DNA from: Escherichia virus TH47
Length of the DNA stretch: 64,000 bases
Strand: one strand, 5' to 3'
Sequence record: MT446416.1
The notes below the pieces were generated by a model that was not told the DNA's origin, searched no databases, and saw only the letters and a list, made by a program, of their open reading frames with translations. Positions 1-64,000 of this stretch are shown one piece after another; positions within the stretch are counted from its first letter, which is position 1, and each line of letters opens with the position of its first letter. Both the position numbers and the translations under genes were made by a program.

Positions 1-302
1 CACCGTATGCACTTTCTAACTTCTCGCCAGTGTGATCATCAGTTAGTGAGTCATCCTCATAGTTCACGTCTACGCCCGTGATGTAAAACTGGCTATCGTC
101 TGGATCATTGAAATTAATTTTCTGAATGTTTACAATAACTGTATTGATTCCCAGGACACCGCCATCAGCCGTTACAAAGTACTGATAGTTTTCACAACCG
201 CCTGAATTGAAACCGTAATTAATTTCGGCCCGACCATCATTTAAACGCAGTGCCTGGGCGATGATTTCGTTTTCAAAGTTAGATTGAGCGATTGAGATCA
301 TT
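1..302 (-). CDS. hypothetical protein, C-terminus outside window
   Basis: ATG at 302 (minus) preceded by AGGAA; frame open to window edge. Confidence 0.5.
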
Positions 303-365
303 TTGTAGTTCCTTGTTTGCTTAAGATGGGACTATTATATAATAGCCCCGTTGTGTTGTCTAGTA

Positions 366-833
366 CTATTTCACGTTAATTTCAAAGTACTGCTCTTTGA
401 TGTTTTCCTGTTGGTAAATCTCGTTTAATGCTTTAAGATCTAACACCTGTTTACCTGCGGCCCGAATATACTTGTTAAGAGTCGCTAACAGCTTCTCAGG
501 CGTGTTTGTAGTCTTACGTGTTGGGATCTTATCGTGTCCCATAGCGTAGTACTGTTTACGTGGAATAGTACTGATAACGCTGCGGTACGGTTCCATGATC
601 AGCTTGTCTGTGTATTCGTCGCTATCCCCGAACTTCATACCGTGGATCGCAAAGGTCATCATCATGCGGTCGTTATCGCGGATATTGTGGGGGCAATCGG
701 CAAGCTCGCGAGTCAGTGACATAGTGATCCCCACGTCGCCACCCAGCGGTAAAGGTCGGGCGATAAAGAAACCGTTAGGGAATACTTTCAGGAAGTTTTC
801 TTGTACTGCTGCGACGAATTCGATGCTATTCAT
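366..833 (-). CDS. hypothetical early protein (155 aa)
   Basis: ORF with AAGGA RBS 8 nt upstream; promoter/stem-loop module directly upstream. Confidence 0.65.
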   Translation of the reverse strand: MNSIEFVAAVQENFLKVFPNGFFIARPLPLGGDVGITMSLTRELADCPHNIRDNDRMMMTFAIHGMKFGDSDEYTDKLIMEPYRSVISTIPRKQYYAMGHDKIPTRKTTNTPEKLLATLNKYIRAAGKQVLDLKALNEIYQQENIKEQYFEINVK

Positions 834-854
834 AATTCATTTCCTTAATTAGTG

Positions 855-913
855 GGGGAAGTTGTTTCCCCTCTCGATGAAAAACATTATACGCCAATTG
901 AGATAGTTTGCAA
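855..913 (-). promoter_or_regulatory. early promoter + 5'-UTR stem-loop module
   Basis: minus strand TTGCAA-N16-TATAAT, then hairpin GGGGAAnnnnnTTCCCC before RBS. Confidence 0.6.
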
Positions 914-1002
914 GTACTTTTTAAAAATAGTTTTCAGTACTCAATACTTATATAATAGATACACTTATGCACCCGGTGGGCTAGTGAGCTATCTCTCAAT
1001 GA

Positions 1003-1037
1003 ATATATAATAGCAAAATGGCTGACCGAAGTCAACC
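1003..1037 (-). promoter_or_regulatory. terminator-promoter cassette (copy a)
   Basis: minus-strand hairpin GGTTGAC-TTCG-GTCAGCC then T-rich tract; TTGACT inside stem serves as -35 for downstream TATTAT. Confidence 0.55.
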
Positions 1038-1048
1038 ACTTTTTTCAT

Positions 1049-1189
1049 TTATTTTTTAGCTTTTAGAATCGCCGCCTTTCGCGTCATGCCTTGCTTAATG
1101 TACTCCTTTACTTTCGCTTTACGTGCTTTCGCTTTATTTGCTTTCGTAAATGCCGAACAACTTTTATAGTTTAAACCTGTTGGATTCAT
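1049..1189 (-). CDS. small basic protein (46 aa)
   Basis: ATG directly after stop of upstream peptide gene (TAAATG); below ORF-track cutoff; followed by cassette terminator. Confidence 0.45.
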   Translation of the reverse strand: MNPTGLNYKSCSAFTKANKAKARKAKVKEYIKQGMTRKAAILKAKK

Positions 1190-1279
1190 TTAAATCACCA
1201 TAAAGAATAGATAGGTTACTAACAACGCCGCGATCAATGCACCGATCACCGCCGAACTGTAATAAGCAAATGATTTCAT
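1190..1279 (-). CDS. hydrophobic peptide (29 aa)
   Basis: ATGA start/stop overlap with upstream gene; single predicted transmembrane helix. Confidence 0.4.
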   Translation of the reverse strand: MKSFAYYSSAVIGALIAALLVTYLFFMVI

Positions 1280-1428
1280 TTTTTAGCCTGGAAGTAATGT
1301 TTAATTTGTGCGGCGGTCAGTGCACAATTTCGCAGGAAGTTTTCTGTATAACTGCGGCGAGTACTGAAAGAAAATTGACCTTTGCCGTTGCCGATAGTAA
1401 CATCAAACCGAGCGTTGTATTGTTTCAT
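1276..1428 (-). CDS. small protein (50 aa)
   Basis: ATG with GGAGA RBS; first gene behind module at 1448-1508. Confidence 0.45.
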   Translation of the reverse strand: MKQYNARFDVTIGNGKGQFSFSTRRSYTENFLRNCALTAAQIKHYFQAKK

Positions 1429-1447
1429 TTTGATTCTCCTTGTATCA

Positions 1448-1508
1448 GGGAGGAACCATTTCCCCCCCCTCTATGTAAAACATTATACAGTACTGAAAAC
1501 TAATTGCA
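1448..1508 (-). promoter_or_regulatory. early promoter + 5'-UTR stem-loop module
   Basis: TTGCAA-N16-TATAAT and GGGAGGAACCATTTCCCCCC hairpin. Confidence 0.6.
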
Positions 1509-1709
1509 AGTATTATTTTCTAAAAAATGATTGTATGCTGAATCAACCACTCTTTCGATAACATACGCCAACGGCCCGTATCCAACTACATGACTACAAT
1601 AGAAAGGACTACGATTAGAATCATCGTATGCAAATACTTTTTCAGGATCTGCATCAATCACATACATATTAACCTCTAAGATGTCGATCTTATCCTGTAC
1701 AGTAAGCAT
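1500..1709 (-). CDS. hypothetical protein (69 aa)
   Basis: internal ATG with AGGT RBS directly after stop of 1711..1962; the longer ORF-track version overlaps the neighbour. Confidence 0.45.
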   Translation of the reverse strand: MLTVQDKIDILEVNMYVIDADPEKVFAYDDSNRSPFYCSHVVGYGPLAYVIERVVDSAYNHFLENNTCN

Positions 1710-1710
1710 A

Positions 1711-1962
1711 TTAATTACCTTTTTCAATGTTTGATAATTCTTCCCAAAAACTTCCCGGATCAATATTATCATAATCCCCTGTAACGTCCTGTAACGCATT
1801 CTCAGGCTGTTTAACGGCTGGGGTAGCCATAGCCATTGCCTGGACTTGTTCGACGCTATAACGCTCATATAGGCGGCATTCTTCCGGTGTTAACATAGCA
1901 TCAATGCGTTTCATTGGTTTAATGATGCTTTCAACTTCATTCAGTACTTGATTAACGTTCAT
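1711..1962 (-). CDS. hypothetical acidic protein (83 aa)
   Basis: ATG with GAGGA RBS. Confidence 0.6.
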   Translation of the reverse strand: MNVNQVLNEVESIIKPMKRIDAMLTPEECRLYERYSVEQVQAMAMATPAVKQPENALQDVTGDYDNIDPGSFWEELSNIEKGN

Positions 1963-2013
1963 GGTATAATCCTCAATATAAGCGGCCTAAATCGACCGCT
2001 AACGATGTTTTGA

Positions 2014-2283
2014 TTAATAGGTGTATGGTTGACGCTCAAACAATGATTGCACGTTGTACGCCCCGCTAATGGGCTTCGCTGGTATGTCGATCTTATATTT
2101 CTCACGCTTAAAGATAATAAAACGGCAATTGTTCTTAACATCAAAATTGATTGAACGTTCCAGGAGTTTTCCATCGTGCACAAATACAAGATAACCGCTC
2201 GCTACTTGTTTTGTAGTACTGGTTGCAACCATTGACCGCCTAACATGCGTACCTGCATCGATTAAAGTACTGATATTTTTCAT
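2014..2283 (-). CDS. hypothetical protein (89 aa)
   Basis: ATG with AGAGGA RBS; promoter-like region and hairpin upstream (2290-2350). Confidence 0.6.
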   Translation of the reverse strand: MKNISTLIDAGTHVRRSMVATSTTKQVASGYLVFVHDGKLLERSINFDVKNNCRFIIFKREKYKIDIPAKPISGAYNVQSLFERQPYTY

Positions 2284-2363
2284 TTTACTATCCTCTTAAT
2301 TTGATTTAATTTCTTTCCCCTATGCAGACACTATATCAAAGTATCTGCATAAAGTAAAGCTAA

Positions 2364-2708
2364 TTAAAGATCTTTTTTGCGTTTAACATCAGTTACCGAA
2401 CTGTAAACAGTGATATTATTGTCACGGCAAAAACGGGAAAGATAAGAACCGCGTAAAAACTCTTTACCTTCCATATTAATAACCTTGCTAAATTCTTCCA
2501 TTGCTACAGTGTCAAAGTGATCCCCATAGCCATATTGGAACGGCACGTTTACTACTTCAATAAATTCGCCATTGATTTCAACATCTACCGTTAAAGAGAA
2601 ATAAGTATTACCATAAGACGCCTGGAACCAACGCCGGGCTGCAATATGTACAACTTCAACAGAAGACAGGTTGATGTTTTGTGCTGTGATAGTGTTGATG
2701 ATAGCCAT
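2364..2708 (-). CDS. hypothetical protein (114 aa)
   Basis: ATG with AAGAGGAA RBS; module upstream. Confidence 0.65.
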   Translation of the reverse strand: MAIINTITAQNINLSSVEVVHIAARRWFQASYGNTYFSLTVDVEINGEFIEVVNVPFQYGYGDHFDTVAMEEFSKVINMEGKEFLRGSYLSRFCRDNNITVYSSVTDVKRKKDL

Positions 2709-2726
2709 TTTTTGTTTCCTCTTAGT

Positions 2727-2782
2727 GGGGGAACCATTCCCCTTGATGTAATGTATTATACTTTATCTGATTTACTTTGCAA
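2727..2782 (-). promoter_or_regulatory. early promoter + stem-loop module
   Basis: TTGCAA-N16-TATAAT; hairpin GGGGGAACCATTCCCC. Confidence 0.6.
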
Positions 2783-2790
2783 GTACTTTT

Positions 2791-3018
2791 TTAATTTAAT
2801 TCATCCAGGCAAAGGATACGTTCTACACCTAAATCAGTTAAACTAATAGACGGCACTTGATAGGTTTCAATGTATGCTACACTTGCCCACTGACCGAACT
2901 CATTAACGGCCCAGGTATCCATTGCAAAATGCAATTCCGCACCTGCCTTGTTGGTAATGACTGCAACTACTTGTTCGTTGCCAGTAGTACCAGATACGCG
3001 AGTAATGATAATAGCCAT
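2791..3018 (-). CDS. hypothetical protein (75 aa)
   Basis: ATG at 3018 downstream of module; ORF-track N-terminal extension would run through the promoter module. Confidence 0.55.
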   Translation of the reverse strand: MAIIITRVSGTTGNEQVVAVITNKAGAELHFAMDTWAVNEFGQWASVAYIETYQVPSISLTDLGVERILCLDELN

Positions 3019-3038
3019 TGTTTTGATTCCTTTTATTT

Positions 3039-3103
3039 GGAGGGGAAACTGTTTCCCCCCCTCTCGATGTAAAACATTATACGCTAATCTCTTTATAGTG
3101 CAA
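3039..3103 (-). promoter_or_regulatory. early promoter + stem-loop module
   Basis: TTGCAC-N16-TATAAT; hairpin GGAGGGGAAACTGTTTCCCCCC. Confidence 0.6.
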
Positions 3104-3253
3104 GTACTTTTTATTACTTTTTGCAAAATACTTTAAACGCTCTCAATCGCTCTATAACAACATTAACGCCACCAGCTAGGGAAATGCATCAGATATTCAG
3201 TTTAATGCGTTAGAATCGTTTCTAGGCGGTGCTGGTGGCCTGGTAAACGGTAA

Positions 3254-3282
3254 ACACAAAAAATCCCACTGTTTAAGGTGGG
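3254..3282 (-). terminator. rho-independent terminator
   Basis: minus-strand hairpin CCCACCTTAAACAGTGGG followed by T-run, just after stop of 3306..3788. Confidence 0.6.
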
Positions 3283-3305
3283 CTAGTGATTCAGTACTTT
3301 AATTG

Positions 3306-3788
3306 TTATGCTTCAACTTTGCGATGAGCTTCGATCCATTCCTCGCGAGTCAATCCGCTTTCTTTGATAGCATCCAGTACTACCGAAATGCAGTTACCAC
3401 GCACCGGAATCAGATATTCTTCCCCGTTATCAAGTACTACCGCTACACGTTCTTGAATCCATTTTTTAGGCTTAGACTCCGGCTTATCTTCCCCATACTT
3501 AACCGCCAGGGCTTTTTGTGCCATCTCGGTAACTACTTCCATATCCAGCCCATCTACTACCGCCTGGATACTTTCAATTGTTGCTTGTAGTTCTGCTTCA
3601 CGGGCCGCCTTCGCTGCTTCAATCTCTGCCGCTTTATTTGCTTGTAGTTCTTTCGCAGTACTGTAAGCGATGTTAAAATTATTGCGAACCGCTTTCATGG
3701 TATCGTTATCCAGTTCAGCCAGGATCTCTGCCGCTACGTTAGTTTCATTTGCTACCAGTGCTTTGATGAATGATTTGATGTTAGCCAT
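3306..3788 (-). CDS. hypothetical coiled-coil protein (160 aa)
   Basis: ATG at 3788 with GAGGA RBS 8 nt upstream (ORF-track start is a TTG further up); Ala/Glu/Lys-rich heptad-like N-terminal half. Confidence 0.6.
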   Translation of the reverse strand: MANIKSFIKALVANETNVAAEILAELDNDTMKAVRNNFNIAYSTAKELQANKAAEIEAAKAAREAELQATIESIQAVVDGLDMEVVTEMAQKALAVKYGEDKPESKPKKWIQERVAVVLDNGEEYLIPVRGNCISVVLDAIKESGLTREEWIEAHRKVEA

Positions 3789-3889
3789 TAGATAAATCCT
3801 CAATTAAAGTTTAGTTTACGTTCATTAGTGTATCAAAGTTTAATCGACGTGTCCAGTTTTTCGTTCGACTTACTGGCGGTCTACTTAGT

Positions 3890-3939
3890 GTTCCCCGTCT
3901 TGATGTAATACATTCTACGCCTTTTTGCGGTAATGTCAA
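3890..3939 (-). promoter_or_regulatory. early promoter (degenerate module)
   Basis: TTGACA-N17-TAGAAT on minus strand; -35 abuts the stop codon of the HNH gene. Confidence 0.5.
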
Positions 3940-4500
3940 CTATCTTTTTGAATATTTTTTAATGTATCTCATAATCGCTGGCGGTGTAGTATTATACCTT
4001 TCAGCTAGTATAATTGAGTTAGCATCATGTGAATATGGTTTATACAGTTGTATAACTTCGTTAATCTCTTTTTCAGTTAGTTTTGTCCTAACATGCCTTA
4101 TACCTTCACTCTCATACTTCACTATTTTTTTAATAGGCGTTGCGTCGTCATGTATTCCGGTATCGTGTGCGTGTATTATGTTTTCCTTTCCGGTTGACCA
4201 TTCCAAATTACTGTAATGATTATTACTTTTATTTCTATCCTTATGATTAACCTGGACTTTCTTTCTTTTTGTTTTTTGTGCCCATTCTATTTGTGCAGGT
4301 GTCGGAGGGGGTAGATAGTTGGATGCAACCAATCTTTGAACATACTCAAAATGTTTTGATTTGTCTTCTCTTACAAGCGTTAATCTATGATACCCATCAG
4401 GGCGAATTGTTGGAGAAAGAATATTACTACCATAACGCCTAACATCCCCATACTCACTAATTTCATAAAGGGGATTCTCTTTTAATTGTTTCCATTCCAT
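3940..4500 (-). CDS. HNH homing endonuclease (I-HmuI/I-TevIII-like)
   Basis: N-terminal MEWKxLK..YEISEYG..DGYHRLTL and HNH core VNHKDRNKSNNHYSNLEWSTGKEN resemble the I-HmuI family (from memory). Confidence 0.8.
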   Translation of the reverse strand: MEWKQLKENPLYEISEYGDVRRYGSNILSPTIRPDGYHRLTLVREDKSKHFEYVQRLVASNYLPPPTPAQIEWAQKTKRKKVQVNHKDRNKSNNHYSNLEWSTGKENIIHAHDTGIHDDATPIKKIVKYESEGIRHVRTKLTEKEINEVIQLYKPYSHDANSIILAERYNTTPPAIMRYIKKYSKR

Positions 4501-4529
4501 TGATTTGATCCTTTTAGTTTCTCCTTTGT

Positions 4530-4574
4530 ATTATATCACACAAAAACAAAAAAAGCCCACTGTTTAAGGTGGGC
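4530..4574 (-). promoter_or_regulatory. terminator followed by extended -10 promoter
   Basis: hairpin GCCCACCTTAAACAGTGGGC + T-run, then TGTGATATAAT and RBS of the HNH gene. Confidence 0.55.
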
Positions 4575-4581
4575 TAGTGAT

Positions 4582-4881
4582 TTATAAACAGTTAATTACT
4601 CCTGTGTGCGTTACTTTCTCAGTATCCATTACAGTGACCGAACCGCGTTTAGTACTGGCATCATAATAAATTGTTGTGCTACCTTTCGCATCTTCTTCAT
4701 GGAACGGGCCGTTTTTAAATGCTTCTGGCTGGATCTCTAGATCCTTTAAAACAATATCGCCAGTTCTTTCTTCGGTCATTGCAACAGTGCACTGAATGAA
4801 TTTTTCACTACTTACATCTAACGACGCATTAACAGCGAAAGAGGAAACAGATAAAGCCAGGGAGATGATTGCTACTTTCAT
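4582..4881 (-). CDS. secreted small protein (99 aa)
   Basis: ATG at 4881 with AAGGA RBS; N-terminal signal-peptide-like MKVAIISLALSVSSFAVNA. Confidence 0.6.
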   Translation of the reverse strand: MKVAIISLALSVSSFAVNASLDVSSEKFIQCTVAMTEERTGDIVLKDLEIQPEAFKNGPFHEEDAKGSTTIYYDASTKRGSVTVMDTEKVTHTGVINCL

Positions 4882-4901
4882 TTGATTATCCTTAGTTACC
4901 A

Positions 4902-4955
4902 GGGGAACCGTTCCCCCTATGTAAAACATTATACGCGTTTAAAAACTATTATCAA
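4902..4955 (-). promoter_or_regulatory. early promoter + stem-loop module
   Basis: TTGATA-N16-TATAAT; hairpin GGGGAACCGTTCCCC. Confidence 0.6.
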
Positions 4956-4989
4956 GTACTTTAATATAAAAGTATTTGAAAAATAATTG

Positions 4990-5018
4990 TTGACAACTGC
5001 ATCCAGTACTGGCATAAT
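4990..5018 (+). promoter_or_regulatory. plus-strand sigma70-like promoter (CCAGTACTGG class)
   Basis: TTGACA-N17-CATAAT with CCAGTACTGG in spacer; back-to-back with minus module. Confidence 0.5.
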
Positions 5019-5024
5019 ACCTAC

Positions 5025-5118
5025 ATAAAGACAAAACAGTCTCCAACCCACCGGGTGCATAGATCCGTCTATTAAATGATTCAGTACTGCAAAATAAAGG
5101 GGATCAATTGATCCCCTC
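5025..5118 (+). ncRNA. candidate small RNA
   Basis: runs from promoter 4990-5018 through CCCACCGGGTGCA box (5047-5059) to perfect palindromic hairpin GGGGATCAATTGATCCCC (5099-5116); no ORF. Confidence 0.3.
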
Positions 5119-5122
5119 TGTA

Positions 5123-5344
5123 TTACTTAGTAAGGTATAAACAGAAGTCACCTTTATTTGCTACGCCGCCAGTGTAACGCGATGAATAGTTAGAAATATC
5201 TTGTACTTCTGCTATTACCAGTGTATCATCATTCATTTCGTCGCAGAAGCAAACGGCTGGATCTTTTACGCCGATATTGTCGGCATGTTCCCGCATAGAT
5301 TTAACCAGTGCTTCCAGTTGAGAAAGAGTAGTGATATTAGCCAT
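5123..5344 (-). CDS. hypothetical protein (73 aa)
   Basis: ATG at 5344 with GAGGA RBS; terminated by hairpin 5099-5116 + T-run. Confidence 0.55.
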   Translation of the reverse strand: MANITTLSQLEALVKSMREHADNIGVKDPAVCFCDEMNDDTLVIAEVQDISNYSSRYTGGVANKGDFCLYLTK

Positions 5345-5363
5345 TGTATTTTCCTCATTACCA

Positions 5364-5422
5364 GGGAGAACCATTTCTCCCCTCTATGTAAACTATTATA
5401 CAGTACTGGAAACTAATTGCAA
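5364..5422 (-). promoter_or_regulatory. early promoter + stem-loop module
   Basis: TTGCAA-N16-TATAAT; hairpin GGGAGAACCATTTCTCCC. Confidence 0.6.
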
Positions 5423-5534
5423 GTACTTAATGGTAAGATCCGCAACGGTTGCAGTAGTTTTATTTGTTCGATCATGATGCTTACTCCTGGTTAAAGGCGG
5501 GAACCATTCCCCGCCATTGTCACAGTACTGAATA

Positions 5535-5774
5535 TTACATTCCAACCATTGCAGCACGGATCGCAGTAGTGCTATACTTGAATCCGTCCGGCGTTGTAGT
5601 AGTACCGTTGGCTTTTAATCTGCGGTACATACATTCCGCTGCAATATCTTTCGTTTTACTTTGAGCGATGCAATTTTGAGCAATCCGGTACAATGATTCA
5701 TCGTTATTGATCCAAAGGCTTACATTCCAATGAGTTTTGTTTTTGTGTCCGTTGTAAGTTTTAGTACTAGCCAT
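5535..5774 (-). CDS. hypothetical protein (79 aa), paralog of 7563..7790
   Basis: shared motif T(K)T(F/Y)NGHKNxxHWNVSLWINNDESLY and C-terminal AAMVGM; GAGGA RBS. Confidence 0.7.
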   Translation of the reverse strand: MASTKTYNGHKNKTHWNVSLWINNDESLYRIAQNCIAQSKTKDIAAECMYRRLKANGTTTTPDGFKYSTTAIRAAMVGM

Positions 5775-5795
5775 TTTTTAATCCTCTTATATAGT

Positions 5796-5852
5796 GGGGA
5801 ACTATTCCCCACCTGATGTAAAGTATTATACGCTTTTAAACTTAGTTTGCAA
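5796..5852 (-). promoter_or_regulatory. early promoter + stem-loop module
   Basis: TTGCAA-N16-TATAAT; hairpin GGGGAACTATTCCCC; near-identical to module 7153-7209. Confidence 0.6.
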
Positions 5853-5863
5853 GTACTTTTTAA

Positions 5864-6475
5864 TTAATATGCGATTGATTCTACTACGCCATCAATAACA
5901 TTGAATTGATATTCGTTACCCTCAATCAGTGCCGTAATGTTTTCAGTAGTGAATTGATCCTTATATGCATTCTCTAAATCACGGTAAAACTTGCGTGACA
6001 ATTCACGAATAGTATCAGTTAGTAGTTTCTCAAGCTCATTAACTAACGTTTCTTGTTTTGAGGTTAAATCAGTGTAAGCCGATTCAATGTACCCGCTTAC
6101 AGTGTTCTCATGCGAGTAATGGGAGTGAGATCGCTTTACACTCATCGCCAAATCATCTTCATTCAGCAGGTGACGGATTGAGCGATACTTAGTTAATGCT
6201 CTTACCTTGCGTAAAAACTTCACTGCGTCAACGTGGTCAGTACTGATTGATGCACCGTCACCCTGGGACCAAAAACCACTGAATTGTATTTCAGCGTCAT
6301 TAATGCCATATTCTGGTAGTACTGTTTCTTTATAGTATTCAATTTCACTTTCAGAAAAATAATCGTCGTTTGTGTTTTTTTCACGTTCCCGAACCAGTTC
6401 GATAGCTGACGTTTTTTGTTCTGCGTTCAATTCAGAAAAATCCATAACATAAGTAGTAGTAGTGATAGTTTTCAT
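5864..6475 (-). CDS. hypothetical acidic protein (203 aa)
   Basis: ATG with GAGGG RBS; Asp/Glu-rich; two tandem promoters upstream. Confidence 0.65.
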   Translation of the reverse strand: MKTITTTTYVMDFSELNAEQKTSAIELVREREKNTNDDYFSESEIEYYKETVLPEYGINDAEIQFSGFWSQGDGASISTDHVDAVKFLRKVRALTKYRSIRHLLNEDDLAMSVKRSHSHYSHENTVSGYIESAYTDLTSKQETLVNELEKLLTDTIRELSRKFYRDLENAYKDQFTTENITALIEGNEYQFNVIDGVVESIAY

Positions 6476-6507
6476 TTTGTAACCCTCATTCAGTAGTTGA
6501 TGTAAGT

Positions 6508-6535
6508 ATTATACGCTTTTAAAAACAATTGTCAA
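6508..6535 (-). promoter_or_regulatory. sigma70-like promoter
   Basis: TTGACA-N16-TATAAT directly upstream of 5864..6475. Confidence 0.55.
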
Positions 6536-6586
6536 ACTATTTTATCAGGGGAGTTTTTCGTATGCCTTACTCCTGGGCTACTCAAC

Positions 6587-6653
6587 GGGGAGTTACTTAT
6601 TTCGTTCCCCGTCCTGATGTAATACATTATACGCCGTTAAACATAGTATGCAA
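6587..6653 (-). promoter_or_regulatory. early promoter + stem-loop module (second, tandem)
   Basis: TTGCAT-N16-TATAAT; hairpin GGGGAGTTACTTATTTCGTTCCCC; no ORF between it and the next promoter. Confidence 0.5.
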
Positions 6654-6696
6654 GTACTTTTTAAAATAGTTTTCAGTACTGAATAGTAAAAAGGTA

Positions 6697-6725
6697 TTGA
6701 CAGCACTATCCAGTACTGGCATAAT
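6697..6725 (+). promoter_or_regulatory. plus-strand promoter (CCAGTACTGG class)
   Basis: TTGACA-N17-CATAAT; followed by CCCACCGGGTGCA at 6747-6759. Confidence 0.5.
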
Positions 6726-6840
6726 ATACCCCATGACAACAGCTAACCCACCGGGTGCACAATTGTAACTGTACTAAACTACTTTTTCTATAGATACACT
6801 CCCGCACCCCGTGGGCCAAATTGTTCGTTTCAATAGATAC

Positions 6841-6869
6841 ATTATGCCAGTACTGACAAAATAAGTCAA
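6841..6869 (-). promoter_or_regulatory. minus-strand promoter (CCAGTACTGG class), convergent with 6697-6725
   Basis: TTGACT-N17-CATAAT on minus strand; followed by inverted CCCACGGGGTGCGG box (6804-6817). Confidence 0.5.
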
Positions 6870-6899
6870 TACTGGCAATTGTAAAGATTTGTAAACTAC

Positions 6900-7130
6900 T
6901 TATACTGCAATCGCGTCCAGGCTATAATAATAATAAGTGCCGTATTGGTGTACTTTATTACCTTTTATTTCAGTACTGAATGAATCCGAACGATTAGCAT
7001 ATGATGTTAATTTAAAGTACTTTGCTTTACTAATACGTTGCCATACACCGCAGATCCGCTGTAAGTAAGTAGTTTTATTAGTGGTAGTATCTTTTACGGT
7101 TTTAACTTCGGTCATATACATATTAGCCAT
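6900..7130 (-). CDS. hypothetical protein (76 aa)
   Basis: ATG at 7130 with AAGAGGA RBS; module upstream. Confidence 0.6.
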   Translation of the reverse strand: MANMYMTEVKTVKDTTTNKTTYLQRICGVWQRISKAKYFKLTSYANRSDSFSTEIKGNKVHQYGTYYYYSLDAIAV

Positions 7131-7152
7131 TTTTTTAATCCTCTTATGTAGT

Positions 7153-7209
7153 GGGGAAGTATTCCCCATCTGATATAAAGTATTATACGCTTTTAAACTT
7201 AGTATGCAA
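7153..7209 (-). promoter_or_regulatory. early promoter + stem-loop module
   Basis: TTGCAT-N16-TATAAT; hairpin GGGGAAGTATTCCCC. Confidence 0.6.
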
Positions 7210-7217
7210 GTACTTTT

Positions 7218-7481
7218 TTATAGTACTGCAATCTTTTTAGTACGGTACACGGTAACGCGATTGCCCTTGCGGTCGTGCTTTATTTCTACTACTCGCCGCG
7301 ATACACTATCAGGACTTTTTAACGCCGCCAACCAGTACTGTAAAGATCTGGCTTTACTTTGCTTTACTACCGCCCAACGTTTACCACGTTCCGATTGTCC
7401 GCCCATATCTTTAAACGTCGCCCCGTCCAGACGTGCGGCGATCCGTGCTTGTTCACGCGTCACAAAGTACATAATATTCAT
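7218..7481 (-). CDS. hypothetical basic protein (87 aa)
   Basis: ATG start; promoter-like TTGCAC...TATAAT upstream. Confidence 0.55.
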   Translation of the reverse strand: MNIMYFVTREQARIAARLDGATFKDMGGQSERGKRWAVVKQSKARSLQYWLAALKSPDSVSRRVVEIKHDRKGNRVTVYRTKKIAVL

Positions 7482-7562
7482 GCTGTTACCCCATCGTTGA
7501 CGTATAAAAGAAATCTATTATAAAGTACTATCACCGTGCAATAGTACTTTAAATATATTCTA

Positions 7563-7790
7563 TTACATTCCAACCATCGCCGCACGCACGCTTGATTTGC
7601 TATAACGTGCCCCATCAGGCGTGTGAGTACCTAAAAGGCGTAACATCCGCTCAACCGCTTTATCTCGCGTGTTGGTGCTTTTAATACTTTCCAGGGCCAA
7701 TTGGTACAGTGATTCATCGTTATTGATCCAAAGGCTTACATTCCAATGGTTGTAGTTTTTATGGCCGTTGAAAGTTTTAGTAGTAGTCAT
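7563..7790 (-). CDS. hypothetical protein (75 aa), paralog of 5535..5774
   Basis: paralog motifs as above; AAGAGGAA RBS. Confidence 0.7.
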   Translation of the reverse strand: MTTTKTFNGHKNYNHWNVSLWINNDESLYQLALESIKSTNTRDKAVERMLRLLGTHTPDGARYSKSSVRAAMVGM

Positions 7791-7810
7791 TTTTAATTCC
7801 TCTTAAGTGC

Positions 7811-7870
7811 AGCGGGAACCATTCCCGCTCTCGATGTAATACATTATACGCTATTTGATAGTACTGTCAA
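7811..7870 (-). promoter_or_regulatory. early promoter + stem-loop module
   Basis: TTGACA-N16-TATAAT; hairpin AGCGGGAACCATTCCCGCT; about 50 nt identical to module 8270-8330. Confidence 0.6.
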
Positions 7871-7883
7871 ACTAATTTTTAAC

Positions 7884-8246
7884 TTATTCGTAAATTTTGC
7901 CACTGTCAGCCCATACCAGGAAACGAGGCATATTATCCCATGCATCTTGTTTTAAATTTAAACCGTGTAATACTTCTGTACTTTCCATTCCTGGTACTGG
8001 TTTACTATACACCGCGAACATTTCACCCATATACTGATAAGCCATCGTTAAATCACTGGCGATCATCTTATGGATCATCGCATCAAGCATCACGGTAGCG
8101 GCGTATTGTTCACGCTTAAGCGGCAACATTGCAATAAGTCCACGATAAGCTGAAATGTGAATTTTTACCGTTTCTGCCGGAAGATCTTTCATCTCGTCGC
8201 GGAAGTTAACCAGGTTAGCAATAATTTTATTGATTTGTGTCGCCAT
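7884..8246 (-). CDS. hypothetical protein (120 aa)
   Basis: ATG with RBS; module upstream. Confidence 0.65.
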   Translation of the reverse strand: MATQINKIIANLVNFRDEMKDLPAETVKIHISAYRGLIAMLPLKREQYAATVMLDAMIHKMIASDLTMAYQYMGEMFAVYSKPVPGMESTEVLHGLNLKQDAWDNMPRFLVWADSGKIYE

Positions 8247-8269
8247 CGTTTTTAATCTCTCTTAAAGTG

Positions 8270-8330
8270 CAGCGGGAACCATTCCCGCTCTCGATGTAAT
8301 ACATTATACGCCGTTAAACATAGTATGCAA
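8270..8330 (-). promoter_or_regulatory. early promoter + stem-loop module
   Basis: TTGCAT-N16-TATAAT; hairpin AGCGGGAACCATTCCCGCT. Confidence 0.6.
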
Positions 8331-8380
8331 GTACTTTCTACAAATACTTTTAAAATAGTTTTCTTTCTATATAGGGGAAC

Positions 8381-8432
8381 TATCTTTCAGTACTATCTTT
8401 CAGTACTATCATTCAGTACTATCATTCAGTAC
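8381..8432. repeat. 4 x 13-bp direct repeat TATC(T/A)TTCAGTAC
   Basis: four contiguous units read directly. Confidence 0.85.
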
Positions 8433-8596
8433 TGAATCAATCCACTAAATCATCCCTATACCCCGTAAAACGGCCTCAGACGCATTCTAACGCATTAATA
8501 CACCTAAGCTATACATTTGCACCATTCCAATCATTCCAGGGCTTTACGGGCCGTTGAAACGCGTTAAATTATTTTCAATTATTTTGTTTTTAGGTA

Positions 8597-8624
8597 TTGA
8601 CTTGATCCTGAAAAAGCGTATAAT
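8597..8624 (+). promoter_or_regulatory. plus-strand sigma70-like promoter
   Basis: TTGACT-N16-TATAAT; CCCACAGGGTGCGG box about 30 nt downstream. Confidence 0.5.
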
Positions 8625-8813
8625 TACTACATAAGCCGGACACAAGGCACTAACCCACAGGGTGCGGAATTACGCCCAAAATTCAAGATATAAAAAAAGG
8701 ATACACTCCCGCACCCTAGCAGGTCAACGCACTTTCTCAGTACTGAAATATAGTACCATAGTACTTGCCAGGATAGCAAGCAAATTAATTAAAACTTTTT
8801 TGCTTCCAGGGTA

Positions 8814-8841
8814 TTGCTTTATTTTTTCAGTACTGTATAAT
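8814..8841 (+). promoter_or_regulatory. plus-strand promoter
   Basis: TTGCTT-N16-TATAAT; CCCACCGGGTGCA box at 8870-8882. Confidence 0.45.
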
Positions 8842-8937
8842 AGTTTCATCAAGTCGAGAAAGACTCAAGCCCACCGGGTGCATAGTTACGCCCAAAATTC
8901 AGTACTGAAAAAATTTTTAAAATATCTGTCCAGGCCG

Positions 8938-8966
8938 TTGACATTGCCCCCAGTTTATAAGATAAT
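8938..8966 (+). promoter_or_regulatory. plus-strand promoter
   Basis: TTGACA-N17-GATAAT; two GGGGAA...TCCCC-type hairpins downstream. Confidence 0.45.
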
Positions 8967-9059
8967 GATTCCAGATTCAGAAAAATCTAACTCCAGATAC
9001 TGCGGGGAAACTATCCCCACGCGGTAGGGGAACTATTGGAAAAAACAAAATAAAATTTT

Positions 9060-9200
9060 GATTTAGCCGTCTATACTTCCAGACGTGTAACCATCTAGCC
9101 GTTTAGCCGTCCAAACGTCTAGCCATCCAGCCATCCAGAAATCTAGCCGTTTAGCCGTCTAGATGGATAGCCATCTTTACTTCCATACTTCTGGAGGTCT
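9060..9200. repeat. iteron cluster (TAGCCRTY x about 9) with CCAAAATCC repeats just downstream
   Basis: tagccgtc / tagccgtt / tagccatc units within about 130 bp, interleaved with tctaga-type palindromes. Confidence 0.8.
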
Positions 9201-10099
9201 AGACATATCTACGTCCAAAATCCACCCAGGGTTACTACACCCAAAATCCGTCAGTACTATACCATAGATCTATCTTTTGAAAGGGAGTATTCAGTACTGC
9301 CATCATAGCCCTCACTATGTTACCCTAGGAGGATGAAGACTATCATGTAGTACTGAATACTGTTAGAGGGAATCCACCAGCTTGTGCTGGTGGCATAATG
9401 CTTTAGATTAAAATCAGTACTGACACCATTCTGTTAATATCAGTACTGTTATTACGATTTTCATATGAGGTTCAAAAAGATGTACCACCACAGGAGGAAC
9501 TATCTTTTCTGTACTGTCTCACGACAGGAGGTAGAGTAAATGAATTGTTCGCAGCAACTCATCTCTCTATGTAGAACATTATACAGTACTGAATCATAAT
9601 GTCAATAACTTTCTTTCACCATTCAGTACTGATATTCTTGAGAACTACCCGTCTACAAACATCATTATATCCCACAAATCATAAACGTCCCAACGTAAAT
9701 TTCAACTTTCGAAGATCCAACTTTTATTTCATAGGTACTCCAAAATTTTTAGGATCGAGATTTAGGATGGAGTACTAACCAACTTTTTGCTGGAGCCTCA
9801 AGGGGTAATTGAATTTTACCCCGAAGGGTAAAAGGGTAATTGAAATTAAGGTGAAAGTAATAATTCAGTACTAATCATTGCGTGATTACTTTTGATTACA
9901 TTTGATGTAATTTGCAAAATGGAAAAGGAGCTTGGAAACTAAAAAGTACGGTAGACTTCCTCTGCCTACTTAGTGGGATATCGACACCTTCAGTACTGAA
10001 TACTTTTGGGGCAGTACTGCTACGTTCTTGATTAAACGTGCACATTCCTGTACTCTATTACACTCTAGTACTCACTACTGATCAGTACTGATCACTACA

Positions 10100-10150
10100 G
10101 TGATTATAAATGATTACTTAAATGTTTATATATGATTACTTATGATTACT
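10100..10150. repeat. ATGATTACTTA direct repeats (3 copies)
   Basis: read directly. Confidence 0.7.
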
Positions 10151-10154
10151 TATG

Positions 10155-10175
10155 ACAAAGAGAAGCCAAAAGCTT
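10155..10175 (-). terminator. terminator of small-gene array
   Basis: hairpin GAGAAGC-nnnn-GCTTCTC followed by T-rich tract on minus strand. Confidence 0.5.
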
Positions 10176-10312
10176 CTCTGTAGAGTTACGGGGTTTAGCC
10201 TGGAGAGAATCCTAGTGATCGCATTTGTCCAGGCTGAATTTTAACAATTCGCCTGTACATAAAGGTTGTTCACTAGGAGCTTCCCCAGTCTCTATGTGCT
10301 CTATATGTTGAA

Positions 10313-10522
10313 TTACTTCCTATATATAAGTATTAACATATAGTAGTACTGATTATGCTGTACATTCTCTTTAATATTATAAGGGTCTATAGCAATCTCG
10401 GTACATCTGTTAAATGCATATCTATTAAATGCCAGTACTATTAGATTGTTAACCCATGCTTGTTCGTTTTCTTTTAGTTTACTTATATAGTACTCTTTAT
10501 ACTCTTTATACTCTTTATGCAT
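10313..10522 (-). CDS. small leader-family protein (69 aa)
   Basis: N-terminal MHKEYKEYKEYYISKL (9-bp unit repeated 3 times); C-terminal hydrophobic YxLILIY. Confidence 0.6.
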   Translation of the reverse strand: MHKEYKEYKEYYISKLKENEQAWVNNLIVLAFNRYAFNRCTEIAIDPYNIKENVQHNQYYYMLILIYRK

Positions 10523-10535
10523 AGTATTATCTCTA

Positions 10536-10718
10536 TTAATATGATAGTACTAGTGTTAGTACTGAGCACAATTGTTCTTTATAGTTCTTAGGGTATATAG
10601 AATCTTTTATGCACTCATTGAAGTGCCATAGGTATAATCTTGGGTCGCATTCTTTATATATTTTTACGGGGACGAATGTTAGTTTTCTTATATAGAAGTC
10701 TTTATGTTCTTTATTCAT
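10536..10718 (-). CDS. small leader-family protein (60 aa)
   Basis: MNKEHKDFYIRKL leader. Confidence 0.6.
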   Translation of the reverse strand: MNKEHKDFYIRKLTFVPVKIYKECDPRLYLWHFNECIKDSIYPKNYKEQLCSVLTLVLSY

Positions 10719-10920
10719 ATAGGAATAGTATACCTATGATGCCTGAGTACAGGTTAGTACTGTTATTATTGTCGTTTGCGTTTAAAGTCATTTGAATACA
10801 ATTATTGTAGCATAATCTGCCGAAATATGTATCAGTACTTAAAGGTGGTGTAGTTCTTAGAAACATTTGTTCTGATGTACTGAGGTGTTTGGAGTAGTAT
10901 TCTTTATGTTCTTTATTCAT
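10711..10920 (-). CDS. small leader-family protein (69 aa)
   Basis: MNKEHKEYYSKHL leader; body paralogous to 11285..11491 (CYNNCIQ...YSGIIGILFLYE). Confidence 0.65.
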   Translation of the reverse strand: MNKEHKEYYSKHLSTSEQMFLRTTPPLSTDTYFGRLCYNNCIQMTLNANDNNNSTNLYSGIIGILFLYE

Positions 10921-10925
10921 ATTAG

Positions 10926-11111
10926 TTAGTGTCTGTATATAAGTAATAGTAAGAATACGTACTGCACCTGTTCATCTTTAGTATTGAGTACTGTACGTAT
11001 TGCGTCATGGAACAAGAATATAGTACTTGGGTCATTAGAATTTAAGGGGTTTACGGGGACGGCGTGTTTGTAGTTCCCTTTAACAAATTGTATATAGTAT
11101 TCTTTATACAT
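10926..11111 (-). CDS. small leader-family protein (61 aa)
   Basis: MYKEYYIQFV leader. Confidence 0.6.
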   Translation of the reverse strand: MYKEYYIQFVKGNYKHAVPVNPLNSNDPSTIFLFHDAIRTVLNTKDEQVQYVFLLLLIYRH

Positions 11112-11112
11112 A

Positions 11113-11292
11113 TTAGTACCTGAATATTAGGGCGAGAATGTAGTACATATAATTTTGGTTCACAGCACAGTCAGTATGGTCAATGAATTGTTGGGTCTTT
11201 TTCTTATCCTTGAAATCTATTGGGTTTAGTAGTATAAGCATTTGGGAGTTTATATCCAGATGGCTTACGTAGAATTCTTTATAGTTATTCAT
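11113..11292 (-). CDS. small leader-family protein (59 aa)
   Basis: MNNYKEFYVSHL leader; ATGAATAA start/stop overlap with upstream gene; below ORF-track cutoff. Confidence 0.5.
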   Translation of the reverse strand: MNNYKEFYVSHLDINSQMLILLNPIDFKDKKKTQQFIDHTDCAVNQNYMYYILALIFRY

Positions 11293-11491
11293 AGAAGAAT
11301 ATTAGTCCTATTACACCTGAGTACATAATATTTTTGTTATTGTATTCTAATGCGTCTAGAGTACTACGTATACAATTATTAAAGCAATCTCTGGCGTGTT
11401 GTGTATCTAAACGTAAAGGTGATACACTCCTTAGAAACATTTGTTCTTCGTTGCTGAGGTATTTGGTGTAGAATTCTTTCTGTTCGTTCAT
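11285..11491 (-). CDS. small leader-family protein (68 aa)
   Basis: MNEQKEFYTKYL leader; CFNNCIR...YSGVIGLIFFYE. Confidence 0.65.
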   Translation of the reverse strand: MNEQKEFYTKYLSNEEQMFLRSVSPLRLDTQHARDCFNNCIRSTLDALEYNNKNIMYSGVIGLIFFYE

Positions 11492-11501
11492 ATTGGCCTC
11501 T

Positions 11502-11690
11502 TTAGTACACGAAAGCTAGGTACAGTACATGATACAGTACTTGATTATAGTTGTAATAATTTATCACGCATTTAGTGCACGTAATGAAGTAGTCTTTTTC
11601 GTAGTTTATTTCTATACCGCGAGGTTCATCTTCTAACAGATTACCTTGAAGGTGCGGTGGTAAATCTTTTATGTAGTATTCTTTATACAT
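11502..11690 (-). CDS. small leader-family protein (62 aa)
   Basis: conserved start MYKEYYIKDL at 11690; ORF-track N-terminal extension is read-through of the upstream copy. Confidence 0.55.
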   Translation of the reverse strand: MYKEYYIKDLPPHLQGNLLEDEPRGIEINYEKDYFITCTKCVINYYNYNQVLYHVLYLAFVY

Positions 11691-11691
11691 A

Positions 11692-11882
11692 TTAGTACCT
11701 GAATATAAGTAGGATAGTGTTATATAGTTGGTCATAACTACTACTATTTTCTATACTGCGTTCTATGCAGTTATTGAATCCCAGTACTGCCAAATCGTTA
11801 TCCAGGGGGGGACTTTATATCTGGCGTAGTATTCAAAAATGCTGGGGAGAAATTGTGTGTAGTATTCTTTGTGGTTGTTCAT
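11692..11882 (-). pseudogene. frameshifted leader-family member (poly-G7 tract 11805-11811)
   Basis: starts MNNHKEYYTQFL; frame breaks at the homopolymer; one extra C/G restores a 63-aa ORF ending ...GFNNCIERSIENSSSYDQLYNTILLIFRY. Confidence 0.5.
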
Positions 11883-11892
11883 ATTGTTCTCT

Positions 11893-12075
11893 TTAGTACT
11901 TATATATTAGGGCGAGGATGTAGTACAGTTTATATATTCTATCCTCGTACATTAGGGTGTACTTAGTACATTCTTGAAACATTGTTTTTGCGTCATCTTT
12001 TATGCCCAATGCAACGTTTGGTATATGGCTCTGTAGATGCATTGGAAGTTTCTCTATGTAGTATTCTTTATACAT
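11893..12075 (-). CDS. small leader-family protein (60 aa)
   Basis: conserved start MYKEYYIEKL at 12075 (ATGTATAA overlap with stop of 12068..12739). Confidence 0.55.
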   Translation of the reverse strand: MYKEYYIEKLPMHLQSHIPNVALGIKDDAKTMFQECTKYTLMYEDRIYKLYYILALIYKY

Positions 12076-12739
12076 AGTTTGAAATATACGTAATGAGGTG
12101 ATGAATTTTCTTATCAGTACTGATAAGTTCCTGTACATGTTTTGTTAGTTTGTACGCGTTTTTATAGAGTCCTGGATTATCGATTACAGTACTGTACATG
12201 AATTCTTCTTCTGGTGTTAATTCTTTGTTTTGTAGTTCTTTTAGGAATTGCAGTACTGTAATAGTTTCTTCTGTACGTTGCTGTTGGAAGAAATGCATGT
12301 TATCGTGTACTTTTTCTGAACCAATGCAGTACATATCGCCGATTTGGAATTGTGCTGTACGGATATCATGGGTGCTATTACAATTCCCGAAGAAGTATAC
12401 ATTCCCGAAAGATAGAATTATAGTGCACGGGATATTATCCAGGTGCATATAGATATAGATAGATGCGTCCTCTAGTGCTTTTGTGCTGGTATTAGTACTC
12501 AATACTTTTAAATCAGTATTATAGATATTCATATAATGAACAGCTATATTATTTTTCTTCATGTACAATTCAAGGTTCTTTGATACGTTAACTCCATTTG
12601 TACTGGTTTTTTTACTTTTCTTTAGGTTCTTTAGTACATTAGGGTGATAAGTATATGCATTAGTAATAGATTCAGCCTGGATGGATTGCAAGTACTTAAA
12701 GTGCTGTAGGTATCGTTTACTTTGTGGATTGAGTTTCAT
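12068..12739 (-). CDS. long leader-family protein (223 aa)
   Basis: N-terminal KRYLQHFKYL leader-like; C-terminal domain paralogous to 21657..22307. Confidence 0.6.
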   Translation of the reverse strand: MKLNPQSKRYLQHFKYLQSIQAESITNAYTYHPNVLKNLKKSKKTSTNGVNVSKNLELYMKKNNIAVHYMNIYNTDLKVLSTNTSTKALEDASIYIYMHLDNIPCTIILSFGNVYFFGNCNSTHDIRTAQFQIGDMYCIGSEKVHDNMHFFQQQRTEETITVLQFLKELQNKELTPEEEFMYSTVIDNPGLYKNAYKLTKHVQELISTDKKIHHLITYISNYV

Positions 12740-12750
12740 ATTGGTTTCCT

Positions 12751-12930
12751 TTATATAGATGCGAGTGCGAGGATTTCCCTGTAGGGATTATCTTGTGTTA
12801 GTGCGTGATGAATGCAGCTATTGAGATTAATATTTTTAGTACTGTTAGTTGCTAGGTTGTAGTACTTCACGAAGGTGTCGTACATGAAACGGTCTTTAAT
12901 GCTTATGTGTTCTATATAGTATTCTTGCAT
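12751..12930 (-). CDS. small leader-family protein (59 aa)
   Basis: conserved start MQEYYIEHI at 12930. Confidence 0.5.
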   Translation of the reverse strand: MQEYYIEHISIKDRFMYDTFVKYYNLATNSTKNINLNSCIHHALTQDNPYREILALASI

Positions 12931-12995
12931 ATTATTCCTTAGATTTAGATTAGTTTTAGTACTTCTCTGTACGTGTACTTTTCGTTTTGTGCTTC

Positions 12996-13118
12996 TACTG
13001 TACATGATAGAAAGTATCGTTTTTATCTCTTTTGTTCCCGACTGTGTAGTACCTTTGGAATTGATTATAAATGTATCTATCTTTGTGCTGAAGTTTATAG
13101 ATATAGAATTCTTGCATA
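12996..13118 (-). pseudogene. truncated leader-family copy
   Basis: MQEFYIYKL... ORF of 40 codons; flanking sequence duplicates 12921-12980. Confidence 0.35.
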
Positions 13119-13125
13119 GAGTACC

Positions 13126-13311
13126 TTAGATAGAGATTAGTTTTAGTACTTCAATATATGTGCGGTACTCTGCTTTAATTAAATTTGTACACACTGTAAG
13201 GGAACTTCTTTGTATAAGTTTATTGCCGCTTTTATACGCATTTCTCCACACATAGAGATGAGATCTTTCTGGCATAGATAGTTTATTTGTATAGTACTCA
13301 AATGTATTCAT
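13126..13311 (-). CDS. small leader-family protein (61 aa)
   Basis: start MNTFEYYTNKL at 13311. Confidence 0.5.
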   Translation of the reverse strand: MNTFEYYTNKLSMPERSHLYVWRNAYKSGNKLIQRSSLTVCTNLIKAEYRTYIEVLKLISI

Positions 13312-13321
13312 AGTATTCTCT

Positions 13322-13507
13322 TTACATATCAATAAGTTTCAGTACTGCTCTGTACGTGTACTTAGTTGTTAGTGTTTCTTTTATAGCAGTACAGAAGTAA
13401 TGTTGTTTGTCTCTAGTACTGACGCGTTTGTAGTACCATACATGGGAGTTGTGGCTGTACTTGTCCCTGTCGGATAGTTTTTGGTAATAGTAGCTTTTAT
13501 GATTCAT
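13322..13507 (-). CDS. small leader-family protein (61 aa)
   Basis: MNHKSYYYQKL leader. Confidence 0.55.
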   Translation of the reverse strand: MNHKSYYYQKLSDRDKYSHNSHVWYYKRVSTRDKQHYFCTAIKETLTTKYTYRAVLKLIDM

Positions 13508-13618
13508 TGTAATGTAATTAGCCTTATTATGTTAAAGTACTCGGTCCCTGGTACACCTTGTAGAATATTATCAACTACATTTATTTGGTGCAGGATGAGT
13601 ACATTCGGTGCGGATCTT

Positions 13619-13717
13619 TTAAGGTTTTTTTAAAGTACTGAATTCTTGTTTAAGGATGTTCTGCACATCTTTAGGGAGAATATCTAAGTAGTACTGATGA
13701 ATGTTCATAGTTTTCAT
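13619..13717 (-). pseudogene. truncated leader-family copy
   Basis: MKTMNIHQYYLDILPKD... stops after 32 codons; resembles N-terminus of 13916..14128. Confidence 0.35.
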
Positions 13718-13728
13718 ATAGTACTCTT

Positions 13729-13914
13729 TTAGAACTTAAAGATGAGGTTCATGATAGATAAGTACTTAGTTTCAGGAAATTGATGTTCTATTGCATAACG
13801 TGTCGCCAGTCTGAAGTCAAATTTATAAAAGGGAGTATTCATATCCAGAGGTTCATTGGGGAATGAATCTCGGTATTGCTTGTGCAGCTTACTACAGTAG
13901 AATTCTTTATACAT
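13729..13914 (-). CDS. small leader-family protein (61 aa)
   Basis: MYKEFYCSKL leader. Confidence 0.6.
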   Translation of the reverse strand: MYKEFYCSKLHKQYRDSFPNEPLDMNTPFYKFDFRLATRYAIEHQFPETKYLSIMNLIFKF

Positions 13915-13915
13915 A

Positions 13916-14128
13916 TTAGTGCTCGATTAATAGGGTAAGGATGTAATAGTATTGCATACTTTCTACCCCTTGTAAAGCATTTCTTATTTTATTATTCCTG
14001 TACGAGTTCAAGAGTTTAGGACAATGTTTGAGGTTTATATAATTATTTTGTGTATACAGTAGGCTTTCTCGTAGACCTTTTGTTGGTAGTGCATCGATGT
14101 AGTACTGTTCAATGTTCATAGTGTTCAT
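13916..14128 (-). CDS. small leader-family protein (70 aa)
   Basis: MNTMNIEQYYIDAL leader. Confidence 0.55.
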   Translation of the reverse strand: MNTMNIEQYYIDALPTKGLRESLLYTQNNYINLKHCPKLLNSYRNNKIRNALQGVESMQYYYILTLLIEH

Positions 14129-14352
14129 AGAGCTACCAGTACTAAGATTTTTGATAATTGTTTATTGCTATCCCCGCAGATGTTGCTGTGTAAAATACTC
14201 GCGGTGAGGGTATCAAGTGCACTGTTCAGCATAAGGTTACATCCAGTACTGTTATGTGTTTTTAGCTCTATCAGCCACGAACTATCCGCGAGAAACTTCG
14301 CGTACTCTAGTTCAGTTAGAGTATTGATGTAGTACTTAAGTGTAGTTGTCAT
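14125..14352 (-). CDS. small leader-family protein (75 aa), first gene of array
   Basis: MTTTLKYYINTL; AAGGAG RBS; promoter 14378-14406. Confidence 0.6.
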   Translation of the reverse strand: MTTTLKYYINTLTELEYAKFLADSSWLIELKTHNSTGCNLMLNSALDTLTASILHSNICGDSNKQLSKILVLVAL

Positions 14353-14377
14353 GTACAGTTCTCCTTATATTCCTTCT

Positions 14378-14406
14378 ATAGTACACCAGTACTGAAAGGA
14401 TGTCAA
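14378..14406 (-). promoter_or_regulatory. promoter of small-gene array
   Basis: TTGACA-N17-TACTAT on minus strand, divergent from the first RCC1-like gene promoter. Confidence 0.55.
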
Positions 14407-14410
14407 GGGT

Positions 14411-14450
14411 TTTGTTTATGGGGTAAATATGATATAATGAATAAAGGAGG
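14411..14450 (+). promoter_or_regulatory. promoter/RBS cassette of RCC1-like gene 1
   Basis: TTGTTT-N16-TATAAT then AAGGAGG 5 nt before ATG; same TATAAT-AAGGAGG cassette upstream of genes 3, 4 and 6. Confidence 0.5.
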
Positions 14451-14455
14451 GAAAT

Positions 14456-15577
14456 ATGTTACCTTTTGTTAGAATGTTTGATTATGGAAATGAAGCACCT
14501 GATCCTAGTTCGGGATTTCGAATAATAAGTACAGGAGACGCATTACTATTAATTACTGAGAGTGGTGATTTGTGGGTGCGTGGTTATAACCGTTATGGCA
14601 AGTTAGGTATAGGTAATAACACCACTACCTATGTACTTGATTGGACGAAGGTTAGAAGTGATGTGAAGTTTGCGTGTGGTAGTGGATTGGTAACAGTTAT
14701 CTTTACTAAGGATAATCGTATATTGTACTGTGGTGACAAATGGTTTGAAACGGGTGGTGTTGGTAGTGCACAGATTTTCACATGGACAGATGTTACGCAC
14801 CAATTTGGGGTAGTAGATTTGAGTACAGTAAGGGATATGAAAATGTCTTATTACACGATTGGATTATTGACTACTAATAATCAATTATACGCTAAGGGAT
14901 TTGATAATAACCTATCATTTGGTGGGGTTACTAATAAGGCGACTGCTGTGTTTATTGCGAATAATGTACAAGAGTTGTATACGAGTTTAGTTAGTACTAT
15001 CTACGTTGATACAAGTGGTATATTACATCGTTGTGGCATGAGTGATAACGGTTCGTTGGGTAATAATGGTAGTTTAACTTCGTATCTAAGTTATTCACAG
15101 CCTGGTATGACGATTAAGGACATTGGAATGATGACTACGAACACTGGGTTATTATATACTGATTCTAGTGCACGCACGAGATATTTTATTGCTGGACAGA
15201 ACTTGAATAAACAGATGGGTAATGCGGCGTCTGCGAGTGCCATTACGAGTACTTACACAGAGCTTTCTGGTAGTGTTGATAAGTTTTCTTCTTTATGGGA
15301 GAATGATGGGATATTGATGACATTTGCTGTGGGTAAGAACACTAATCAGTTATTTTATGCTGGGACGAATACTTTTCATGCGAGTGGTGGTGAATCTTCA
15401 TATGCGGATACATATGAGTTAGTCCCGATGGTGTTTAATGACATACAGGAAGTGTTATGTGCACAGCGTTTATCGGTGGTACATGATTCTACGAAGTGGT
15501 ATTACTGTGGTGATGCTAATTCAATGTATGGTTTACCGGACGTAAGTACTTTTACTGAGTTACCGTTGCCCTTTTAA
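14456..15577 (+). CDS. RCC1-like repeat (beta-propeller) protein, paralog 1
   Basis: 373 aa; leader MLPFVRMFDYGN; repeated G-x-N-x-x-G-x-LG-x-G blocks. Confidence 0.7.
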   Translation: MLPFVRMFDYGNEAPDPSSGFRIISTGDALLLITESGDLWVRGYNRYGKLGIGNNTTTYVLDWTKVRSDVKFACGSGLVTVIFTKDNRILYCGDKWFETGGVGSAQIFTWTDVTHQFGVVDLSTVRDMKMSYYTIGLLTTNNQLYAKGFDNNLSFGGVTNKATAVFIANNVQELYTSLVSTIYVDTSGILHRCGMSDNGSLGNNGSLTSYLSYSQPGMTIKDIGMMTTNTGLLYTDSSARTRYFIAGQNLNKQMGNAASASAITSTYTELSGSVDKFSSLWENDGILMTFAVGKNTNQLFYAGTNTFHASGGESSYADTYELVPMVFNDIQEVLCAQRLSVVHDSTKWYYCGDANSMYGLPDVSTFTELPLPF

Positions 15578-15585
15578 TAATAGGT

Positions 15586-15616
15586 CAGTACTGAAATATG
15601 TACTGGTATTTTTTGT
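15586..15616 (+). terminator. candidate terminator
   Basis: CAGTA...TACTG hairpin followed by T-run. Confidence 0.4.
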
Positions 15617-15654
15617 AAATACTATATAATTATTTTAATTTTGGAGATTTAATC

Positions 15655-16824
15655 ATGTTACCTTTTGTTAGAATGTTTGATTATGGGAATGTAGCACCTG
15701 CACCACCGAAATTTAAAAAAATACTCACCAATAACTACAACGTTGCAGTTTTAACAAGCAGTGGGGATTTATATGTACGTGGGAATAATCAAAACGGTCA
15801 ATTGGGTTTAGGTCACAAAGAAAAAGTTACTACATGGACGTTTAGTACTTCTGGTGTTCAAGATTTTTGGTTTGGTAGTTCAACACTAGTGGTTAAAAAA
15901 ACCGATGATGAAATATGGTACAGTGGACAGTCAACCTCTGTTGGTATGCCAGGGGCATCTGTATCGGGGTGGACTTCTGCCATGCCGACATTCAATACAT
16001 TAACATTACCAATATTAGATATGGCAGTTAGTAATCAGACTACAAGTGTATTACTATCAGACCGAACAATATGGAGTACTGGGGTAGGAAGTAATGGTCA
16101 ATTGGGTAATGGAACTGCGACGAACAACATTTCAGGTAAATTCGTCAAAAGTACTGTTTCGACAGAAGAAGAACAATTACCAGTTAAATTGTTTGCCAGT
16201 AATTTAATGCATGGATATGTTACCGAGAACGGCTGGTTATACTACACTGGGCAACCCAATGCAGTTAGCACTAATGGCAGTGCGGTATATAGTGTTTATA
16301 CTAGTGCTCCTATTAGTCTAAGGAATACCATTAATATCAAGTACTATACAAATAATGGAACTTCGATGGCGATGGCTATTGGTACAGATCCAAATGGTAA
16401 GACCGTACTTGCTAATGGTGGCCCTAGGATATTTGGTGCACAGGCTGACGGAGTAAATGGTCAACTAAGTAATATTAGGCCATTTGCTGTTCAAACCGAA
16501 TCATTGATGCCTCCTGGGGATTTGGTAAGTATTGCTCATAATACTTCATATTATAACCAAGTTATTGCTACAACAGATGGTATATATTGTTGCGGCTACA
16601 ACCAATCTACACACGCTGGTATGTTAGGCATTGGTACATCTACTAACGCATTAGTATATACCAAAGCAATCGTACCTGATGGTTTTGATTATAGTAAATC
16701 GCAAATGGCAGGTGAGTATAACCGTACTTATATAACTGATGGTAATTTTGTATATAGTACAGGGACAGATGTCACATATGGTGGCATTAATAGCTTAGAA
16801 TTTGTAATAGATTCACCATTATAA
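15655..16824 (+). CDS. RCC1-like repeat protein, paralog 2
   Basis: 389 aa; MLPFVRMFDYGN; NGQLGLG / NGQLGNG motifs. Confidence 0.75.
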   Translation: MLPFVRMFDYGNVAPAPPKFKKILTNNYNVAVLTSSGDLYVRGNNQNGQLGLGHKEKVTTWTFSTSGVQDFWFGSSTLVVKKTDDEIWYSGQSTSVGMPGASVSGWTSAMPTFNTLTLPILDMAVSNQTTSVLLSDRTIWSTGVGSNGQLGNGTATNNISGKFVKSTVSTEEEQLPVKLFASNLMHGYVTENGWLYYTGQPNAVSTNGSAVYSVYTSAPISLRNTINIKYYTNNGTSMAMAIGTDPNGKTVLANGGPRIFGAQADGVNGQLSNIRPFAVQTESLMPPGDLVSIAHNTSYYNQVIATTDGIYCCGYNQSTHAGMLGIGTSTNALVYTKAIVPDGFDYSKSQMAGEYNRTYITDGNFVYSTGTDVTYGGINSLEFVIDSPL

Positions 16825-16832
16825 AAAGAAAA

Positions 16833-16862
16833 GCCAGTACTTGATACTGGCTTTTCTTTTTG
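16833..16862 (+). terminator. rho-independent terminator
   Basis: GCCAGTACTTGATACTGGC hairpin + TTTTCTTTT. Confidence 0.65.
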
Positions 16863-16897
16863 TATTAAATATAGTATAATGAATAAAGGAGGGAATT

Positions 16898-18007
16898 ATG
16901 TTACCTTTTGTTAGAATGTTTGATTACGGGAATATTGCACCTGAAGCTCCAAAGATAAAGAAAGTACTGTGCGGTCGTGATAATTTGTACGTCCTCTATG
17001 GCGATGGCTCACTTTATGGTTGTGGGGATAATGCGTATTTTCAGTTAAACGTTAAAAATGCAGCAACAAGAAATACTTGGATATTAATTTCAGAAGGTGT
17101 TACTGATGTATGGGCTGGGGCGTACAATATTCTTTATCTCAAGGGTGAAGAATTCATAATGCATGGAGTTACCACACAATTAGGCACAGGAGATACTATG
17201 ATTCCGTTGGGTGGTTTGAATGTTACTTCTTCATTTCCACATATATCTAATATTAAAATGATATCAATTGGTGCAGATACAATGCACTACGTTGATGCTA
17301 GTGGTTCGATTGTTTATGGTAGAGGCATGAATGGTAACTATTCACTCGGTGGTGGGTATTCCACGGCTCAGAGTACTTTTGTTTCAGTTATTAATACCGG
17401 AGCTAATACAGTCCTTGATATATTGGGTACACAGAATAACACATTAATATTAACATCAAATGGTGAACTTCTCGGTTGTGGGAGTAGTGGGTATGGTTCA
17501 CTTGGCGTAAGTCCAGGACAGTATACTACACTAGTAAGCAGGTTAACCAGTGTTAAACTGTTTGGTGGTAACAGTACTGGTACTCTTGCTTATTCAGCCA
17601 GCAATATATACAACGCAGGTTGGCAGTATGTTGGTCAACTTGGTAACGGTATTACAACGAACACACTACTATATCCATTTGCATTAAACTCCACTACTAT
17701 TGATAGTAAGATACATAAAATATCAAAATCAAGTACAACTTCACGTGTTAATATGTACGCAACAACCGAAGGAAAGATATATAGTACTGGTGAATTTGGT
17801 AGAAATGGTTCTGGTGGTAGTTTGAGTAGATTCACCAATACACTAACTTTAGATAATTACAACCCAGAAAAATCAGCATTATACACATGTGCAAATTTTA
17901 GTATAGTATTTGATGGTAATAATCAAATTTATGCTTGTGGTTCTTTTTTGTATGTGCCAGGTCCTATTACCACGAACTCATGGTCTGCAATTACAATGCC
18001 GAAATGA
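16898..18007 (+). CDS. RCC1-like repeat protein, paralog 3
   Basis: 369 aa; MLPFVRMFDYGN; upstream TATAAT-AAGGAGG cassette. Confidence 0.7.
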   Translation: MLPFVRMFDYGNIAPEAPKIKKVLCGRDNLYVLYGDGSLYGCGDNAYFQLNVKNAATRNTWILISEGVTDVWAGAYNILYLKGEEFIMHGVTTQLGTGDTMIPLGGLNVTSSFPHISNIKMISIGADTMHYVDASGSIVYGRGMNGNYSLGGGYSTAQSTFVSVINTGANTVLDILGTQNNTLILTSNGELLGCGSSGYGSLGVSPGQYTTLVSRLTSVKLFGGNSTGTLAYSASNIYNAGWQYVGQLGNGITTNTLLYPFALNSTTIDSKIHKISKSSTTSRVNMYATTEGKIYSTGEFGRNGSGGSLSRFTNTLTLDNYNPEKSALYTCANFSIVFDGNNQIYACGSFLYVPGPITTNSWSAITMPK

Positions 18008-18021
18008 TACTATAAAACTAT

Positions 18022-18051
18022 GCCAGTACTTGATACTGGCTTTTCTTTTTG
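18022..18051 (+). terminator. rho-independent terminator
   Basis: same GCCAGTACTTGATACTGGC hairpin + T-run. Confidence 0.65.
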
Positions 18052-18085
18052 ATTAAATATAGTATAAAGAATAAAGGAGGGAATT

Positions 18086-19243
18086 ATGTTACCTTTTGCT
18101 AGAATGGTTAAGTACGGAAATAGAGTTCCAGTACCTGTTGGGATTAAGAAGATAAACTCTGTCGGTACTAGTCAGATGATATTGACGAATACAGGCGACG
18201 TGTATGCATATGGTCAAAACACCAACTGGAGATTTGGTAGTGGTAGTTCTAGTGAGATTAGTGGGGGAGTTCCACAGATGGTAATGCAGGGTGTATCGGA
18301 TATGATATGTCATCCCAGATGTACATTATTAATAATGTCTGATGGACGTTATCTTGCTGCTGGGAACTCTACAGTACTGGGAGGTAGTTCAGGATTGAAT
18401 TATGTAGATGTTAGTTCTAAGTTCGCTACATTAGGAACTATCAAGAAAATTGATTTTACCCGAAGGAACAGTACTTCGTATACAGTATATGCATTAAACA
18501 CTGATGGTGATTTATATGGTATTGGATATGGAAACCGTGGTCAATTGGGGTTAGGTAAAAATAATAGTTTAGGTGCATTTACGAAGATAAACACCAATTG
18601 CAGGAATTTTGTAAGTTGTTCTTATGAGACGATAGTGGCTCTTAAGAATGATAATACTGCGTGGTTCTGTGGAAATTATTCGTTTATTAGTGGTAATACT
18701 GATGTTACTACATTTACTAACCTTGGTGATACTGCAATACTTAATATCTACGGTAATGGTTTAAATGGTGAGTTGTTATACACAAAAAGTGATGGTTTAT
18801 ATTTCCGTGGTTTAGCGTCGAACCGATATGGTTATTCATTCAGTTTAGAACAGCGTGCAATTAATAGCAAGATTACATTGCCGTTTGCTTATGATGTAAG
18901 TACGTTTAAGATTCTCACAGATGAACAGACAACAACCGTCAGTGTGTGGATTTCCAATTCAGACGTTCATTATGGGGTTGGTGCAAATAGCAGTAACACT
19001 AACAGAATGGGATTCACCAACCCAACTATGCCAGGTGCTGGTTCAAACTTTACATTACAGGATTTCAGTTCAGTGCAGGGCACTATTGAGACTGTTGTTA
19101 GTGCAAGTTATTATACAACTCTTATAAACTCTAATGGGAAAGTATTTGGCAGTGGGCCTTTTGATGATGATTCTTTAACTTATTTTCCTGGGAATAATCC
19201 AAAACTGATGAACTACACAGAAATTAAATTGAATATAAATTAG
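18086..19243 (+). CDS. RCC1-like repeat protein, paralog 4
   Basis: 385 aa; MLPFARMVKYGN; NRGQLGLG. Confidence 0.7.
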   Translation: MLPFARMVKYGNRVPVPVGIKKINSVGTSQMILTNTGDVYAYGQNTNWRFGSGSSSEISGGVPQMVMQGVSDMICHPRCTLLIMSDGRYLAAGNSTVLGGSSGLNYVDVSSKFATLGTIKKIDFTRRNSTSYTVYALNTDGDLYGIGYGNRGQLGLGKNNSLGAFTKINTNCRNFVSCSYETIVALKNDNTAWFCGNYSFISGNTDVTTFTNLGDTAILNIYGNGLNGELLYTKSDGLYFRGLASNRYGYSFSLEQRAINSKITLPFAYDVSTFKILTDEQTTTVSVWISNSDVHYGVGANSSNTNRMGFTNPTMPGAGSNFTLQDFSSVQGTIETVVSASYYTTLINSNGKVFGSGPFDDDSLTYFPGNNPKLMNYTEIKLNIN

Positions 19244-19255
19244 GAGAGAATAATT

Positions 19256-20416
19256 ATGTTACCTTTTGCTAGAATGGTTAAGTACGGAAACATTGCACCA
19301 TCCCCTGCTGCCATTAAAAAATTAGTTACCGGATATAACTGGGTTATGGTATTGGGTAGTAATGGTAAATTATATACCCGTGGTGCCAATTCAAGTGGTC
19401 AGTTGGGTTTAGGAGACAATACAGCCAGAACATCATGGACATTAACTGCATCGGATGTCATTGATGTATGGTGTGGTCAGTATGCCACAATGATTCACAA
19501 ATCAGATGGTACATATCAATACACAGGGAAACAATACAATGTGTGTATGGGTACATCATCTGTTAATGCATGGACTTCTATGCAAACTCTTATTAATCAA
19601 GTTAATTCTCAAGGAACAATTACAGAAATATCACTAGGAAATAACTTCATTTCAATACTTATGAGTAATGGGACCATTTGGTGTGGTGGTTATAACACAG
19701 GAGGACAGCTTGGCAATGCTTCTTATTCTAACAGTTTTACTACATTAGTAAAATCAATTATACCAAGTGGTGCGGTTCCGAAAAGGATTATTGCAGGTAT
19801 AAACATGTGTTCATTTATTGCCGAAAGTGGTAGATTATATTACACAGGTGAAGTTAATGGTGATACTAACAGTACTTCAACCGTGAGTTTTTATAATGTA
19901 TTCACATTGTCAGATAGATTACCAGCAACTGTTAGTACTATAGCATTTATAAGTACTGTTAATGATATGGTGCAAGGTATTGCAAGAAACAAAAGCACGT
20001 CAGTTGTTTCAGTGTACACAGGTGGTGATCAATTATATGGACAGGCTGCTACTGGTACTGATACTACAACAAAAATATTGACAACTGTTGTGGCAAATCA
20101 ACCACAAGGAAATATATTAGATATAGGATATGGGTACGGATATTACTCTAACTTTGTTATTACTGACACAGGTGTATACGTTGCTGGTAATAACTCAGCG
20201 ACTTCATACTATGGACAATTAAGTACAGGTTCAACTACTAACGTATTAACTTACACTAAGTCTATTACTCCTGATTTAAATTTCAATGATGTTAAAATCC
20301 AAAGTTGCTATGGTAAAACATATATGACAGATGGAAACAAAATATATTCAAGTGGTACTAACCTAGTATCTGGTGGTACTGCTAGTACTATATTTGTTGA
20401 AGATTCACCAATTTAA
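19256..20416 (+). CDS. RCC1-like repeat protein, paralog 5
   Basis: 386 aa; MLPFARMVKYGN; 12-nt spacer from paralog 4 (co-transcribed). Confidence 0.75.
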   Translation: MLPFARMVKYGNIAPSPAAIKKLVTGYNWVMVLGSNGKLYTRGANSSGQLGLGDNTARTSWTLTASDVIDVWCGQYATMIHKSDGTYQYTGKQYNVCMGTSSVNAWTSMQTLINQVNSQGTITEISLGNNFISILMSNGTIWCGGYNTGGQLGNASYSNSFTTLVKSIIPSGAVPKRIIAGINMCSFIAESGRLYYTGEVNGDTNSTSTVSFYNVFTLSDRLPATVSTIAFISTVNDMVQGIARNKSTSVVSVYTGGDQLYGQAATGTDTTTKILTTVVANQPQGNILDIGYGYGYYSNFVITDTGVYVAGNNSATSYYGQLSTGSTTNVLTYTKSITPDLNFNDVKIQSCYGKTYMTDGNKIYSSGTNLVSGGTASTIFVEDSPI

Positions 20417-20423
20417 AATAATG

Positions 20424-20452
20424 CCAGTACTCTGTACTGGTATTCTTATTTG
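20424..20452 (+). terminator. rho-independent terminator
   Basis: CCAGTACTCTGTACTGG hairpin + T-rich tract. Confidence 0.55.
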
Positions 20453-20486
20453 TATTAAATATAGTATAATGAATAAAGGAGGAATT

Positions 20487-21623
20487 ATGTTACCTTTTGC
20501 AAGAATGGTTAAGTACGGGAATATAAAAGTAAAGAGTACTATCCAAAAAGTTATCCTTGGTGGTGGTGGTCAATGTGTGGTAACATTACTCAGTGATGGT
20601 AGAGTGTATGGACGTGGTTACAACACTACACATGGGTTAGGTACTGGTACAACAACATTCGTAAGTGATTGGGTATTAATGGGCGATAATATTGTTGATA
20701 TCCATTCAAATGGTGTTCCTGGCACATTCCTTATCACCAAAGAAAATAGAATTTTGTATTCTGGTTGGGCGACACCAATCAATGGTACAACTGCACATTA
20801 TACACGTTTCACTGATTTAACATCAACTGTATTTGCTGCGGTGGATGTTAGTAATATTAAAACAATTACTGGAAATATTAATGCTACAATGGTCCTGTTG
20901 AATGATGGTTCTCTTTATGGTAGTGGTGCAAATACAGGTGTTATTGGTAATGGTAGAAATGTTGCATTATCAACACAAACATATGTAACTAATGATGTGA
21001 GAGAAGTAAAAACATATGGATCCATGACTACTATAACAAAAAATAACAATCAAATACTGGGTAGTGGTCTTTTATACCACGGCGTGAACGGTACAAATTC
21101 AATAATAAACACGTCTTCATATACATTACTGTACACATTACCGAGTTCTGATTGTTTTCAATTTGCATTTGATGAATATACATTTGGATATGTTGACCCT
21201 AGCACTAATACTTCTTATATAAGAGGTATACCAATAAATGGTTCATTGGGTAATGGTGTTACTAATAATACAGCAGTTACAACATGGGTTACTAAAGTTT
21301 GGAATACACCAATTGATAGTTCTATACCTAATAAATCACATACACTTAACCATGTCTCCTTGTTCAATGATGGAAACTTATGGACAACTGGTGCATCTAA
21401 TGTCGGTTATTCCAATGGTACAAATAGCACAACAGCTAATACTTGGACCAGTTCATCTAATTTACCATTCAACACCAATAACATCACAGACTATGCGTTG
21501 GGTAGTAATATTACTGTGGTGGTAATCGACTACAGGTCTATGTACATACTAGCTAACAACTTAATTGCTGGAACTACATCAACCACTTACAAATTTGAGC
21601 CATATAATTCTCCACCAGTTTAA
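20487..21623 (+). CDS. RCC1-like repeat protein, paralog 6
   Basis: conserved start MLPFARMVKYGN at 20487 after AAGGAGG; ORF-track extension to 20373 rejected. Confidence 0.7.
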   Translation: MLPFARMVKYGNIKVKSTIQKVILGGGGQCVVTLLSDGRVYGRGYNTTHGLGTGTTTFVSDWVLMGDNIVDIHSNGVPGTFLITKENRILYSGWATPINGTTAHYTRFTDLTSTVFAAVDVSNIKTITGNINATMVLLNDGSLYGSGANTGVIGNGRNVALSTQTYVTNDVREVKTYGSMTTITKNNNQILGSGLLYHGVNGTNSIINTSSYTLLYTLPSSDCFQFAFDEYTFGYVDPSTNTSYIRGIPINGSLGNGVTNNTAVTTWVTKVWNTPIDSSIPNKSHTLNHVSLFNDGNLWTTGASNVGYSNGTNSTTANTWTSSSNLPFNTNNITDYALGSNITVVVIDYRSMYILANNLIAGTTSTTYKFEPYNSPPV

Positions 21624-21629
21624 TATAAT

Positions 21630-21658
21630 GCCAGTACTTGAGTACTGGCTTTTCTTTT
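21630..21658. terminator. bidirectional terminator
   Basis: GCCAGTACTTGAGTACTGGC hairpin flanked by T-run, between convergent genes. Confidence 0.6.
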
Positions 21659-22307
21659 ACATATTATATAATGTGAATGCAGTCACTTTACCAGTTGTTG
21701 TTAGTTCATTATAAAGATACTCCAAGATTCTCGCACACTCTAAGTATATCTCGATATCATCATGAATAAGTGAGTACTGGAATAGCTGTTCTTCAGATAA
21801 TTTGTATTGACTCCCTCTTAATGAATTGAGAATATCTTTCACATCATCAAGTACTGGGTAAAGTACGAAATCTTCATCATATTTTGAAGCAATAAATTCA
21901 AATCCACCACCATCAGTACTAGATATACCAATCAGTACTTTATCAATCAAGTTAATGTTTATATAACGGTTGTGATTTGGGTGAATTGAAATCTCAAACA
22001 TACGAGTACTGTTACAATCAACATCAATATACAAATATACATCATTGAATTTATAAGTTAAGCAACCATACTCAATGTAATCAGAGCAAATAATTGATGA
22101 ATTTTTTCTCGTCTCTGCGTAATGCATATTGATATTCTTTTTACGCATAAGTAATTCGAACTTTGCACTAAACTTACCACCAGTAAGATAATTAGTATTA
22201 GGACGTTTGTAACTGGCAACTGGCCTATGGGATGATGAAAAGTATCTTTTTGTGAATCGTTTCTGTTTAGTGAAATATTCTTGATAGAACTTATTTCTTT
22301 TATTCAT
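21657..22307 (-). CDS. long leader-family protein (216 aa)
   Basis: start MNKRNKFYQEYF at 22307 with GAGG RBS; C-terminal domain paralogous to 12068..12739 and FQYS family. Confidence 0.6.
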   Translation of the reverse strand: MNKRNKFYQEYFTKQKRFTKRYFSSSHRPVASYKRPNTNYLTGGKFSAKFELLMRKKNINMHYAETRKNSSIICSDYIEYGCLTYKFNDVYLYIDVDCNSTRMFEISIHPNHNRYININLIDKVLIGISSTDGGGFEFIASKYDEDFVLYPVLDDVKDILNSLRGSQYKLSEEQLFQYSLIHDDIEIYLECARILEYLYNELTTTGKVTAFTLYNM

Positions 22308-22385
22308 GAGTGCCTCAATTAAATTGCTGTAAAATTGTACGTTATAAAATGAGTAAATAAAGTATAACACAAGGAGATTTTTATT

Positions 22386-23510
22386 ATGTTACCTTTCGTA
22401 TTGTTATTTGATTATGGGAACGAAAAACAAGAAAGTTCTTATGATGTTAGTGTATATGGAAACAATAACTACATTTTAAATAAACAAACTGGAAACCTTT
22501 TTGCATCTGGTGCTGCGGCATTTATGGGTGATAACACCGTTAAGTATTATATTACCCAAATCGAATCAAATGTTCATAGCTGTGAGATAGGCTTCCTATC
22601 ATCATGGATAATTAAGAAGGACAAAACTGTTTTCATTTTAGGAAACAAAAGTTCAATTGGTCTAACCGATTCGACCACATCATGGTTTGAAATTACAAAT
22701 TTATTTTCTGCTGTTCCTGAAATATGGGACAACCTATTTGAATGTAAAGTTCAATTGGGATATAACTGCATACGTGTTATGACACCACTAGGTTCAATCT
22801 ATGCGATTGGCACAAACACTTATGGTGCATTGGGTACTGGTACTACATCCTCATCAACTTCGTTCGTTAAAAGTGGTGCTGTGGATGCTGTACGCATGGA
22901 ATCAACTGAACGTTCAGTTTTCTATCAAAACAGTTCTGGAAAATGGTTTGGATGTGGTGATAACACATATGGTATACTAGGTCTAGGAACTACCGCCAGT
23001 CGTGTAAACTCATACACCGCACCAGTATGGACTAATGCAGAAGCTGTTAGCTTCTCTAACCGTGGTATCATATACAGCCTCAATGGTACTCTATACTCAT
23101 GTGGTGACAAAGTTAATGGTCAGCTAGGGGATGGATATACACAAAGCATAGACGCTGCCAGGAGCACACCATACACCATAGGAACCGCATTCCAAATTGG
23201 TAAGGCAATAACATCAGCTACACAAGCATCAGCCAACGTATTCATTGGTAAAGATAATAAGTTCTATGGTACTGGTAGTATTGCTGCTGGTATAAATGGT
23301 AGTGCTAGTGCTACATTAAGTAAAGTTACTGCGTTATCAGCATCACTACCACCTGACATTACATACAATGATATTATAACATTTAATACAGGGACCGTAA
23401 CTTTTATTCAAGCAAAAGGACAACTATATTATGTTGGTAGAAGAACTTACATAGATAATAGTTCAGACGTTACCACACAGTTCAGTTTAATTGGTGGCTT
23501 AGATAATTAA
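22386..23510 (+). CDS. RCC1-like repeat protein, paralog 7
   Basis: 374 aa; MLPFVLLFDYGN; YGALGTG / YGILGLG / NGQLGDG. Confidence 0.7.
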   Translation: MLPFVLLFDYGNEKQESSYDVSVYGNNNYILNKQTGNLFASGAAAFMGDNTVKYYITQIESNVHSCEIGFLSSWIIKKDKTVFILGNKSSIGLTDSTTSWFEITNLFSAVPEIWDNLFECKVQLGYNCIRVMTPLGSIYAIGTNTYGALGTGTTSSSTSFVKSGAVDAVRMESTERSVFYQNSSGKWFGCGDNTYGILGLGTTASRVNSYTAPVWTNAEAVSFSNRGIIYSLNGTLYSCGDKVNGQLGDGYTQSIDAARSTPYTIGTAFQIGKAITSATQASANVFIGKDNKFYGTGSIAAGINGSASATLSKVTALSASLPPDITYNDIITFNTGTVTFIQAKGQLYYVGRRTYIDNSSDVTTQFSLIGGLDN

Positions 23511-23517
23511 AATTAAT

Positions 23518-23548
23518 CCAGTACTATAATAGTACTGGATTTTTTATT
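23518..23548. terminator. bidirectional terminator
   Basis: CCAGTACTATAATAGTACTGG hairpin + T6. Confidence 0.6.
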
Positions 23549-23918
23549 ATAACATACGTTTTTTACGAATAGTATTGTGGATATTTTTTAAGTAGTTCAC
23601 ACCTTTACACAACCCATAAAATACACCAGCACATACACCAAATACAGGTATCATACATGCAAACATCGTTATCAATTCCCACATCTCCATGCCATCTTGA
23701 TTCGGTCCAAGGTCAAAGATAACAACCGAAACCAAACCTGTGATACTTAGCATATAATATGCCATGAAGATAAAAAAAGAAACAATACCAACATCAGAGC
23801 GAACTGAATTTAGCATATTATATACTGGGGTTACACAGAAGTAATACAATAACCAAACCAAAGAGCCTAAACTAAACACAATAATAGTAATGATCGAAAA
23901 TATTTCACGATAACTCAT
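23547..23918 (-). CDS. small polytopic membrane protein, family member 1
   Basis: 123 aa, 3-4 hydrophobic helices, basic C-terminal tail. Confidence 0.6.
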   Translation of the reverse strand: MSYREIFSIITIIVFSLGSLVWLLYYFCVTPVYNMLNSVRSDVGIVSFFIFMAYYMLSITGLVSVVIFDLGPNQDGMEMWELITMFACMIPVFGVCAGVFYGLCKGVNYLKNIHNTIRKKRML

Positions 23919-23919
23919 T

Positions 23920-24282
23920 TTAGTTCCTCTTACCTAAACGCTCATGGATTTCGGAAATCTTATTATACATCCACGCCATCAACTCAACGGATGCACAGAG
24001 AATAACCACACACAGTGTTAGTGAACATACCATAATACCAAATGTTATAAAATTCAAACTCGATGTTAATAATGCAACCAGCATTAGAATAAAACCAAAA
24101 TTGAATGCTGTACTCAACACAGTATATGCTGGACTATATCTCCTTTGTATTACATCATATATATTTGATAATGGTCGCTTATGGAAGTACTTCCCAATGC
24201 ACACGAATGCATTCAGTGAGAAGATAAATGTATACGCCATTACCATTAATTGACCAATAAAAGATAATTCAATATTATTCAT
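23920..24282 (-). CDS. small polytopic membrane protein, family member 2
   Basis: 120 aa; 1-nt gap to neighbour. Confidence 0.6.
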   Translation of the reverse strand: MNNIELSFIGQLMVMAYTFIFSLNAFVCIGKYFHKRPLSNIYDVIQRRYSPAYTVLSTAFNFGFILMLVALLTSSLNFITFGIMVCSLTLCVVILCASVELMAWMYNKISEIHERLGKRN

Positions 24283-24283
24283 G

Positions 24284-24655
24284 TTATCCTCGTTTGCGGT
24301 ATTTGATGCTTTGGTGCATTCTCTGAAAATGTGGAACTAATACATATTGTACGGTTTGCCAAATTACCATCAGATTATGGACAGCACCACCGAGTAGACC
24401 AAACATTAGACAGATAATTACCAGTACTGGATCACCATCTACCATACCCCATTTGAATATATGTAAAATCCATACAGTGATAAGTAGTAATAAACTAATC
24501 CAATACGTAGTAAAAAATCCCGCATGTAATTCATAATCATCAGCAATTTCATCGTATACGGTTTCCAAGAAGGATACACAGAAGAACTTGCCAATAATAA
24601 CAATTGTACTAATAAACAACATAGCAGTTAATATAATAAGTGCAATTTCCATCAC
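24284..24655 (-). CDS. small polytopic membrane protein, family member 3
   Basis: 123 aa. Confidence 0.6.
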   Translation of the reverse strand: MMEIALIILTAMLFISTIVIIGKFFCVSFLETVYDEIADDYELHAGFFTTYWISLLLLITVWILHIFKWGMVDGDPVLVIICLMFGLLGGAVHNLMVIWQTVQYVLVPHFQRMHQSIKYRKRG

Positions 24656-24966
24656 ATCCCTCGTTTACGCTTTTGATTGCGTCTAAATTCGGTTAGCCCA
24701 CGAATAATCGGTGGCATCAGACTACATAAAAAAATAACAGTTGTTGGCAATAACATGAAGTCAATCATTGCTGTATTAACAGGTGGATCACATACCAAAT
24801 AATACAAACACGTAATACTAATTATGGTTGACCCAATAAAAAGAATACAAAATTCTTTTATCTGTTTTTCAACATAATCAAACATCTTCAATACAAATAA
24901 AAATCCAACCCAACACATAATAAAATAGAATGAATACAACGTGTAAATCAATGTTACGATATCCAT
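24652..24966 (-). CDS. small polytopic membrane protein, family member 4
   Basis: 104 aa; ATGA overlap. Confidence 0.6.
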   Translation of the reverse strand: MDIVTLIYTLYSFYFIMCWVGFLFVLKMFDYVEKQIKEFCILFIGSTIISITCLYYLVCDPPVNTAMIDFMLLPTTVIFLCSLMPPIIRGLTEFRRNQKRKRGM

Positions 24967-25304
24967 TAGTACCTCGCATCAGGAACTTTAGAACGCAATT
25001 TATGAACGGCTGGGATCAACAACAAACTTACATATGCAATAGTTGAACCCCAATAGAATACTAATATAATTGGTTCACCATTAGAACGTAAACCTCTACT
25101 AATCATTGAGTAGTGAATAATAGGCATAAACATCGCCATAAAAAACCATGCGTGTAATTTTAATTGCAGCATGTTATCAGAGATGAATACTGAAATTGGT
25201 CGTTTAAAGAACCACATCAGAAAGTAGAACCCAGCACTAACAATATAGTACATAGTACTAACTTTCATATACCACGGCATTAAGTGTAAAAAATATTCCA
25301 TCAT
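24966..25304 (-). CDS. small polytopic membrane protein, family member 5
   Basis: 112 aa; W(F/Y)FK(R/K) motif after first helix. Confidence 0.6.
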   Translation of the reverse strand: MMEYFLHLMPWYMKVSTMYYIVSAGFYFLMWFFKRPISVFISDNMLQLKLHAWFFMAMFMPIIHYSMISRGLRSNGEPIILVFYWGSTIAYVSLLLIPAVHKLRSKVPDARY

Positions 25305-25648
25305 TCCTCCGGTATCTTGTTTCGAAGTTCAATCATAACACAACAAAGTTTAATGAACAAGTAAAAAACTACACATATCATACCTATGGTTCCATAAACG
25401 ACTGAAAAAGCTGGTAGTGCTTTTCCGGCGAGAACAGCCACAACACATGCTATAAATGTTGATGCAAACAATGATTGATTAATGAAAGAATTCATAAAAT
25501 CTTCACCATTACGCTTATAGAATTGTCGTTTAAAATACCATCCTAGAAACATAACTACCCAAAATGTTACATAACCTGTTAGAATAATCCCTGCAATTGA
25601 ATGTGCAACAGAACTACTCTTTAAAAACTCAAGATAAGATTCAAACAT
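25301..25648 (-). CDS. small polytopic membrane protein, family member 6
   Basis: 115 aa. Confidence 0.6.
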   Translation of the reverse strand: MFESYLEFLKSSSVAHSIAGIILTGYVTFWVVMFLGWYFKRQFYKRNGEDFMNSFINQSLFASTFIACVVAVLAGKALPAFSVVYGTIGMICVVFYLFIKLCCVMIELRNKIPEE

Positions 25649-25986
25649 TAGAAGTCCCCACGAATTTTTGCTCTACCATTAATGATGAGATTAAACAAGT
25701 ATATCAGCACCCAAATTAGTAATCCAAGGAATACAATATATTGTGATATTGAGTTCAACTGTGGATTAGCACAATAAATTAAGTGTGCGATAAGACCAAC
25801 AATTGCAAACATACCTTGGATAATAGTGAAAAGAAGTAGTGAAATGTTTCCATCAGGATACAGTTTGAAAACGATTTTCTTTTTAAAATACCATAGTACT
25901 ACAACTAGTGCATGATAAAAGAAAAAACCAAACAGATAAATCAAAGTAATACTAAGCATTGTATCTGAATTAAAAAACTCAAGCAT
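25648..25986 (-). CDS. small polytopic membrane protein, family member 7
   Basis: 112 aa; first gene behind promoter 26016-26044. Confidence 0.6.
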   Translation of the reverse strand: MLEFFNSDTMLSITLIYLFGFFFYHALVVVLWYFKKKIVFKLYPDGNISLLLFTIIQGMFAIVGLIAHLIYCANPQLNSISQYIVFLGLLIWVLIYLFNLIINGRAKIRGDF

Positions 25987-26015
25987 ATCGTATCTCCGGT
26001 GGTGAATATTAAGTT

Positions 26016-26044
26016 ATAGTACTACACTATGGTAGTACTGTCAA
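26016..26044 (-). promoter_or_regulatory. promoter of membrane-protein operon
   Basis: TTGACA-N17-TACTAT on minus strand (same type as small-array promoter). Confidence 0.5.
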
Positions 26045-26053
26045 TACATGTAA

Positions 26054-26824
26054 TTAAATTTTCTCAAGGAACAAGTTTTCGCACTGCTCTTCCCAATCAT
26101 ACGGGTTGTTGTTGTATACTGCTGAAATCAACAGAGGCATACGCAGTGAAGGAGCACGAAGTGCATCTTCATGTTTCAGCATCCAATTCAGGATTGCTTT
26201 GCTACCATTACTATTAACACCTTTAGTTGACAGGATGTTGGTCTTGTTCATTACGTTTTCAATGTGAATCATGATATCGCTTTTAGTCTGGATCTGTAAG
26301 TCAACATACACAGAGCGAGACATAAGAGCAGCATAGTGAGCAGACATTTTGGTTTTAGCTTTAGCATTCAGTGCTAAATCTTTGTTAGTAATGAATACGA
26401 TACGACCGTTAAAATCAAAGCTGTTAGGGATACCGTTGGTAGTTAAGTACTTAGAGCTAGTCATGTAAGACACAGTACGTTTACCGCTGTCCAGTACTGC
26501 TTTGAGCAGGTTCATACCGTCTTCTGAATCAAAGATGCTGTCCATATCATCCAGTACTAATACGTTAGTGCTGTGACGATTCTTGTACAGAACTTCATAC
26601 AGAGCAAGAGTAGTCATCTTACCACTGATAGTAACTACGTTCCATTCTGCTGCGTCATGAGCTTTCTGGAGGCGTTGTGACAGGGTGTAAGTCTTACCAA
26701 CACCAGGTGCACCGCTGACAACCATACTTTTTACAGTACTGCTATCATCGAGCAAACACTCAAGAGCAACCATCATGGAGTTGAAGTTTTTCTGGATTTG
26801 AATGCTACGTGCTTCTCTGGTCAT
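26054..26824 (-). CDS. AAA+/P-loop ATPase
   Basis: Walker A GAPGVGKT and Walker B VLVLDDMD; 256 aa. Confidence 0.75.
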   Translation of the reverse strand: MTREARSIQIQKNFNSMMVALECLLDDSSTVKSMVVSGAPGVGKTYTLSQRLQKAHDAAEWNVVTISGKMTTLALYEVLYKNRHSTNVLVLDDMDSIFDSEDGMNLLKAVLDSGKRTVSYMTSSKYLTTNGIPNSFDFNGRIVFITNKDLALNAKAKTKMSAHYAALMSRSVYVDLQIQTKSDIMIHIENVMNKTNILSTKGVNSNGSKAILNWMLKHEDALRAPSLRMPLLISAVYNNNPYDWEEQCENLFLEKI

Positions 26825-26852
26825 TTCGTTATCCTCATCAGTTGATGAAATA

Positions 26853-26885
26853 ATTATAGCAAAAAGGGCTGACCGAAGTCAACCC
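26853..26885 (-). promoter_or_regulatory. terminator-promoter cassette (copy b)
   Basis: GGGTTGACTTCGGTCAGCCC hairpin + T5, TTGACT(-35)-N18-TATAAT, then GAGGA RBS. Confidence 0.6.
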
Positions 26886-26895
26886 TTTTGTATTG

Positions 26896-28044
26896 TTATT
26901 TCTTGTCTAAGATTTGTACTTCACCATAAATCTGTACGATTTGCTTTTCTGGATTACCTTCGATAAGTTTTAGAAAAGATTTCAGTACTGCAACGTGGTC
27001 TTCATAGTATGCAATCCTAATGAAGTTGTAACCGTTGTTGATGGCGTACTCAGTTTTTATTGCGTCTTTTATCTTTCTTTGTTCAAAAGCACTTTTGCCG
27101 CCCCATAATTTGATTGATTGAAAATGTTGTACTCCATCATATTCCAGAAGGATTCGTTTACTTTCAATAAATCGATCAAAAGGTAATGGCTTTTTGAACT
27201 TACAATCAATGAAGCGTTTCTCTTTTATGGTATCATCTTCTAACATACCATCAATATCAACTAAATTCTTACTCTCACCTGATGAACAGGTAGGACATGA
27301 AGACTCAGATGATATATAGTTATGATATGATGGATAAAATGGGTTATTACAATCATTACACTGTAAATGTAATTTTGTTTTTGATGTTTCATAAACACCT
27401 CCCACAAATCCAATAAAGGTATTATTACAAACTGCGTTTCTTTTATCTATTTCATATTTGACTACTAGAATATTCAAACGAATCTTTTTTGCCGAGCTGT
27501 AATCACGACATTCAACACAATTATGACCATTAAGAAAATCATAAATGTTCTCACATAAACGAGTATGGTTGTTTTTACATTTGTACCAAAATTTAGATTT
27601 GAATTTTGTAGTAAATTCACCTTCAAATTTGATAAATGTAATAGATTCACGTTTACACTCTTTTTGTATTTCTTTTAATGCATCAGATTCAGATATTTTG
27701 ATAGTGTTTTGGTACTCTTTTCTTTTCTTCTTACCACATATCTGACATCCACCAGAGATAAGATAACTTTTCAGTGAACTTGTACATAAAGTGCTGCATG
27801 TTCCACATCTAAACAGAACTTTATTCTTTTCTAGTCCAAAAAATTGATTACTGTTTGATATCTGTAAGCCAAAAATAGTATCTTCTTTTTCAATGGCTTT
27901 TAGTTTAATTTCATCAATTCTAACGATAGTTTTTTTATTTTTTACAGGAACATTTTCTATTTTCATGTACTCAAATTTAGTACATAATTCTTCAATAATA
28001 TAAACTTTCTCACCATCTTCATTTAAATAGTACTTTTCAAACAT
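26896..28044 (-). CDS. zinc-ribbon-repeat protein with C-terminal PD-(D/E)xK-like (DUF559/Vsr-like) nuclease domain
   Basis: multiple CxxC pairs; C-terminal ...DCKF...LLEYDGVQHF...FIRIAY pattern. Confidence 0.55.
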   Translation of the reverse strand: MFEKYYLNEDGEKVYIIEELCTKFEYMKIENVPVKNKKTIVRIDEIKLKAIEKEDTIFGLQISNSNQFFGLEKNKVLFRCGTCSTLCTSSLKSYLISGGCQICGKKKRKEYQNTIKISESDALKEIQKECKRESITFIKFEGEFTTKFKSKFWYKCKNNHTRLCENIYDFLNGHNCVECRDYSSAKKIRLNILVVKYEIDKRNAVCNNTFIGFVGGVYETSKTKLHLQCNDCNNPFYPSYHNYISSESSCPTCSSGESKNLVDIDGMLEDDTIKEKRFIDCKFKKPLPFDRFIESKRILLEYDGVQHFQSIKLWGGKSAFEQRKIKDAIKTEYAINNGYNFIRIAYYEDHVAVLKSFLKLIEGNPEKQIVQIYGEVQILDKK

Positions 28045-28060
28045 TACTCAATACTCCTTT

Positions 28061-28273
28061 TCAGTACTGAACCCGTCCAGCACCATTAATCTTAGCCTGA
28101 ATCTTATCTTTTTCGACAAGACCTTCTTTGTAATCGATGGACGTATTATCGCACTGAATTACATCTAAGTCAAGTACTTCTTGTGTACTTAATGAAGTAT
28201 TGTCTGCAATTTGTTGTAAAGTAATGATATCAGTACCGAAGAATTCTGCTAAACGTATAAAAGATAATTTCAT
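28061..28273 (-). CDS. hypothetical protein (70 aa)
   Basis: ORF co-oriented and tightly spaced with downstream nuclease gene. Confidence 0.5.
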   Translation of the reverse strand: MKLSFIRLAEFFGTDIITLQQIADNTSLSTQEVLDLDVIQCDNTSIDYKEGLVEKDKIQAKINGAGRVQY

Positions 28274-28299
28274 GTGTTACCTCTTAAGTTGATGAAATA

Positions 28300-28331
28300 A
28301 TTATAGCAAAAAGGGCCGACCGAAGTCAACC
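28300..28331 (-). promoter_or_regulatory. terminator-promoter cassette (copy c)
   Basis: same hairpin and TATAAT. Confidence 0.6.
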
Positions 28332-29116
28332 ATGTTTGAAAGGATTTTTTAATGGTTTTAGTACTGTATGTATTCTGCTGTGTAGTTCTTCTTCCCACAA
28401 AACATTTACATTATAAACTAAATCATTGTAATCACTGTACTCAAATATAAAATCATACTTTTCATCAAAAGTATGAGAAATCAATTTCATTTTCATCAGT
28501 ACAATAGAACTTTTAAATTTATATGTTTCTTTTTCTTCTCCGGTTTTTGAGATTGGTATATTTTTTACAAATTCTTTGAATTCATCATCAGTCATAGTTT
28601 AACCATATATTATTTAACCAGTATTAGTCCCAATATAGTCACTCCATAAATTATATATATTGTTTTCAACACAATCATCATCGCTTAATTCTATCATTGA
28701 TGATATAAGTACTGATACGGTTTGTGTGTTCAAATCGGTATCGCGATGTTTCAACCACCATTTCAGGGTGAGGGTGAGTGTTCGTGCTGTGTTTGGATTA
28801 TTTGTAAATTTATATCTGGTGGTATCGAGAATCATTTTAAATCTTCTTTCATTTAATTATATAAACAAAGTACTCATGTAATTTTAATTACTTTTGTATA
28901 TTGAATCACATTGTCTACTCAATAGTTTATAGTATGCTTTACCACGAGGAAATAGTTTACGTGTATGTTCTCCTTTTCCCCACGGTCCTAAATATGTTTT
29001 ACGCGTGTCATGATTATTAAAGTTCTTTGATACAGTTGATTTTGTACCAATAGGATCTTTCTTACTAAAATAGATAGACATTATAAAGTTTTCTCTTTAC
29101 TAAGTTTATGTATTAA

Positions 29117-29136
29117 CGGACTGACCGAAGTCAACC
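29117..29136 (-). terminator. cassette hairpin (copy d, degenerate promoter)
   Basis: GGGTTGACTTCGGTCAGTCC downstream of denV stop. Confidence 0.5.
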
Positions 29137-29143
29137 CTTTCCT

Positions 29144-29659
29144 TTAATAATTATTCATTTCATCTTTGATTTGTTCTTCAATTTCGTCGAACATATCAGT
29201 ACTAGATTCTATATTACTACTTACGTCCTGCATATCTTTAACGTACTGTGGGCGTTCAACGTCAGTAAATTTATACCACTTAGGCTTCATCTGGAGCTTC
29301 TCAATCAAACGCTCACGAGACATTTTAATCTCTGACTCCGATGGTACGTAGTCATTACAAAACTCAGCAGGGAAGCCGCTAATGTCGTTTACTTCAGTGT
29401 TTTGAATCTTCATACCACGACGCAAACATTCATTAACAATATCAATATGACGCTTCTGTAAGTACAATAACTTGTTGTAGAAGAATGTTACATGACCTGA
29501 ACCTAACAGGTAAGTACTGTTAATTTTGAAATCACGGACTCGCTTACGTGCTTGAACATGTTTTTGTACAGCACCAAACACACGTGGGAGTTCACGATAT
29601 TCAGCCATCAGATGTTGGTCAGCAAGTTCTTTAACGTGTACTAAGTTAATGCGTGTCAT
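29144..29659 (-). CDS. denV: pyrimidine-dimer DNA glycosylase (endonuclease V) homolog
   Basis: N-terminal [35 protein letters not shown] closely matches T4 DenV as recalled; about 35-aa acidic C-terminal extension. Confidence 0.85.
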
Positions 29660-29687
29660 GTATTCATCCTCTCGTTTCGATGAAATG

Positions 29688-29719
29688 ATTATAGCAAAAA
29701 GGGCTGACCGAAGTCAACC
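29688..29719 (-). promoter_or_regulatory. terminator-promoter cassette (copy e)
   Basis: hairpin + TATAAT upstream of denV. Confidence 0.6.
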
Positions 29720-29728
29720 TTTTTCTTA

Positions 29729-31252
29729 TTATTGTTTTACCCCGCCCCACTTTTCATAGATTGCAATAATCTTATACAAGTTTGTGATGTTAGTTGTTTC
29801 CGTGTAACCATCTTTCATTTCATTTTTGGTAAGTACACCTTTACCAAAAATCCTCTTACACTCCTGTTCTGCTGACCTACAACTTTTGGGAGTGCTGAAA
29901 TGATAATACAACATTGAAGAAACTTTATATATACATTTATTGTCTTGGTGCTTCTGGCGGCGACCATGAACCTTTTCAATTCCATATTTCAATGCAATAG
30001 GTAACTCACCATCATAGATCACATGAATGTATGCAAATTGTTGATTATGATTAGAACATTCGGGGCAACCGGAACCACCAAGGTGAGCATTTGGAGTTAT
30101 TTTGAACTCACCATGTTCGCTACATTCAACCTTAACTAATTTATGTGCATTCACATAATTCGTTTTAGGATATGTGTACTTCCCATTATGTACTTTAGAT
30201 GCCTTTTCAATAAATTCAGGTGTACTAGAACGTTCACATCCTGAACATTTAGAACAACCATTTTTTTCATGTAGATGGTGTGTTGGTTGCTGCGTGAACA
30301 CACCATGTTCTTTACAAACAATCGATACTTTAGTTTTTAAGTTTTTATATTTAACTAAAGAATAATCATATTTGTCTCCATGTATTTCATGTGCTTTTTT
30401 GATGAACGTTTCGGTAGTTAACGCCATCTTTCCACTACACTCTAAACAACCATTGCCAGCCACATGTTTACTGGCAAGTTGCTCAAAATCACCATGTTCT
30501 GGACATGTAATTATAACTTTTCCACGTCCATTTATATAGATAGTTTTATCATATGAATATTTGTCACCGTGAACTTCTTTACATTTTTTGATGAAATCCG
30601 GGGTGTCTTTATATCTATACGTACCACTACATTTAGCACATTTAAAACCACTTAGGTGGTTTGCTGGGGTTTGTTCAAAATCACCATGTTCTTTGCATGT
30701 TATTGTAACTTTGGTTTTTGAGTTGATGTACACAACTTTATCGTATGTGTACTCAAAATTATGTTTAACATTTGCCTTCATGATAAAGTGCTCATTCGTA
30801 GAAACTCTTCCCAAGTGTACAATTGAACCGTCTTTATTCATCTTAGTGCATAAATTACATCCACGTTTTTTTCTTAAATGATCACTAACTCTTTTCTCAA
30901 AATCACCATGTTCTGGACATGTTATAATTACTCTAGAAGAATTAGAAACATCATCTTGTACCTTATCATAAAGGTACACATCACCAAAAATAGCACGAGA
31001 CTGTTCGATGAATTTAGCTTTACCCTTTCGAAAGTGTAGTCCATTTTTTGTATATCTACATTTTTTGCAGCCAGATGACCGTAAATGAGTTCCAGCAATT
31101 TGTTCGAACTCACCATGTTCTGGACATGTAATAATCACTGAGGTTCTTGAATTAACATAAACCACTTTAGTATAATCGTACTTAAAATTATGCAATTTAT
31201 TCGCTTGTTTTACAAACTCTTCTTTATTCATTGCGACTGGCATTGTATTCAT
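29729..31252 (-). CDS. zinc-ribbon-repeat protein with C-terminal GIY-YIG-superfamily (T5orf172-like) domain
   Basis: repeated ITCPEHGDFEQ...C..C modules; C-terminal AYIHVIYDG...LKYGIE...DGYTET. Confidence 0.55.
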   Translation of the reverse strand: MNTMPVAMNKEEFVKQANKLHNFKYDYTKVVYVNSRTSVIITCPEHGEFEQIAGTHLRSSGCKKCRYTKNGLHFRKGKAKFIEQSRAIFGDVYLYDKVQDDVSNSSRVIITCPEHGDFEKRVSDHLRKKRGCNLCTKMNKDGSIVHLGRVSTNEHFIMKANVKHNFEYTYDKVVYINSKTKVTITCKEHGDFEQTPANHLSGFKCAKCSGTYRYKDTPDFIKKCKEVHGDKYSYDKTIYINGRGKVIITCPEHGDFEQLASKHVAGNGCLECSGKMALTTETFIKKAHEIHGDKYDYSLVKYKNLKTKVSIVCKEHGVFTQQPTHHLHEKNGCSKCSGCERSSTPEFIEKASKVHNGKYTYPKTNYVNAHKLVKVECSEHGEFKITPNAHLGGSGCPECSNHNQQFAYIHVIYDGELPIALKYGIEKVHGRRQKHQDNKCIYKVSSMLYYHFSTPKSCRSAEQECKRIFGKGVLTKNEMKDGYTETTNITNLYKIIAIYEKWGGVKQ

Positions 31253-31272
31253 CCTCTCGTCTTGATGAAATA

Positions 31273-31305
31273 ATTATAGCAAAAAGGGCTGACCGAAGTC
31301 AACCC
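31273..31305 (-). promoter_or_regulatory. terminator-promoter cassette (copy f)
   Basis: same element. Confidence 0.6.
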
Positions 31306-31712
31306 TTTTTTCTTTCAATCAAACATAGTCTACCAGAATGTACCATGCGATGGTGATTAGAACAAAGAATCATACACTTTCGAATTTCATCTTTGATAGA
31401 TTCTCGACTTTTACTGAACATAGAACTTGGTGTATGTTCTTTGGTATTAGGATCAAGATGGTGAAAGTCTAAACATTCTGGATACTTCATCATACAAATA
31501 CTACAACCATAAAATGATTTAACTCTGGTCATGAAATCTTTATTTTTTCTTTTGATTTCTTCAAGTTTTTTGACCTCAGTTTTTTTATTTCTGGTTTTCT
31601 TACTGGTAATATTTCTACAATCGTTGCATGTATTTCTATGTTTCCCAGTATCACTTCTTATACCAAATTCACTAATGTTTTTTTCAATATTACATGTAAT
31701 ACACTTCTTCAT
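31299..31712 (-). CDS. HNH endonuclease (137 aa)
   Basis: CSICMM...CLDFHHLDPNTKE...CMILCSNHHRMVH; extra CxxC pairs. Confidence 0.7.
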   Translation of the reverse strand: MKKCITCNIEKNISEFGIRSDTGKHRNTCNDCRNITSKKTRNKKTEVKKLEEIKRKNKDFMTRVKSFYGCSICMMKYPECLDFHHLDPNTKEHTPSSMFSKSRESIKDEIRKCMILCSNHHRMVHSGRLCLIERKKG

Positions 31713-33555
31713 TGTTTAATCCATTTATTCAACAATACCCAACTTCACAATCTCATACCCGTCCAGATAGCCGTAGTAACACTCAGGTGTTTCATAAGAT
31801 GAACCATCATGGATGCCCTGGCATTGACTTTTGGAATTCTCAAGCAATCGTTGCAGTACTGATACGTCATCATGAACGTAATACAAGTTAGCATATAGGT
31901 CAGTTACAATACAGTACTCCAACATGTCAAATGTATCAATCGAAATTTCAACCTTAGCAAATCGTTTCTTTTCTTTATTACACAATGCGTACATATTAAT
32001 CTCCATAATCAAGTTTAACCAACTTACCACACAGATACCCAAAGTTTTCAGGCTTCGCATCTGAATAGAAGAAGTCAGTACTTAACTCTGAATTCAATGC
32101 TAAAGCACACAACTCCACCCAAAATAAACCCCTATGTTGTACTGGCTTACAACGTTTCTGTACAGTTACTAGTCCAGTACATGATGACCACAAAGTAGGA
32201 CAGATACCAGTATCACTACGCTTGGAGTACTGCATCCATCAGTCGATTACGAGTACGTAGTTTCATATAAGTTATCCTTATTTCAAAGAATCATAGTAAG
32301 CAGTGTCAAAGATTGGAGTCATAATAACATAGTCAATACGGTCAATGTAAGTTGAACTCCACATTTCTGGTTTGTCATAAAATTGACGCTCGCGTTCATT
32401 CATACGAGTCAGTACTTCTTCCAATTTACTACGTGAAGCCATCAATGTATTACGCGATCCATAAGTGAAGTACTCAGTCCATTGATATTCATATTCAGTA
32501 CTGATAGATTGAATAGTACCATCTTTGAAATGAGCTAAGGCATATCCTTTCTCTACAAAGTTATCAGGTGGAAGAACACCATCTGGATTAGTTTTCAATG
32601 CTTTGGTTAACTTTTCTTTAATTTCAGTTAACGTGCATACTGAACGAATGTTCTTCAGGTTTGATACTTGAAAATCACTGTACTTTCCAAAGAAAAATAC
32701 ACGCCAATCTTTAGGTTCATTATCAGATACGGTAATATTCGGATGATGGGCGAGTAAACGAAGAAGGCCAGCTTTGTGACCGTTAATGTAGATCTCATGG
32801 ATGTGGTTAGCAGTTTTCTTAAAAGTAATCATGACAATTCCTCGATTGTGGGGATGAGAAGTTCATCCCCTTGATAAACATTATACAGTACTGAATGAGT
32901 TTGTCAACTCAAAATAAATTCATTTCATGTGCGTATTGTGGTTCAAGATGCGATAAGTTTTTGAAGCTTTCTTTCAACTCAGCATCATCTACATACACCG
33001 TGCCTGGTACATTCCCCATAGTGAAACCTACCCACACAGTCATGTCACCAGTCCCTAAGCGTGGCATTGATAGCGAACCATCAGGTGAAACATCAAACGC
33101 TACACTGAAGTCATCAGTAACAACGTCATAACCATTTTCGAGAATAATACATCCACTATCTTTAAGCTTCTGAATGTGGATAGCAGCCTCTACAGCACGT
33201 TTGAAGTTATAGTAAGACTCTTTATCCTCAAACATTGATTGTTTAATCAGACGCTTGTTTAGCTCGGTTACTTTGTGCATTTGACGCATTACTTATCCAT
33301 CTCCAACAGTTGTAGAATTTCATAAGAGCCTGGTGGTGCTGGATTCCTGATCTCAGGGAATTGAGTACTTTTAGGATTACCACCAGCATTAAATTCATCA
33401 AGTAATGATTCGAGTTCATTCCTATCATGAACAACAAACACGCAATATCCAGTACCTTCTTCAAGAACAGTAGTTGAACCCGCACAATCCCATACTGTAT
33501 CAATACATAATAATTCTTTAGTGTTTTTGTTACGCAATGCAAACATATATGTCTC

Positions 33556-33924
33556 CTATCGATTCGGCATATTCTTTCGTAGTCGCAAGAGAAATTCAAC
33601 CACTGACCATGTTGAAATGAAGGTAATATAAGTTGCCAAGAATCCGGTAAGAATAAATGCAACCAGCGTACTACCATTTGGTCCATCTGCTTTAATACCA
33701 ATTATACCATCAACTACAGTGAAACATGTAGCCATTAGCGTGTAGCAGACGTACAACACAAAGAAGAACTCATTCTCCATTGAAGGGTAGAAACGGTTAA
33801 ACACTTTATAAAATTTAAAGTACAGTAGGATTATACCAACAAAGACATAAAATGTAAACAGGGTTGTTATAATATATGAGATTAGGTTCAAATTATACAT
33901 ATTAACGCTCCGGTAAATTATCAC
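33556..33924 (-). CDS. small polytopic membrane protein (family, second cluster)
   Basis: 122 aa; FKFYKVFNRFYP motif; C-terminal RLRKNMPNR. Confidence 0.6.
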   Translation of the reverse strand: MIIYRSVNMYNLNLISYIITTLFTFYVFVGIILLYFKFYKVFNRFYPSMENEFFFVLYVCYTLMATCFTVVDGIIGIKADGPNGSTLVAFILTGFLATYITFISTWSVVEFLLRLRKNMPNR

Positions 33925-34249
33925 GTAAGGTTTTAATTCGATTATACAATTTCACTGAAACATTACCAAATATACCATATCCAAGTACTAAAATGTATGC
34001 AATAAGCATAGTAATAATTACTATAGTGCCAAAACTATAATGTACACTACTGATACCCAATGTAGTTTCAACGATTATTTGGGAAAGAGAAAGAATCAAA
34101 AGTACAACTACAATAGGATGATTTGGATACATCCTATTAAATAGTGTTTTGTACTTGAAGAAGCAAAGCACTCCACCAAATAAGAAGTAAACAATGTAAA
34201 TGCAAGCAACAGCATAGGCAAACACGTTAGTGTAATAAATCATTATCAA
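33902..34249 (-). CDS. small polytopic membrane protein (family)
   Basis: 115 aa; FKYKTLFNRMYP; C-terminal LRDNLPER. Confidence 0.6.
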   Translation of the reverse strand: MIMIYYTNVFAYAVACIYIVYFLFGGVLCFFKYKTLFNRMYPNHPIVVVLLILSLSQIIVETTLGISSVHYSFGTIVIITMLIAYILVLGYGIFGNVSVKLYNRIKTLRDNLPER

Positions 34250-34252
34250 TCC

Positions 34253-34591
34253 TTATTTTTCAGGGATATTAGAACGCCATACATCAAGGCGATGGATCAG
34301 CTCAAAAAACAACCATACTGGAAAGAAAGATATCATAACACCAAGTGATAACCCGGTCAATACCGATACCAGATTTAATTCATCAGTACTATATCCACAT
34401 ATCAGTACTTCTAATATTCCCCACGTACACGCACAGAATACCAAGAATGAAATCGGTGCATCATAATAGATACGTTCATATAAAGTAGTGTATCGGAAGA
34501 ATGCAATAATGTAGCAAAACATGAAATATACCCACATCAATGACACTACATAGAATGACACTTTATTAATTAATTCAAAATTTTGTTCCAT
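34253..34591 (-). CDS. small polytopic membrane protein (family)
   Basis: 112 aa; FRYTTLYERIYY; C-terminal WRSNIPEK. Confidence 0.6.
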   Translation of the reverse strand: MEQNFELINKVSFYVVSLMWVYFMFCYIIAFFRYTTLYERIYYDAPISFLVFCACTWGILEVLICGYSTDELNLVSVLTGLSLGVMISFFPVWLFFELIHRLDVWRSNIPEK

Positions 34592-34885
34592 TTTATACCT
34601 TCAAATATTCAGAAAATAATGCATGAGCTTCTTCTATATTCTTGAGATAATACATATGATATAGATTTGGTTGACCATTTTTATAACTTAAATCGAAGTA
34701 CTTTAAACTATGCACCTTCATGACAAAAACAAATAATGACTTAAAACCAATCTCACCGTACTTAATAAACAGTTCATCTAAATGAATGTAACTCTTAGTT
34801 TCAGATAATTCCTTCACATCAGCTTCAATTTCTTGTAAGCGAAGTTTACCGATTAAGTTTTCAAATGAACGCATGATGTTGTTCC

Positions 34886-35299
34886 TTATGCTGGTACACA
34901 ATTTTTTATAATGAATACACGTTTCATGAATGAACTTTCATATACGTACTTCAGTTTACCATTTTCACGCATACGATGAAACACATCTTTACCACTAGTA
35001 CTCCAGGTTGAACCAGTCTCTGTATCAACATTGTTCATAACACCAGATGTTACGTTCACCCCGTACTTGAAGCTAAAGGTACTACCTTCTTCTACCAGAG
35101 GGATTGGTGTACTACGTTCATGTTCCAGTACAAGTTTACTGCCGATGATGTTGTACGAAGTTAGATTGCATTTTAAAACACCCATCTCTTGTGCAGTTGG
35201 GTAATTCTTCTCAAACAAATCAGATACTTCATTTGCATAACAAACTGAACTAATCATCAGAAGTAATGAACTGATAGAACGGAAAATAACTTTTAACAT
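34886..35299 (-). CDS. secreted protein (137 aa)
   Basis: signal-peptide-like N-terminus; cassette copy upstream. Confidence 0.6.
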   Translation of the reverse strand: MLKVIFRSISSLLLMISSVCYANEVSDLFEKNYPTAQEMGVLKCNLTSYNIIGSKLVLEHERSTPIPLVEEGSTFSFKYGVNVTSGVMNNVDTETGSTWSTSGKDVFHRMRENGKLKYVYESSFMKRVFIIKNCVPA

Positions 35300-35325
35300 G
35301 TTTGCCTCCAGTAGTTGATGAAATG

Positions 35326-35358
35326 ATTATAGCAAAAAGGGCCGACCGAAGTCAACCC
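35326..35358 (-). promoter_or_regulatory. terminator-promoter cassette (copy g)
   Basis: same element. Confidence 0.6.
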
Positions 35359-35363
35359 TTTTT

Positions 35364-35976
35364 TTATATTTTACATATTATGTCTGGTTTTGGCTTTTCA
35401 TTCTTTGGCTTTTCAAATGGATTTGGCTTAGGGGACTTTTTATCTTTGTCATCTTTAGCTTTCTTTTTGTTTTCTTTTTTATCCGATTTGTCAGCTTTGT
35501 CTTTCTTATCCTTGGAATCTTTGTCAGCTTTAGATTGTGGTTCCTCACATACAGCAGCTTTTGGCTCCGGCATATCACATGAGTTATCCACAGGTTTAAT
35601 GAACTCTTTACAGTTGTAGAAGTATAAACTTTCATTGGTAGTAAGATTGTGGAATCTAAAGGTATTTTCACCATTAGTATATACTTTCTTAGTACTCTCA
35701 ATATCATTACACATTGCAACCGTGTCACCGGAATTCATGCTCGACACCTAGTACATCAGATTTACGTTCAGATAGTATTCCAGACGTATATCGATCTTTG
35801 TTATCAAATGCATTGAACCCTATAGTTTTATTATTGTCATGTACTAATCCTCTAGTGTAAGACTTAGTATAGAACTCACCGTTTCTAAACTCCTGTCTAG
35901 CAATGGAGCACTGGTATTCAGTACTATAAGCTATATCAGTAAACAATACAAGTGAAAATAAAACATATTTAAACAT
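35364..35976 (-). pseudogene. split gene (two frames) paralogous to 34886..35299; C-terminal Lys-rich low-complexity tail
   Basis: ORFs 35725..35976 (signal peptide) and 35364..35747 overlap by 23 nt in +1 frame; together they resemble the single 34886 protein. Confidence 0.45.
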
Positions 35977-36022
35977 TGCATTACCTCTTATAAAAACCCT
36001 CTACAATATTTACAAAAAAAAA

Positions 36023-36040
36023 GGTTGACCGAAGTCAACC
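36023..36040 (-). terminator. cassette hairpin (copy h)
   Basis: perfect GGTTGAC-CGAA-GTCAACC palindrome with 9-nt T-run on minus strand. Confidence 0.6.
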
Positions 36041-36050
36041 TTTTAAATGT

Positions 36051-37580
36051 TTATTTTTGATACTTGCTCATGATATCTTTTTCCCAAGAAGTTACGTTAC
36101 CATTGTCGTAATCCTTGAATGAGTTATCAAGTGTAGTTAGTGCATACTCATATGCTTCTGGTGATTCGATGTCAACATCATCTGCACCATTGACTAAATC
36201 AGACCAAGCCTTTTGAAGTTTACGAGCATTATTACCAACATTATTTTTAATCCAACTAATGTTTCTGTTGATACTTTTACTATCAGCCCCGGCTTTTTTA
36301 CCAATCTCTGATATCCACATCATTAGCTTTTGAAGTTCATGAATTGAGTTATCGTTCATTTCACGATCTTTAGAAAGTTCTGCTTCCATACCATCGGAAC
36401 CAGTACTGTCAGATGAACCAACGTCAATTCCATTTTTAGCTAATAGTTTACCAAGTTCAAAGAATGCAGCTTCAGCAGGGAAGTCATAACCTTTCTCTTT
36501 GTAGTTATTCCATGCACTATCAAACTCGTCAACAAAACGGTTAGCATAATCTGGATTTTTAACTAATGCTTTATATACTGCCATTGCATGTTCAAAACCT
36601 TCTTTATCTGACCCAAACTCTTCCATCTCAGGACGATGAATGTATCCATCCATATCAACGGTATCAGGTAGTTCTTCTTGCTCAGGCTCAACATCTTTCT
36701 GTTCAACTGCACCTTCTTCATCTTTACGTAGTAGATATCCATCAGGTGTCACTTTCTCACCATGTTCTGCTTCATACTTTTTCATGGTATTGAATGCAGC
36801 ATCCATAGCTGTTACGAAGCGACTTTTCTCACCTTGTACATAAGATTTAAGTGCACTATTAACAGCGTCAGATACGAGCTTAACCTTATCGTCTTTACCT
36901 TCTAAACGGTTTTCAAGTTTAGCCAGTACATTCTTGACTTGCTGGGCATTAGCACGGTCTGCTTTACCAATACTATCAAAAGTTTTAAGAATACCATCAA
37001 GACTTGCTTCACCCTGTTCAGGTTCTTTGGAATCTTCTTTGTGTGTACCTTCAAGTGCACGCATGATAGTACTGAATACTTCAGTAGGTTCAGTGCTCTT
37101 ATTACCTTTCATTGCATCAAGTACAGCTTGTGCTTTACCTTTGAGTTCTTCTTTAGGAACTGCCTGTAGTGCTTTGACAATACCCTGAATCAACTGTGGT
37201 TTGTTAGCAAATATCTTACCTAAGTTATCAGAAAGTTCTTTGACAGGGTTAGATGCTTTTGATTGTGCAGGTGCTTCTGGTTCTACTTCTGGACGTTCTT
37301 GTGCATTATCCATTGCAGCTAGTTGTTCTTTTTGATGAGCATTAAGTAATCCCAAAGCATTCATGTATTTTAATTTTTCATGTGGATTCATTTTGGAAGT
37401 ATCTGTTACTTCACCTGGCTTTGCATTTTCTACACCTTGTGCACCAGTGCTTTGGTTACGACTCATTTTTCTACCACTATGATAGTTTCCAGCAGGGCGG
37501 TACTCCGACTTGCGTTTTGAATGTTGAACAATTGCACCATTTCTGTGCTTCATATCACCATTATTATAATCACTAGGCAT
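36051..37580 (-). CDS. large hydrophilic protein (509 aa)
   Basis: long ORF, basic N-terminus, acidic and coiled-coil-like body; no recognised domain. Confidence 0.65.
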   Translation of the reverse strand: MPSDYNNGDMKHRNGAIVQHSKRKSEYRPAGNYHSGRKMSRNQSTGAQGVENAKPGEVTDTSKMNPHEKLKYMNALGLLNAHQKEQLAAMDNAQERPEVEPEAPAQSKASNPVKELSDNLGKIFANKPQLIQGIVKALQAVPKEELKGKAQAVLDAMKGNKSTEPTEVFSTIMRALEGTHKEDSKEPEQGEASLDGILKTFDSIGKADRANAQQVKNVLAKLENRLEGKDDKVKLVSDAVNSALKSYVQGEKSRFVTAMDAAFNTMKKYEAEHGEKVTPDGYLLRKDEEGAVEQKDVEPEQEELPDTVDMDGYIHRPEMEEFGSDKEGFEHAMAVYKALVKNPDYANRFVDEFDSAWNNYKEKGYDFPAEAAFFELGKLLAKNGIDVGSSDSTGSDGMEAELSKDREMNDNSIHELQKLMMWISEIGKKAGADSKSINRNISWIKNNVGNNARKLQKAWSDLVNGADDVDIESPEAYEYALTTLDNSFKDYDNGNVTSWEKDIMSKYQK

Positions 37581-37623
37581 CGTGTGCCCTCCTTTAACAT
37601 AAAATATATTATTATTTATTATA

Positions 37624-38808
37624 CTACTTAATACTGTTCACATCAAGTTCTTGTACATTATATGATTCAATTATTTTTATTAATTTTTCATATTCCGATT
37701 CATTGATTGTTTCAGTATACCCGTCCAAATAATTTATTTTATCAATAACTTTTCTTTTTATGCCACTCATATGTTTAATAAAATATTCAAGTTCTTTGAT
37801 TAAAATACCATCAGCACTGTAATATGTTTTATATTTTTCAGTTCTAAATAAGTTTTTATTATATTGTTCAAATCTGTATATATAGTTGTTTGTTATACCA
37901 AATTTATAATATAACCTACCATTACCTAGTACTCGATGTATATAAAAATACCCAGGTTTACTTGGGTCATATCCACCTCGACTACAACTTGGACAACCTC
38001 TTTTCTTTTGAACAATATTTTGATATCGAGTTGTCCATTCAGGATGTTCACATTCTGAACATTTTAATGTAATTAATGTATGTACATTTTTATATATAAA
38101 TGGTTTATAAGTATATCCGTTAGATGTGCAAATTTCATTAAGTCTTTTAATTGATTCATCTTGTGAAAGACAAAGTTTTCTAGCTGTGGATTGATTTCCA
38201 CATTTTGCACATCCATTACCTTGATATACAAATTTATCATAACTTAAACTAAATTCATCATGGTCGGGATTGCAACATTTTAATGTAATTTTAGTTCTAT
38301 TATTTTTATATTCAAAAGGTTTATAAGTATATCCAGTAGTATTACATATGTTATTTACATTTAATTCTGCTTGTTGTTGGGTTAATTTTAACTTTCCACC
38401 ACATTCAATACATCCATTTTTCTTATTAACTAAAGAATTATAATTAGTTTCATGTGGTTTATGGGAGGCAACTCCACAATGAATTATTATTTTTGTTCCT
38501 ATAGCACCTTTAAAATCAAAGGGTTCATAAGTATATCCTTTTAATTCACATATTTCATGAACTTTAGTTCTTGCTGTTTTTTCTTTTAAAGAATTTCTTC
38601 CTTTACATTCTGGACACCCAGTTCTTTTATAAATGAATTTACTAAATTTACATTTCCATTCTTCATGTTTAAAGTTATCACATTTAAGTTCTAATATTGT
38701 TTTAGTGTTAATATAAGTGAAAGGTTTATATGTATAATTTTGTTCTAAACATCTGTTCGCTACTATTTTTTCAGCTTCTTCTTGTGTTAATCGTATCCCA
38801 CTAGCCAT
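37624..38808 (-). CDS. zinc-ribbon-repeat protein with C-terminal GIY-YIG-superfamily (T5orf172-like) domain
   Basis: four C..H..C..C modules; C-terminal GYFYIHRV...YKFGIT...DGYTETINESEY. Confidence 0.55.
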   Translation of the reverse strand: MASGIRLTQEEAEKIVANRCLEQNYTYKPFTYINTKTILELKCDNFKHEEWKCKFSKFIYKRTGCPECKGRNSLKEKTARTKVHEICELKGYTYEPFDFKGAIGTKIIIHCGVASHKPHETNYNSLVNKKNGCIECGGKLKLTQQQAELNVNNICNTTGYTYKPFEYKNNRTKITLKCCNPDHDEFSLSYDKFVYQGNGCAKCGNQSTARKLCLSQDESIKRLNEICTSNGYTYKPFIYKNVHTLITLKCSECEHPEWTTRYQNIVQKKRGCPSCSRGGYDPSKPGYFYIHRVLGNGRLYYKFGITNNYIYRFEQYNKNLFRTEKYKTYYSADGILIKELEYFIKHMSGIKRKVIDKINYLDGYTETINESEYEKLIKIIESYNVQELDVNSIK

Positions 38809-38852
38809 GAAATATAATCCTTGAATCTTTGTTATTTCATATATTTACTATA

Positions 38853-38880
38853 TAAAAAAAAGGCTGACCGAAGTCAACCC
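38853..38880 (-). promoter_or_regulatory. terminator-promoter cassette (copy i)
   Basis: same hairpin. Confidence 0.55.
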
Positions 38881-39110
38881 CTTTTAATTATTTTTTAAAC
38901 TTATGTTTTTCGCCGTCAATAGAGTTCACGATGACATCATGAATCTTGCGAAGGTTATGAGTTTTCTTTAGTGCTTCATGTAGTGCACGGAATGCTGCGT
39001 GTACTGTTGCCTTGAAGTGCTCTTTAGGAGTCACTTTAAGTTTCTCAATGATATCACGTACATAAATTGGATGATCTTCAAATACACGATTCAATTCATG
39101 GCCTAGTGAT

Positions 39111-39271
39111 TATAAACTGAAAGCTTTTTCGCGTGAAGGACGATCATGTGCAAGACTTTGGTCAGGCTTTAGTAGACCTAGTGAATCAAGATACTTATGC
39201 TTATGTGCATTATCAATTCCAGAAATATCCACATCATGCGATGGATCTTTCTTATTCCATTTATCAACCAT
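39111..39271 (-). CDS. small protein (53 aa)
   Basis: ATG ORF filling gap in ORF track; below cutoff. Confidence 0.35.
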
Positions 39272-42200
39272 TTCACACTCCTTAAAGAGATAAATTACTT
39301 TAATATTTATACTTCATGTGCTGTTTATTTCCACAGACACTTAAGATTATATCACATATGAAATGGTTGTTCCAAAGTCAAATCAGTACTGTTTAAGTTC
39401 TGAACTGAAGATAAAGGAATCCATATCTTCTAGTGTTAACTTCAAGTCCGGTGTGTACTTTAATATCACACATTCAGGTTTCTTAATGGCAGCTTGATAG
39501 GCAGCAATTGCCAACTGTTGAAGCTGCTCTGGTGTGTAGTTCATGCGTTCTGCATTGAATACGATGTTGTTAATATCACCACCTGGCAGCTTCTCAAACT
39601 CACGCATAACAGCAGCCATCACATCATCAGATGTATTCTTATAAGCCCAATGAGGTAGTTGCATAACATCATAAATCTCGCCATTGTCGTTCATAAGAGA
39701 GATCCATTTTTTACCGTCCGATGAACTAAACAGACGACCTTTAATAGCAATGTTCTCTACCAAATTAACAAAGGCAAATATGTCTTGCTCATTTAGTTCA
39801 ATGCTATTAACGTTAATCCAACCCATACTACATCTCCAGTTATAAATCACGAACGACATTCATTAAACACAATTTGGGCTTTATCGCATTCAAAACCCAT
39901 ATGCATTCTTTGTAAGTTGCTATTATAGCATCTAAATGCTCAGTTACAATGCTTTCTTGAAAATATTCTTCTTCATTGAGTTTTGCTAAATTAGTCACAT
40001 CACATGTAGGTACTATAGGTCTGGATTGTACACCCATTCCATTATTGATATTGGTAAAATGTAAAAAATTGTACTTCACCACACCGTTATCTACACTTAT
40101 GATGCATGTCAAATGTTCCAACTCAGTTAGTTCGGTATTACAAGTGACATGAATGAATCCAGCATTATAGGCTCTATAATCATCTACTAATATCTCAAAA
40201 TCATTACGTTCAAATATAAGTGAAATGAGTTTGTCTTGTGGTTTAACCTTCTGAAATTTTACCGAATTTACGTATGATACTTTAATCTTAGATGAAATTA
40301 TCTTTTTACTAAGTGCAGTTAATTCTTCTTTAGCCTTAAAAGTTAAAGTTATAGGTCTAAATCTAGAACTTTTGTTCTTCTTTGATACTTTGAACTTACC
40401 TTTTCTATTCATTAATTAAACCCCACATAAAGTAAAAGGGATGGCATATTACCAACCCTATATCTTTTATTTTTTAATAGATTCATAAAGCAGAAACAAC
40501 CAAATAAACATTGATGAACAAACTACTACTGGGATTAATGTAAATTCAGTAAAGAATAAAAGTATTCCATAAGTTAGTATGCAACATAAGTTTACGTACA
40601 TAATTGCTTCTGCATTTTTATTTTTCATTTTATATGCAATGAATGTTGGTGACCACATTACCAAAAATGCAAACAACGCACATATGATGATTACAGTTTC
40701 CATATTACACCTCCGCAAAATAATGTTCTGTACTGCTATTATTTACAGAGAATATCTAAAAAAATTGATCTAGATCAATTTTTAGTCACTTTACAATTTG
40801 AATCTTTTTTGTACTGAACAATCACATTGTTCTTAAGGAAGATGATGGTCCCATAGGAACCTTGGGCTGCAACTTCAACAATATGGTTCTTATATGTTTC
40901 AGTATACCCTTCCATCTCGTTGATACACACTACATGATACTTTGGTTTAGCACATACAACAGTACTCAAGAATAGCAGTACTAGTACTAGATATTTCATT
41001 TTATTACCTTATAAACAAGAACAGGAATCCTTTTACGGATTCCTATAATTTAGTCCTTTAATGTACCATTGTGTAAACGATTATACACATCATTGCGACG
41101 CAACGCAACAATATCTTCAGCGTACTTCATTGTAAACGCCCATGCTTTTGGATGCACATTAAGCTTCATACGAATGCGATTCTTCATCAATTCACCGCTT
41201 AGGCGAACAAACTCATGAACACCACGACTTCCGTACTCTGAAATCAAATCATTGATGTACATGTTGCGAAGGGTTTCGTCTGTACATTCTTTAACCATTT
41301 CTACGTCTGCCACGATGCTTGCATTTACTGAAGTACTGATCATTTTTAAGTTACCTTATTTGAATTGGACTGTAATTTTATCACCTTCAACTACGAACTT
41401 ACAGTCGTAGCGACGGGCCATATCCATATACATATGCTCAGAATACCACGGAACATCAATATCAGGATGCTCTGCGTATTGTAGCACTTCACGGTCACCA
41501 ACAGTAGTGATGACGAAAGGAATGTTCATCTCTCGCAAAAACAACTCAGCACCTGGTGAACGATTGACAAACTCAGTGTCGTTACGCAAAGTAAAACCAT
41601 TGTATTGTAATTTAAGCTTCATGATTATCCTCTAAGTTAATACCATTCTTTTAAACCATCAAGTTCGGCTATGTGAGTAATTATAACACAGATCACACTG
41701 AGGTCAAGCATTATTTGCTCATAATTTAATTTTATTCTATCATCATTGTATGCTCTAAAAACAACATCAAAGTCGAAGTAGTTATCGTTTTCATCATTCA
41801 TTGGAATGATTCTATATCTACGCCTACCATCATCATTGAATACAGTTAAACACTGTTTAAATTTCTTCATTATCTGTGTATTCAATGCATTGTAATATGC
41901 AACATCATATTGTGTACAACGTGGGTCATTGGGTAGATAAAACGATACAAATTTTTTTAATTCTATTTGAGTCTTATCCATATACAGCCTCATGTATTAC
42001 TCTTTTACTTTGGCGGTACTCATCCTTTGCTTCTTTCACTGACATGATACGAACCAGTTTAGCACTACCACAATAGTACTGAACCTGACTACGACCAATG
42101 TCAACATGATTATCAGGAACTTCATATACTGATACAGCAAACCCTGCACGATGTAATTTACCCAAGTCCATAGTAAAGAACTTAAACAAATCATTCAAAC

Positions 42201-42443
42201 TCTGACAGCCAAATGCCCAGCCACGTTTGATTGAATAGATTCCATCTTCAGTTGGTTCTGGTTGGAATTGCGAAGGCGTGGTCATGCACAAACGGTCAAA
42301 TCCATTTTTAGTACTGTATCGTGAAGAGTACCGTGCGAACGGACCTACTGTTTTTGCTGGATCTAAGTTAGGTTCAATATAACTGAATTTAAGTTCAAAA
42401 CGATATACGTACATAATTAAAATCCCCAGTATTTGATGAAATA

Positions 42444-42475
42444 ATTATAACAAAAAAGGCTGACCGAAGTCAACC
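42444..42475 (-). promoter_or_regulatory. terminator-promoter cassette (copy j)
   Basis: same element; TGA stop of 42470..42691 lies inside the stem. Confidence 0.6.
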
Positions 42476-45400
42476 TTTATTTTGAAGTTCTTGAACTAAT
42501 TGTCGTACTTCTTTGATGTTATGACACTGCTTTACAGTGAAGTAATCATACTTACGACCATAGGTTCTTGGGTCATCACCTTCCATATACTGCTGCACAT
42601 CAAAGATTTGTAAGTAGGGATGCTGCATAACACGAATGTTATCACATTGATAAATCAACATATGTTTAGTCCTCATATTTACACAAGCCACCGAATGTTG
42701 CCTGTTTTGCTGCCTTACGCATCATCACAAGTTTAACATACTGTTCGCCATTACTTTCTTCATATACATCAACTTGAAGAAATGCAAGCATATTGGGATC
42801 AGTATCATTCGAGTACTGCGTAAAACTAATGTCACCTACAGTATGTTCTTTAACAAAATTATACACTTCACCGTCGATATAAACGATAGTATGGTCATCG
42901 CTATCACCTTGGTAAATGTGTTTAATATCACCTTCAGTACAGACTAGTCCAGGTAATGGTTCTGCATAAGACATACCACACACAATCATACAAACAAAAA
43001 ACAAAATTACTTTCATGATTTGTTTCCTTTGGATAAAATTGATTTCTTCACTTTGTACTGCTTGTAGTTATTATACCAAACATCGGTTACATAAATCAAG
43101 TACCAAAGTGATGGATATAATGCTAGACCAATAAAAACTGAAAAAATACTTGTATTAATAAAATCAATACAGTACAGTGTAAATGCAAAGATTAGAATAC
43201 CAATGGTAATCATACTAGCTGTATATGGTACACTATCAGATGCAAACCATGAATCAATCTTACTAATTAAAGTATACTTTCCAGTACTAACAGCATAAAC
43301 AATTGCTACTATACCAAATAATGCCATTGAAATAGTTATTACTGAGTTAATAAGAATCGGAGTAATTAATACATAAAGCATTACATCGTTTATCATTTGT
43401 TATACCTTAAAGTTCACAATGAATATTCAATTTATCAATATCCTGATCGCGTTTGTTCGACGAATCTTGATAAATGTCTATGTAAATATCCCCATCCTTT
43501 GTCTTGGGGTCCACTATCAATATTACATTTGCTATTATACCAGCATCTGATTTATATGTCGATACCTTTTTATTCCCAATCAAACTCTCGGCCCTGAAAC
43601 GGTAAACCTCATTATCTACGACAATATTGTTTCCATTTTGTGGGTCATTAGAAAGTACATGCCATGTTCCATCGTTTCCCATACAATCAAGGGAAGCAGG
43701 TACGGCTGTACTGAACCTTGAATAAAGCATGAATACTACAAACACCATTATCATTCTTATATATTTTTTCATTATAACCTCTAACGAGTAATACTTCTAT
43801 ACAAATAATATGTACAGAAGTATTTAATACTATTAGAGAATTTTTGAACGTTACTTCTTGCTAGTTAGTTTTTCTTTCAGGATATCAATCCAAATGGAAA
43901 CTTTACCAGCAAACAATGCATTAGCAAACCATACAATTCCAACAATGTTCTCAACTAAATTCATAATTGAAACAAAAGGTCCAATTGGGAATACAAAACT
44001 TACTAACCATGACAGTACTGAAATAAGTACTACAACAAAGAAGATTCGTGCAATAGGTGAGTCTAGCATAAACAACTCACGAAACTCATCACGCTCGGTT
44101 TCGTCTTTAATGAAGAATTCGAAAACCATAACCAATAACAGAATTAGAGCAGGAATTGAAATTAGAACTGATAACATGTTTTATATCCTCAAGTTTAAGT
44201 GTTAAGTTTCAGACTACAAGAACCATTATACAGTACTACGAACGTTTGTCAACATTTGTTTCTTCAATAAGCATAAGATAACTTAACACGAAGAGTAATA
44301 CAGATACAATGTCAATAACGGTGAAGCTTACTGGAATGATAATAGACACTAGAACGAGTGCCACGTTTAGCAAGAATACAGTAGTGATATCTACCAGCTT
44401 TCGTTTAGTGGCTACTGCTACTAGTGTAGGGTAGAACATAAACAATAATGCAACTACAAAACTCAATACTAGATACATTTCTTTTTCACCTTAAGAAAAT
44501 TATAACATAAAACAACCTCAACATCTGGCTCATCATACAAGTACTCAAAGCGTTCTTTACTACGCTTAGTACCGATGTACTCACCATTCTTATGCCAACG
44601 CCACCCACCACTCTCTGGTTGGTCAGACTTCAGTACTGGATGATAGCACATGACAATTTCTTCTGGACCTTCAATAAGGTTCTTGTACTTCGTCAAAATC
44701 TGTTCAAGCGTATCTGCTACACCATAAGATGGGTGCATAAGATAAGACTCAGGACGTGGACGACCACTTGGCAGAATGTCATCAGTACTATTAAAGATAG
44801 CACGGAAGTCTTCTGACGTGTATAAACTTCCATCTTCATGGATCATTGGATATTCATCCACTACATCATAATCAGTGAAGTGCTCGATGGCATGTTCAGG
44901 TCTGTAACCTGCGAGAATACCTGTATGTTTCGTCTGTACAATAGTCATAACAGATGTACTATTGTTTACATTAGGATCATGAATCTCAGCCCAAAAAGGA
45001 TGATGAGGATCAAATGTAGCATTAACTAAAGTACAATCACCAATGTAGTCGAAATTAGTTTCTTTAAAGTTCAAAGAAACACCACGCAATGCCCAATCAG
45101 GAGAAGTGATGAAATTAAGATTTACTAACATAGTATCCTCAGTTGCAGTTGTTTTTTGATGTAGTTATTGTATCAGAGACGTGTCAATTTGTACAACATT
45201 TATTGTAACTATTTCGTACATATATTCAATTGCATTGAACTCTGCATACCACTCTACAATCTCACAAGCAGCATCAACTTGGTTTTTCGCATTAACACGT
45301 CTGGCATAGGTGCTGCTCATTTTGAATCTACCATATTCATAGACATTGTAGACACCATGACACCACCACATCTTAGTCATTAATGCTAGGCCATACAGTG

Positions 45401-48400
45401 AATTGTAAGTCTTGGTATTCAAATTTACCAATATCATTCTTCTTACGGAATGATTCTTCAACCTGAATTTCTGCGTCGTACTGACCATCGGCCTTTACTA
45501 CGTACTTAAAATTTTCTACATGTGAAAAACGATACCCTTCTCCGTCTTGCTTGGATACTTGTACTGACCCTTCAACTAGATATAAATTCATTTGTCATTC
45601 TCCATCATATTCTGTGAGTATTACACTATGTACTGTTTCAACATAGCGTTGTGTTTTTGGTGTGTTGTACTTAGTTACTTCATCAAACAATTTAAATAGA
45701 GCATGTGTGGGGCTTAATGCACGAACAAATACATCAATCTTCTGAACTTCTTTCTTATAACCACGTACATTATTAAACTCAGATACATGCTCATAAACAA
45801 TGTAGTAACGATTCATATATTAAGTAGTTCCATAAATTCATCGATCAAGGAAGTTCTAATGCACATAACAAATTCAAAATCAACATCGATAGTATCGAGT
45901 AGTTTGAACAACTTTGGTACATTTGGATCATTCAACTGGAAGTTATGAATCAAGCTCTGTTGAAACACACTTTCTTCAGTACTGTAATCAATAACAAAAT
46001 ATTCAGCTACACCTGGTGGTGAATAAACATCATATAATATCTGACGTTTATTGTGTGTTTCTGAACCAGGACAATATATAAGTTCTATTTCATACGAACC
46101 TGCCGAGGATCTATCATAAAACACAATTTCAGTACTGATTATTTCACTACCATCACTACGTTCATAAAAACATACATCGGCATATCGTTTACCATTGGGC
46201 TTCAAAATCTCATGAGTTGTTTTACCATAACATTTATCAGTTTCAATGTGAATTTTGTCTTGATATTCAGAACGTCTTACATCATTTCCACGATTAAACA
46301 ATAAGATTAACAACTCATTAATATCCATTATTTCGCCTCAATGACTTTAAGGTTAACGAAATCACCTTTTACTTTCATGCATTTGAATTCAGTGCGAGTT
46401 TCATCCCCACTATCGCGAGGCCAATGAGTAGCAGAGTAGCACTGGTCTGGTGTTTTATATACACCTTCACCAATAGTACGAGTGATTTCACCATTGGTGA
46501 GAACTACTGCGAGATATAAAGTAAACATGATATTCGCCTTAGAATAATTTATTAATAATAGCACCCACCGCAAGAACTGCAATAATTACAGATACCCACA
46601 TTACTGCATTCACTGTACCAGTTAGTTCTTTATCAAACTCCCTGCACTTCTTACGGTACTCTTCCCACTCTTTGTTATTCACACTGCCGCTCCTAATAGG
46701 TCGGTAGCTTTCTTCAGTACTACGTCAATGGTTTCCAGTACTGCACCTTTGTGTTCAATTGATACAATATTATTATAAGTATCAAGGTCCAAGTACTCCA
46801 TATATTCAGTTTTGAATACACGAACATCAGTACTGGTGATTTTAAGATCGCAACCTTTATCCCAGATGACCTGCATCATTTCATTGGTAGTCATTATTCA
46901 ACCTTATCATAAACAAGTTTGTGTGTACTTATTACTTTGTTGAGGTGTCCTGGACAATCATATACATACAGACGCTCCTGACGTTTTTCCCAACTCCCAC
47001 AAATACGTCCTGCTTGTGTACATATTTCATATTCGTTAATAAAAGACTTACCTGTGAATGTACAATCCTGACGAACTAAGTCTTTTGCACTAAACCTGCC
47101 GTCATCATTACATGCTGTAAGAAACATTGTACAGAATACAAAGACAACAGTCAATAGTTTTTTAATCATTGAACATCACCCCAACGGAAGCCATTCATAT
47201 AATTTAAATTCACCTCAACGAGTTCATGTGTTTTTGTACACCAAATTGACAGAGTTTTTGTAAAATCACCTGGTGAACTTTCATATTTCACACAATATCC
47301 TTCGATACGGAGAACCGAATGAGTCCATAATTCCCACTCAATCCAAATTTCATTTGGGTGATATACAATATCTTCGTTTAACTTGTGATATTCATCCAGT
47401 GGAAGCTGTGTAGTGATATCAATATATTTTACATTTCGACTGAGTTTTTCAAGCTGATATCGTGTATTAGCTAGATATTCTTCGTCATTCAGACGAGTTA
47501 ATAAACCTGCTGCACGGGTTGTATCAAGACTCATTGTTATTCTCCATGAACCACAGATGTATCCACGCGAACTGTACCACTCATATAAGACGTAGTAGTG
47601 TTTGCATTAGGGCAATAAACTGTATACAAGGTTACGCCAGAACCATCCTTTTGCATACGATAAATCTTACATCCTGCTTCTTGTAATTCAATAGGGAGAA
47701 TAAAATCACTTGTGCGTTCTTTGGTTGAAGCGTCACATGCAGTGAGTAAAAATGCAACGAGTACTGCTACGATATATTTCATTAACGAACCTCCACTTCT
47801 TGAGAAAGAGCATGAGTCAGTGCATTTGAATTCGAACCATTCATTTCATGCTGACATACAAACATAATGGCATCTTGTACTGAACCTGCGATTTCATACT
47901 CACGACCTTCAGGATCAGTTACCAGGTGTTCAACGATGCAACCACCACTAAGTACAGAAGCACCAGTACTTACACTAATTCTGTAACCTAAAAAATCAAA
48001 CTGCATACATGCGTCAGTAGGTTTCATCCAATAACCGCTGTTTTGATTCAAATCGATGATTACAAAACCTTGAGTGTTAGTTTGAAACATAGTTAATTCC
48101 TCATTTAATTTAAAAGGGCGGGAACGCAGTGACGAGTACGATTATGCTGTCTTTCCTTTCACTGCATTCCCTTTGATATAAACATTATACAGTACTGATA
48201 TCTTATGTCAAGTATTAATCACCAAAAATCATCAGATACCCAAACCAACCCACACAGACGACTAAGCTAACAATACCAAAGACAATCTCTAAAGTCATGT
48301 TGCATCCTTAATCAAGGATTTTATATTCAATATGACCAAAGTATCCAGCCTCAAGGATGCGATTACCATCAGCATCTTCCAAATCCCACCCACGGGATGT

Positions 48401-48714
48401 TTCGGCAATAATAGTCATGATGTGACCTTTAGTGAAGGTTCCACTCATAGTGGATACATCCTCAAGTAATTGAACCTTCTTACCAACATTTGTATTTGAT
48501 TTAAACATACTTTACCCTTATTCGTTGATTACGTCAAGTACTTTGTCCAGTTTCTTACCAATACTATCCTTTGGTTTCTCACCATTCTGGAATACATTAG
48601 TACTGCAATACTCAGGACGGGTATTAGGGAACTTCTCGTTCATCCAGGAGTGACCATATACACCAAGAATGATACCTACGATAAGAATGATGATTTGCAT
48701 GATATATCCTCTAA

Positions 48715-49509
48715 TTAAATTACATACGGTTTATAGTAATGAATCTCGTTTGCGATTGCAGTGAAGACTTTATTATTAAATCTTTCACCATAATCACGAA
48801 GTGATTCACCTTCTTCGCTTTCAATGAAGTAATTATATACTGGTAGACGTGCGTTGTCAACACCTATAAATGATTTCATGTAAATTTGTACTAAACGATT
48901 CATTCCTTCATTTAAGCATTGCACCTCAAAGTGCTTGATACCTTTGTCTAAATGTTTGAATGCATTAATGATACCACGTTTAAAATCACGCTGCATAGTA
49001 CTGAATAAATTCTCAGGGAACACGGTAATAGGTGACATTGATTTAAGAATGTATGTATCTTTGGCATTCTTAATGTACTCAATAAAGCAGTAGTTAACGT
49101 CCGGCTCAATTGAACGATCCGCGTTATGATACCAGTGTTTAAACTCACTGTACTCAGCAAACTTATGCTGGCGTAATGCGTTACAATCCTCACACAGTGC
49201 AGTTATGTTCTCTTTATCATTACCGCCCTGGAGACAGTCCAGTACATTATGGTCTAACGTCATGCGTACAAGGCGTTTACCTTTAAGTACATAAGGTCTG
49301 AATTTATAACGGTCTTTAGTACTGTGCTTATGTAAAGTGAATACCACATTGGATTCACCACAACAATCACATTTAAAGCCATCACGTGACATTACATGAA
49401 TGAGTTTTCGAGTATTTGGGCCGAACTCAGATTTAGTAATGTTGCCGACAATTTCTGATGGGTCGTAGTATTTTGAATTCCGGCGAATCAATTCATCTAT
49501 AGTGCTCAT
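48715..49509 (-). CDS. HNH endonuclease-domain protein (264 aa)
   Basis: CDCCGESN...DHNVLDCLQGGNDKENITALCEDCN HNH core. Confidence 0.7.
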   Translation of the reverse strand: MSTIDELIRRNSKYYDPSEIVGNITKSEFGPNTRKLIHVMSRDGFKCDCCGESNVVFTLHKHSTKDRYKFRPYVLKGKRLVRMTLDHNVLDCLQGGNDKENITALCEDCNALRQHKFAEYSEFKHWYHNADRSIEPDVNYCFIEYIKNAKDTYILKSMSPITVFPENLFSTMQRDFKRGIINAFKHLDKGIKHFEVQCLNEGMNRLVQIYMKSFIGVDNARLPVYNYFIESEEGESLRDYGERFNNKVFTAIANEIHYYKPYVI

Positions 49510-49949
49510 TTTACATTAATCCTTCTATGCTACAACCAATAAGTACTTTTTTCACTTCAATAACTCGTACCAAATAGAATCCATTTGAAAAGTTAAAACT
49601 ATACATTTGTACTAAGGCATCTGCTTCAGATTTCGCACGGATACATGATAGATATAGTTCTCGTATATCGCCATCCAACGATGCTTGTTTCTCGTCATTG
49701 ATAACAATAGAACGAATCTCAAAACGAACACCATAACTCATTCTGTTTGTCCAACAATTAGTTTTTCTTTAGTATTACTATTGTAACACCACATTAATTC
49801 TTCACCAACTGTTCTAAGTGAAACGCTGTTTACTTGTTCATACGTACTGTCACGTACTGCAATGCATTGATTCATTGAATTCATTGGGGTGATTTGTACA
49901 CCAGATTGTGGTGAAAGAGCAATAATTAAAAAGATTACTGAATTCATTA

Positions 49950-50552
49950 GATATTCCTCAATGGTTAATCATCCATCTCTTCGAGATGTCTGTTCGCTTC
50001 TAATACTACGTATTCTACGCGAATGAATCATAACTGTCAAGGACTTTTAATATTGACGGGATTTGTTGAGGACTTTTTCATCCCCCGCAGGGGAATGATG
50101 GTAAGAAAAAAGAGACAATTAAGTCTCTTCTTGACGCTGATGGCATCGGATTTTATTGTATCGTGAATTTAGGACGGATCTATATTGTAATAAATCAATC
50201 GCAAACGGAAGCGGGTTGCTCTGTTTCTCCCTATCACGGTCATATGCAACGGTCACTGGTCTTTTCATCCCAGCACTCACTTAAAACTCCATACAATCGA
50301 AGTTCAAGCTGTCTTATAATAAGACTCCCTTAGCAAATCTGGTAAGGTGCGATCCTTATATGTCTATCGAGGAACTCTCGGTATGCTTATCGGAGTTCTT
50401 TATACAGCCGCATTGCCGTGAGGGGTTCAAACTATGCCCACATCTAACGGGTTTCTTTTGCTGTTCGTTCTGTAGCACAACTCATCTGCCCTCTACATTT
50501 TCGAGTGGTTCAGGATTATTTTATTCTAAATGAGCTACAGGTTTTTTTTATT
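49950..50552. other. GC-elevated ORF-free island (candidate structured RNA or decayed element)
   Basis: no ORF of 60 aa or more in any frame; visibly higher GC than flanks; several hairpins; promoter TTGACA-N17-TAGAAT at its minus-strand 3' edge. Confidence 0.3.
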
Positions 50553-51197
50553 CTAAATTTTACTTAATGACAAAGTAATACGTCCATTAAGTAAATCATC
50601 GTTTAAAACATCAATTCTACGTTGTAAACCTTTTATTACACCATCTGACACACTATTATTATATTTTTTAATAATATCAGAAAGATGTTCTTTTTTGGCT
50701 AATTGCCATTTTGCATGAGCTTCTTCAGGTGTGGGAAATGCACCCAAATGATATTTTTTCTTATTTTTGTAAATTTGTGCATAATATGGATTTTTGTATT
50801 CAAAACTCATATTTTTTTTAGGTATATGATAACAAACACCAAGTGGTTGATTTTTATTATTTTTGTCAATGATACACATGTTTATTTCATTTGGTACAAA
50901 TGAACACGTTTCAGGAGAATACATTTTTTTATTACCGTCGATTAAATCTTTATCTAATTCATAACCATCTTTGTAATTTGATATATACCATTCTTTAAAT
51001 TTAGAGTATGTTTTCCATTCATCACATATAATAACTCCTATATATGTTTTATGAGTTTCTTGATACTTTTCAGAATAACATCGTTTTATCATATCTTTCC
51101 ATGTATAATAAACTTTACTATAAACACTTTTTTTTGTGGAATCACCTTTAACATCATTGATTCCAAAACCATATACCAATTTCATATTAAATTCCAA
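50553..51197 (-). CDS. putative freestanding homing-endonuclease-like protein
   Basis: N-terminal YGFGINDV...YYTWKDMIKRCYS...ICDEW resembles N-terminal domains of phage HNH-type endonucleases (memory only). Confidence 0.4.
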   Translation of the reverse strand: MEFNMKLVYGFGINDVKGDSTKKSVYSKVYYTWKDMIKRCYSEKYQETHKTYIGVIICDEWKTYSKFKEWYISNYKDGYELDKDLIDGNKKMYSPETCSFVPNEINMCIIDKNNKNQPLGVCYHIPKKNMSFEYKNPYYAQIYKNKKKYHLGAFPTPEEAHAKWQLAKKEHLSDIIKKYNNSVSDGVIKGLQRRIDVLNDDLLNGRITLSLSKI

Positions 51198-51253
51198 TTA
51201 TGGTTATCATACTAACATTGTATCACACTTTCTAAATTTGTCCCATAAAAAAA

Positions 51254-51273
51254 GGGCTGACAGAAGTCAACCC
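51254..51273 (-). terminator. cassette-type terminator (copy k)
   Basis: GGGTTGACTTCTGTCAGCCC + T8 directly after sigma gene stop. Confidence 0.6.
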
Positions 51274-51280
51274 TTTAATC

Positions 51281-52246
51281 TTAAAAATCTTCGAACTCAT
51301 AACCTTTTGTCTTAACCATCTTACGCAGTCGTTCCATTGCTTCAGAGTACTTACGGTGCAATGAAGAACGAGCAGTCATGACCTTACCCTTCTCATCTTC
51401 AAAACCACTCTCAATGATTTCTCGTAGCGTTTCTGGTTCAGAATAAGAACCAATACCATGTACACGTTCAATCAATTCACGGTCTTTGGCAGATAGGTTA
51501 CTCATCATTTCTGCAATACTTTGTACCAGTGGGGTACTGACAGTTTCTACGCCTAAGTTGTAATCAGGTTCAACTGAAGTAACAATGTCAGATAATGTAC
51601 TTTCTGAATCATTACTCATTTTCATATTCAATGCTACATAAGTGTTATTGTAAGTTAGACAATTCTTAACGTGTTGAATCTCAATACCAGTCTCTTTTGA
51701 CACCATCTCAGGAGTTGGGTATTTACCATGTTTCCTTTGATACTCTTCAACACAACGTTTCACATAAATGTTATTAACACTCATATAACGTGGGAAATGC
51801 ACTAGATAATTAGCATCTGCACTTTCGTTATAGATTGTCATGTACACAGTTGTTGTTGCATATGTAATGAACTTAACATTTTTGGTAGTGTCGAACGTAT
51901 GAATTGCTCGCATTAAACCTTCAACACCATAAGAAATCTTATCTTCAAATGGGATAAAACATGTACATTTACGTGCAACACTTACTACCATTGGATAGTT
52001 GTAGCGAACCAAAAGGTCAATGTTCTTTTCAACGTCAATACCATCACGCACTGCTTGGATGAGCATTTCATTCGTTATACCTTTAGGGCGAGTTAAACTG
52101 ATACCTGTTTTTGGTTTCTCAAACTTGTGACCGTCATGTTCTTCTTCATCAACCGAATCTAGAGCCTCTAAGACGTTGACTTCTTCACTAGCAAAACACT
52201 CATCCAGTACTTCTTCAAAAATTGCATTTAAATCAAGCTTTTTCAC
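51281..52246 (-). CDS. sigma-70 family RNA polymerase sigma factor
   Basis: region 2: YGVEGLMRAIHTFD...FITYATTTV...HFPRYM; region 4-like LSAKDRELIERVHG...ARSSLHRKYSEAMERLRK. Confidence 0.75.
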   Translation of the reverse strand: MKKLDLNAIFEEVLDECFASEEVNVLEALDSVDEEEHDGHKFEKPKTGISLTRPKGITNEMLIQAVRDGIDVEKNIDLLVRYNYPMVVSVARKCTCFIPFEDKISYGVEGLMRAIHTFDTTKNVKFITYATTTVYMTIYNESADANYLVHFPRYMSVNNIYVKRCVEEYQRKHGKYPTPEMVSKETGIEIQHVKNCLTYNNTYVALNMKMSNDSESTLSDIVTSVEPDYNLGVETVSTPLVQSIAEMMSNLSAKDRELIERVHGIGSYSEPETLREIIESGFEDEKGKVMTARSSLHRKYSEAMERLRKMVKTKGYEFEDF

Positions 52247-53838
52247 TTACTTCTCCTAATGAATGAAATCAAAAACGGTATACATTAATATTATCATCGG
52301 TATAGATATCATGGTTATGAACATCCATGAAGGTATCAAATACCTTATCAAGAAGAGTATTATACTCTTCATGTAATGCTGCATCAAGCATGTATTCACC
52401 ACCACTACCCATAAAGAATGTATAATCATTATGGAGATAATCAATCTTCTTGGTAAACTTACCCTTATTAATGATTAAGTGAATGATGTAATCTTTTGAC
52501 ACAAGAACACAGTGACAACTCGCCTTGCGGTCTGGTATCACAGTCTCTTGTGAAATCAAGTATCTCAGTACTTTGTTAATTTCACTAACCTCACCGCAAG
52601 CACTAAACAGTCGGTCGTGTACATACAATGTTTTTTGTGAAACTACACCATAACTAAGTTTTGGCTTCAACGGGAATAGGTTCAAAAATGAACGCTGCTC
52701 AGTTGATGTCACTTTTGAATCAGTAAGTAATACTCCCAAGCGTTTATCAATATAAACAGTTGTCATATTAAACCTTATCTAAAAATTTAGCATAGATATA
52801 AAATTCTTTATCGTTGAATACATTAATTCTAATATCGAAGCGTTGAAGTGTATTCATGTATAATGAACTTTTTAAATAAAAATACAATGCAACAAATTCA
52901 GATATATGCATATTCTTTTTATTATTACATAAATTCTTTAGCATTTTAATGCTATCAAAATCATCTTTATCATATCTGTACTGGAAAAAATTGTATCTAT
53001 TTGAACGGCACTCATAGATGAGAAGGGCCATTATATCAATACATGCTTGAGATTTACAGTACTTATTCAATACAGGGTAATCACCAGTACATAATGCTAC
53101 GAAGATTTTATGTGCAAGTGTTGCTTTGCCTTCAATCGTATAATAGCCAAAAAATTTAATGATTAAGTAATGTATAAATCTAAGCATTGGATTTAGAATT
53201 TCTCCGAAATTACAAGTGTATCATCATAGTCATCAGCAACGGAGTTCAGTACTTCCAAATTACTTTCACCAGAAATACTTTGTACTTCGTTCAAAAGATA
53301 GTTTAGATCAACAGTTGTTACTTTTTCTGAATCAAACACACAGAAAGTCAATTCAGCGTTTGGACAGATCTTCTTCAGATTATCAGCAACAACTTGTTTG
53401 AAGTTAAAAGATGGGGAAGCAACCAGGTTAACTGCAACGAGAATAGATTTCATAATGTTTTCCTTTTTAGCTGATAATTAAATTAGGAGCACATTGTACT
53501 CCATGTTATTGGTTAAGTCAAATACTTTTAGATACCGAGTACTGAATTCAATTCTTTACGCTTGTTATATGAATCAGATTCAAACTTGCTTTTCTTATTG
53601 AAAAGGGATTCGATATCCTTATAGATAGCTTCGATGGATTTAGTTACAACCCATTCGGATTCCTGAAGCATAGCTTGAAGACGTGCGTACTCAACTTTGA
53701 TAGTACTGCGAAGTTCTTCACAAGCTTCTTCGTTCTTAATTAGTGCTTCACTAAGTTCTTTGACCTTATCGATGTTCATAAGTTCCTTACCATTTCCTAG
53801 TTTTGATGTAATAATTATATATCTCTCAATAACTCACG

Positions 53839-54270
53839 TCAACTGTTTTCCGTACCTTTCTCTGCCATTTTGGTGATGTGCCATTTGAGTACTGATTTGT
53901 GTACCATAAAAAATGTGAATGCAAAGACTGTAATGGCTGCTGAAGTAACACTATTAGATAAAGACCCAAGTTGGATGTTAGTACCTAAAATAACAATAAA
54001 TGGATACAACACAATAAATCTACTGTAAGGTTCGTCTCCAGTATCACGGATAAATACAAGCCTTTCATGATCAGTATCCATTGTGACAATTACAATTGGA
54101 AAGAACATAAGTGCAGACATAAGAGCAATACCAATTTGTGCTACATTGGAAATTGTAAACCACAAAGGATTTAAACCATATGAAATGTTATTTTCAGTAC
54201 AGTAATATCCGAATGTATTGAATGTACAAACTAAAAATACAAAAATGCAAATCTTATTGTATGCCCTCAT
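53839..54270 (-). CDS. polytopic membrane protein (143 aa), paralog of 54267..54704
   Basis: several hydrophobic helices; RLVFIRDTG vs RLLFVKVFG motif. Confidence 0.6.
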   Translation of the reverse strand: MRAYNKICIFVFLVCTFNTFGYYCTENNISYGLNPLWFTISNVAQIGIALMSALMFFPIVIVTMDTDHERLVFIRDTGDEPYSRFIVLYPFIVILGTNIQLGSLSNSVTSAAITVFAFTFFMVHKSVLKWHITKMAEKGTENS

Positions 54271-54704
54271 TTGTTTAGCTCCGTTAATTTTCGTTTAACT
54301 TCAAGATCATAATACTCATCAGCATATGAGTTTTGAACAGTTCTTGTATATTCCAACATTACAAACATAGAACCACACACCCACAGATAAGTATAGTAAT
54401 CAAATACAAAAGCATAGATAATACATGGTATTAAAATAAATGTAAACACAAAACTATATCTCTTAGTACCGAATACTTTAACAAAAAGCAGACGGCGGTA
54501 ATCACGTGCAAATGTATGAATACATATAGAAAATATAATCAATGAATACCATGAAATGCCCTGGATTACACCTGAAACATTTACAAGTTTATGTCCGTCT
54601 GGAAACCCCAGTGCATTAAGCACTGGAGCCATAACCCAACCAATAATAGCAATAAGAAATAGATACTTTGCATTGCTAAGTGTGAACATTATTTCAGTCC
54701 CCAT
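54267..54704 (-). CDS. polytopic membrane protein (145 aa)
   Basis: as above. Confidence 0.6.
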   Translation of the reverse strand: MGTEIMFTLSNAKYLFLIAIIGWVMAPVLNALGFPDGHKLVNVSGVIQGISWYSLIIFSICIHTFARDYRRLLFVKVFGTKRYSFVFTFILIPCIIYAFVFDYYTYLWVCGSMFVMLEYTRTVQNSYADEYYDLEVKRKLTELNK

Positions 54705-57026
54705 GCCTTTTTAATAGCATCCACTGCGTTCTGGTCTACGACTTCCTGTTTAGTAGCACTGGCTTGTAGTTTATCAACTACATAGTTCTTAGCATCTTTT
54801 TCAATCATAAACTTACCATCAACTAAACACCCAAATACTTTAGAGTTACGTGCTGGGTATGTCCCGATTTCATCAAGAGTACGAACTTTCTTATCAACTA
54901 CAATTGCTTTGATGTAACCAGTTTCCAGTACTGTAGTAATGACAGTCATTTCGATTGCAATTGGTGACTCTTCCCAGAATGCAATCCACTTTGTGAAGCT
55001 GCGATCCGGTGAATCTTTTGTTGGCTTCAGTTTAATTGCACTGTTGAAAATGTACTGCTTGAATCCATCTTCAACCACTTCACTGATACTTAGGTAACCT
55101 TCACGTTCTTCTGCGTTGCGTTTGAATTGAGTAGCTAATACGTCCATCGTTAAATCCTCTTGTCAGTTATTGCGGTACGAAGCTATTATACTACCATTTA
55201 CTATTTGGAGTCAACACATTTCAACAAGTATTTTTCTATGTATCTTATATGTGATGGTGGTAACAGTAAGTTTTCGTATCTAACCCTGTACACACTACAA
55301 TCTCCTAGATGAAAATGACTGGTAGGATACAAGTCAGTTCTAATACTAACACGTTTACGATTATCAGTAAAGTTAATTAATGATTTTGGATTGTTATTAG
55401 CATGAGTTCTTACAAAGTATTCAATTTCATTGAGTGCTTTTTCGTCGTATACATACTTGTCAAACACACCTAGTGTAAAGTACCTTGGATGGTACATATA
55501 TGAGAATAACAATGCAGGAATATACTTCTTTATCCCTTCGTGTTTTGCAATAGCTGAAGCATATGCAAAATGTGATGCATCAGAGAAGATGTTAAGAAAA
55601 ATGAAATATGACACTAATAAACCTAGAATCAGCAAAAGTGTCATTCAAAACCTCTGTATTTTTCATATACTTCAACACATTCCATGATCTTGTCATCATC
55701 AGTCATGTCATAACCCTGAAGAAATTCTTCTTTATCAACATTAGCAGCCATCATGTCATCATCCGAAATCCTTGAATCATAGAATGTGTACATATCTTTA
55801 TAGTACTGCTTGTTGTGCTGTTCATCCTTAACCTTAGCATACCCAGCACAAAACGATGGTGATTTAACTACATTCCATTTATGCTTTTTGATAGGCTTAT
55901 CATTAGCATGTTTTTCACGGTATTGCTGGCGGTAACGTTCACGCATCTCAGGCATGTATTCTTCCGCAGTACGTTTTGGTTGGGCTTTCCCTGTTCCAAT
56001 CGTCTTGATTGTTTGACGCTGGTCTTCCGCATGTACTGGTGCAACAAAGCAGGAAGTACTGAATACAACAGCAGTGATTACTAGAAAGTGTTTAAACATA
56101 ATCAAACCTCTTTTACAATAATGTCGATTTGCACAGGAATAGCAATCTCACTATTGCATGAATAAACATCTGCACAGTACTCAATATCTAGTACTTCATA
56201 GTATTTTTCAAAGCCACAGATTGTAAGATTCAACGTAGCACCAATAGCTGGCAATACGGGAAAGGATAAAAATGCAATTTTAGAATTAAATTCTTCATTA
56301 ATATCTTGATATACAGTGGCAGTAATCATAATGGTAACTCCTGAAGTGGTTTAATAATACTCAGTACTGGGTGATTTTCAATCATCGGTCGCCCTGGTAC
56401 ACCTGTTAGCACAACTGGAATCGAACTAATGTCTTTTACATAGTTGAATCCCTCAAATGTGAATTCTTGCTTTTTCTCATTATACAATACCCACAGAATA
56501 ACGTCAGCTTTTTTCTGTATATTTTTTAACTGTCGAGTACTAACACATGGTCCAAAGTCTGTCCACGATTTGTACTTGATACCTTTCACTTCAATTCTTA
56601 AGTTGTTTACTTTGATATCACATTCACCATCACGACCATCACTTTGGAACGCTGGATCAATGTTAAGTGCAATACCTGAATAGTTTTCAATTTCATTAAA
56701 AAGTACAAATGATGCATGTTCACATACCATCCCTACAAAATGACTGTGAGCGTGATTAAATCCATACGGCGATTTACTTGCAGGTGCAAGAATCTTATAT
56801 CGTTCAGATTTCTCAATTGCTTTAGCCATAAAAGAATCAGCTTCATCTTTGTATAGCTTAACAGTCATTTTGCCATTTTTCAGTACTAAACGTTTTTCTA
56901 CAACACTCATAAAATCCCCTTATTGATATTCCATTTAAGTATACGTCAAAAACACAACTCAGTCAAGGTGCTTTTTTACCTATCCAGAATAAATACGTTA
57001 TAATAATTATACCAATGGAGGGATGA

Positions 57027-58184
57027 ATGTCAAGATCGATTGCTGCTGCTGGACGATATAAGTTCGGTGAATGTGGATATGTAGTCGATGGTGCAATTCT
57101 CAACGATGGGACTAAACTCAAAAATGTTCGAATCTATCGTCATAGAAGCCATAGATTATATGATTTACTTGATCCTGTAAGTAATGTAATTTATCGTAAA
57201 GTACAAATTACAACAAAGGATATACAAGGATATCAATTAAACTACAACAAAACTAATGATCAAATCCTAAGTGAAATAAGAAAGAACTCTTTTTTCGTAA
57301 GAGGATACTCAGATGCTAAACTTGAATCAGATCCTACTGGGTTTGTTTATAAGTTTCTTTTGCACAAAACAATTCTAGGTAGTTCACAAACACTATATAA
57401 TATGTACACCCCTGAATGCGGGATTATAGATAGAGATATAGACAACATCCTTATGTTCCCAACGTTCGTAGGTGATGATTTGGTAGGTGGTCGCCTATTC
57501 AACGCAGGTTCAGCCATTGATACAACTGGAATGCGTATTACCGTTATACTTCCTGACGGAACCGAGTACTTCACAACTGAAATAATTGATGATGTTTTTA
57601 GTATTCCAGTTGATCCAATTACTCAATCCGGTAAAGGAACCATCATACTCACTTCTGACATATATAATACCAAAACTATTGAATTTGATATACTAGAAAG
57701 CGGCGAAGATATTGACTTCGTTACTTCAGTACTTCTATCTCAGTTTGAGTACACGTCCGATGGTATGTACATGGCAACTGTACCAGCTACTGTGCATGAG
57801 CGTGGTGAGTATCTTGCTCTACAAGCATACAGTGGTGATTTATTCCAAATTGGAGTAGACCTCATTGTAGATCCTAGCGGTAATATTACTGTGTACCAAA
57901 CTGATGATGCTCCAATCTCATTGAGTATTATTGGTAAAACCTTACACACCACTCCATATCACAACACGTATACTGATAGTGATTGGGTAGTTGATGGTGA
58001 TTCTATGTACACACTGTCCATTCCTGCCAGTGAACATGGTAAAATCCTCCCACAAGTTCAAGTCTATGCTGAAGACAATCACGTTGTACTAAGTGAAGTT
58101 GAACTAGATGCCGATGATAATGTTGTATTAAAAGTTGTTGAACCATTTGGCTGTACTGTAGTCATTGTTGGTTATAACGCATAA
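57027..58184 (+). CDS. hypothetical protein (385 aa), plus-strand
   Basis: GGAGGG RBS; ends at bidirectional terminator. Confidence 0.65.
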   Translation: MSRSIAAAGRYKFGECGYVVDGAILNDGTKLKNVRIYRHRSHRLYDLLDPVSNVIYRKVQITTKDIQGYQLNYNKTNDQILSEIRKNSFFVRGYSDAKLESDPTGFVYKFLLHKTILGSSQTLYNMYTPECGIIDRDIDNILMFPTFVGDDLVGGRLFNAGSAIDTTGMRITVILPDGTEYFTTEIIDDVFSIPVDPITQSGKGTIILTSDIYNTKTIEFDILESGEDIDFVTSVLLSQFEYTSDGMYMATVPATVHERGEYLALQAYSGDLFQIGVDLIVDPSGNITVYQTDDAPISLSIIGKTLHTTPYHNTYTDSDWVVDGDSMYTLSIPASEHGKILPQVQVYAEDNHVVLSEVELDADDNVVLKVVEPFGCTVVIVGYNA

Positions 58185-58220
58185 CAAAAAAGCCACTACA
58201 ATGTAGTGGCTTTTCTTTTA
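58185..58220. terminator. bidirectional terminator
   Basis: GCCACTACAATGTAGTGGC hairpin flanked by A-run and T-run. Confidence 0.65.
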
Positions 58221-61207
58221 TCTATATCTTATTTGAAGTTTTTACGTAGAACTTCTTCCAGTGTTTGTTCTGGATTAGCAATTGCAACAGTGTAAATCAA
58301 ATCTTTGAATGCCTGTACTGCTTGCTCAGTTGCTTCTTTACCGAAGTTAGCTGAAATACTGCTAAACATATTTTCAGCACGTTCAGAACTAATTAGTTCA
58401 TTAACAAAGGTATCAATCTCTTTTTTGAGTTGTCCAGTTGTCATGTCACCAATTAGCATTTCATCAACTTCTGGCTTTTCATCAGTACTAACACGTACAT
58501 TTGTAAAGCCAAATACATCATCCAGTGAACCAAAACTATGTTTAACTTTAGAAACAATAGATGGCTTGGTGCGTTCTACTGGTTCTACTGGTTCTTCTTG
58601 TTTCTCTTCAGAATCAGTACTTGATTCGTATGGCTTGGTGAACATATGAGTGAGAACGTCATCAATGTTTTTAATCATACCTTCAACACGTTCTTCAGTT
58701 TTCTTAGTAACTTCTTTGAATGCTTGCTCAAGTAGACGATCTTGAACTGTAGTACGTACATCACCAACAACACCACGTAATTTTTCATTACACTGGTCTA
58801 GAATTGATAATAGTTCACCACTTTTAATTTTGTCAACCAATAAATCAAGGTCAGATTTAACTTCAGGTTTCTTCTCAATACCATTTAGTAAGCTGTTAAG
58901 CTCTTGAGCACCCTCAATCGCTTCTTGATGACTGGTAAATTGAACAGGCACATCAACACCATCTAGAACGATATTGAGTACTTTACCATCTACATAAGCG
59001 TAAGAGTAATATTCTTTTTTGAAGGAAATGGTTTTGAAGAAAATGTTGCTCATATTGTTACTCCTTATTTCCCAGATGCTGGGTATGTTTTAAACATATA
59101 GTGACATTGTACTAAATCATTGAATTTCAATCCAAAATCTTTAGTACCCATCAGTGTGTGATAAAAATAATGTGAAATCTCATTGGTTTCTGCATCTTTA
59201 ATATAGATACCGAACTCGGTACAGCAGAACTGAACGACTTCATTATAACCTACTAATTTCGAAACAACAAGTACTTGATCATAAGAATTTGCATCAAAAC
59301 GAATGATATACATATCTTCAGTTTCAGGATGCACAATCATACCACCACGTGAAATGATTTTGACAAAATTCTCGCTCAAGTACTGAATTGTTGAACTCAT
59401 GTCCATCTACGACTCCTTGCGTATAACACGTCCTGTTAAGTGCTCATCTGCACAGAACTTCATTATAAATGCCTTAAGATAGAAGTTGTCTAAGATGCGG
59501 TATGCTTGCTTCTTCATAACAACTTCCTTCTTTTCTACATCTACAATTATATCATGTTCTTCATGAAGTTCCTGGATCATTTTGTAAGTTTGGAAATTTA
59601 GTACGCTCATAACCACCTATATCCTCCATTTCCCATAAAATTCCAATCGCAACTGAAAGATCATGGTGAATTTGAAAATAGCCATGTGCAGCAGTGTAGA
59701 TATAACCATGCTTGGTTATTGCATAACCCCACTTCTTACTCTCCGAATGCATCGCACGCTTCAATGCATATGGTGATCGGGGTAGCTTCTCTGGCTCTGG
59801 CTCACGGTTTTCGTTGTAAATCTCTTGTTCGATTCTCAACGCTTTATGATATGAGTATACATGAATTAGACGACAAAGTACAATAGTAATGCAACAAATA
59901 ATTGTAAAATATATCAGATTAATCATTTCAACCTCTGCATAGAAACGTACTCGTTGATTGCATCAACTAAATCATATCCAGACATCACCGTATCATTGAT
60001 GGTCACATTGTACTTTTTACGAACTTGTGTACCATCTGTTTTACTGTATAGTGATCCATCTGGTTGAATTGTTAAAGTATTGTTTAGAATAAAATCAAAC
60101 ATTTCTTCTTTTGATAGATTTACAGTACGTGTGTCAATATGATCAGTACTTACCAATTCACGAGTATGTTTGACACCGTACTCGGTGTGTTCACCTACAC
60201 TACGATGCAATACCTTTAACTGCTCGGCTGCTGTCTCTTCATCATAGACATGAATAGTTTCAGTACTGTATACAATATCTTGAATATTACCAGTACTTAC
60301 TTCTGTCCATGTATCTTTGAAATGTGTTTTGATTGTTTTCATAGTAGTTCGTATTAGTTATATGAAGTGAATAAATCAATATTTGCATCATCTACACTGA
60401 TTAATTTACCAGTTGAACTAACAAACACAATATTACCACCAGGGGTGAGTTGAACACGCTGGTTTACTGAATATTGATCACTAAGGTTATAATTAGCCCA
60501 TTCAACTACATAACGCTGTTCAACACCATTAGTATCATAAAGATAAACGTGTGTAACATCACGCATTTTTAAACGTTCTAGTAGTGTTGAGTTATCCATG
60601 AAATCAGATGGTGTGTCACTACGTAATGCGATACCGAACTCACCAATACCAGTACGAATAGTTAGACCGTTGGAAAAACGACTACAAAGAGTTTTCTCGT
60701 CAGCAATATGCATCCATAAAACATTCTTTACTTCAATCTCAATGAACTCACAATTTTCAAAAACTAAACCTACTTTAGAAACCTTACCATTAAATTGCAT
60801 CATAAACTCCTGTTTTTTTGTATTTTAAAATAAAATCTCTTGCTGCTTTCATAAGTTTAAATGGAATAGCTAATTCTTTAACAGTACTATCCATGAAATG
60901 TTCTTCTTCTGTATCATAGAATGTTGACATGTAATGGTCACAATCGTCAATTCTATCCCAGAAATCGGATGTACTTGGCTTGTTAGCGATGACAGTTATT
61001 TGTTTATCAGTTTTAGTATAGGAGGCATGTATCGTTAATCCAACATCACCCTTTTCAACACGAATTATAAACGAATTATTAGATGTATAACTCAGCCAAC
61101 AATCTTCACCGAAGTATACAGTACTGTGTTTCTTCTCAAATGTATTACTGTTTTCAAGTACATCAATGACAATATCAACCGCATTGTCACTTAAAATTTT
61201 GACCATA

Positions 61208-61612
61208 TCATCTTCCTCGTAGGTTTCTGGCAATTTCAAAGATACCATTAATGTTGTCAACTGTCAATCCACACATATCGTATACAGTAGATAGCTGAAA
61301 GAACATATCTTCATCTATAGTAACATGTTCAATCTGCATTTGCAAGAGCACTTCACCAAGAAAATGATCGTATGTTTGTATCTTAAAAGAATCATAATAT
61401 ATATCAATGAAGAATTTTGGCACACCATAGAACGAAACGACAAGTACAATGTTGTCAGAAGCTTCACATGGAACACTCAATGTATTTTTAAATGAACGGT
61501 ATTCAAATGTGTACGGGTCCACGTCACATGTATAGAATGAACTACACCCTTCAGAAAATATTACACCATTTTCAATTAGCATAGATAGTGCATGTGGTGG
61601 AATTTTCAACAT
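61208..61612 (-). CDS. FQYS-family protein (134 aa)
   Basis: C-terminal IDEDMFFQLSTVYDMCGLTVDNINGIFEIARNL. Confidence 0.55.
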   Translation of the reverse strand: MLKIPPHALSMLIENGVIFSEGCSSFYTCDVDPYTFEYRSFKNTLSVPCEASDNIVLVVSFYGVPKFFIDIYYDSFKIQTYDHFLGEVLLQMQIEHVTIDEDMFFQLSTVYDMCGLTVDNINGIFEIARNLRGR

Positions 61613-61620
61613 TTCAATGT

Positions 61621-62037
61621 TTATCCTTTATTTTGTTGTACGTTATTATGTAGTACACCACAAATATAAAATAATTTACTTAGATTAGAATAACTTATGT
61701 TAGTTAGATCGTATACGAAATTTAGTTGCATATACATATCTTCAGTTAAATCATACAATGATTCGTCCACATCAATTACAATTTTCTTTGTAGTGTCAAT
61801 CTCTACTTTATTAGGCCATACATCAATAACATAATCATCACCATGTTTTTCAGATATGGAAATGAAAACATTATCGCTTTGTTCTAAAAACTCCATGTAT
61901 CCGTTAAGAAATGATCCAGTTATTATCTCATATTCACCAGAATGATACGTTGTTCTGGACTCAAATTCATTTAAAAATATCAAACGATATGTTTGGTTGA
62001 TATACTCATCAATTAAACTAATAACTTCTTTATTCAT
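61621..62037 (-). CDS. FQYS-family protein (138 aa)
   Basis: start MNKEVISL at 62037 with GGGGA RBS; C-terminal ESLYDLTEDMYMQLNFVYDLTNISYSNLSKLFYICGVL. Confidence 0.5.
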   Translation of the reverse strand: MNKEVISLIDEYINQTYRLIFLNEFESRTTYHSGEYEIITGSFLNGYMEFLEQSDNVFISISEKHGDDYVIDVWPNKVEIDTTKKIVIDVDESLYDLTEDMYMQLNFVYDLTNISYSNLSKLFYICGVLHNNVQQNKG

Positions 62038-62766
62038 TACATTAATCCCCACAAGAAAAAAGGCCGATTCATAATGAATCAGCCTTAAGTATAACACAGT
62101 AGAAGTAAAAATGTCAACTTCTAAAATACAGTATCAAAGAGGAATAAAAAAGATACTGTTAGAGGGTAACGAATATAATGAACCATGAGGGTGATATCAT
62201 TATACTTTAAAAGAGTGATAGCTTCTAGACAAAAGGAGGAATTCAGTACCGACTAGAAGCTATCCGGTTAAACGATTTCAGTACTGAATGTTTAGTTTAG
62301 GATGAGTATGTCCATCTTCGATTTGCTTTAGAATCGAGTCGCGGATCTCCACTGCACCCTGATAACTGTATTTATCGTTCGGAACTACCCATGTATATTC
62401 ACCATCAGTGGTTTTAAAATCAATACATGGATTGTCTCTGTATTCAGATGCAATGATTGATATAACATGCAATGAATTCAATGAATGATTTGTATAAGGA
62501 TAATTGTTATTGTCTCGGAACGTGAATGTTTTTAGTTCATCAGGTGCAACAATAAATTCCATTATTCATCCTCGTACTTCTTGAATGGTGGAACATCTAC
62601 CTTGAAGTCTTTGCACATCTTAGTTGCACGAACTTCAGTATTGTTGTGGTAATTTTTATTAAATTCATAAGAAACATAATTACGAATACCAGGTGTATGA
62701 ATAATAGCAAGAACCAATGTACGACCAAATAAGCATAACAAATTCAAAAACATATTAAGCTCCGAG

Positions 62767-63126
62767 TTATGGATTAATCAAACGACACATACCAACTATA
62801 ACATTTATCTCTTCTAATGTCAAGTCACCAATGTCATTTATCATTGAGTACTGGAATAATGACTCTTCTGTGTACTCAAAATCACGTACTGCTATAAAAA
62901 TTGGCTCCTTAGAAACATCTAATGTTATCTTAGCCATTGTACTATATAAATCAAATTGATACAAAATATTAGGAGAAGTATATGCTATGTATATATTATT
63001 ACATTCTGATGGATGTACCAGTGTGAATCCATCATAACATAATATTTTTATGTTAGGATCATCAAAATTACCAGTATAAAGATTCTTACGAACATCTTGC
63101 ATTATACAAGTTATTAAACTAGTCAT
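62767..63126 (-). CDS. FQYS-family protein (119 aa)
   Basis: C-terminal EESLFQYSMINDIGDLTLEEINVIVGMCRL. Confidence 0.6.
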   Translation of the reverse strand: MTSLITCIMQDVRKNLYTGNFDDPNIKILCYDGFTLVHPSECNNIYIAYTSPNILYQFDLYSTMAKITLDVSKEPIFIAVRDFEYTEESLFQYSMINDIGDLTLEEINVIVGMCRLINP

Positions 63127-63535
63127 TAAACGGATTTAGAACCTCTTCTGGAATTAATCTTTGAACTTTAAGTATAGCATTAATGTCCTCAAATGTCAAT
63201 CCATTTAGATCGTTTACGAGACAGTACTGAAAGAATTTTTCTTCAGTATCTATATCGTCAAAATTCAATTCAATTCTAGTGTCAATATAATCACTATTTA
63301 CATTAGCAATTCTGATTTTAACTCGTTCAAAATACACATCAAATGAATAAAAATGATCATTGATTTCATAACCAAGAAAAATATTAAAACATTTACTCAA
63401 ATCAGTGGTTTCGTTCAAATCGCCATCATAGCAAAAAACTCTAACTTCACCAATATCTTCTAATTGTACATCATGCAGTGACCATGCGTTGTTTTTTAAT
63501 ACGTAGTTCACCATTTTAACAATGTTGTATTTCAT
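63119..63535 (-). CDS. FQYS-family protein (138 aa)
   Basis: C-terminal EEKFFQYCLVNDLNGLTFEDINAILKVQRL. Confidence 0.6.
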   Translation of the reverse strand: MKYNIVKMVNYVLKNNAWSLHDVQLEDIGEVRVFCYDGDLNETTDLSKCFNIFLGYEINDHFYSFDVYFERVKIRIANVNSDYIDTRIELNFDDIDTEEKFFQYCLVNDLNGLTFEDINAILKVQRLIPEEVLNPFND

Positions 63536-63552
63536 AGTGTACCTTAAAAAAT

Positions 63553-63960
63553 TTATTTACGATTCCTTGCGGAGTTCTTGTTCCTCGCTCTGAATGTTGG
63601 TGTCATCGAATGACAATTAGGGCAAAGGATTTTTAAATTCGGTAGGTCATTATTTGTAGCATCACCATCAATGTGCTCAACTTCTGTCAGTACTGCACCA
63701 TCAACTGGGTGACGTTTATCCCATCCACATTCTTCACATGCAGTTCCGCGTGTTTCATGTAGATATCTTCTCACAAATGGGCATAACTGTATGGTAATAC
63801 CTTTATATCCAGGATGTTCACCGTTAAGCCATTTATCAACTTTCTGTTGATATTGTAGCTCTTGTTGACATGCAACACTACAATATTTTGTTTGGCCCTT
63901 TCGAACCAATTCAATTTTACAACATGTACAATAACGTTTTTCTTTCATATAGTTCTCCAT
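63553..63960 (-). CDS. HNH endonuclease (135 aa)
   Basis: HIDGDATNNDLPNLKILCPNCH core plus N-terminal CxxC pairs. Confidence 0.7.
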   Translation of the reverse strand: MENYMKEKRYCTCCKIELVRKGQTKYCSVACQQELQYQQKVDKWLNGEHPGYKGITIQLCPFVRRYLHETRGTACEECGWDKRHPVDGAVLTEVEHIDGDATNNDLPNLKILCPNCHSMTPTFRARNKNSARNRK

Positions 63961-64000
63961 ATATTATGGAGTATTTATATGTAAGAAAAATATCATTTTT

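Follow-up and report, generated by a model that had tools for sequence, protein, structure and literature searches.

Homing-endonuclease genes (HEGs) of the T5orf172 type with repeated CapR-like fingers have been described previously (Netter et al. 2021, PMC8096241; Barth et al. 2023, PMC10448857). Repeated fingers of the CapR/DUF723/DUF4379 type are borne by 87% of T5orf172 HEGs, and HEGs are found at recombination boundaries (PMC10448857); the cysteines of CapR are needed for DNA binding (PMC8096241). A further group, in which CapR-like arrays are fused to an EDxHD/Vsr-like nuclease, has also been described (NAR 2025, PMC12350094). In T4, which harbors the free-standing, intergenic seg (GIY-YIG) and mob (HNH) endonucleases (Edgell et al. 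2010), HEGs make up 11% of the coding capacity (PMC2988022), and PeSL cassettes drive modular shuffling in T4-type phages (Arbiol 2010, PMC2839356; Comeau 2014, PMC4122927).

The DNA analysed here (64,000 nucleotides of Escherichia virus TH47, MT446416.1; the window) derives from a giant (jumbo) Escherichia coli phage of the 121Q/PBECO4 group (121Q/RaK2-type). Three open reading frames on its minus strand, ORF1 (26896..28044; 382 aa), ORF2 (29729..31252; 507 aa) and ORF3 (37624..38808; 394 aa), were all found where an earlier note on this DNA had located them and appear to be insertions between conserved genes. Their predicted domains and their distribution among relatives suggest, with a probability of roughly three in four, that all three are free-standing HEGs in the variable region of this phage. 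For ORF2, 31243 (504 aa) is a more likely start than 31252; it is the second ATG downstream of the Shine-Dalgarno sequence and agrees with a 100%-identical NCBI protein, P0050.

All three proteins begin with a tandem array of zinc-finger modules of ~50 aa, each with four Zn ligands: three modules in ORF1 (27286..27885, minus strand; aa 54-253, the modules ending C80..C103, C156..C179 and C229..C253), six DUF723/DUF4379/CapR-like modules of the form CxEH...GCxxC in ORF2 (30056..31204, minus strand; aa 17-399) and four CapR modules in ORF3 (37984..38760, minus strand; aa 17-275). The pattern C-x(1-4)-[CH]...C-x2-C picked out 13 modules and no more, and the profile made from them matched no further ORF of the window. 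Pfam DUF4379 was found above its curated cut-off in all three proteins (26.2 bits against 24.5 in ORF1), CapR in three stretches of ORF3 (59.1 bits against 24.2), and DUF723 and Zn_ribbon_HMPTM passed their curated cut-offs in ORF2, which phrog_4605 matches in six stretches. The arrays of ORF1 and ORF3 also match each other (BLASTP E 6e-12). The repeats reported in the earlier note are therefore real by Pfam, pattern and profile, but its range of three to five falls short for ORF2. ICP1-type fingers differ in their ligand pairs, with CxxC first and CxC second; here the first pair is usually C-x2-4-H and the second CxxC.

The C-terminus of ORF1 (26899..27297, minus strand; aa 250-382) is predicted by homologue alignment, profiles and a fold model to be a nuclease domain of the Vsr/DUF559-like PD-(D/E)xK type. 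Residues D290, E301, D303, G304, H307, D327, K330 and R343 are invariant in an alignment of 22 homologues, which match the Pfam families DUF5889, DUF559, DUF7255, DUF2726 and PvuRts1I_N, and the ORF1 profile weakly matches the Vsr-like domain of AbaSI. ORF1 itself reaches 17 bits against Pfam DUF559, under the cut-off of 20.6. The best Foldseek matches of its AlphaFold2 model (pLDDT 91.6) were RAP-domain proteins and E. coli Vsr (probability 0.90), followed by other restriction-endonuclease-like folds, with weak E-values against the PDB (0.02-0.06). The assignment to a DUF559-like PD-(D/E)xK fold proposed earlier is thus borne out by the homologues' families, the profile and the fold comparison, a single Pfam scan being insufficient. 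As in the CapR-array/EDxHD-Vsr HEGs (PMC12350094), three modules (~50-60 aa) distantly related to CapR/DUF4379/DUF723 precede a C-terminal Vsr-like domain of ~130 aa; unlike them, ORF1 is free-standing rather than placed in a group I or group II intron, and carries an extra conserved C-terminal tail (...KQIVQIYGEVQILDKK). The distance from D290 to H307, 17 residues, equals that from D196 to H213 in I-Bth0305I (18 in Vsr). However, I-Bth0305I has NUMOD/HTH motifs in place of zinc fingers, and its structure (3R3P) was not recovered by the ORF1 profile or fold searches.

The C-termini of ORF2 (29732..30070, minus strand; aa 395-507) and ORF3 (37627..37998, minus strand; aa 271-394) are predicted nucleases, apparently GIY-YIG domains of the T5orf172 type. 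Even with E allowed up to 10, neither protein itself matches Pfam T5orf172 or GIY-YIG; among 16 homologues of these C-termini, T5orf172 was matched by 10, MUG113 by 7 and GIY-YIG by 4, and the residues Y, K-x-G-I, R, E and G-x-x-E are invariant (Y289, K302, G304, I305, R312, E341, G363 and E366 in ORF3). The ORF2 domain, also recognized through alignment and a BLASTP match to the ORF3 C-terminus, scores 45 bits with a leave-out profile, and the predicted structure of ORF3 is of high confidence, with nuclease folds as its top Foldseek matches (E against the PDB weak, 0.6). Homologues and profiles thus uphold the earlier T5orf172-like reading where one direct Pfam scan returns no nuclease family. 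ORF2 and ORF3 share with the ICP1 gp165/gp174-type HEGs the N-terminal finger array before a C-terminal T5orf172-type GIY-YIG domain, a varying number of finger repeats (2, 4 or 6), a free-standing, intergenic and sporadic distribution, and a position at boundaries of genetic exchange. They differ in their host genome, a 121Q/RaK2-type jumbo coliphage, in falling under the Pfam T5orf172 threshold, and in the terminator/promoter cassette that frames the units.

The window was also said to be unusually dense in nuclease-type genes, with four or five of the HNH type. HNH_3 and NUMOD4 pass the Pfam cut-offs at 3940-4500, as does the HNH gene at 63553-63960; those at 31299..31712 (minus strand, adjoining ORF2 and absent from phage 121Q) and 48715-49509 are recognized by PHROGs with weak Pfam support, and 50553-51197, a possible fifth, matches an 'HNH endonuclease' PHROG (3.5e-74) but no Pfam HNH family. 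Together with ORF1-ORF3, these eight genes occupy 10.4% of the window, near the 11% of T4 (PMC2988022). ORF1-ORF3 resemble the seg and mob genes further in being intergenic, probable HEGs between conserved genes, in the cleavage site predicted to lie in a neighboring conserved gene, and in the probable co-conversion of flanking markers beside ORF3; in contrast to T4, the predicted DNA-binding modules are zinc-finger arrays rather than NUMOD/HTH motifs, and Vsr-like is among the predicted nuclease types.

The window contains 11 copies of the hairpin GGYTGACTTCGGTCARCC, eight of them at 26.8-38.9 kb, against none in shuffled sequences. This hairpin forms part of a cassette on the minus strand, as directly 3' of ORF2 and upstream of denV (29688..29725), where the hairpin (29702-29719) is followed by a T-run and overlapped by TTGACT-18-TATAAT. 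A duplicate of this copy, including the 5'UTR and Shine-Dalgarno sequence, lies directly 5' of ORF2 (31273..31310). Other copies are found directly 3' of ORF1, upstream of a 256-aa ATPase gene (26853..26890), and upstream of a two-gene unit of a 70-aa ORF (28061-28273) and ORF1 (28300..28337); a hairpin directly 5' of ORF3 (38862..38879) marks the left end of a segment differing from phage fEgEco12, and one 3' of the adjoining virion structural gene (36019..36044), arranged as in RaK2, closes the unit of ORF3 and that gene. The earlier statement that each gene is bounded by the cassette therefore holds for both sides of ORF2, the 3' side of ORF1 and the 5' side of ORF3, but the remaining copies lie beyond the 70-aa ORF and the virion gene. 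With the whole window as background, contact at four of the six gene ends stands out (P ~7e-4), but within the cassette-dense surroundings it does not (P ~0.13). The cassette serves this region as a general terminator/promoter module and is not particular to ORF1-ORF3. Like PeSL, it is a composite of a stem-loop terminator and a strong sigma-70-like promoter, is concentrated in a variable region, flanks single genes with a copy on each side, and contains the end-points of insertions, deletions and replacements between close relatives. It differs in its occurrence in the 121Q/RaK2 jumbo-phage clade, in the -35 hexamer inside the hairpin itself, in the identity of the 18-nt hairpin across genera, and in a cargo that includes large HEGs rather than small ORFans.

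Near-identical DNA matches to ORF1, ORF2 or ORF3 were absent from 50,697 phage records. The comparison across related phages that the earlier note had proposed revealed that fEgEco12 lacks all three despite flanks of 97-99% identity. Missing from it are a 2.2-kb island of ORF1 and four small ORFs (26889..29114), whose junction lies within a 26-nt cassette overlap, and ORF2 (29728..31243), a clean insertion of 1,585 nt that equals the distance between the two cassette copies, that is, the coding sequence plus one cassette. These cassettes are also where small non-nuclease ORFs of the region come and go. Since the end-points lie within the cassette, homologous recombination by itself, with no nuclease involved, would leave the same picture, and all three genes could be passive, PeSL-like cargo whose nucleases are irrelevant or decaying. 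A circle that integrated at a resident cassette would be expected to leave just such an insertion between direct repeats as that of ORF2; at metagenomic locus L011 an ORF2-type gene (62% aa identity) with a cassette on each side occupies the ORF3 site; and the flanks of ORF1 and ORF2 show no co-conversion tract, their differences from fEgEco12 being evenly spread. Part of the patchiness could, moreover, be explained by old vertical descent with repeated loss, because homologues at the same locus show matching divergence: that of ORF1 in L009/L010 is 73% identical in amino acids where nucleotide identity is ~72-76%, and ORF3 is 56.5% (tblastn) or 64% (BLASTP) identical to its RaK2 homologue beside a virion gene 55% identical. 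Phage UB, with a two-finger version, and L004 also carry an ORF3-type gene at this site.

Movement as mere cargo is nevertheless unlikely, given the gene beside ORF3. The virion structural gene (36051-37580, minus strand) is chimeric: its 5' end (37310..37580) is RaK2-type and the remainder is 121Q/fEgEco12-type. In the first 50 alignment columns, its protein shares 89% identity with RaK2 and 35% with fEgEco12; most later blocks of 50 columns reach 88-100% identity to fEgEco12. ORF3 thus appears to have arrived with the first 70-100 codons of this gene, which we read as a co-conversion tract. The right boundary of the exchange lies inside the virion gene rather than in a cassette, and differs in L012, a 96% relative of ORF3 in which the crossover is ~40 codons earlier. 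Nuclease-type genes, 8 of ~130 ORFs, adjoin five of the 11 cassettes (manual count); the reading frames are intact with conserved residues kept; and a dN/dS of 0.24 between ORF3 and L012 points to purifying selection.

Such protein constraint would also fit genes derived from HEGs but domesticated, which no longer home and serve the phage as DNA-binding regulators or as nucleases against competing phages or satellites. Precedents exist: CapR of PLE, exactly this finger domain made into a repressor, binds a -35 element and represses the capsid operon (PMC8096241), I-TevI represses its own promoter, and in ICP1 the T5orf172 nuclease Odn has been redirected at a satellite (PMC10448857). That ORF3-type genes lie directly upstream of a virion structural gene in two genera could likewise mean a retained function. 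We consider domestication improbable, however: ORF1-ORF3 are evidently dispensable because very close relatives lack all three, their nuclease residues are intact whereas CapR kept only the DNA-binding part, the analysis identified no satellite or target, and a chimeric neighbor with different crossovers in two genomes is a prediction of homing. That the proteins do no more than bind DNA or RNA through their multiple zinc fingers is hardly credible: despite the absent direct Pfam nuclease matches and weak Foldseek E-values, domain, profile and fold searches assigned none of the C-termini to a non-nuclease fold, homologues tie them to T5orf172/MUG113/GIY-YIG and DUF559/DUF5889/PvuRts1I_N, both models (ORF1 and ORF3) are of high confidence with nuclease folds on top, and conserved columns fall on the expected catalytic positions.

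The selfish nature suspected in the earlier note is thus supported by presence and absence in close relatives and by the co-conversion-like chimera, and ORF1-ORF3 are additional members of two nuclease families of known architecture. Directly observed are the domain identities, the retention of conserved residues, the pattern of insertion and absence, the duplicated cassette beside ORF2, the chimeric neighbor of ORF3 and the presence of one gene type at different loci; from these we infer DNA cleavage, target sites and present-day homing. The finger array of each protein would recognize DNA, and the C-terminal nuclease, Vsr-like PD-(D/E)xK in ORF1 and T5orf172-type GIY-YIG in ORF2 and ORF3, would cut it. 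During mixed infection, the HEG-less allele of a related phage would be cut near the insertion site, and repair on the HEG-carrying genome would copy in the HEG with flanking sequence. Each gene lies within a PeSL-like unit delimited by the conserved terminator hairpin and sigma-70-type promoter; the cassette provides expression signals and may also give short homology through which gene-plus-cassette units recombine into other cassette sites.

Three putative nuclease genes lie on the minus strand, which carries nearly all genes of the window, at 26896-28044 (ORF1, 382 aa), 29729-31252 (ORF2, 507 aa), and 37624-38808 (ORF3, 394 aa), as placed in the earlier note, and its reading of them as zinc-finger repeat arrays joined to nuclease-type C-termini proved real and essentially right. 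The repeats, modules of ~50 aa for which it had given a range of three to five, are real, but ORF2 was undercounted: a regular-expression search (C-x(1-4)-[C/H]...C-x2-C) found three modules in ORF1, six in ORF2, and four in ORF3. When the 13 were turned into a profile, a six-frame translation of the window yielded the same set and nothing further. All 13 contain two zinc-ligand pairs ~16-26 residues apart and are predicted to bind zinc and DNA, as has been shown for CapR itself, whose four cysteines are needed for sequence-specific DNA binding (Netter et al. 2021, PMC8096241). Pfam matches were obtained for CapR (PF21817) in ORF3 (59.1 bits, cut-off 24.2), for DUF723 (33.8 bits, cut-off 20.9) and Zn_ribbon_HMPTM (47.6 bits, cut-off 27) in ORF2, and for DUF4379 (cut-off 24.5) in ORF1, ORF2, and ORF3 with 26.2, 39, and 35.1 bits, respectively. 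The arrays are also interlinked by BLASTP (ORF2/ORF3, E 9e-23; ORF1/ORF3, E 6e-12), and these links together with the curated-model matches rule out a chance cysteine pattern as the source of the repeats. Database relatives of the ORF2 finger module by itself number more than 7,600. Translation of ORF2 probably starts at the ATG at 31243 (MPVAMNK...), because this codon lies at a normal Shine-Dalgarno distance and an identical 504-aa NCBI protein starts there. A six-repeat, 516-aa relative of ORF2, CDS125 of phage WPEC3 (locus L001, 2747-4297), has lost the Cys/His ligands from every repeat (CIIDPVYGEFWQ...GNPxR) and retains the GIY-type domain; it may represent a finger fold surviving without zinc, or a decaying protein.

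No T5orf172 or GIY-YIG Pfam match was found for ORF2 and ORF3, either with the whole proteins or with the isolated C-termini (E up to 10), and therefore sets of homologues and structure models were used. An alignment of 16 homologues trimmed to their C-terminal 110-130 residues, ORF2 and ORF3 included, contains eight residues that are invariant in all 16 sequences (Y289, K302, G304, I305, R312, E341, G363, and E366 in ORF3 numbering), which would correspond to the catalytic residues of I-TevI and Slx1. When the 16 homologues were scanned one by one, T5orf172 was matched in 10 (best E 2.1e-10), MUG113 in seven (best 5.5e-13), and GIY-YIG in four. A profile from which ORF2, ORF3, and their nearest kin had been left out nevertheless gave 132 bits for ORF3 and 45 bits for ORF2. 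The AlphaFold2 model of the ORF3 C-terminus (mean pLDDT 92.4) has a beta-beta-alpha-beta-alpha order, and Slx1 chains were ranked 1-3 by Foldseek, yet with E-values of 0.6-1.5; the ORF2 C-terminus is tied to the GIY-YIG fold by homology. Comparison of the GIY profile with PDB sequences was nearly empty (UPF0213 at E 0.42), and a match to MAPKAP1 (E 0.017) in the same search was rejected as spurious. Taken together, the conserved residues, the homologue matches, the leave-out profile, the ORF3 model, and the Slx1 ranking assign the C-termini of ORF2 and ORF3 to the T5orf172 branch of the GIY-YIG fold.

The C-terminus of ORF1 belongs elsewhere: its only match in the same Pfam scans was DUF559 at 17.2 bits, below the cut-off of 20.6, and the families matched among its 22 homologues are DUF5889 (11 of 22), DUF559 (7 of 22), DUF7255, DUF2726, and PvuRts1I_N, the Vsr-like N-domain of PvuRts1I. 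Residues D290, E301, D303, G304, H307, D327, K330, and R343 are invariant in the 22 homologues, and a profile built from the five most distant members alone scores ORF1 at 101 bits. AbaSI was the only match of the Vsr-like profile among PDB sequences (E 0.033). A Foldseek search with the model of the ORF1 C-terminus (pLDDT 91.6) returned as best matches RAP-domain mitoribosomal proteins (E 0.02-0.09) and E. coli Vsr (1vsr, probability 0.90, E 0.06; 1cw0, TM 0.53), followed by McrC, XisH, OkrAI, and R2 endonuclease, all of which we take to be restriction-endonuclease-like folds; I-Bth0305I was not among the Foldseek matches. These E-values are weak, but the matches agree on a predicted Vsr-like restriction-endonuclease fold. 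The spacing of 17 residues between D196 and H213 of I-Bth0305I equals that between D290 and H307 of ORF1, which would make these residues equivalent in the two proteins. Asteriusvirus paralogues with differing N-terminal parts share an almost invariant stretch of ~60 residues at the end (...NNGYNFIRIAYYEDH...KQIVQIYGEVQILDKK), which could be a tail conserved for its function or the result of paralogues exchanging modules.

Both architectures have precedents. Zinc-finger domains of the CapR, DUF723, or DUF4397/4379 type, often repeated, were found in 200 of 229 T5orf172 homing-endonuclease genes (HEGs), and the finger repeats recombine, with HEGs located at boundaries of genetic exchange (Barth et al. 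2023, PMC10448857). A second group of HEGs, in which three to five CapR/DUF4379/DUF723-like domains precede an EDxHD/Vsr-like nuclease and which has thousands of unannotated relatives, was described recently (NAR 2025, PMC12350094), and ORF1 fits that description. Judged by their sequences, the three genes are further members of these two HEG families described in 2021-2025. Relatives of ORF3 were detected by tblastn in 295 phage records (Vibrio, Escherichia, Aeromonas, Klebsiella, and others) and relatives of ORF1 in 148 (Staphylococcus, Streptococcus, Lactococcus, Escherichia, and others).

Nuclease-type genes are dense in the window, as had been proposed: eight genes, comprising 6,681 nt, make up 10.4% of it, a value for the window, compared with 15 endonuclease genes and 11% of coding potential in T4, which was called exceptional (Edgell et al. 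2010, PMC2988022). Besides ORF1-3, these include HNH genes at 3940-4500 (HNH_3 and NUMOD4) and 63553-63960, both above Pfam cut-offs, and at 31299-31712 and 48715-49509, which are HNH by PHROGs with weak Pfam support. The gene at 50553-51197 matches PHROG 953 ('HNH endonuclease', 3.5e-74) and has no Pfam HNH match; visual inspection shows an LDKDLIDGN...N segment without the first His, followed by an AP2-like segment, and this gene, which has a cassette copy directly upstream at 51255, may be an inactive endonuclease.

The cassette associated with these genes reads AAAAAGGGTTGACTTCGGTCAGCCCTTTTTGCTATAATnATTTCATC...GAGGA..ATG on the coding strand and is a predicted sigma-70-like promoter joined to a predicted terminator stem-loop. 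The hairpin, whose G+C-rich stem has 7-8 pairs and ends in a TTCG loop, is followed by a T-run (RNA fold -13.1 kcal/mol, z = -3.2), and the promoter (TTGACT-18-TATAAT, with an extended TG) agrees with the consensus at 11 of 12 positions in five copies, its -35 hexamer lying inside the hairpin. The 18-nt hairpin GGYTGACTTCGGTCARCC occurs 11 times in the window (at 1020, 26867, 28314, 29119, 29702, 31287, 35340, 36023, 38862, 42458, and 51255) and was absent from shuffled sequences. Exact copies are also present in UB, 121Q, WPEC3, fEgEco12, metagenomic loci, and RaK2 (L008, 3456-3473 and 6461-6478). RaK2 belongs to another genus, and the hairpin is exact there while the neighbouring proteins are only ~55-65% identical, which suggests strong constraint or continuing homogenisation.

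A 13-kb query around the locus is 88-94% identical to matching stretches of Escherichia jumbo phages from the 121Q/PBECO4 group (Asteriusvirus and its relatives), and no single record covered more than 57% of the query. The neighbouring genes encode a P-loop ATPase (26054-26824, 256 aa), the pyrimidine-dimer glycosylase DenV (29144-29659), the HNH protein at 31299-31712, and a 509-aa protein (36051-37580) whose homologues are annotated as virion structural proteins. Near the nuclease genes, at 24966-25986 and 33556-34591, small membrane proteins (~112-122 aa each) are encoded by two sets of three paralogous ORFs in tandem. Among 50,697 phage records, megablast found no match to ORF1-3 except for 140 nt at the 3' end of ORF1 (26921-27061), which are 91% identical to the 3' end of a paralogue, gene 481 of phage EJP2, whose remaining length escapes megablast.

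The sites were compared by blastn between the window and phages fEgEco12, WPEC3, and 121Q. All three genes are lacking in fEgEco12, whose flanks are 97-99% identical. The ATPase gene and denV are adjacent there, whereas the window carries a 2.2-kb island (26889-29114; ORF1 and four small ORFs) with flanks that are 99.4% and 97.7% identical and a junction formed by a 26-nt overlap within the cassette. The HNH gene and denV are likewise adjacent in fEgEco12, with ORF2 intervening in the window; the flanking alignments overlap by 71 nt in fEgEco12, a stretch that comprises the denV terminator, promoter, 5'UTR, and Shine-Dalgarno sequence and is present twice in the window, and the hairpin copies around ORF2 are 1,585 nt apart, corresponding to the coding sequence plus one cassette. 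At the third site, 37310-38858 of the window takes the place of 1.1 kb of small ORFs in fEgEco12. A further indel of the variable region was noted at 32231-32238, where ~560 nt of fEgEco12 (genes g567 and g566) are missing from the window. Other relatives carry different endonuclease genes or none at the same sites: WPEC3 has the 516-aa protein whose repeats lack their ligands, 121Q gp221 has a GIY-type domain behind a different N-terminus, a member of the ORF1 family stands immediately upstream of the ATPase gene in JP4, and EJP2 has one in the ATPase neighbourhood, with three small ORFs between it and an ATPase-like gene. At the ORF3 site, phage UB (L007, 3501-4274) encodes a shorter ORF3 of 257 aa with two fingers, as would be expected if repeats had been lost by an in-frame deletion like that described for ICP1 gp174. 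A gene of the ORF2 type, 62% identical and with the cassette on both sides, lies in L011 upstream of the orthologue of the virion gene, that is, at the ORF3 site and not at the denV site; the ORF2-type unit therefore occupies two loci. The ORF1 homologue in the comparison loci L009 and L010 is 73% identical and lies directly upstream of the ATPase gene in a relative that is itself ~72-76% identical in nucleotides, and therefore old descent followed by loss could explain part of the patchy distribution.

It had been proposed that each of the three genes is bounded by the cassette. Four of their six ends do touch a copy, but the other two do not, and this adjacency is unusual when judged by the window as a whole (P ~7e-4), though not when judged by the local region (P ~0.13). 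A rejected idea was that a mobile element carrying a nuclease has the cassette as its specific terminal repeat: copies also flank denV, the virion gene, and small ORFs, the unit is made of ordinary promoter and terminator signals, and its local adjacency does not exceed expectation. The cassette is rather a general feature of the variable region. It matches the definition and behaviour of the promoter-early stem-loops (PeSLs) of T4-type phages, which are composite terminator/promoter units and sites of ORF insertion, deletion, and replacement; the indel junctions with fEgEco12 end inside the cassette, in the 26- and 71-nt overlaps. We recognize it as a PeSL-like element conserved across genera of the 121Q/RaK2 clade. 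PeSLs can release mini-circles (Arbiol 2010, PMC2839356; Comeau 2014, PMC4122927).

The virion gene downstream of ORF3 is chimeric, with the foreign part at 37310-37580. Over alignment columns 1-50 its protein is 89% identical to gp260 of RaK2 and to the RaK2-like metagenomic locus L004 but 35% identical to fEgEco12, WPEC3, and 121Q; this is reversed within the next 100 columns, beyond which most blocks show 88-100% identity to fEgEco12 and WPEC3, against 11-40% to RaK2. In both RaK2 and L004 an ORF3 homologue (64% in both by BLASTP; 56.5% in RaK2 by tblastn) lies directly upstream of the same virion gene, and the same hairpin is found on both sides of the two-gene unit. ORF3 thus entered the window along with the initial 70-100 codons of its neighbour, from a donor with a RaK2-type allele. 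The end-points of the exchange are the cassette at 38862 on the left and the block NPVKELSDNLGKIFANKPQLIQGIV, conserved in all lineages, on the right. The metagenomic contig L012 has an ORF3 that is 96% identical and, at 1299-1493, the same foreign start of the virion protein, and returns to the fEgEco12 type ~40 codons earlier, at ...AKPGEV/KSTENMT. The two crossover points beside one gene have the look of variable-length co-conversion tracts (Edgell et al. 2010, PMC2988022). Such co-conversion of flanking sequence was seen for ORF3 and not for ORF1 or ORF2, beside which there is no co-conversion tract or clustered divergence and the differences are evenly spread. Between ORF3 and its L012 copy, dN/dS is 0.24 (14 synonymous and 15 non-synonymous changes). 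At 37581-37623, where ORF3 and the virion gene are separated, the sequence TATAATAAATA is similar to ATAAATA, a motif put forward as the late promoter of structural genes in the related phages CBB and GAP32 (PMC5259590), and the virion gene is probably transcribed from a late promoter of its own.

As gene families, both architectures are ordinary. What the analysis contributes is corrected repeat counts and a corrected ORF2 start, models that support the two nuclease folds, a virion gene that is chimeric and has two distinct crossover points, a unit of cassette and gene that occurs at two loci, and a PeSL-like cassette shared across genera. The label 'HNH endonuclease' borne by many ORF1 relatives is wrong, and such database names are corrected by the present assignment. 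Programmable-looking zinc-finger arrays with small nuclease domains could also interest nuclease engineers, and the locus supplies three concrete candidate enzyme/target pairs. A bolder reading, which we hold to be very improbable (roughly one chance in 17), is that finger-array nucleases and the hairpin cassette work as a pair, so that jumbo phages would possess gene cassettes able to mobilise themselves. Binding or cleavage by the nuclease would take place at cassette copies, beside them, or a short way into the adjacent gene, and whole units of gene and cassette would recombine, driven by these breaks, between any sites that bear a cassette. The basis for this pairing is association only, namely the five of 11 cassettes at nuclease-type genes and the ORF2-type unit at two cassette sites. 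Whether a dedicated helper protein recognizes the stem-loop in cassette recombination is a question left open previously (Arbiol et al. 2010, PMC2839356), and the paired reading, if true, would answer it. The locus presents two mechanisms of phage mosaicism side by side, an endonuclease-linked exchange that appears to have moved part of a virion gene across genus-level lineages and a shuffling at the terminator/promoter cassette. With it, the PeSL idea, developed for T4-type phages, also reaches the jumbo phages of the 121Q/RaK2 clade.

What the first reader, a model, noticed from the sequence alone, without database searches (positions are those of the whole stretch)
35364..35976. Split gene with Lys-rich tail: +1 frame junction within a paralog of the neighbouring secreted protein
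35725..35976 (signal peptide plus about 60 aa) and 35364..35747 overlap by 23 nt in the +1 frame. Joined, they resemble the single protein 34886..35299. The downstream part ends in a K/D-rich low-complexity tail (KADKDSKDKKDKADKSDKKENKKKAKDDKDKK). This is either a recent pseudogene, an assembly error or a programmed frameshift.
Basis: seen in the sequence. Interest (0 to 1): 0.45.

Follow-up and report, generated by a model that had tools for sequence, protein, structure and literature searches.

The report
Conserved split gene, probable +1 frameshift
A jumbo coliphage keeps a gene for a small secreted beta-barrel protein in two reading frames, joined at the conserved sequence UUY-CGG-UGA, and comparison with unsplit relatives suggests ribosomes shift +1 there to make the whole protein; no protein evidence exists yet.

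Summary
The window comes from a jumbo coliphage of the 121Q/PBECO4 group (Asteriusvirus).

This is neither an assembly error nor a recent pseudogene.
- All 15 related phage loci I read have the same layout.
- So do two much more distant metagenomic lineages, only 40-55% identical in protein.
- Both halves are under purifying selection (pN/pS about 0.2).

Salmonella phages Munch, 7t3 and SE_PL and three metagenomic relatives encode the same protein as one unbroken ORF. Their sequence aligns across the junction without a gap. The 3-4 "spacer" codons between the stop and B's ATG, read in frame B, match coding residues of those proteins.

The split falls in a loop inside one predicted beta barrel. 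B has no signal peptide but keeps five conserved cysteines. Every split lineage keeps Phe/Tyr, then CGG, then UGA (AGA in one), then GAY.

- **Best reading (about 0.58):** a programmed +1 frameshift at UUY_CGG_UGA makes a 203-aa secreted protein.
- **Main rival (about 0.3):** B is started separately at its conserved ATG.

Sequence does not support paralogy with the neighbour at 34886..35299. The two share only a predicted fold class.

The parts
36019..36044 (-). Terminator hairpin upstream of ORF A. It belongs to a repeated cassette, GGTTGACTTCGGTCARCC plus a T run, and marks the start of the A-B transcription unit.
   Evidence: Terminator scan. The cassette has 11 copies in the window against 0 expected by chance.
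35983..35989 (-). Shine-Dalgarno sequence AAGAGGT for ORF A.
   Evidence: Read from the sequence. Aligned spacing is 7 nt in the SD survey.
35725..35976 (-). ORF A, 83 codons plus TGA. It encodes the signal peptide (35976..35923), five beta strands of the barrel and one Cys (YQC). Its last sense codons are GAA TTC CGG.
   Evidence: It matches PHROG 28901 (E = 4e-42; function unknown). For the mature part, dN/dS against 121Q is about 0.11.
35724..35733 (-). Proposed recoding site, TTC CGG TGA C. These would be the E-site Phe codon, the P-site rare Arg codon CGG and the A-site UGA. The next codon in the +1 frame is GAC (Asp).
   Evidence: In the four split lineages CGG is invariant, the penultimate residue is Phe or Tyr, and the next codon is TGA or AGA followed by GAY. 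CGG makes up 0.89 per 1000 codons in the window. ORF A is the only gene of 92 that ends on it.
35715..35726 (-). 'Spacer' codons read in frame B: GAC ACG GTT GCA = D T V A. They lie between the stop of A and the ATG of B.
   Evidence: They align with D-N-V-A of the unbroken proteins of Munch and P0008. Variants in relatives are GAC/GAT, ACG/ACA/TCA/TCC/AAT, GTT/GTA/GTG and GCA/GCT/GTA, mostly third-position changes.
35712..35714 (-). Conserved ATG, a possible independent start for B (MCNDIES...).
   Evidence: Present in every split lineage, one codon earlier in L021. The unsplit homologues have F, Y or I at the aligned position. The only SD-like sequence is GGTGA at an aligned spacing of 13 nt.
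35364..35747 (-). Mechanical ORF B as listed, from the GTG at 35747 (an ATG also lies at 35738) to the TAA at 35366..35364. The upstream starts occur only in this clade.
   Evidence: 121Q has no start codon upstream of the conserved ATG.
35601..35726 (-). Frame-B codons 1-42 (DTVAMC...FYNCKE), encoding the C-terminal four strands of the barrel.
   Evidence: pN/pS is 0.20 against 121Q. The strands are mapped from the AlphaFold2 model of the unsplit homologue P0008.
35535..35600 (-). Cys-containing linker (FIKPVDNSCDMPEPKAAVCEEPQS).
   Evidence: pN/pS is 0.75, but both Cys are conserved in Munch, P0007 and P0008; P0014 keeps only the first.
35367..35534 (-). Low-complexity tail rich in K, D and P, ending in the conserved NPF...KP.PD..C motif.
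   Evidence: The matching region of the P0008 model has pLDDT below 50.
35326..35357 (-). Terminator/promoter cassette that closes the A-B unit and drives the next gene. The -35 box TTGACT sits inside the hairpin, and TATAAT lies 18 nt downstream.
   Evidence: The promoter scan matches 11 of 12 positions. The cassette match is at 35340..35357.
34886..35299 (-). Neighbouring secreted protein (121Q gp204 family, 137 aa). It is not part of the split gene and serves only as a comparison.

Best explanation
ORF A and ORF B are two halves of one gene. The gene encodes a small secreted protein with a Sec-type signal peptide, a beta meander of about nine strands modelled as a small barrel, a Cys-containing linker and a disordered K/D/P-rich tail.

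An ancestor of the 121Q/PBECO4-like jumbo phages gained a one-nucleotide frame change in a loop between strands 5 and 6. The split has been kept ever since.

The full-length 203-aa product would be made when a fraction of ribosomes shift +1 at UUY_CGG_UGA_Y. Inferred steps:
1. Peptidyl-tRNA-Arg(CCG) sits on the rare CGG codon in the P site.
2. The slowly decoded UGA occupies the A site (AGA in one lineage).
3. The nascent chain ends in Phe or Tyr followed by Arg.
4. The U is skipped and GAY (Asp) is read next.
5. Translation continues as ...E-F-R-D-T-V-A-M-C-N-D...

Ribosomes that do not shift terminate and release the 83-aa A fragment. B may also be started on its own at the conserved ATG.

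Shown here: the conservation of the split and of the site, coding constraint in both frames and across the spacer, and homology to unbroken proteins. Inferred: that the shift occurs, its mechanism and its efficiency.
For: 1. **Unbroken homologues exist and align across the junction without a gap.**
   - These are Munch CPT_Munch_523, 7t3_0109, SE_PL, and P0006, P0007, P0008 and P0014.
   - tblastn matches residues 1-143 of the joined protein in one piece (E = 1e-25), whereas every listed Asteriusvirus gives two pieces.
2. **The spacer behaves as coding sequence in frame B.**
   - It reads D-T-V-A, D-S-V-A, D-S-V-V or D-N-V in the split lineages, against D-N-V-A or D-N-N-S in the unbroken proteins.
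   - The Asp is invariant in all eight sequences aligned.
   - The Val codon appears as GTT, GTA and GTG.
3. **The constraint changes frame exactly at CGG-TGA.** TTC>TTT is synonymous in frame A but Ser>Phe in frame B. Immediately downstream, the changes are synonymous in frame B.
4. **B is under purifying selection.** Its barrel part has pN/pS 0.20, the same as A at 0.22. Out-of-frame controls exceed 1.
5. **B cannot easily work alone.**
   - It has no signal peptide.
   - It keeps the Cys positions of the secreted unbroken proteins. A has one Cys and B has five.
   - In the model of P0008 the junction falls in a loop between strands 5 and 6 of one beta domain.
6. **The site itself is conserved at the nucleotide level.**
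   - All four split lineages have Phe/Tyr, CGG, then TGA/AGA. That holds down to 40% protein identity.
   - In unbroken homologues the two residues at that place vary (AK, EM, LK, LT).
   - CGG is the rarest Arg codon here (14 of 15,779 codons, about 2.4% of Arg codons), and TGA accounts for 21 of 92 stops.
7. **There is precedent.**
   - E. coli pheL, UUC_CCC_UGA, gives 15% +1 frameshifting. The penultimate Phe hinders termination; Tyr works about half as well (PMC3082878).
   - Listeria phages use CCC_UGA. The yeast antizyme site GCG_UGA_C is described as anomalously shift-prone (PMC5009743).
   - tRNA-Arg(CCG) belongs to the m1G37 class together with the Pro and Leu(CUN) tRNAs. That methylation is needed to maintain reading frame (PMC8384417, PMC3617221).
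8. **B lacks a normal ribosome-binding site.** The only SD-like sequence is GGTGA(T) at an aligned spacing of 13 nt. In a crude survey, 52 of 82 minus-strand genes in the window have an SD at spacing 3-10.
9. **A and B form one transcription unit** between two terminator/promoter cassettes.
Against: - There is no protein, ribosome-profiling or reporter evidence.
- tRNA-Arg(CCG) cannot re-pair well in the +1 frame (CGG to GGU keeps one of three pairs). I found no report of CGG_UGA as a frameshift site in bacteria.
- An ATG lies within two codons of the conserved Cys in both split clades: position 5 in the window, 121Q and L025 types, position 4 in L021. No unbroken homologue has one there. That pattern looks like selection for a start codon.
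- CGG[T/A]GA also contains GGTGA or GGAGA, which resembles a Shine-Dalgarno sequence 7-10 nt upstream of that ATG (aligned spacing 10-13).
- No SD-like stimulator at the prfB spacing was found, and no conserved stable downstream RNA structure. The consensus fold is -6.8 kcal/mol with only one compensatory pair.
- The spacer argument rests on only 3-4 codons.
- The P0008 model that locates the junction is of modest quality (mean pLDDT 55; core blocks 64-80), and the junction loop itself is below 50.
Confidence: 0.58

Rival explanations
1. The gene split long ago into two separately translated polypeptides. Ribosomes terminate at the UGA of A, and B starts afresh at the conserved ATG 7-10 nt downstream. 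This could happen by termination-reinitiation or through the weak SD-like GGTGA/GGAGA. A is exported. B stays in the cytoplasm, or reaches A by some other route. No fused product is made.
For: - An ATG is kept close to the junction in every split lineage. It has even moved by one codon in L021. The unbroken homologues have F, Y or I there.
- GG[T/A]GA matches the 3' part of the extended SD sequence.
- The stop-to-start distance is short.
- In L025 the A frame ends at a TAA that overlaps B's second and third codons, a classic coupling layout.
- Databases annotate two genes.
- CGG has poor +1 re-pairing potential.
Against: - It does not explain why the spacer keeps Asp-x-Val in frame B, with synonymous variation, matching the unbroken proteins.
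- It does not explain why Phe/Tyr and the C of CGG are invariant. AGG would encode the same residue and make a better SD.
- B has no export signal, yet it keeps five Cys shared with the secreted unbroken proteins and forms four strands of a single barrel.
- An aligned SD spacing of 10-13 nt lies outside the 3-10 range that most genes in the window use.
Confidence: 0.3
2. The locus is a dead or dying gene. The frameshift inactivated it, and what remains is decaying.
For: - Ecwhy_1 annotates B only as a misc_feature 'similar to hypothetical protein'.
- Some genomes have truncated tails: PBECO4, SD-1_S14 and CMSTMSU.
- Turkey5 lacks the pair altogether, and the search with the neighbouring protein suggests the same for JNE01.
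Against: - Both halves are under purifying selection between clades and within them (pN/pS 0.08-0.37), while out-of-frame controls exceed 1.
- The frame structure is unchanged across lineages down to 40% protein identity.
- The tail truncations sit in A-rich runs, and at least one of the affected records (CMSTMSU) is flagged unverified.
Confidence: 0.04
3. The frame change is a sequencing or assembly error in this window.
For: None beyond the fact that a one-nucleotide frame change is a common type of error.
Against: The identical junction is found in nine genomes about 97% identical to the window, in the 121Q/PBECO4 clade, and in independent metagenomic contigs.
Confidence: 0.01

Closest known systems
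'Shifty stop' +1 ribosomal frameshifting in bacteria and phages: E. coli prfB (CUU_UGA_C), Listeria phage PSA/A118/A500 tsh (CCC_UGA), E. coli pheL (UUC_CCC_UGA)
   Same: - The downstream ORF is in the +1 frame.
- The shift would occur on the last sense codon before a UGA.
- The P-site tRNA belongs to the m1G37 class.
- A penultimate Phe is present, as in pheL.
- The arrangement is conserved across relatives.
- The result would be a short termination product plus a longer fused product.
   Different: - The P-site codon is CGG, whose tRNA cannot re-pair well on GGU. CUU and CCC can.
- There is no SD-like stimulator at the prfB spacing.
- One lineage has AGA instead of the stop.
- The product is a secreted accessory protein, not a release factor or a tail protein.
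- No experimental evidence exists.
Antizyme +1 frameshifting (UCC_UGA_U in mammals; GCG_UGA_C in S. cerevisiae OAZ1)
   Same: - The pattern is the same: sense codon, UGA, pyrimidine, with Asp (GAY) as the first +1-frame codon.
- The main body of the protein lies downstream.
- Like CGG, the yeast P-site codon GCG offers poor +1 re-pairing (my own reading of the codons).
   Different: Antizyme is eukaryotic, regulated by polyamines, and uses downstream pseudoknots or nascent-peptide signals. There is no homology to this gene.
Translationally coupled adjacent genes, and three-product frameshift loci (my own recollection of insertion sequences such as IS911: OrfA, OrfAB by frameshift, and OrfB by internal initiation)
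   Same: - The stop of the upstream ORF lies close to the start of the downstream ORF.
- A start codon is conserved.
- Three products are possible: A, A-B and B.
   Different: - As I recall it, the IS911 shift is -1 on a slippery heptamer.
- Here the downstream part is half of a single domain and lacks the export signal it would need.
121Q gp204 family, the neighbouring gene at 34886..35299
   Same: - Both have a signal peptide and a beta meander of roughly 100 aa, with a Cys in the first and last strands.
- They are adjacent in the genome.
   Different: - No significant sequence similarity.
- gp204 is unbroken, has an extra N-terminal helix and lacks the charged tail.

Membership tests
Programmed +1 frameshift at a shifty stop | Two ORFs, the second in the +1 frame, with the arrangement conserved among relatives | tested here: met
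   All 15 phage loci read and two distant metagenomic lineages share the frame structure. Every listed Asteriusvirus gives two tblastn pieces.
Programmed +1 frameshift at a shifty stop | The joined reading corresponds to a real single protein, with coding constraint continuing across the junction in the new frame | tested here: met
   Unbroken homologues align across the junction without a gap. The spacer codons are conserved as Asp-x-Val-(Ala), with mostly third-position changes.
Programmed +1 frameshift at a shifty stop | A slow-to-decode A-site codon (a stop or a rare codon) directly after the shift codon | tested here: met
   UGA in three lineages and AGA in L025. That AGA is slowly decoded in E. 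coli is taken from general knowledge, not tested here.
Programmed +1 frameshift at a shifty stop | A P-site tRNA able to re-pair with the overlapping +1 codon (CUU>UUU, CCC>CCU) | tested here: not met
   Moving from CGG to GGU keeps only the middle pair with anticodon CCG, as read from the sequence. The shift would have to occur without re-pairing.
Programmed +1 frameshift at a shifty stop | A stimulatory element: an SD-like sequence 3 nt upstream as in prfB, or a downstream structure | tested here: inconclusive
   Only purine-rich GAG, GAA or AAG codons lie 3 nt upstream. The downstream hairpin is weak, and the consensus fold of -6.8 kcal/mol has one compensatory pair. No Rfam family reaches its threshold. 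The conserved penultimate Phe/Tyr could be a nascent-peptide signal (PMC3082878).
Programmed +1 frameshift at a shifty stop | A trans-frame protein product is demonstrated | not testable with these tools
   The literature searches run here turned up no proteomic or ribosome-profiling data for this gene.
Translationally coupled, independently functional gene pair | A conserved start codon close to the upstream stop | tested here: met
   The ATG lies 7-10 nt after the TGA in the lineages that have the stop. In L025 the A frame runs on and ends at a TAA overlapping the start of B.
Translationally coupled, independently functional gene pair | A ribosome-binding site at functional spacing | tested here: inconclusive
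   GGTGA or GGAGA lies at an aligned spacing of 10-13 nt, against 3-10 for most genes in the window.
Translationally coupled, independently functional gene pair | The downstream product is able to fold and localise on its own | tested here: not met
   B has no signal peptide. It carries four of nine strands of one predicted beta domain and five of the six conserved Cys of a secreted protein.
Pseudogene | Relaxed selection and lineage-specific disruptions | tested here: not met
   pN/pS is about 0.2 in both halves, and the junction is the same in all lineages.
Paralog of the neighbouring secreted protein (121Q gp204 family) | Significant sequence or profile similarity | tested here: not met
   BLASTP gives E = 0.15. 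hhalign gives 26% probability over the signal peptide only.
Paralog of the neighbouring secreted protein (121Q gp204 family) | The same fold | tested here: inconclusive
'Lytic conversion lipoprotein' (annotation of fEgEco12 g556, the homologue of ORF A) | A lipobox with Cys at +1 of the mature protein | tested here: not met
   The signal peptide ends ...DIAYS|TEYQC, with no L-x-x-C lipobox. PHROG 28901 has no known function, and there is no Pfam hit.

The most novel reading that the evidence does not exclude
UUY_CGG_UGA_Y is a working programmed +1 frameshift site of a type not described in bacteria. The shift would occur on the rare CGG codon, read by the only Arg tRNA that carries m1G37. It would occur without re-pairing, helped by a penultimate aromatic residue and a UGA read only by RF2.

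Jumbo phages would have kept it over a divergence to 40% protein identity because it sets, or makes responsive to the host, the ratio of a truncated to a full-length secreted protein. The host signals could be RF2 activity, supply of tRNA-Arg(CCG) or TrmD methylation. B might be a third product, made by internal initiation.
Probability: 0.3. Interest if true: 0.72.

Novelty: new member of a known kind. Interest (0 to 1): 0.55.

Why it matters
If the shift is real, this adds a phage case of +1 'shifty stop' recoding in a Gram-negative host. The shift codon (CGG) is not among those named in the frameshift papers I consulted, and it would extend the set of frameshift-prone P-site tRNAs to the third m1G37 class.

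It would also correct the annotation of this locus in the Asteriusvirus-type genomes carrying it. These currently list two hypothetical proteins, one sometimes called a 'lytic conversion lipoprotein' or flagged as a pseudogene-like feature.

The site is short and easy to test in E. coli. The pheL precedent is a caution: frameshifting at such sites can be incidental. What argues for use here is long-term conservation together with an unbroken homologue.

The function of the protein is unknown. It is a small secreted beta-barrel protein with a charged tail, and it evolves faster than the neighbouring structural gene (40% against 72% identity).

Tried and rejected
- **Paralogy with 34886..35299.** BLASTP and hhalign were negative. 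Only the predicted fold class is shared.
- **Phage-encoded suppressor or Arg tRNA.** There are no tRNA genes in the window. The tRNA cluster of the 97%-identical phage fEgEco12 holds Ser, Met, Asn and two Thr only (PMC13070987).
- **Translational bypass from CGG to the CGG 5 nt downstream.** It would land in the wrong frame, and the second CGG is absent in 121Q.
- **Transcriptional slippage.** There is no homopolymer run at the junction.
- **Spanin pair (i-spanin/o-spanin).** B has no lipoprotein signal, and the unbroken homologues argue against it. I did not check the 121Q/PBECO4 spanin locus tags in the supplement of PMC6139136.
- **Conserved RNA stimulator.** Only a weak 6-bp hairpin was found, with no convincing covariation. 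Nothing in Rfam reaches threshold.
- **More relatives.**
  - IMG/VR and JGI metagenome scans added only 121Q itself and one unbroken homologue.
  - A profile search of 1.84 billion representative proteins found nine family members in all.
- **Function.** Pfam and PHROGs gave nothing beyond a family of unknown function. BFVD returned only the family itself.
- **Literature.** I found no report of frameshifting in 121Q-like phages.
Full report
**1. What is in the sequence**

All genes in this region lie on the minus strand.
- ORF A runs 35976..35725 (83 aa) and ends ...GAA TTC CGG TGA.
- The mechanically listed ORF B runs 35747..35364, from a GTG.
- A starts with a typical Sec-type signal sequence (MFKYVLFSLVLFTDIAYS|TEYQC). 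This is my reading; no predictor was run.
- A and B sit between two copies of a repeated terminator/promoter cassette, at 36019..36044 and 35326..35357. No promoter-like site of comparable strength lies between them, so they form one transcription unit.

**2. Where the window comes from, and whether the split is real**

- The region is 97.4-97.6% identical to jumbo coliphages Ecwhy_1, BF17, WPEC5, fEgEco12 and others. It is about 76% identical to 121Q and PBECO4, genus Asteriusvirus.
- Every one of these genomes has the same two ORFs.
- In 121Q they are gp202 (83 aa) and gp203 (107 aa). The layout is TGA, 10 nt, then ATG, with the ATG in the +1 frame.
- That ATG corresponds to window 35714..35712 (MCNDIES...). 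The GTG and ATG further upstream, which create the 23-nt overlap, exist only in the window's clade.
- Across 15 phage loci the junction reads TT[C/T] CGG TGA.
- An assembly error is therefore excluded.

**3. Not a pseudogene**

Comparing the window with 121Q:

| Region | Measure |
|---|---|
| Mature part of A | dN/dS about 0.11, dS 1.3 |
| B, first 62 codons | pN 0.27, pS 0.81 (synonymous sites saturated) |
| B, barrel-forming first 42 codons | pN/pS 0.20 |
| A, mature part, uncorrected | pN/pS 0.22 |
| Same DNA read in the other two frames | ratios 1.3-3.6 |

 Comparisons within clades give pN/pS of 0.08-0.25 for B. Both halves are being translated and are under selection.

**4. The key comparison: unbroken homologues**

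- tblastn with the joined protein hits Salmonella phages Munch, 7t3 and SE_PL in a single piece covering residues 1-143 (37% identity, E = 1e-25). Every listed Asteriusvirus gives two pieces.
- Munch CPT_Munch_523 is one ORF with a signal peptide, the same motifs (FDNK, YTSG, FY[ND]C), the same six Cys and a charged tail ending NPF...PD..C.
- Further unbroken members:
  - a 192-aa protein on 360-kb viral and metagenomic contigs (L010, L019, P0008);
  - P0007;
  - the more distant P0014.
- The alignment crosses the junction with no gap: window EHEFR|DTVAMCND against Munch KHKAK DNVAFCTN.

**5. Two more split lineages**

A profile search of 1.84 billion representative proteins found only nine family members. 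They include two divergent A/B pairs.
- **L021-L024** (P0018 + P0020). The junction reads AAG TTT CGG TGA TAATGTA ATG TCT TGT.
- **L025** (P0015 + P0017). The junction reads GAG TAC CGG AGA CAC AGT TGC TAT GTG TAA. Here the TGA is replaced by AGA, so the A frame runs six codons further.
- Both sit directly downstream of the homologue of the 509-aa structural protein, as in the window. That neighbour is 72% identical in L021.
- The A/B pair of L021 is only about 40% identical to the window's. This is about as far as either is from the unbroken Munch group.
- The split, and its site, are therefore old.

**6. Evidence that the junction is read through in the +1 frame**

*(a) The spacer.* Read in frame B from the base after the T of TGA, the spacer encodes the following.

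| Lineage | Frame-B residues up to the Cys |
|---|---|
| Window clade, L025 | D-T-V-A-M-C |
| 121Q clade | D-S-V-A-M-C, or D-S-V-V-M-C in three loci |
| L021 | D-N-V-M-S-C |
| Unbroken proteins | D-N-V-A-F-C, D-N-V-A-Y-C, D-N-N-S-I-C |

- The Asp is invariant in all eight sequences aligned.
- The Val codon occurs as GTT, GTA and GTG. The second codon occurs as ACG, ACA, TCA, TCC and AAT.
- Between the window and 121Q, three of the four third positions differ but only one of the six first and second positions. That matches the pS and pN of the flanking coding sequence.

*(b) The change of frame.* TTC>TTT in slurp01 and G17 is synonymous in frame A but Ser>Phe in frame B. From the next codon onward the changes are synonymous in frame B.

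*(c) The fold.*
- The AlphaFold2 model of P0008 has mean pLDDT 55, with core blocks at 64-80. It shows nine consecutive strands between residues 20 and 118 and a disordered tail.
- The junction (M76|D77) falls in the loop between strands 5 and 6.
- So B supplies four strands of a single domain.

*(d) Export.* B has no export signal, but it keeps five Cys that are conserved in the secreted unbroken proteins. A keeps the sixth. Conserved cysteines suggest disulfide bonds formed in the periplasm (inference), and B can get there only if it is attached to A's signal peptide.

*(e) The site.*
- All four split lineages have Phe or Tyr, then CGG, then UGA or AGA, then GAY.
- In the unbroken proteins the two residues at this place vary (AK, EM, LK, LT) and lie in a low-confidence loop.
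- This points to constraint on the nucleotides or the nascent peptide, not on protein function.
- CGG is the rarest Arg codon in the window (14 of 15,779 codons). ORF A is the only one of 92 crude gene calls ending on it. TGA is used for 21 of 92 stops.

**7. Proposed mechanism (inferred)**

- With UUY in the E site, CGG in the P site and UGA in the A site, termination is slow. A fraction of ribosomes read GAY in the +1 frame.
- Supporting literature:
  - In E. coli pheL, UUC_CCC_UGA gives 15% +1 frameshifting. This depends on the penultimate Phe, which hinders termination. Tyr is about half as effective and Arg abolishes the effect (PMC3082878).
  - Listeria phages use CCC_UGA for a tail protein. 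The yeast antizyme site GCG_UGA_C is described as anomalously shift-prone (PMC5009743).
  - tRNA-Arg(CCG) carries m1G37, as do the Pro and Leu(CUN) tRNAs. That methylation is needed to maintain reading frame (PMC8384417, PMC3617221). CUU and CCC, the P-site codons of prfB and of PSA tsh/pheL, are read by tRNAs of that class. This link is my inference.
- I found no sign of a phage-encoded helper tRNA. The window has no tRNA genes. The tRNA cluster of fEgEco12 holds Ser, Met, Asn and two Thr (PMC13070987).
- Products expected: an 83-aa precursor (A alone) and a 203-aa precursor (A-B).

**8. Evidence against, and the main rival**

- Both split clades keep an ATG within two codons of the conserved Cys. 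It sits one codon earlier in L021 than in the others. No unbroken homologue has Met there. This looks like selection for a start codon.
- CGG[T/A]GA contains GGTGA or GGAGA, which matches part of the extended Shine-Dalgarno sequence. Its aligned spacing is 10-13 nt, however, whereas 52 of 82 crude gene starts in the window have an SD at 3-10 nt.
- tRNA-Arg(CCG) cannot re-pair on GGU. I found no report of CGG_UGA frameshifting in the papers consulted.
- There is no prfB-like upstream SD and no convincing conserved downstream structure. No Rfam family reaches its threshold.
- A model in which B is only started separately explains the ATG. It does not explain the spacer codons, the Phe/Tyr-CGG conservation or the lack of an export signal.
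- A dual model fits all observations: a fused product by frameshift, plus some B from the ATG. As I recall, the insertion sequence IS911 makes three products in this way.
- The pheL paper warns that frameshifting at such sites can be incidental. What argues for use here is long conservation together with homology to an unbroken protein.

**9. The 'paralog of the neighbour' claim**

- The gp204-family protein at 34886..35299 shows no significant similarity to the joined protein (BLASTP E = 0.15; hhalign aligns only the signal peptide).
- Its model is confident (pLDDT 85.6): a helix followed by about ten strands.
- Distant common ancestry is possible but not shown.

**10. Function**

Function is unknown.
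- PHROG 28901, which covers A only, has no assigned function. There is no Pfam hit above threshold.
- BFVD returns only the family itself.
- The fEgEco12 label 'lytic conversion lipoprotein' is not supported, because there is no lipobox.
- The pair is dispensable in some relatives. Turkey5 lacks it, and the search with the neighbouring protein suggests the same for JNE01.
- It evolves much faster than its structural neighbour.

**11. Verdict**

| Reading | Confidence |
|---|---|
| Full-length protein made by +1 recoding at 35733..35724 | about 0.58 |
| Two separately translated polypeptides only | about 0.3 |
| Dead gene | about 0.04 |
| Sequencing or assembly error | about 0.01 |

This is a conserved, selected split of a single gene for a secreted beta-barrel protein. 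If the frameshift is real, it is a new member of the shifty-stop +1 class, with an unusual shift codon. It can be tested directly in E. coli.

Noticed in passing
window 1020..51272, minus strand: 11 sites, including 36023..36040 and 35340..35357: A repeated hairpin, GGGTTGACTTCGGTCAGCCC followed by a T run, occurs 11 times on the gene strand against 0 expected by chance. The hairpin contains TTGACT, which at 35355..35326 pairs with a TATAAT 18 nt downstream (11 of 12 promoter positions). The element therefore looks like a combined terminator and promoter cassette between transcription units. It is also present after the homologous genes in Munch, L021 and L025.
   Followed up: partly
window 35367..35534; also L003, L005 and L012 (tails); L025:600-775: The A-rich K/D tail of ORF B is truncated or frame-shifted in CMSTMSU, PBECO4 and SD-1_S14. 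In the metagenomic contig L025, the conserved tail ending PLTCNI* lies in another frame and needs a further -1 change at GTAAAATG. These are probably homopolymer sequencing or assembly errors, but real slippage in the A runs was not excluded.
   Followed up: partly
window 33556..34591, minus strand: Three tandem ORFs of 112-122 aa are predicted to be small hydrophobic proteins with similar C-terminal motifs (...NIPEK, ...NLPER, ...NMPNR). They look like a paralogous array and correspond to 121Q gp207-209.
   Followed up: no
L017 (Turkey5); JNE01 by search hit only: Turkey5 lacks the A/B pair entirely. A gp204-like gene follows the structural protein directly, so the split gene is an accessory, dispensable locus. 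JNE01 gave the same kind of hit but its locus was not read.
   Followed up: partly
L004:3138-3812 (121Q gp205) and L018 (SHEFM2K), compared with window 34593..35299: 121Q-type phages carry a protein kinase gene between gp204 and gp206. SHEFM2K has a second gp204-like gene after the kinase. The window clade has no kinase at this position. In Munch the unbroken homologue lies just downstream of the kinase gene, so the link to the kinase is older than the present gene order.
   Followed up: no
L002:1587-1838 (fEgEco12 g556) and L001:1828-2199 (Ecwhy_1_555): Public annotations of this locus disagree. ORF A is called a 'lytic conversion lipoprotein' in fEgEco12, although it has no lipobox. ORF B is only a misc_feature in Ecwhy_1. 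ORF A is given a 25-codon N-terminal extension that overlaps the upstream gene in phAPEC6, JP4 and SHEFM2K.
   Followed up: partly
window 35378..35728, minus strand: A 116-aa ORF lies in the third frame across ORF B (MTRLQCVMILRV...). It is a by-product of the A-rich, low-complexity coding sequence and was not examined for conservation.
   Followed up: no

Follow-up and report, generated by a model that had tools for sequence, protein, structure and literature searches.

Large intricate RNAs with no assigned function are rare, and solving them has time and again brought new biology to light, such as ribozymes, riboswitches and RNA-only cages. GOLLD and ROOL are large 'ornate' RNAs that are often borne by phages or prophages. 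Other systems to be compared with the locus described here are the pRNA of phi29 (about 174 nt), which works as a multimer in DNA packaging; ColE1 RNA II (about 555 nt), whose function is structure-dependent; the oriF and oriG transcripts of T4, which has several origins fired from middle-type promoters; and T4 segB, a free-standing homing endonuclease gene in a tRNA cluster. Packaging motors of the T4 type are not known to need RNA. GOLLD and ROOL are presented in a preprint as building RNA-only assemblies (bioRxiv 10.1101/2024.12.08.627333). Lood et al. (2020, PMC7318152) describe four putative lncRNAs of the Pseudomonas jumbo phage PA5oct, which correspond to transcribed stretches of 236-619 nt devoid of ORFs; two of them account for 2-5% of phage reads. 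This phage is distantly related to the 121Q/RaK2 group, and its lncRNAs are the only experimental evidence in this clade for abundant long ncRNAs.

The island analyzed here is one copy of a conserved element of about 500 nt that is present as three to five diverged copies per genome in RaK2/121Q-like jumbo phages. Like GOLLD and ROOL, the element is several hundred nt long, has many covarying helices and pseudoknots, is phage-linked, and contains no ORF. Unlike them, it has no Rfam match at any threshold, was found only in lytic jumbo phages of Gram-negative hosts (mostly enterobacteria), and occurs as three to five diverged paralogues, every one of them under a promoter of its own, whose loci are fixed and spaced apart. 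We consider it rather probable, judging from sequence comparison, that the island is the gene for a large, highly structured ncRNA (body about 445 nt, about 500 nt with its tail) belonging to an undescribed jumbo-phage family. The RNA family looks new; the papers on 121Q, PBECO4, RaK2, GAP32, CBB, Sharanji and fEgEco12 do not mention the element.

Do the PA5oct lncRNAs belong to the same family? A search with the family HMM (nhmmer, E < 1e-3) gave no match in a 15-kb PA5oct stretch that includes ncRNA001 and ncRNA002, and only isolated short motif resemblances were found there. Since ncRNA001 and ncRNA002 are unlike each other by eye, they do not form a repeat family.

A dispersed element of jumbo phages

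The island was taken as positions 49948-50552 of the window (the whole 64-kb stretch of DNA that was analyzed), between ORFs ending at 49947 and 50553. A preliminary description had called it about 600 bp with no ORF in any frame; this is correct for both strands at a 60-aa cut-off but not below it, the largest ORFs being of 57, 56 and 53 aa. The conserved element itself covers about 50053-50549. At the left end of the interval, some 100 nt (49948-50052) lie outside it and constitute the promoter and 5' UTR belonging to the next gene to the left. The higher GC that had been remarked on is real and modest: 0.42 for the whole island, and 0.419 for 50053-50548 against 0.352 for the window, which puts the element in the top 2.9% of 500-nt windows of the stretch, and 0.457 (top 0.8%) for the 300-nt core 50200-50499. 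Both of the hairpins quoted at that stage, CATCCCC-CGCA-GGGGAATGATG (50079-50100) and AGAGAC-AATTAA-GTCTCT (50112-50129), are present, and both belong to the repeated element, in which they are conserved or covarying.

In 69-70 jumbo-phage records blastn locates a core of about 480 nt, which recurs 4-5 times in each genome, and a motif scan combined with nhmmer gave 56 distinct full-length copies, all from IMG/VR or metagenome contigs. In the IMG/VR scans only a 22-base gapped pattern was specific; a 14-mer and a 16-base gapped pattern gave mostly chance matches. The family HMM recovers the present copy with an E-value of 1e-108. Complete contigs bearing the element are about 350-380 kb, i.e. 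of jumbo-phage size, and no copy was confirmed outside RaK2/121Q-like jumbo phages and the metagenome contigs that match them. A motif scan of one genome per bacterial species returned two matches, neither confirmed by nhmmer. This dispersed multi-copy family had escaped the preliminary description, as had the likely minus strand of the RNA, which is that of the endonuclease-like gene.

The element is intergenic at every locus examined, and in about two thirds of copies both flanking ORFs lie on its minus-sense strand. Alleles have been exchanged between copies, showing that the repeats recombine. In one genome with five copies, the downstream genes show no relationship to each other, and a conserved "RNA plus gene" cassette was rejected for this reason.

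The element also falls outside described RNA classes. A cmscan of the whole window at Rfam gathering thresholds gave zero matches, and permissive scans (E up to 10 for the island, up to 1 for six other copies) gave no Rfam match in the element. No signature of a group I intron, tmRNA or RNase P had been recognized by eye, and the Rfam scan agrees; more broadly, Rfam 15 gave no match in the element to tRNA, tmRNA, RNase P RNA, 6S, SRP, OLE, GOLLD, ROOL or raiA, and ARAGORN found no tRNA or tmRNA in it.

Predicted fold and transcription

That the island may hold a structured non-coding RNA, as had been proposed, is strongly supported by covariation across 34-56 copies. A curated model has 80 pairs in 17 helices, of which 92.6% are paired across 34 copies as against 36-45% in slid controls, a contrast that is inflated because the helix model was partly derived from the same sequences. 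Fifty-one of the 80 pairs change on both sides, and the covariation score is 0.382 compared to 0.143 in shuffles, with none of 500 shuffles reaching the observed values. RNAalifold predicted 47 pairs, 23 of them compensatory. Across the copies, sequence changes preserve at least 15 helices around invariant junctions, and these include long-range and pseudoknot-type helices; some lie 90-150 nt apart and some cross each other. About 80 invariant nucleotides are common to the ancient paralogues. Two helices, H1 and H2, are putative links between the 5' and 3' halves and were retained as unverified; neither has a pair altered on both sides, so that they may be spurious. An all-against-all column-pair search and a whole-sequence stem finder were discarded as too noisy (shuffled sequences scored equally), and resemblances seen by eye to a hammerhead-like CUGANGA, a T-loop, a kink-turn and an anti-Shine-Dalgarno sequence were dropped as these are not conserved across copies.

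Table 1. Predicted parts of the element and neighbouring features (window coordinates)
Feature	Position	Strand	Details
Promoter TGGGACAAATTTAGAAAGTGTGATACAAT	51217..51245	-	-35-like TGGGAC 51245-51240; extended -10 TGATACAAT 51225-51217
Inserted 214-aa ORF	50553..51197	-	Between promoter and RNA
Weaker promoter-like site TGGACG-18-TAAAAT	50557..50586	-	9/12 matches; within 3' end of inserted ORF
Predicted body of structured RNA, about 445 nt	50105..50549	-	From A-run/helix P13 to terminator U-run; nhmmer, helix model, covariation
Helix P13	50470..50540	-	CTGTAGC 50470-50476 / GCTACAG 50534-50540; 7/8 pairs covary
Inside P13			CTCATCT block 50481-50487; hairpin P12 GCCCTC 50488-50493 / GAGTGG 50503-50508
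Central conserved domain	50404..50464	-	P11a 50404-08/50460-64; P11b 50416-19/50447-50; P11c 50423-27/50435-39
Invariant blocks of central domain			GCCGCATTGCCGTG 50407-50420; TAACGGGT 50445-50452
Invariant block and hairpin P10	50360..50400	-	ATGTCTATC 50360-50368; P10 50370-50378/50392-50400
Small hairpin region	50311..50358	-	Small hairpin 50311-50325, where other copies have the 'GGACGGATCTATATTGTA' hairpin module
Invariant CTCCCTT and hairpin H8		-	CTCCCTT 50325-50331; H8 TAAGG 50343-47 / CCTTA 50354-58
H7	50281-88/50301-08	-	7 covarying pairs
H6	50256-59/50270-73	-	4 covarying pairs
H5	50215-19/50246-50	-	3 covarying pairs
H4 and conserved-loop hairpin module	50166-50205	-	Loop 50172-50189
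H3	50157-61/50291-95	-	Pairs with H7 loop (pseudoknot-type); 4 covarying pairs
Motif m2	50131-50143	-	Minus-strand CCATCAGCGTCAA; precedes hairpin + U-run
Probable intrinsic terminator		-	Stem 50112-17/50124-29; U-run 50111-50105; -11.7 kcal/mol, z -3.8
Conserved 3' tail	50053..50100	-	Hairpin Pa 50079-50100, invariant minus-strand G-run; motif S1 50053-50065, invariant CGTCA
Sigma-70-type promoter TTGACA-17-TAGAAT	50012..50040	-	11/12 matches; serves next leftward gene 49947-49738; outside repeat

Several of the parts listed in Table 1 vary in ways that preserve pairing. Both strands of P13 differ from those of ph0011 at the same locus (CTGCTGAA/TTCAACAG) with pairing kept, a re-matching that suggests the RNA is still under selection. 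All seven stem pairs of P10 change on both sides, with up to five pair types; its stem variants include GAACTC/GAGTTC, GCATGA/TCATGC, GAAGTAC/GTACTTC and TGCGT/ACGCA. In the central domain P11a is 100% paired with three covarying pairs and P11b is invariant, and H3 exists in at least five sequence versions among the copies. The P14 hairpin of other copies is absent here. The stem of the probable terminator also covaries (AGAGAC/GTCTCT, GACCC/GGATC, GTACC/GGTAC, GTACAC/GTGTAC). A minus-strand hairpin followed by U7-8 comes after m2 in most copies, by our reading, but is missing from about 40% of all copies, which makes the 3' end of the RNA uncertain. The Pa/S1 tail may belong to a longer isoform of the RNA, or it may act as a site in the DNA.

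A TGnTATAAT box preceded by TGAAACG or TGGGACA was present in each of the 49 other copies examined, always on the minus strand and reading into the element. It sits 20-60 nt before helix P13, also in copies whose flanking genes face the opposite way. The motif falls in one class with the 'second promoter type' that was described for phage CBB, a TGAAACG...TATA class found there mostly upstream of DNA-synthesis genes (PMC5259590). In the present phage, unlike every other copy, this promoter now lies upstream of an inserted ORF. As the 214-aa ORF stands between promoter and RNA, the RNA would be either the 3' part of the ORF transcript or the product of a weak internal promoter; the weaker site near the end of the ORF could start it just upstream of P13. 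In some paralogues the promoter is immediately followed by a hairpin and U-run, an arrangement that does not fit easily with a simple unit of promoter and RNA.

We infer transcription, RNA ends and strand from such motifs. The RNA would be read leftward from the minus strand, starting in relatives a few nt upstream of P13, and would end at the hairpin and U-run at 50129-50105, with possible read-through into the Pa/S1 tail. It may act in trans and be made early or in mid-infection. Its invariant core would be a specific binding or catalytic site, and the paralogue-specific peripheral hairpins, together with the movable hairpin module, would tune each copy.

Competing readings of the element

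A trans-acting structured RNA is, we infer, the most likely product of the element, and an origin or primer RNA is its main rival. According to the latter reading, which we judge unlikely, each copy is a replication origin at which a promoter-driven RNA acts in cis, leaving a persistent RNA-DNA hybrid that primes the leading strand. The arrangement of the copies is in its favour. Those of fHe-Yen9-04 lie at 24.5, 93.3, 174.2, 260.4 and 334.7 kb of a 354.4-kb genome, all on one strand, with a smallest gap of 44 kb (P ~0.02 for five random points on a circle by our own calculation); the three mapped copies in the 348.5-kb genome of 121Q, at about 91, 193 and 327 kb, are likewise on one strand; and the copy number is close to that of the several T4 origins. 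However, synteny of the positions across genera means that spacing and orientation count as only one observation in evolutionary terms, and a one-strand layout is also expected if all copies are early or middle genes, as in T4. The element resembles ColE1 RNA II and the oriF/oriG transcripts in being promoter-driven, as far as the motif match in 49 of 49 other copies can indicate, and about 0.5 kb long. Further origin-like traits are the middle-like class of its promoter, found in CBB mostly before DNA-synthesis genes, and the invariant G-run and C-rich hairpin near the RNA 3' end. Against this, cumulative GC skew in the window has no turning point at the element, and the core, with roughly 80 invariant nucleotides and pseudoknots common to ancient paralogues, is far more conserved than known primer RNAs.

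A bolder proposal would make the element a new functional class among large, pseudoknotted RNAs of phages, in which the five evenly spaced same-strand copies are origins with structure-dependent primer RNAs or, alternatively, the paralogues form a hetero-oligomeric RNA machine. This too we think unlikely. The pRNA of phi29 provides a partial analogy for the second version, since it is also a phage-encoded structured RNA and several related RNAs could assemble similarly, but it differs in size and architecture.

As to the strand of the RNA, the base-pair evidence is mixed. The variable positions of Pa, H7, P13 and H8 stay paired solely as G.U on the minus strand; Pa read in the plus orientation has 75 A.C against 18 G.U, and its A.C become wobble pairs on the minus strand. 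Conversely, 71 curated pairs are canonical (wobble included) in 91.9% of cases on the plus strand versus 88.2% on the minus, and a first model gave 191 G.U versus 57 A.C cells for the plus strand. Such counts change from helix to helix and, in part, with the register of the alignment, and were dropped as a strand test; the strand is assigned mainly from promoter and terminator. Folding favours the minus strand only slightly (mean z-score -2.6 versus -1.9; alifold energy -122 versus -114.5 kcal/mol); Pa folds at -13.2 kcal/mol on the minus strand versus -10.7 kcal/mol on the plus, and H7 with its extension folds well on the minus strand only. Because the promoter reads into the element on the minus strand and a hairpin/U-run terminator follows on that strand in most copies, the RNA is probably minus-sense.

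That said, the functional RNA might come from the plus strand, antisense to the flanking genes, starting after a TATACT/TAATAT box that immediately precedes the invariant TGACG (about 50053) and ending with P13 and the T-run at 50542-50549. H1 and H2 vary only by changes that are kept as G.U on the plus strand (H2, GATAG/CTATC, by A-to-G changes that pair on this strand alone), but these are the two helices whose reality is in question. Plus-sense wobbles also occur in one P10 lineage and one long P11c variant. An invariant G.U is seen beside P10 and in P11c, but invariant positions cannot discriminate between strands. All copies have a -10-like box ahead of TGACG, but there is no conserved -35 box or extended -10 on the plus strand, and most copies lack the T8 run seen after P13 in the window. 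With the conserved promoter and terminator on the opposite strand, and repeated A.C 'mismatches' in Pa, H7, P13 and H8, we regard a plus-strand RNA as decidedly improbable.

The order of promoter, structured domain of about 430 nt, hairpin with U-run and downstream gene is that of an attenuator, and so the element could be a cis-regulatory leader whose structure and terminator control read-through into the next minus-strand gene, as in a very large riboswitch or a T-box-type leader. Several paralogues indeed have no evident promoter before the next start codon and have a conserved leader (…AATTCTTGACTAACGGAGTTAGGCAATG) there instead. This reading is nonetheless highly improbable: one copy, flanked by the baseplate-hub and endonuclease VII genes, is followed by no gene on that strand, the downstream genes within one genome are, as noted, unrelated, the terminator is missing from many copies, and in the window the next gene is served by a strong promoter of its own (50040-50012).

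We give still less credence to a DNA-level repeat, with RNA incidental and the conserved blocks serving as protein-binding or recombination/packaging signals (e.g. the thrice-repeated ATCnCGTCAG). The sharing of GACG/CGTC by S1, m2 and the movable-hairpin loop, the even spacing on one strand, and the recombination implied by allele exchange are in its favour; duplex-DNA binding sites do not explain the distant and crossing covarying helices, nor why a dedicated promoter reads into every copy.

The last reading, that of an intron remnant, a homing-endonuclease-associated RNA or a decayed protein gene, draws on the HNH-family ORF adjoining the element and is effectively refuted: there is no group I/II intron, HEARO or other Rfam match, no interrupted host gene and no conserved reading frame, and the ORF, which lies outside the folded core, is missing at this locus in relatives and from all other copies. 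These results dispose of both the intron-like remnant and the decayed acquired gene that had been suggested. As to HEARO or an IscB omega-RNA, the 214-aa neighbour has in addition no Pfam RuvC or HNH domain. A pseudogene or small protein was rejected because the longest ORFs are not conserved: the 57-aa ORF begins at an invariant ATG, from which the frame stays open for anything between 3 and 57 codons in the 52 copies compared, with a stop after 3 codons in about half of the other copies. Indels among copies are not multiples of three, and variation in the element tracks base-pairing, not codons.

The neighbouring ORF and wider significance

The 214-aa ORF had been described as endonuclease-like. 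This stands as far as homology goes, for it matches PHROG 953 'HNH endonuclease' (E 3.5e-74); the match is restricted to the C-terminal half, at positions 194-403 of the 420 in the profile, and the ORF has no Pfam, PDB or meaningful NCBIfam match, the Pfam search detecting no HNH catalytic domain. The ORF is absent at the same locus from ph0011, WPEC5 and 121Q, all of which have the element there, and its best relatives (about 53% identical) are at other loci of other jumbo phages. Because relatives carry the element without the ORF at this locus, and each genome has the element at a further 2-4 loci, the ORF is a secondary insertion found only in this phage. Its sporadic presence among close relatives at an otherwise conserved site is typical of free-standing homing endonucleases, and an optional HNH-family ORF beside a conserved RNA gene recalls T4 segB; this is a feature of the neighbour and not of the RNA, and unlike homing endonucleases the ORF matches the family only in part, with no nuclease motif detected. 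A second HNH gene is found at 48715-49509. The locus thus provides a case of a conserved RNA gene as the landing site for an endonuclease-family ORF.

Among the carriers of the element are jumbo coliphages and phages of Klebsiella, Salmonella and Erwinia under development for therapy and biocontrol, in whose genome records it is left blank or lies under spurious 'hypothetical protein' calls. Its length of about 0.5 kb, its covarying helices (at least 15), its ancient paralogues and the roughly 80 nucleotides that are invariant make it well suited to structure probing and cryo-EM. Its spaced single-strand copies make the start of replication in T4-like genomes of 350 kb directly testable; if the origin reading were true, a ColE1-RNA-II-like mechanism would operate at multiple origins of a T4-related 350-kb virus.

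A repeat family of jumbo phages

The preliminary description had this region as an ORF-free island of raised GC, and both features stand. On neither strand does an ORF reach 60 aa in the gap between the ORFs that end at 49947 and 50553 (the largest inside the island have 57, 56 and 53 aa). GC reaches 0.45 at 50200-50400, but for the element (50053-50548) the rise is modest, 0.419 against 0.352 for the window, which is in the top 2.9% of 500-nt windows (top 0.8% for the 300-nt core). Both hairpins quoted in that description are present, at 50079-50100 and 50112-50129. An ORF from the invariant ATG of ATGTCTATC meets a stop after three codons in half of the copies, and judged by its sequence the element is non-coding. 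In public records, short 'hypothetical protein' CDSs (~40 aa) have been placed within the element on both strands (e.g. within 2516-2961 of L125, the handle for our WPEC5 sequence); these calls are probably spurious. The UE-S1 record has a repeat_region over part of the element, and the G17 and Munch records a terminator within it.

The ~480-nt core was found by blastn at four to five places per genome in 69 jumbo-phage records, mostly without annotation, from phages of Escherichia, Klebsiella, Salmonella, Cronobacter, Erwinia, Yersinia, Serratia, Pectobacterium and Xanthomonas; the window itself has a single copy. Scanning with a 22-base gapped motif gave 32 loci in IMG/VR, 31 in metagenomes and two in a set of one genome per bacterial species. 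With a family HMM, 56 distinct full-length copies could be confirmed, every one of them in a viral or metagenome contig (the complete contigs being of jumbo-phage size, ~350-380 kb), and both matches in the bacterial set were rejected. The paralogues are old: orthologues of each type occur at syntenic positions across genera, an example being the copy that 121Q, UE-S1 and fENko-Kae01 have between their baseplate-hub and endonuclease VII genes.

The mapped copies lie at ~91, 193 and 327 kb in 121Q (348.5 kb) and at 24.5, 93.3, 174.2, 260.4 and 334.7 kb in fHe-Yen9-04 (354.4 kb), in both cases on the same DNA strand and roughly evenly spaced; blastn indicates a fourth, unmapped place in Asteriusvirus genomes. 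By our own calculation the chance that five random points on a circle have a smallest gap of at least 44 kb is ~0.02, and with syntenic positions the two genomes amount to essentially one observation. Within one genome, the five copies are followed by unrelated genes, so the repeated unit is the RNA with its promoter, and a conserved RNA-plus-gene cassette is ruled out.

Copies exchange sequence, since that in the window is closer to the UE-S1 'baseplate/endonuclease VII' paralogue (86%) than to the copy of 121Q or WPEC5 at its own locus. Comparison of 50053-50549 with L125, L097 (121Q), L001 (UE-S1) and L002 (ph0011) revealed two very different alleles at this locus. The allele of the window and ph0011 resembles the paralogue near endonuclease VII in its central ~230 nt; the other allele is found in 121Q and also in WPEC5, despite the 97% identity of the WPEC5 flanks to the window. 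These alleles point to recombination or gene conversion among the copies.

Fold and covariation

In an alignment of 34 sequences, invariant blocks (including TGACG, GCGGGT, AACGGTC, CTCCCTT, ATGTCTATC, GCCGCATTGCCGTG and TAACGGGT) alternate with stems that differ in sequence while keeping complementarity. Of the 47 pairs predicted by RNAalifold, 23 show compensatory changes. Our curated model has 80 pairs in 17 helices, with pairing distances of 90-150 nt (H3, P11a, P13) and a crossing of H3 with H7. Its cells are paired in 92.6% of cases, against 36-45% when the 3' partner is slid by 1-3 columns, a contrast somewhat inflated because the model was partly read off the same sequences. The double changes do not depend on this derivation: 51 of the 80 pairs are changed on both sides (shuffle mean 40.9) and the covariation score is 0.382 (0.143 in shuffles), values that none of 500 shuffles reached. 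Hairpin P10 (50370-50400) shows up to five pair types per position. These double changes strongly support a structured non-coding RNA, one of the options first raised for the island.

Depending on the paralogue (compared in the window, L019 at ~2050-2100, L040, L037 and L046), a hairpin with the near-identical loop GGACGGATCTATATTGTA(ATAAATCAATCGCA) is found at either of two sites: 50166-50205 in the window, or the middle of the element in others. The window and the Yersinia-phage copy L037 share a 32-nt stretch with 100% identity, at different positions. Such relocation is common for peripheral modules of large RNAs. Three related motifs, TTGACGGGATTTG, TTGACGCTGATGG and GGACGGATCTAT (50053-50065, 50131-50143 and 50172-50183), share GACG followed by GAT, with the common minus-strand form ATCnCGTCA; a protein might bind them as a repeated site, or they might serve as alternative partners in pairing.

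Strand, anatomy and the inserted gene

The base-pair evidence on strand is mixed. In plus orientation, G.U cells outnumbered A.C cells by 191 to 57 in our first model, but much of this excess comes from invariant positions, register errors or H1 and H2, which show one-sided changes only; without these two, canonical pairs make up 91.9% on the plus and 88.2% on the minus strand. Helix-by-helix counts from a strand-neutral stem finder (plus orientation, G.U/A.C) favour the minus strand for Pa (18/75), H7 (12/74), P13 (8/14, with several independent C.A events in otherwise perfect helices) and H8 (7/15). They favour plus for P10 (51/0, nearly all one invariant flanking G.U) and P11c (54/18, the commonest variant having one wobble and one mismatch on either strand). 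Folding energies for minus and plus are -13.2 and -10.7 kcal/mol for Pa in the window, -5.7 and -0.2 for H7, and -122.0 and -114.5 for the alifold consensus; mean folding z-scores over 12 copies are -2.6 and -1.9.

For us the flanking signals decide the matter, and we accordingly chose the minus strand, which we regard as probable. A perfect extended -10 (TG-n-TATAAT) points into the element on this strand in 49 of 49 other copies, 20-60 nt before P13 and downstream of a TGAAACG or TGGGACA box, also where neighbouring genes face the opposite way. Most copies have a minus-strand hairpin with U7-8 after motif m2 (in the window -11.7 kcal/mol, z -3.8), and in about two thirds both flanking ORFs are on the minus strand. 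The TG-n-TATAAT motif is the 'second promoter type' of phages CBB and GAP32 (PMC5259590). The window has 21 occurrences of TGnTATAAT on its minus (gene) strand and four on the plus; the full TGRRAC-N14-19-TGnTAYRAT motif, found at 51245-51217 and 39374-39346 (minus), looks like the general early/middle promoter class of this phage, as for CBB and GAP32.

Predicted features of the locus in minus-strand order
Feature	Coordinates	Strand	Remark
Sigma-factor gene terminator	51276-51251	-	first in order
Promoter TGGGAC...TGATACAAT	51245-51217	-	motif match
Inserted ORF	51197-50553	-	between promoter and RNA body
Weak internal promoter-like site	50586-50557	-	motif match
RNA body	50549-50105	-	predicted
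Domains 1-2			P13 around P12; P11 domain with two invariant blocks
Domains 3-6			P10; invariant GAUAGACAU block; H8; UAAGGGAG
Domains 7-8			H7 (loop pairs with H3); H6, H5
Domains 9-11			movable hairpin module; motif m2; terminator hairpin and U-run
Terminator hairpin and U-run	50129-50105	-	after m2
Hairpin Pa	50100-50079	-	conserved; after terminator
Motif S1	50065-50053	-	after Pa
Promoter TTGACA-17-TAGAAT	50040-50012	-	separate; for next gene

DNA around the island matches that of Asteriusvirus jumbo coliphages (WPEC5, Ecwhy_1, fEgEco12 and the 121Q/PBECO4 group) at 95-97% identity. In ph0011, WPEC5 and 121Q the island is present at the same locus and adjoins the region downstream of the sigma-factor gene, the 645-nt gene being absent; by this comparison the gene is an optional insertion. 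Its 214-aa product has no Pfam or PDB match and no useful NCBIfam match. It aligns to positions 194-403 of the 420 in the PHROG 953 'HNH endonuclease' profile, so that the label 'endonuclease-like' holds for the non-catalytic C-terminal half of that family but not for a nuclease domain, which is undetectable. Its closest relatives (~53% identical) are at other loci in other jumbo phages. Three genes downstream of the element, at 48715-49509 (minus) and likewise in relatives, is a second HNH endonuclease gene, this one full-length (PHROG 35175, E 3e-149; weak Pfam HNH_5).

Relative to ph0011 the small P14 hairpin is lost, and P13 has changed on both strands with pairing kept (CTGTAGC/GCTACAG versus CTGCTGAA/TTCAACAG), so the RNA appears to have stayed under selection after the insertion. 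The re-made P13 strand GAGCTACAGG has on either side of it a copy of a 13-nt direct repeat, TTTTATTCTAAAT (~50519-50531 and ~50546-50558), which may be a scar of insertion or recombination.

Several paralogues (L019 at ~2376-2410, L148, L134, L055 and L133; 3' side in the plus orientation of the element) have a GC-rich hairpin between promoter and RNA body, in some followed by U6-7. This hairpin may protect the 5' end as a stem-loop, terminate transcription of the upstream gene or act as an attenuator. In many copies outside Asteriusvirus (L055, L138-L142, L147, L127, L143, L144, L152) conservation extends further: ~60-130 nt past S1, on the minus strand, they share a stretch made up of GAATTGAGTT, a hairpin and AACGAAAATTCTTGAC(T/A)AACGGAGTTAGGCAATG. 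It reaches the start codon of downstream genes that are unrelated to one another, and the Shine-Dalgarno apparently lies within a hairpin.

Relationships and possible role

Rfam 15 gave no match in the window at gathering thresholds and none inside the element at E <=10 (E <=1 for six other copies); ARAGORN found no tRNA or tmRNA. GOLLD and ROOL are large phage-associated RNAs of a similar kind, but by the Rfam scans the element belongs to neither. PA5oct also has uncharacterised lncRNAs (PMC7318152), again alike in kind, but nhmmer with the family HMM detected no homology in PA5oct 7800-23000 (L150). Short strings in PA5oct ncRNA002 (AAGCGGG, TATGTATCTATGC, and AAACGGTC with a hairpin) resemble family blocks in a different order. 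The element goes unmentioned in papers on 121Q-, RaK2-, GAP32- and CBB-like phages, and we found no description of what is apparently a new family of large structured phage RNAs, unusual in having several paralogues per genome at fixed, spaced, same-strand loci.

The main rival reading, which we consider unlikely, is an origin or primer RNA of the ColE1 RNA II or T4 ori kind. Spacing, copy number and promoter class agree with it, but early/middle genes of a T4-like phage would be expected just as much to lie all on one strand, and for a primer such a degree of conservation would be unusual. A plus-strand RNA, as P10 and P11c would have it, is somewhat less likely again. A cis-acting attenuator is improbable and a DNA-level signal more so, and the intron-like remnant and decayed acquired gene suggested at first can be set aside almost entirely, the first with no Rfam match inside the element of the window or in six other copies, the second with no conserved reading frame.

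A stand-alone structured RNA gene on the minus strand, which we favour with moderate confidence, would comprise a dedicated sigma-70-type promoter, a compact multi-helix core and variable peripheral hairpins; any particular activity is far less certain, and a genuinely new mechanism doubtful. Given this promoter, the variable hairpins, a core of ~80 invariant nucleotides common to ancient paralogues and the lack of a conserved neighbour gene, what fits best is a putative RNA acting in trans through a core specific for binding or catalysis, which would be made early or in mid-infection.

Follow-up and report, generated by a model that had tools for sequence, protein, structure and literature searches.

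An RpoD-like sigma factor of RaK2-like jumbo phages and a candidate class of middle promoters

Phage T4, which has no RpoD-like sigma factor of its own, remodels the host sigma-70, and employs MotA/AsiA at its middle promoters and gp55/gp33/gp45 at its late ones. In the Bacillus phage SPO1, the sigma factor gp28, made early, replaces the host sigma and activates the middle genes, the gp33/34 late sigma among them. Phage sigma factors have been experimentally shown to direct middle or late promoters in the cases of phiEco32 gp36 and phage 7-11 gp47 (PMC8948821). Both are members of the sigma-70 family, like the protein considered here, and bind the core enzyme of E. coli or Salmonella (PMC8948821), but they represent unrelated lineages, ECF-like or minimal, and the phages carrying them are not jumbo phages. 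Furthermore, gp36 has no region 4, unlike the sigma described below, and recognizes one element only, and gp47 of the Salmonella phage 7-11 reads GTAAtg-N16-aCTA.

Closer relatives have been described from genome sequences. Group 2 jumbo phages encode no RNA polymerase, but possess an RpoD-like sigma together with a minimal gp55-like sigma (PMC7824862). The RpoD-like sigma of phage CBB, CBB_513, has regions 2, 3 and 4 and was placed in the presumed early region of the genome, and the same authors predicted the three promoter classes that we also find, without tying the second class to this sigma (PMC5259590). Gp519 of phage fEgEco12 has likewise been listed as a sigma factor (PMC13070987). Our literature search found no experimental work on this RaK2-like sigma clade or on RaK2-like transcriptomes. 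Here we analyse the corresponding gene of Escherichia virus TH47, located in a stretch of 64,000 nucleotides (record MT446416.1) referred to as the window.

The sigma gene, its product and its relatives

The gene is real and intact and comes from a RaK2/121Q-like jumbo coliphage; the nucleotide sequence of the region is 96-98% identical to that of the Escherichia jumbo phages Ecwhy_1, WPEC3, EC.P1, WPEC5, Turkey3, vB_Ec-M-J, BF17, fEgEco12 and CMSTMSU. An earlier sequence-only reading had placed the ORF exactly where we find it, omitting the strand, which is minus (table 1). The peptides it quoted (YGVEGLMRAIHTFD, FITYATTTV and HFPRYM) all occur in the translation, and the cassette-type terminator it reported at the gene end is present as well, in the form of a GC-rich hairpin of 11 bp that begins 4 nt past the stop codon and is followed by a T-run. 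The folding energy of the hairpin is -18.9 kcal/mol (z -4.4), and the terminator belongs to a cassette, GGTTGACTTCGGTCAGCC, of which the window has 11 copies, every one on the minus strand, with 0 expected by chance.

Table 1. Positions of the sigma gene and of associated features in the window.
Feature	Position	Strand	Remarks
Middle-type promoter-like sequence	9664..9691	minus	GGGACG-16-TATAAT; non-coding stretch
Middle-type promoter	39346..39373	minus	GGAACA-16-TATAAT, TG; 5' of a 127-aa ORF
Structured RNA copy	50060..50530	minus	~450-nt family; 3' of the sigma gene
HNH homing endonuclease ORF	50553..51197	minus	214 aa; phrog_953, E 3.5e-74
Middle-type promoter	51217..51244	minus	GGGACA-16-TACAAT, TG extension; directly past the sigma terminator
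Intrinsic terminator	51251..51276	minus	hairpin (stem 51276..51251) and T-run; 3' of the sigma gene
Sigma-70-family sigma factor gene	51281..52246	minus	321 aa, GTG start
Shine-Dalgarno sequence	52253..52257	minus	AGGAG, read from the sequence; 6 nt 5' of the sigma GTG
Three genes in the same orientation	52269..53453	minus	86 aa, 139 aa, 165 aa; 5' of the sigma gene
Host sigma-70-type promoter	53493..53521	minus	TTGACT-17-TACAAT; ~1.27 kb 5' of the sigma gene
Second host-type promoter	53814..53842	minus	TTGACG-17-TATAAT; 5' of the sigma operon

The product is almost certainly a sigma factor, and its membership of the sigma-70 family, as proposed in the sequence-only reading, is borne out by sequence, profile and fold. 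Pfam recognizes Sigma70_r2 (PF04542; 37.3 bits, cutoff 24) at aa 79-141 and Sigma70_r3 (PF04539; 44.8 bits, cutoff 25.3) at aa 162-224. The region 4-like helix-turn-helix (HTH) of the same reading emerges at the level of the family: the single protein from the window yields no Pfam match to Sigma70_r4 (PF04545), whereas a profile built from the last 94 residues of 11 family members has RpoS region 4 as all of its top eight matches (best E 3.1e-5). In an alignment of 17 sequences (A1; 16 phage proteins plus the cellular sigma P0018), every sequence matches Sigma70_r2, and eight, the cellular one included, match Sigma70_r4 at E<=1. An hhalign comparison of the C-terminal profile with one cellular sigma, which reached no further than region 4.1 and the first HTH helix, at the low probability of 7%, was not used as evidence. 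The only PHROG matched by the window protein is PHROG 351, 'RNA polymerase sigma factor' (E 1.8e-47), and the solved structures closest in sequence are those of Mtb SigB and SigA, RpoS and RpoD (E 1e-17 to 1e-14).

An AlphaFold model contains confident sigma2 and sigma3 plus a C-terminal helical domain; at full length its pTM is 0.36, with flexible linkage between the domains. Foldseek aligns 245-275 columns of this model with RpoS and SigA chains (E 3e-11), the TM-scores being low despite E values of ~1e-11 because of the flexibly linked domains and the low pTM. The Pfam matches to regions 2 and 3, the family-profile match to region 4 and the structure together indicate that all three globular sigma domains are present. 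The layout of the protein comprises an acidic N-terminal part (aa 1-50) with the strongly conserved motif MKKLDLN..EEVLDECF, sigma2 (aa ~59-145), sigma3 (aa ~153-198), a region 3.2 linker and sigma4 (aa ~240-313); regions 1.1 and 1.2 (r1_1, r1_2) were not found by Pfam. The two HTH helices of region 4.2 are separated by a conserved segment of ~10 residues, G-[FYL]-x-D-x-x-G-K (insertion at aa ~280-292), predicted with high confidence to form a small beta-hairpin-like loop in the turn.

Group 1/2 sigmas (E. coli RpoD and RpoS, Mtb SigA and SigB) provide the best sequence and fold matches to the window sigma, with which they can be aligned in regions 2.1-2.3, 3.0-3.2 and 4.1 and share the A-11 pocket, but the window sigma has no called region 1.1 or 1.2, its recognition residues are changed and an insertion has been added in the region 4.2 turn. 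The NCBIfam models for RpoD, RpoS, SigB, SigBFG and FliA all match it (E 1e-27 to 1e-12) with scores far under the curated cutoffs (RpoD_Cterm, 96 bits versus 354; RpoS, 81.8 versus 378.7; SigBFG, 67.5 versus 234; FliA_WhiG, 61.3 versus 190), so that the equivalog scores, too, are not those of a group 1/2 sigma. The sigma2-sigma3-sigma4 architecture without region 1.1 and without a W-W dyad is also that of group 3 sigmas (FliA/WhiG, SigB/F/G), but the group 3 models match below their subfamily cutoffs (E 1e-17 to 1e-19) and the closest relatives are all phage proteins; judged by sequence, the protein is not a member of group 3, the architecture alone being the same. Group 4 (ECF) sigmas consist of sigma2 and sigma4 only and differ from it by the sigma3 domain that it possesses, and the T4 gp55-type families (phrog_234, phrog_12791) do not match it.

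Sequence comparison places the window sigma in a small phage-specific clade of RaK2-like jumbo phages. Its orthologues are found throughout the RaK2-like jumbo phages, among them Asteriusvirus, RaK2, GAP32, CBB, BF and Yersinia phages, with protein identities of 98-99% (WPEC3, WPEC5, BF17, vB_Ec-M-J), 59% (the PBECO4/121Q group), 40% (RaK2 and K64-1) and 33-38% (GAP32, CBB, BF, fHe-Yen9-04 and Yersinia and Erwinia phages). An exhaustive HMMER scan returned only 15 representative clusters at E<=1e-30, mostly with near-full-length alignments, and the bulk of cellular sigmas is set apart from these, beginning at ~1e-19. CBB_513, fEgEco12 Gp519 and the RpoD-like sigmas of GAP32, PBECO4/121Q and RaK2 are full-length orthologues that share with the window sigma its length, the N-terminal motif, a PRY motif, the sigma4 insertion and a locus in the early region; the one difference between the window and their loci is the insertion of an HNH endonuclease gene immediately downstream. 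The gene is already known as such, since more than 30 GenBank records of jumbo phages carry a sigma factor annotation, and the records of the relatives mostly label the orthologue 'RNA polymerase sigma factor'.

Three promoter classes and the timing of the sigma gene

Promoters sorted from the upstream regions of fEgEco12 genes fall into three classes with distinct distributions. The early class, TTGAC[AT]-N16-18-TAnAAT, is represented by 75 sites on the coding strand versus 2 on the other, and a variant of it, GTACTTGCA-N17-TATAAT, by 36 versus 1. In the assembled genome these host-type promoters gather in two segments, 0-20 kb and 260-369 kb, the second of which includes the sigma gene (306 kb). 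The sequence-only reading had reasoned that a dedicated sigma factor implies a phage-specific promoter class, which is reasonable as a general inference, and had suggested TTGACA-N17-TACTAT promoters as one candidate. This assignment is probably wrong, as these are consensus host sigma-70 promoters that cluster in the early regions and also drive the sigma gene; being located upstream of that gene itself, TTGACA-type promoters must work before the phage sigma exists.

The sigma gene closes a run of four genes in one orientation, extending from 53453 down to 51281, and no terminator was found between it and the three upstream genes, of which the one for the 165-aa protein has a weak HslV-peptidase-like match (phrog_1040). 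The promoter at 53493..53521 likely drives the whole operon, and the positions of both host-type promoters listed in table 1 are shared by the window and the 121Q-like phage. Sigma-70-type promoters are present on the same strand 0.5-1.6 kb 5' of the sigma gene in all nine phages compared, and in none of the nine do the promoters upstream of the gene include a middle-type box. Considering these host-type promoters in nine phages and the location of the gene within the early region, we regard it as most likely an early gene transcribed by the host holoenzyme.

The late class, TAAATA-N3-5-TATA, is found in fEgEco12 in front of genes for the capsid, portal region, sheath, tube, baseplate, tail and fibres and of every RCC1-like gene, and its motif is similar to the late promoter of T4, TATAAATA. 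fEgEco12 has a separate gene for a gp55-type late sigma (g336; PHROG 12791, E 1e-152; phrog_234, E 1.5e-16), and the late class of the RCC1 array fits this gp55-like protein. The second candidate target of the sequence-only reading, the TATAAT-AAGGAGG cassettes of the RCC1-like array, would make the window sigma a late factor. The cassettes are, indeed, highly repeated and devoid of a -35 element, and phage sigmas for late genes are known (e.g. 7-11 gp47), but all the cassettes have the T4-late-like TAAATA-N3-5-TATAAT, as do capsid and tail genes, the gp55-type late sigma is encoded elsewhere behind a middle-type promoter, and an intact sigma4, such as the window sigma has, points to promoters with a -35-type element, of which the late class is devoid. 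We thus consider the cassettes a very unlikely target of the window sigma.

The third class, T-G[AG]GACA-N13-TGnTATAAT, had been overlooked in the sequence-only reading. The fEgEco12 genome has 17 coding-strand matches to G[AG]GACA-N16-TAnAAT and none on the opposite strand, with ~0.5 sites expected and 0-1 found in Markov simulations. Of the 18 third-class sites, 17 have a 16-nt spacer and 16 have the TG extension, as opposed to 19 of 116 promoters of the early types (Fisher p 2e-9). The sites, which are confined to the coding strand, range from 60 to 255 kb and precede replication genes (among others, those for the sliding clamp, gp32, primase and topoisomerase) and the gene for the gp55-like sigma, whose probable true start (ATG 191073) is 58 nt away from its site. 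A middle-type promoter directly 3' of the sigma terminator is found in the window, fEgEco12, the 121Q-like phage and RaK2, and the 127-aa ORF that follows another one in the window is a homologue of a fEgEco12 virion protein gene. The CBB-type motif TGAAACG was also considered for the window and rejected, since it occurs there at chance level; in its place this clade has GRGACA, in the same register.

A proposed reader of the middle promoters

The explanation that we favour, with some but not great confidence when taken as a whole, is a cascade of sigma factors. The host sigma-70 holoenzyme would transcribe the sigma gene early, from the promoters ~1.3-1.6 kb upstream, and the phage sigma would displace sigma-70 on the host core RNA polymerase and steer the enzyme to middle promoters of the form T-GRGACA-N13-TGnTATAAT. 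This middle class would serve genes of nucleotide metabolism and replication, the gp55-like late sigma gene and a family of structured RNAs, and the gp55-like sigma would then act at the late TAAATA promoters. The general part of this proposal, that the phage sigma redirects the host polymerase to phage promoters, is highly probable.

By analogy, such a cascade would resemble that of SPO1 gp28/gp34 or the system of phiEco32 gp36; the logic would be the same as in SPO1, whereas the proteins, the host and the promoter sequences differ. The likeness to T4 lies in the three promoter classes, the TATAAATA-like late motif, the gp55 homologue and the middle promoters composed of a sigma-70-type -10 element and a new upstream box. 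RaK2-like phages differ from T4 in having an RpoD-like sigma, and a tblastn search of fEgEco12, a weak negative of low sensitivity, detected no relatives of T4 AsiA or MotA (E>2).

The third-class box occupies the -35 register, and the ACA half of TTGACA is preserved in it. When the region 4 recognition helix of the window sigma is aligned with sigma-70 by sequence and without gaps, taking ALRKLR/AMERLR as the anchor, it would keep R584 and have E585 replaced by S, R588 by H and Q589 by R. The kept R584 and the three changes would fit the retention of ACA and the new first two positions of the box. We infer that the altered recognition helix reads the upstream box, and that it is the phage sigma, not a modified host sigma-70, that reads the GRGACA class. 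Box type and helix change together from clade to clade; the numbers of sites given here refer to the same register and spacing. GRGACA is accompanied by the helix RSSLHRKY in fEgEco12 (17 sites in 369 kb), RSSIHRKY in PBECO4 (5 sites in 50 kb) and RTSLHRCY in two metagenomic relatives; GAAAC is paired with KATLSRRY in CBB (5 sites in 50 kb), GAP32 and BF, and fHe-Yen9-04 has the same box; TGAACA (~6 sites, 16-17-nt spacing) goes with RGTLHYKF in RaK2. This co-variation follows phylogeny, the three types of box being spread over three or four clades, and so cannot count as independent evidence.

At -10, the third class has a perfect host-type TGnTATAAT, and the residues that sigma-70 uses at -12 and TG are changed in the phage protein (Q437M, T440Y, H455Y, E458V, W433T, W434T). 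Host sigma-70 with an activator at the GRGACA box would account for the motif equally well: sigma-70 would read GRGACA-TGnTATAAT by way of the extended -10, for which it is perfectly suited and the phage sigma lacks the reading residues, a phage activator or appropriator like MotA/AsiA would bind the box, and the phage sigma would serve another, smaller set of promoters. The box, however, still has the ACA that ends a -35 hexamer, is located in the corresponding register at a fixed spacing of 16 nt, and has a centre unlike that of the T4 MotA box, which is centred at -30; the search of fEgEco12 for AsiA/MotA-like proteins, with the low sensitivity given above, also speaks against such an activator, and no other over-represented class is seen that could be the leftover target of the phage sigma. 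On balance we find this alternative unlikely. As to the phage sigma itself, the host-type -10, the lost reading residues, the phylogeny-bound co-variation and the absence of experiments from the literature searched are the reasons why we give its assignment to the GRGACA class only about even chances.

The sigma2 residues bear on two further alternatives. In regions 2.3/2.4/3.0, TYATWWIRQAITR of sigma-70 corresponds to TYATTTVYMTIYN in the window sigma and PVHM to PRYM. The W433-W434 dyad is T-T in the window sigma and S, T, A or V in every phage homologue, Q437M and T440Y are found in the window sigma whereas R436-Q437 is kept in some other clades of the family, and H455Y and E458V fall inside a family-wide P-R-Y-x-S-V motif. 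The A-11 pocket residues F419, F427, T429 and Y430 are retained. Together with RpoD, RpoS and SigB as the best profile matches and the very many consensus sigma-70 promoters in the phage genome, the retained pocket would suit a surrogate housekeeping sigma that reads TTGACA/TATAAT-type promoters once the phage has inactivated host sigma-70. Such a role is quite unlikely, as every member of the clade has altered recognition residues in regions 2.4, 3.0 and 4.2, a reader is required for the distinct class whose box is not TTGACA, and no anti-sigma-70 was identified.

Alternatively, the protein might occupy the host core polymerase as a competitor or decoy for host shut-off, without productive promoter recognition, as the divergent recognition residues and the unusual insertion in the HTH turn could suggest. 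The whole sigma2-3-4 architecture is kept, however, and clades that are only 33-60% identical to one another show strong conservation of the helix facing the DNA, of the PRY motif and of the sigma2 pocket residues, which makes a decoy extremely improbable. Region 2.2 is partly conserved, with D403, G408, G411, L412 and M413 kept; the changes of the core-binding residues Q406, E407 and N409 count against the cascade that we favour.

A structured RNA family and the phage transcription programme

From E. coli phages to the Klebsiella phage RaK2, the sigma gene is followed directly by a retained copy of a structured RNA. The family has 4-6 copies per genome in 72 phage records, all RaK2-like, and most copies are unannotated. 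In fEgEco12, all four copies start just past a third-class promoter (59818, 110597, 195695 and 307084), and RNA copies likewise follow middle-type promoters in CBB, BF, GAP32 and fHe-Yen9-04. A model with 22 helices, derived from an alignment of 13 copies, has 90.8% of its cells paired, versus 36-43% with slid partners, and compensatory changes at 48 pairs, versus 7-18 in slid controls; the observed values were reached in 0 of 500 shuffles. Rfam 15 gave no match to the conserved non-coding region, either for the whole window at the gathering threshold or for 49900-51300 at E<=10, except for terminator look-alikes, and a tRNA scan of the whole window returned nothing for it. The authors of the study of PA5oct ncRNAs themselves state that these have no similarity elsewhere. 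A scan of viral contigs with an exact pattern (AGAAACAGNNNNACCCGC) gave mostly chance hits, 9 of the 120 loci being true RNA copies according to nhmmer (five on jumbo-phage contigs of 354-378 kb, two on contigs of 16 and 23 kb, and two without a recorded length). A hammerhead interpretation of the motif CAGAUGAG...CGAA was rejected, the essential U4 being missing in all copies.

In the window, the HNH ORF has been inserted ahead of the structured RNA, which it separates from the middle-type promoter that follows the sigma terminator. The loci of fEgEco12, 121Q-like phages and RaK2 have no such ORF at this point, and the best phage matches to the HNH region start only at window position 51216. 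The 600-bp ORF-free stretch that represents the RNA copy of the window (50530..50060) is conserved from the E. coli phages to RaK2, although the flanking proteins are only 40% identical.

It is conceivable, and we propose it tentatively, that the sigma factor, the clade-specific GRGACA/TGAACA/GAAAC-TGnTATAAT promoters and the multi-copy RNA, not described before, make up one middle-phase module, in which the unusual sigma4, with its insertion in the HTH turn and its changed recognition helix, would read the box and the RNA would be one of the main outputs. The structured RNA family is probably a more novel object than the sigma gene, whose identification is in itself ordinary, the gene being already annotated and described in the CBB paper and in a survey of jumbo phages. 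The RaK2-like phages, with genomes of ~350 kb, encode no RNA polymerase and are isolated as therapy candidates, and it is their regulatory logic that could matter. The proposed order of sigma-70, the phage sigma and the gp55-like sigma would make their transcription programme directly testable and, if true, would provide an orthogonal sigma/promoter pair working with the E. coli core enzyme.

A probable structured RNA family and the neighbours of the sigma gene

A non-coding element of about 450 nt, present in four to six copies per genome, is kept throughout all RaK2-like jumbo phages (302 places in 72 records), and one of its copies lies downstream of the sigma gene in the window. Every copy examined is preceded by a promoter of the GRGACA/TGAAAC type. 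Covariation is strong, with compensatory changes in 48 pairs of the 22 modelled helices, and 90.8% of cells are paired, as opposed to about 40% in slid controls. A search of Rfam returned no match, and the element is probably a large structured RNA that has not been described so far.

In the window, an ORF for an HNH homing endonuclease is located between this RNA and the promoter that follows the sigma gene. Its absence from the corresponding site in the fEgEco12 (a related Escherichia jumbo phage), 121Q-like and RaK2 loci suggests a recent insertion of a free-standing homing endonuclease. The gene directly upstream of the sigma gene encodes a 165-aa product with a weak match to HslV-family peptidases (phrog_1040, E 4e-6) and no Pfam hit; its fEgEco12 counterpart is annotated as HslV, and co-transcription with the sigma gene is predicted in all close relatives.

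Coordinates of the features discussed (L005 and L019 label sequences used in the analysis)
Feature	Sequence	Position	Strand	Remark
HNH ORF	window	50553-51197	minus	214 aa; phrog_953, E 3.5e-74
165-aa gene	window	52269-52766	minus
~450-nt element	window	50060-50530	minus
~450-nt element	fEgEco12	59911-60369, 110669-111192, 195775-196228, 307157-307587
~450-nt element	L019	33185-33669		further copy
GGTTGACTTCGGTCAGCC hairpins 1-4	window	1020-1037, 26867-26884, 28314-28331, 29119-29136	minus
GGTTGACTTCGGTCAGCC hairpins 5-8	window	29702-29719, 31287-31304, 35340-35357, 36023-36040	minus
GGTTGACTTCGGTCAGCC hairpins 9-11	window	38862-38879, 42458-42475, 51255-51272	minus
Early-promoter cassettes	window	~2000-8300, e.g. 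2709-2790	minus	repeated
RCC1-array cassettes 1-4	window	14353-14455, 15578-15654, 16825-16897, 18008-18085	plus
RCC1-array cassettes 5-7	window	20417-20486, 22308-22385, 56911-57026	plus
g336	fEgEco12 (PP777464.1; L005)	190974-191912		gp55-like late sigma gene, as annotated

Repeated hairpins, early promoters and a palindrome

The terminator hairpin GGTTGACTTCGGTCAGCC occurs eleven times in the window, always on the minus strand. Most copies contain TTGACT within the stem, 18 nt upstream of (TGC)TATAAT, and the terminator of one gene therefore overlaps the host-type promoter of the next; in the case of the copy 3' of the sigma gene, a middle-type promoter comes next instead. The early-promoter cassettes read AAAAAGTACTTGCA-N17-(GCG)TATAAT-nnn-TTACATC, followed by a conserved 5'-UTR hairpin, GGGGAAnnnTTCCCC, and a Shine-Dalgarno sequence; the counterpart of their region is the terminal-repeat region of fEgEco12, with 36 such promoters.

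The palindrome CAGTACTG was found 58 times in the whole window against 0.9 expected, most densely at 5-15 kb, in coding and non-coding DNA, promoter spacers and the stems of RCC1-array terminators. It may serve as a site of binding or modification, or be linked to restriction. A stretch of about 2 kb (~8250-10300) devoid of convincing ORFs abounds in CAGTACTG and the short direct repeats GATAGTACTGAAA and TAAGTAATCATA, and holds one early-type and one middle-type promoter-like site.

Sigma genes of fEgEco12 and the late promoters

Two points concern the published record of fEgEco12. Its paper (PMC13070987) lists Gp519, the orthologue of the sigma factor, as absent from Ecwhy_1; contrary to this listing, Ecwhy_1 does have the gene, with 98% identity. 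The true start of g336 probably lies 99 nt downstream of the annotated one: the annotated 5' end contains a middle-type promoter (190988-191015), and the ATG at 191073, equipped with a GGAG Shine-Dalgarno sequence, opens the region matching the PHROG profile.

Between the genes of the RCC1-like array, the cassettes have the sequence TAAATA-N3-5-TATAA(T)-AAGGAGG, a motif resembling the T4 late promoter and also encountered upstream of the capsid and tail genes of fEgEco12. The promoters of these cassettes presumably depend on the gp55-like sigma factor.
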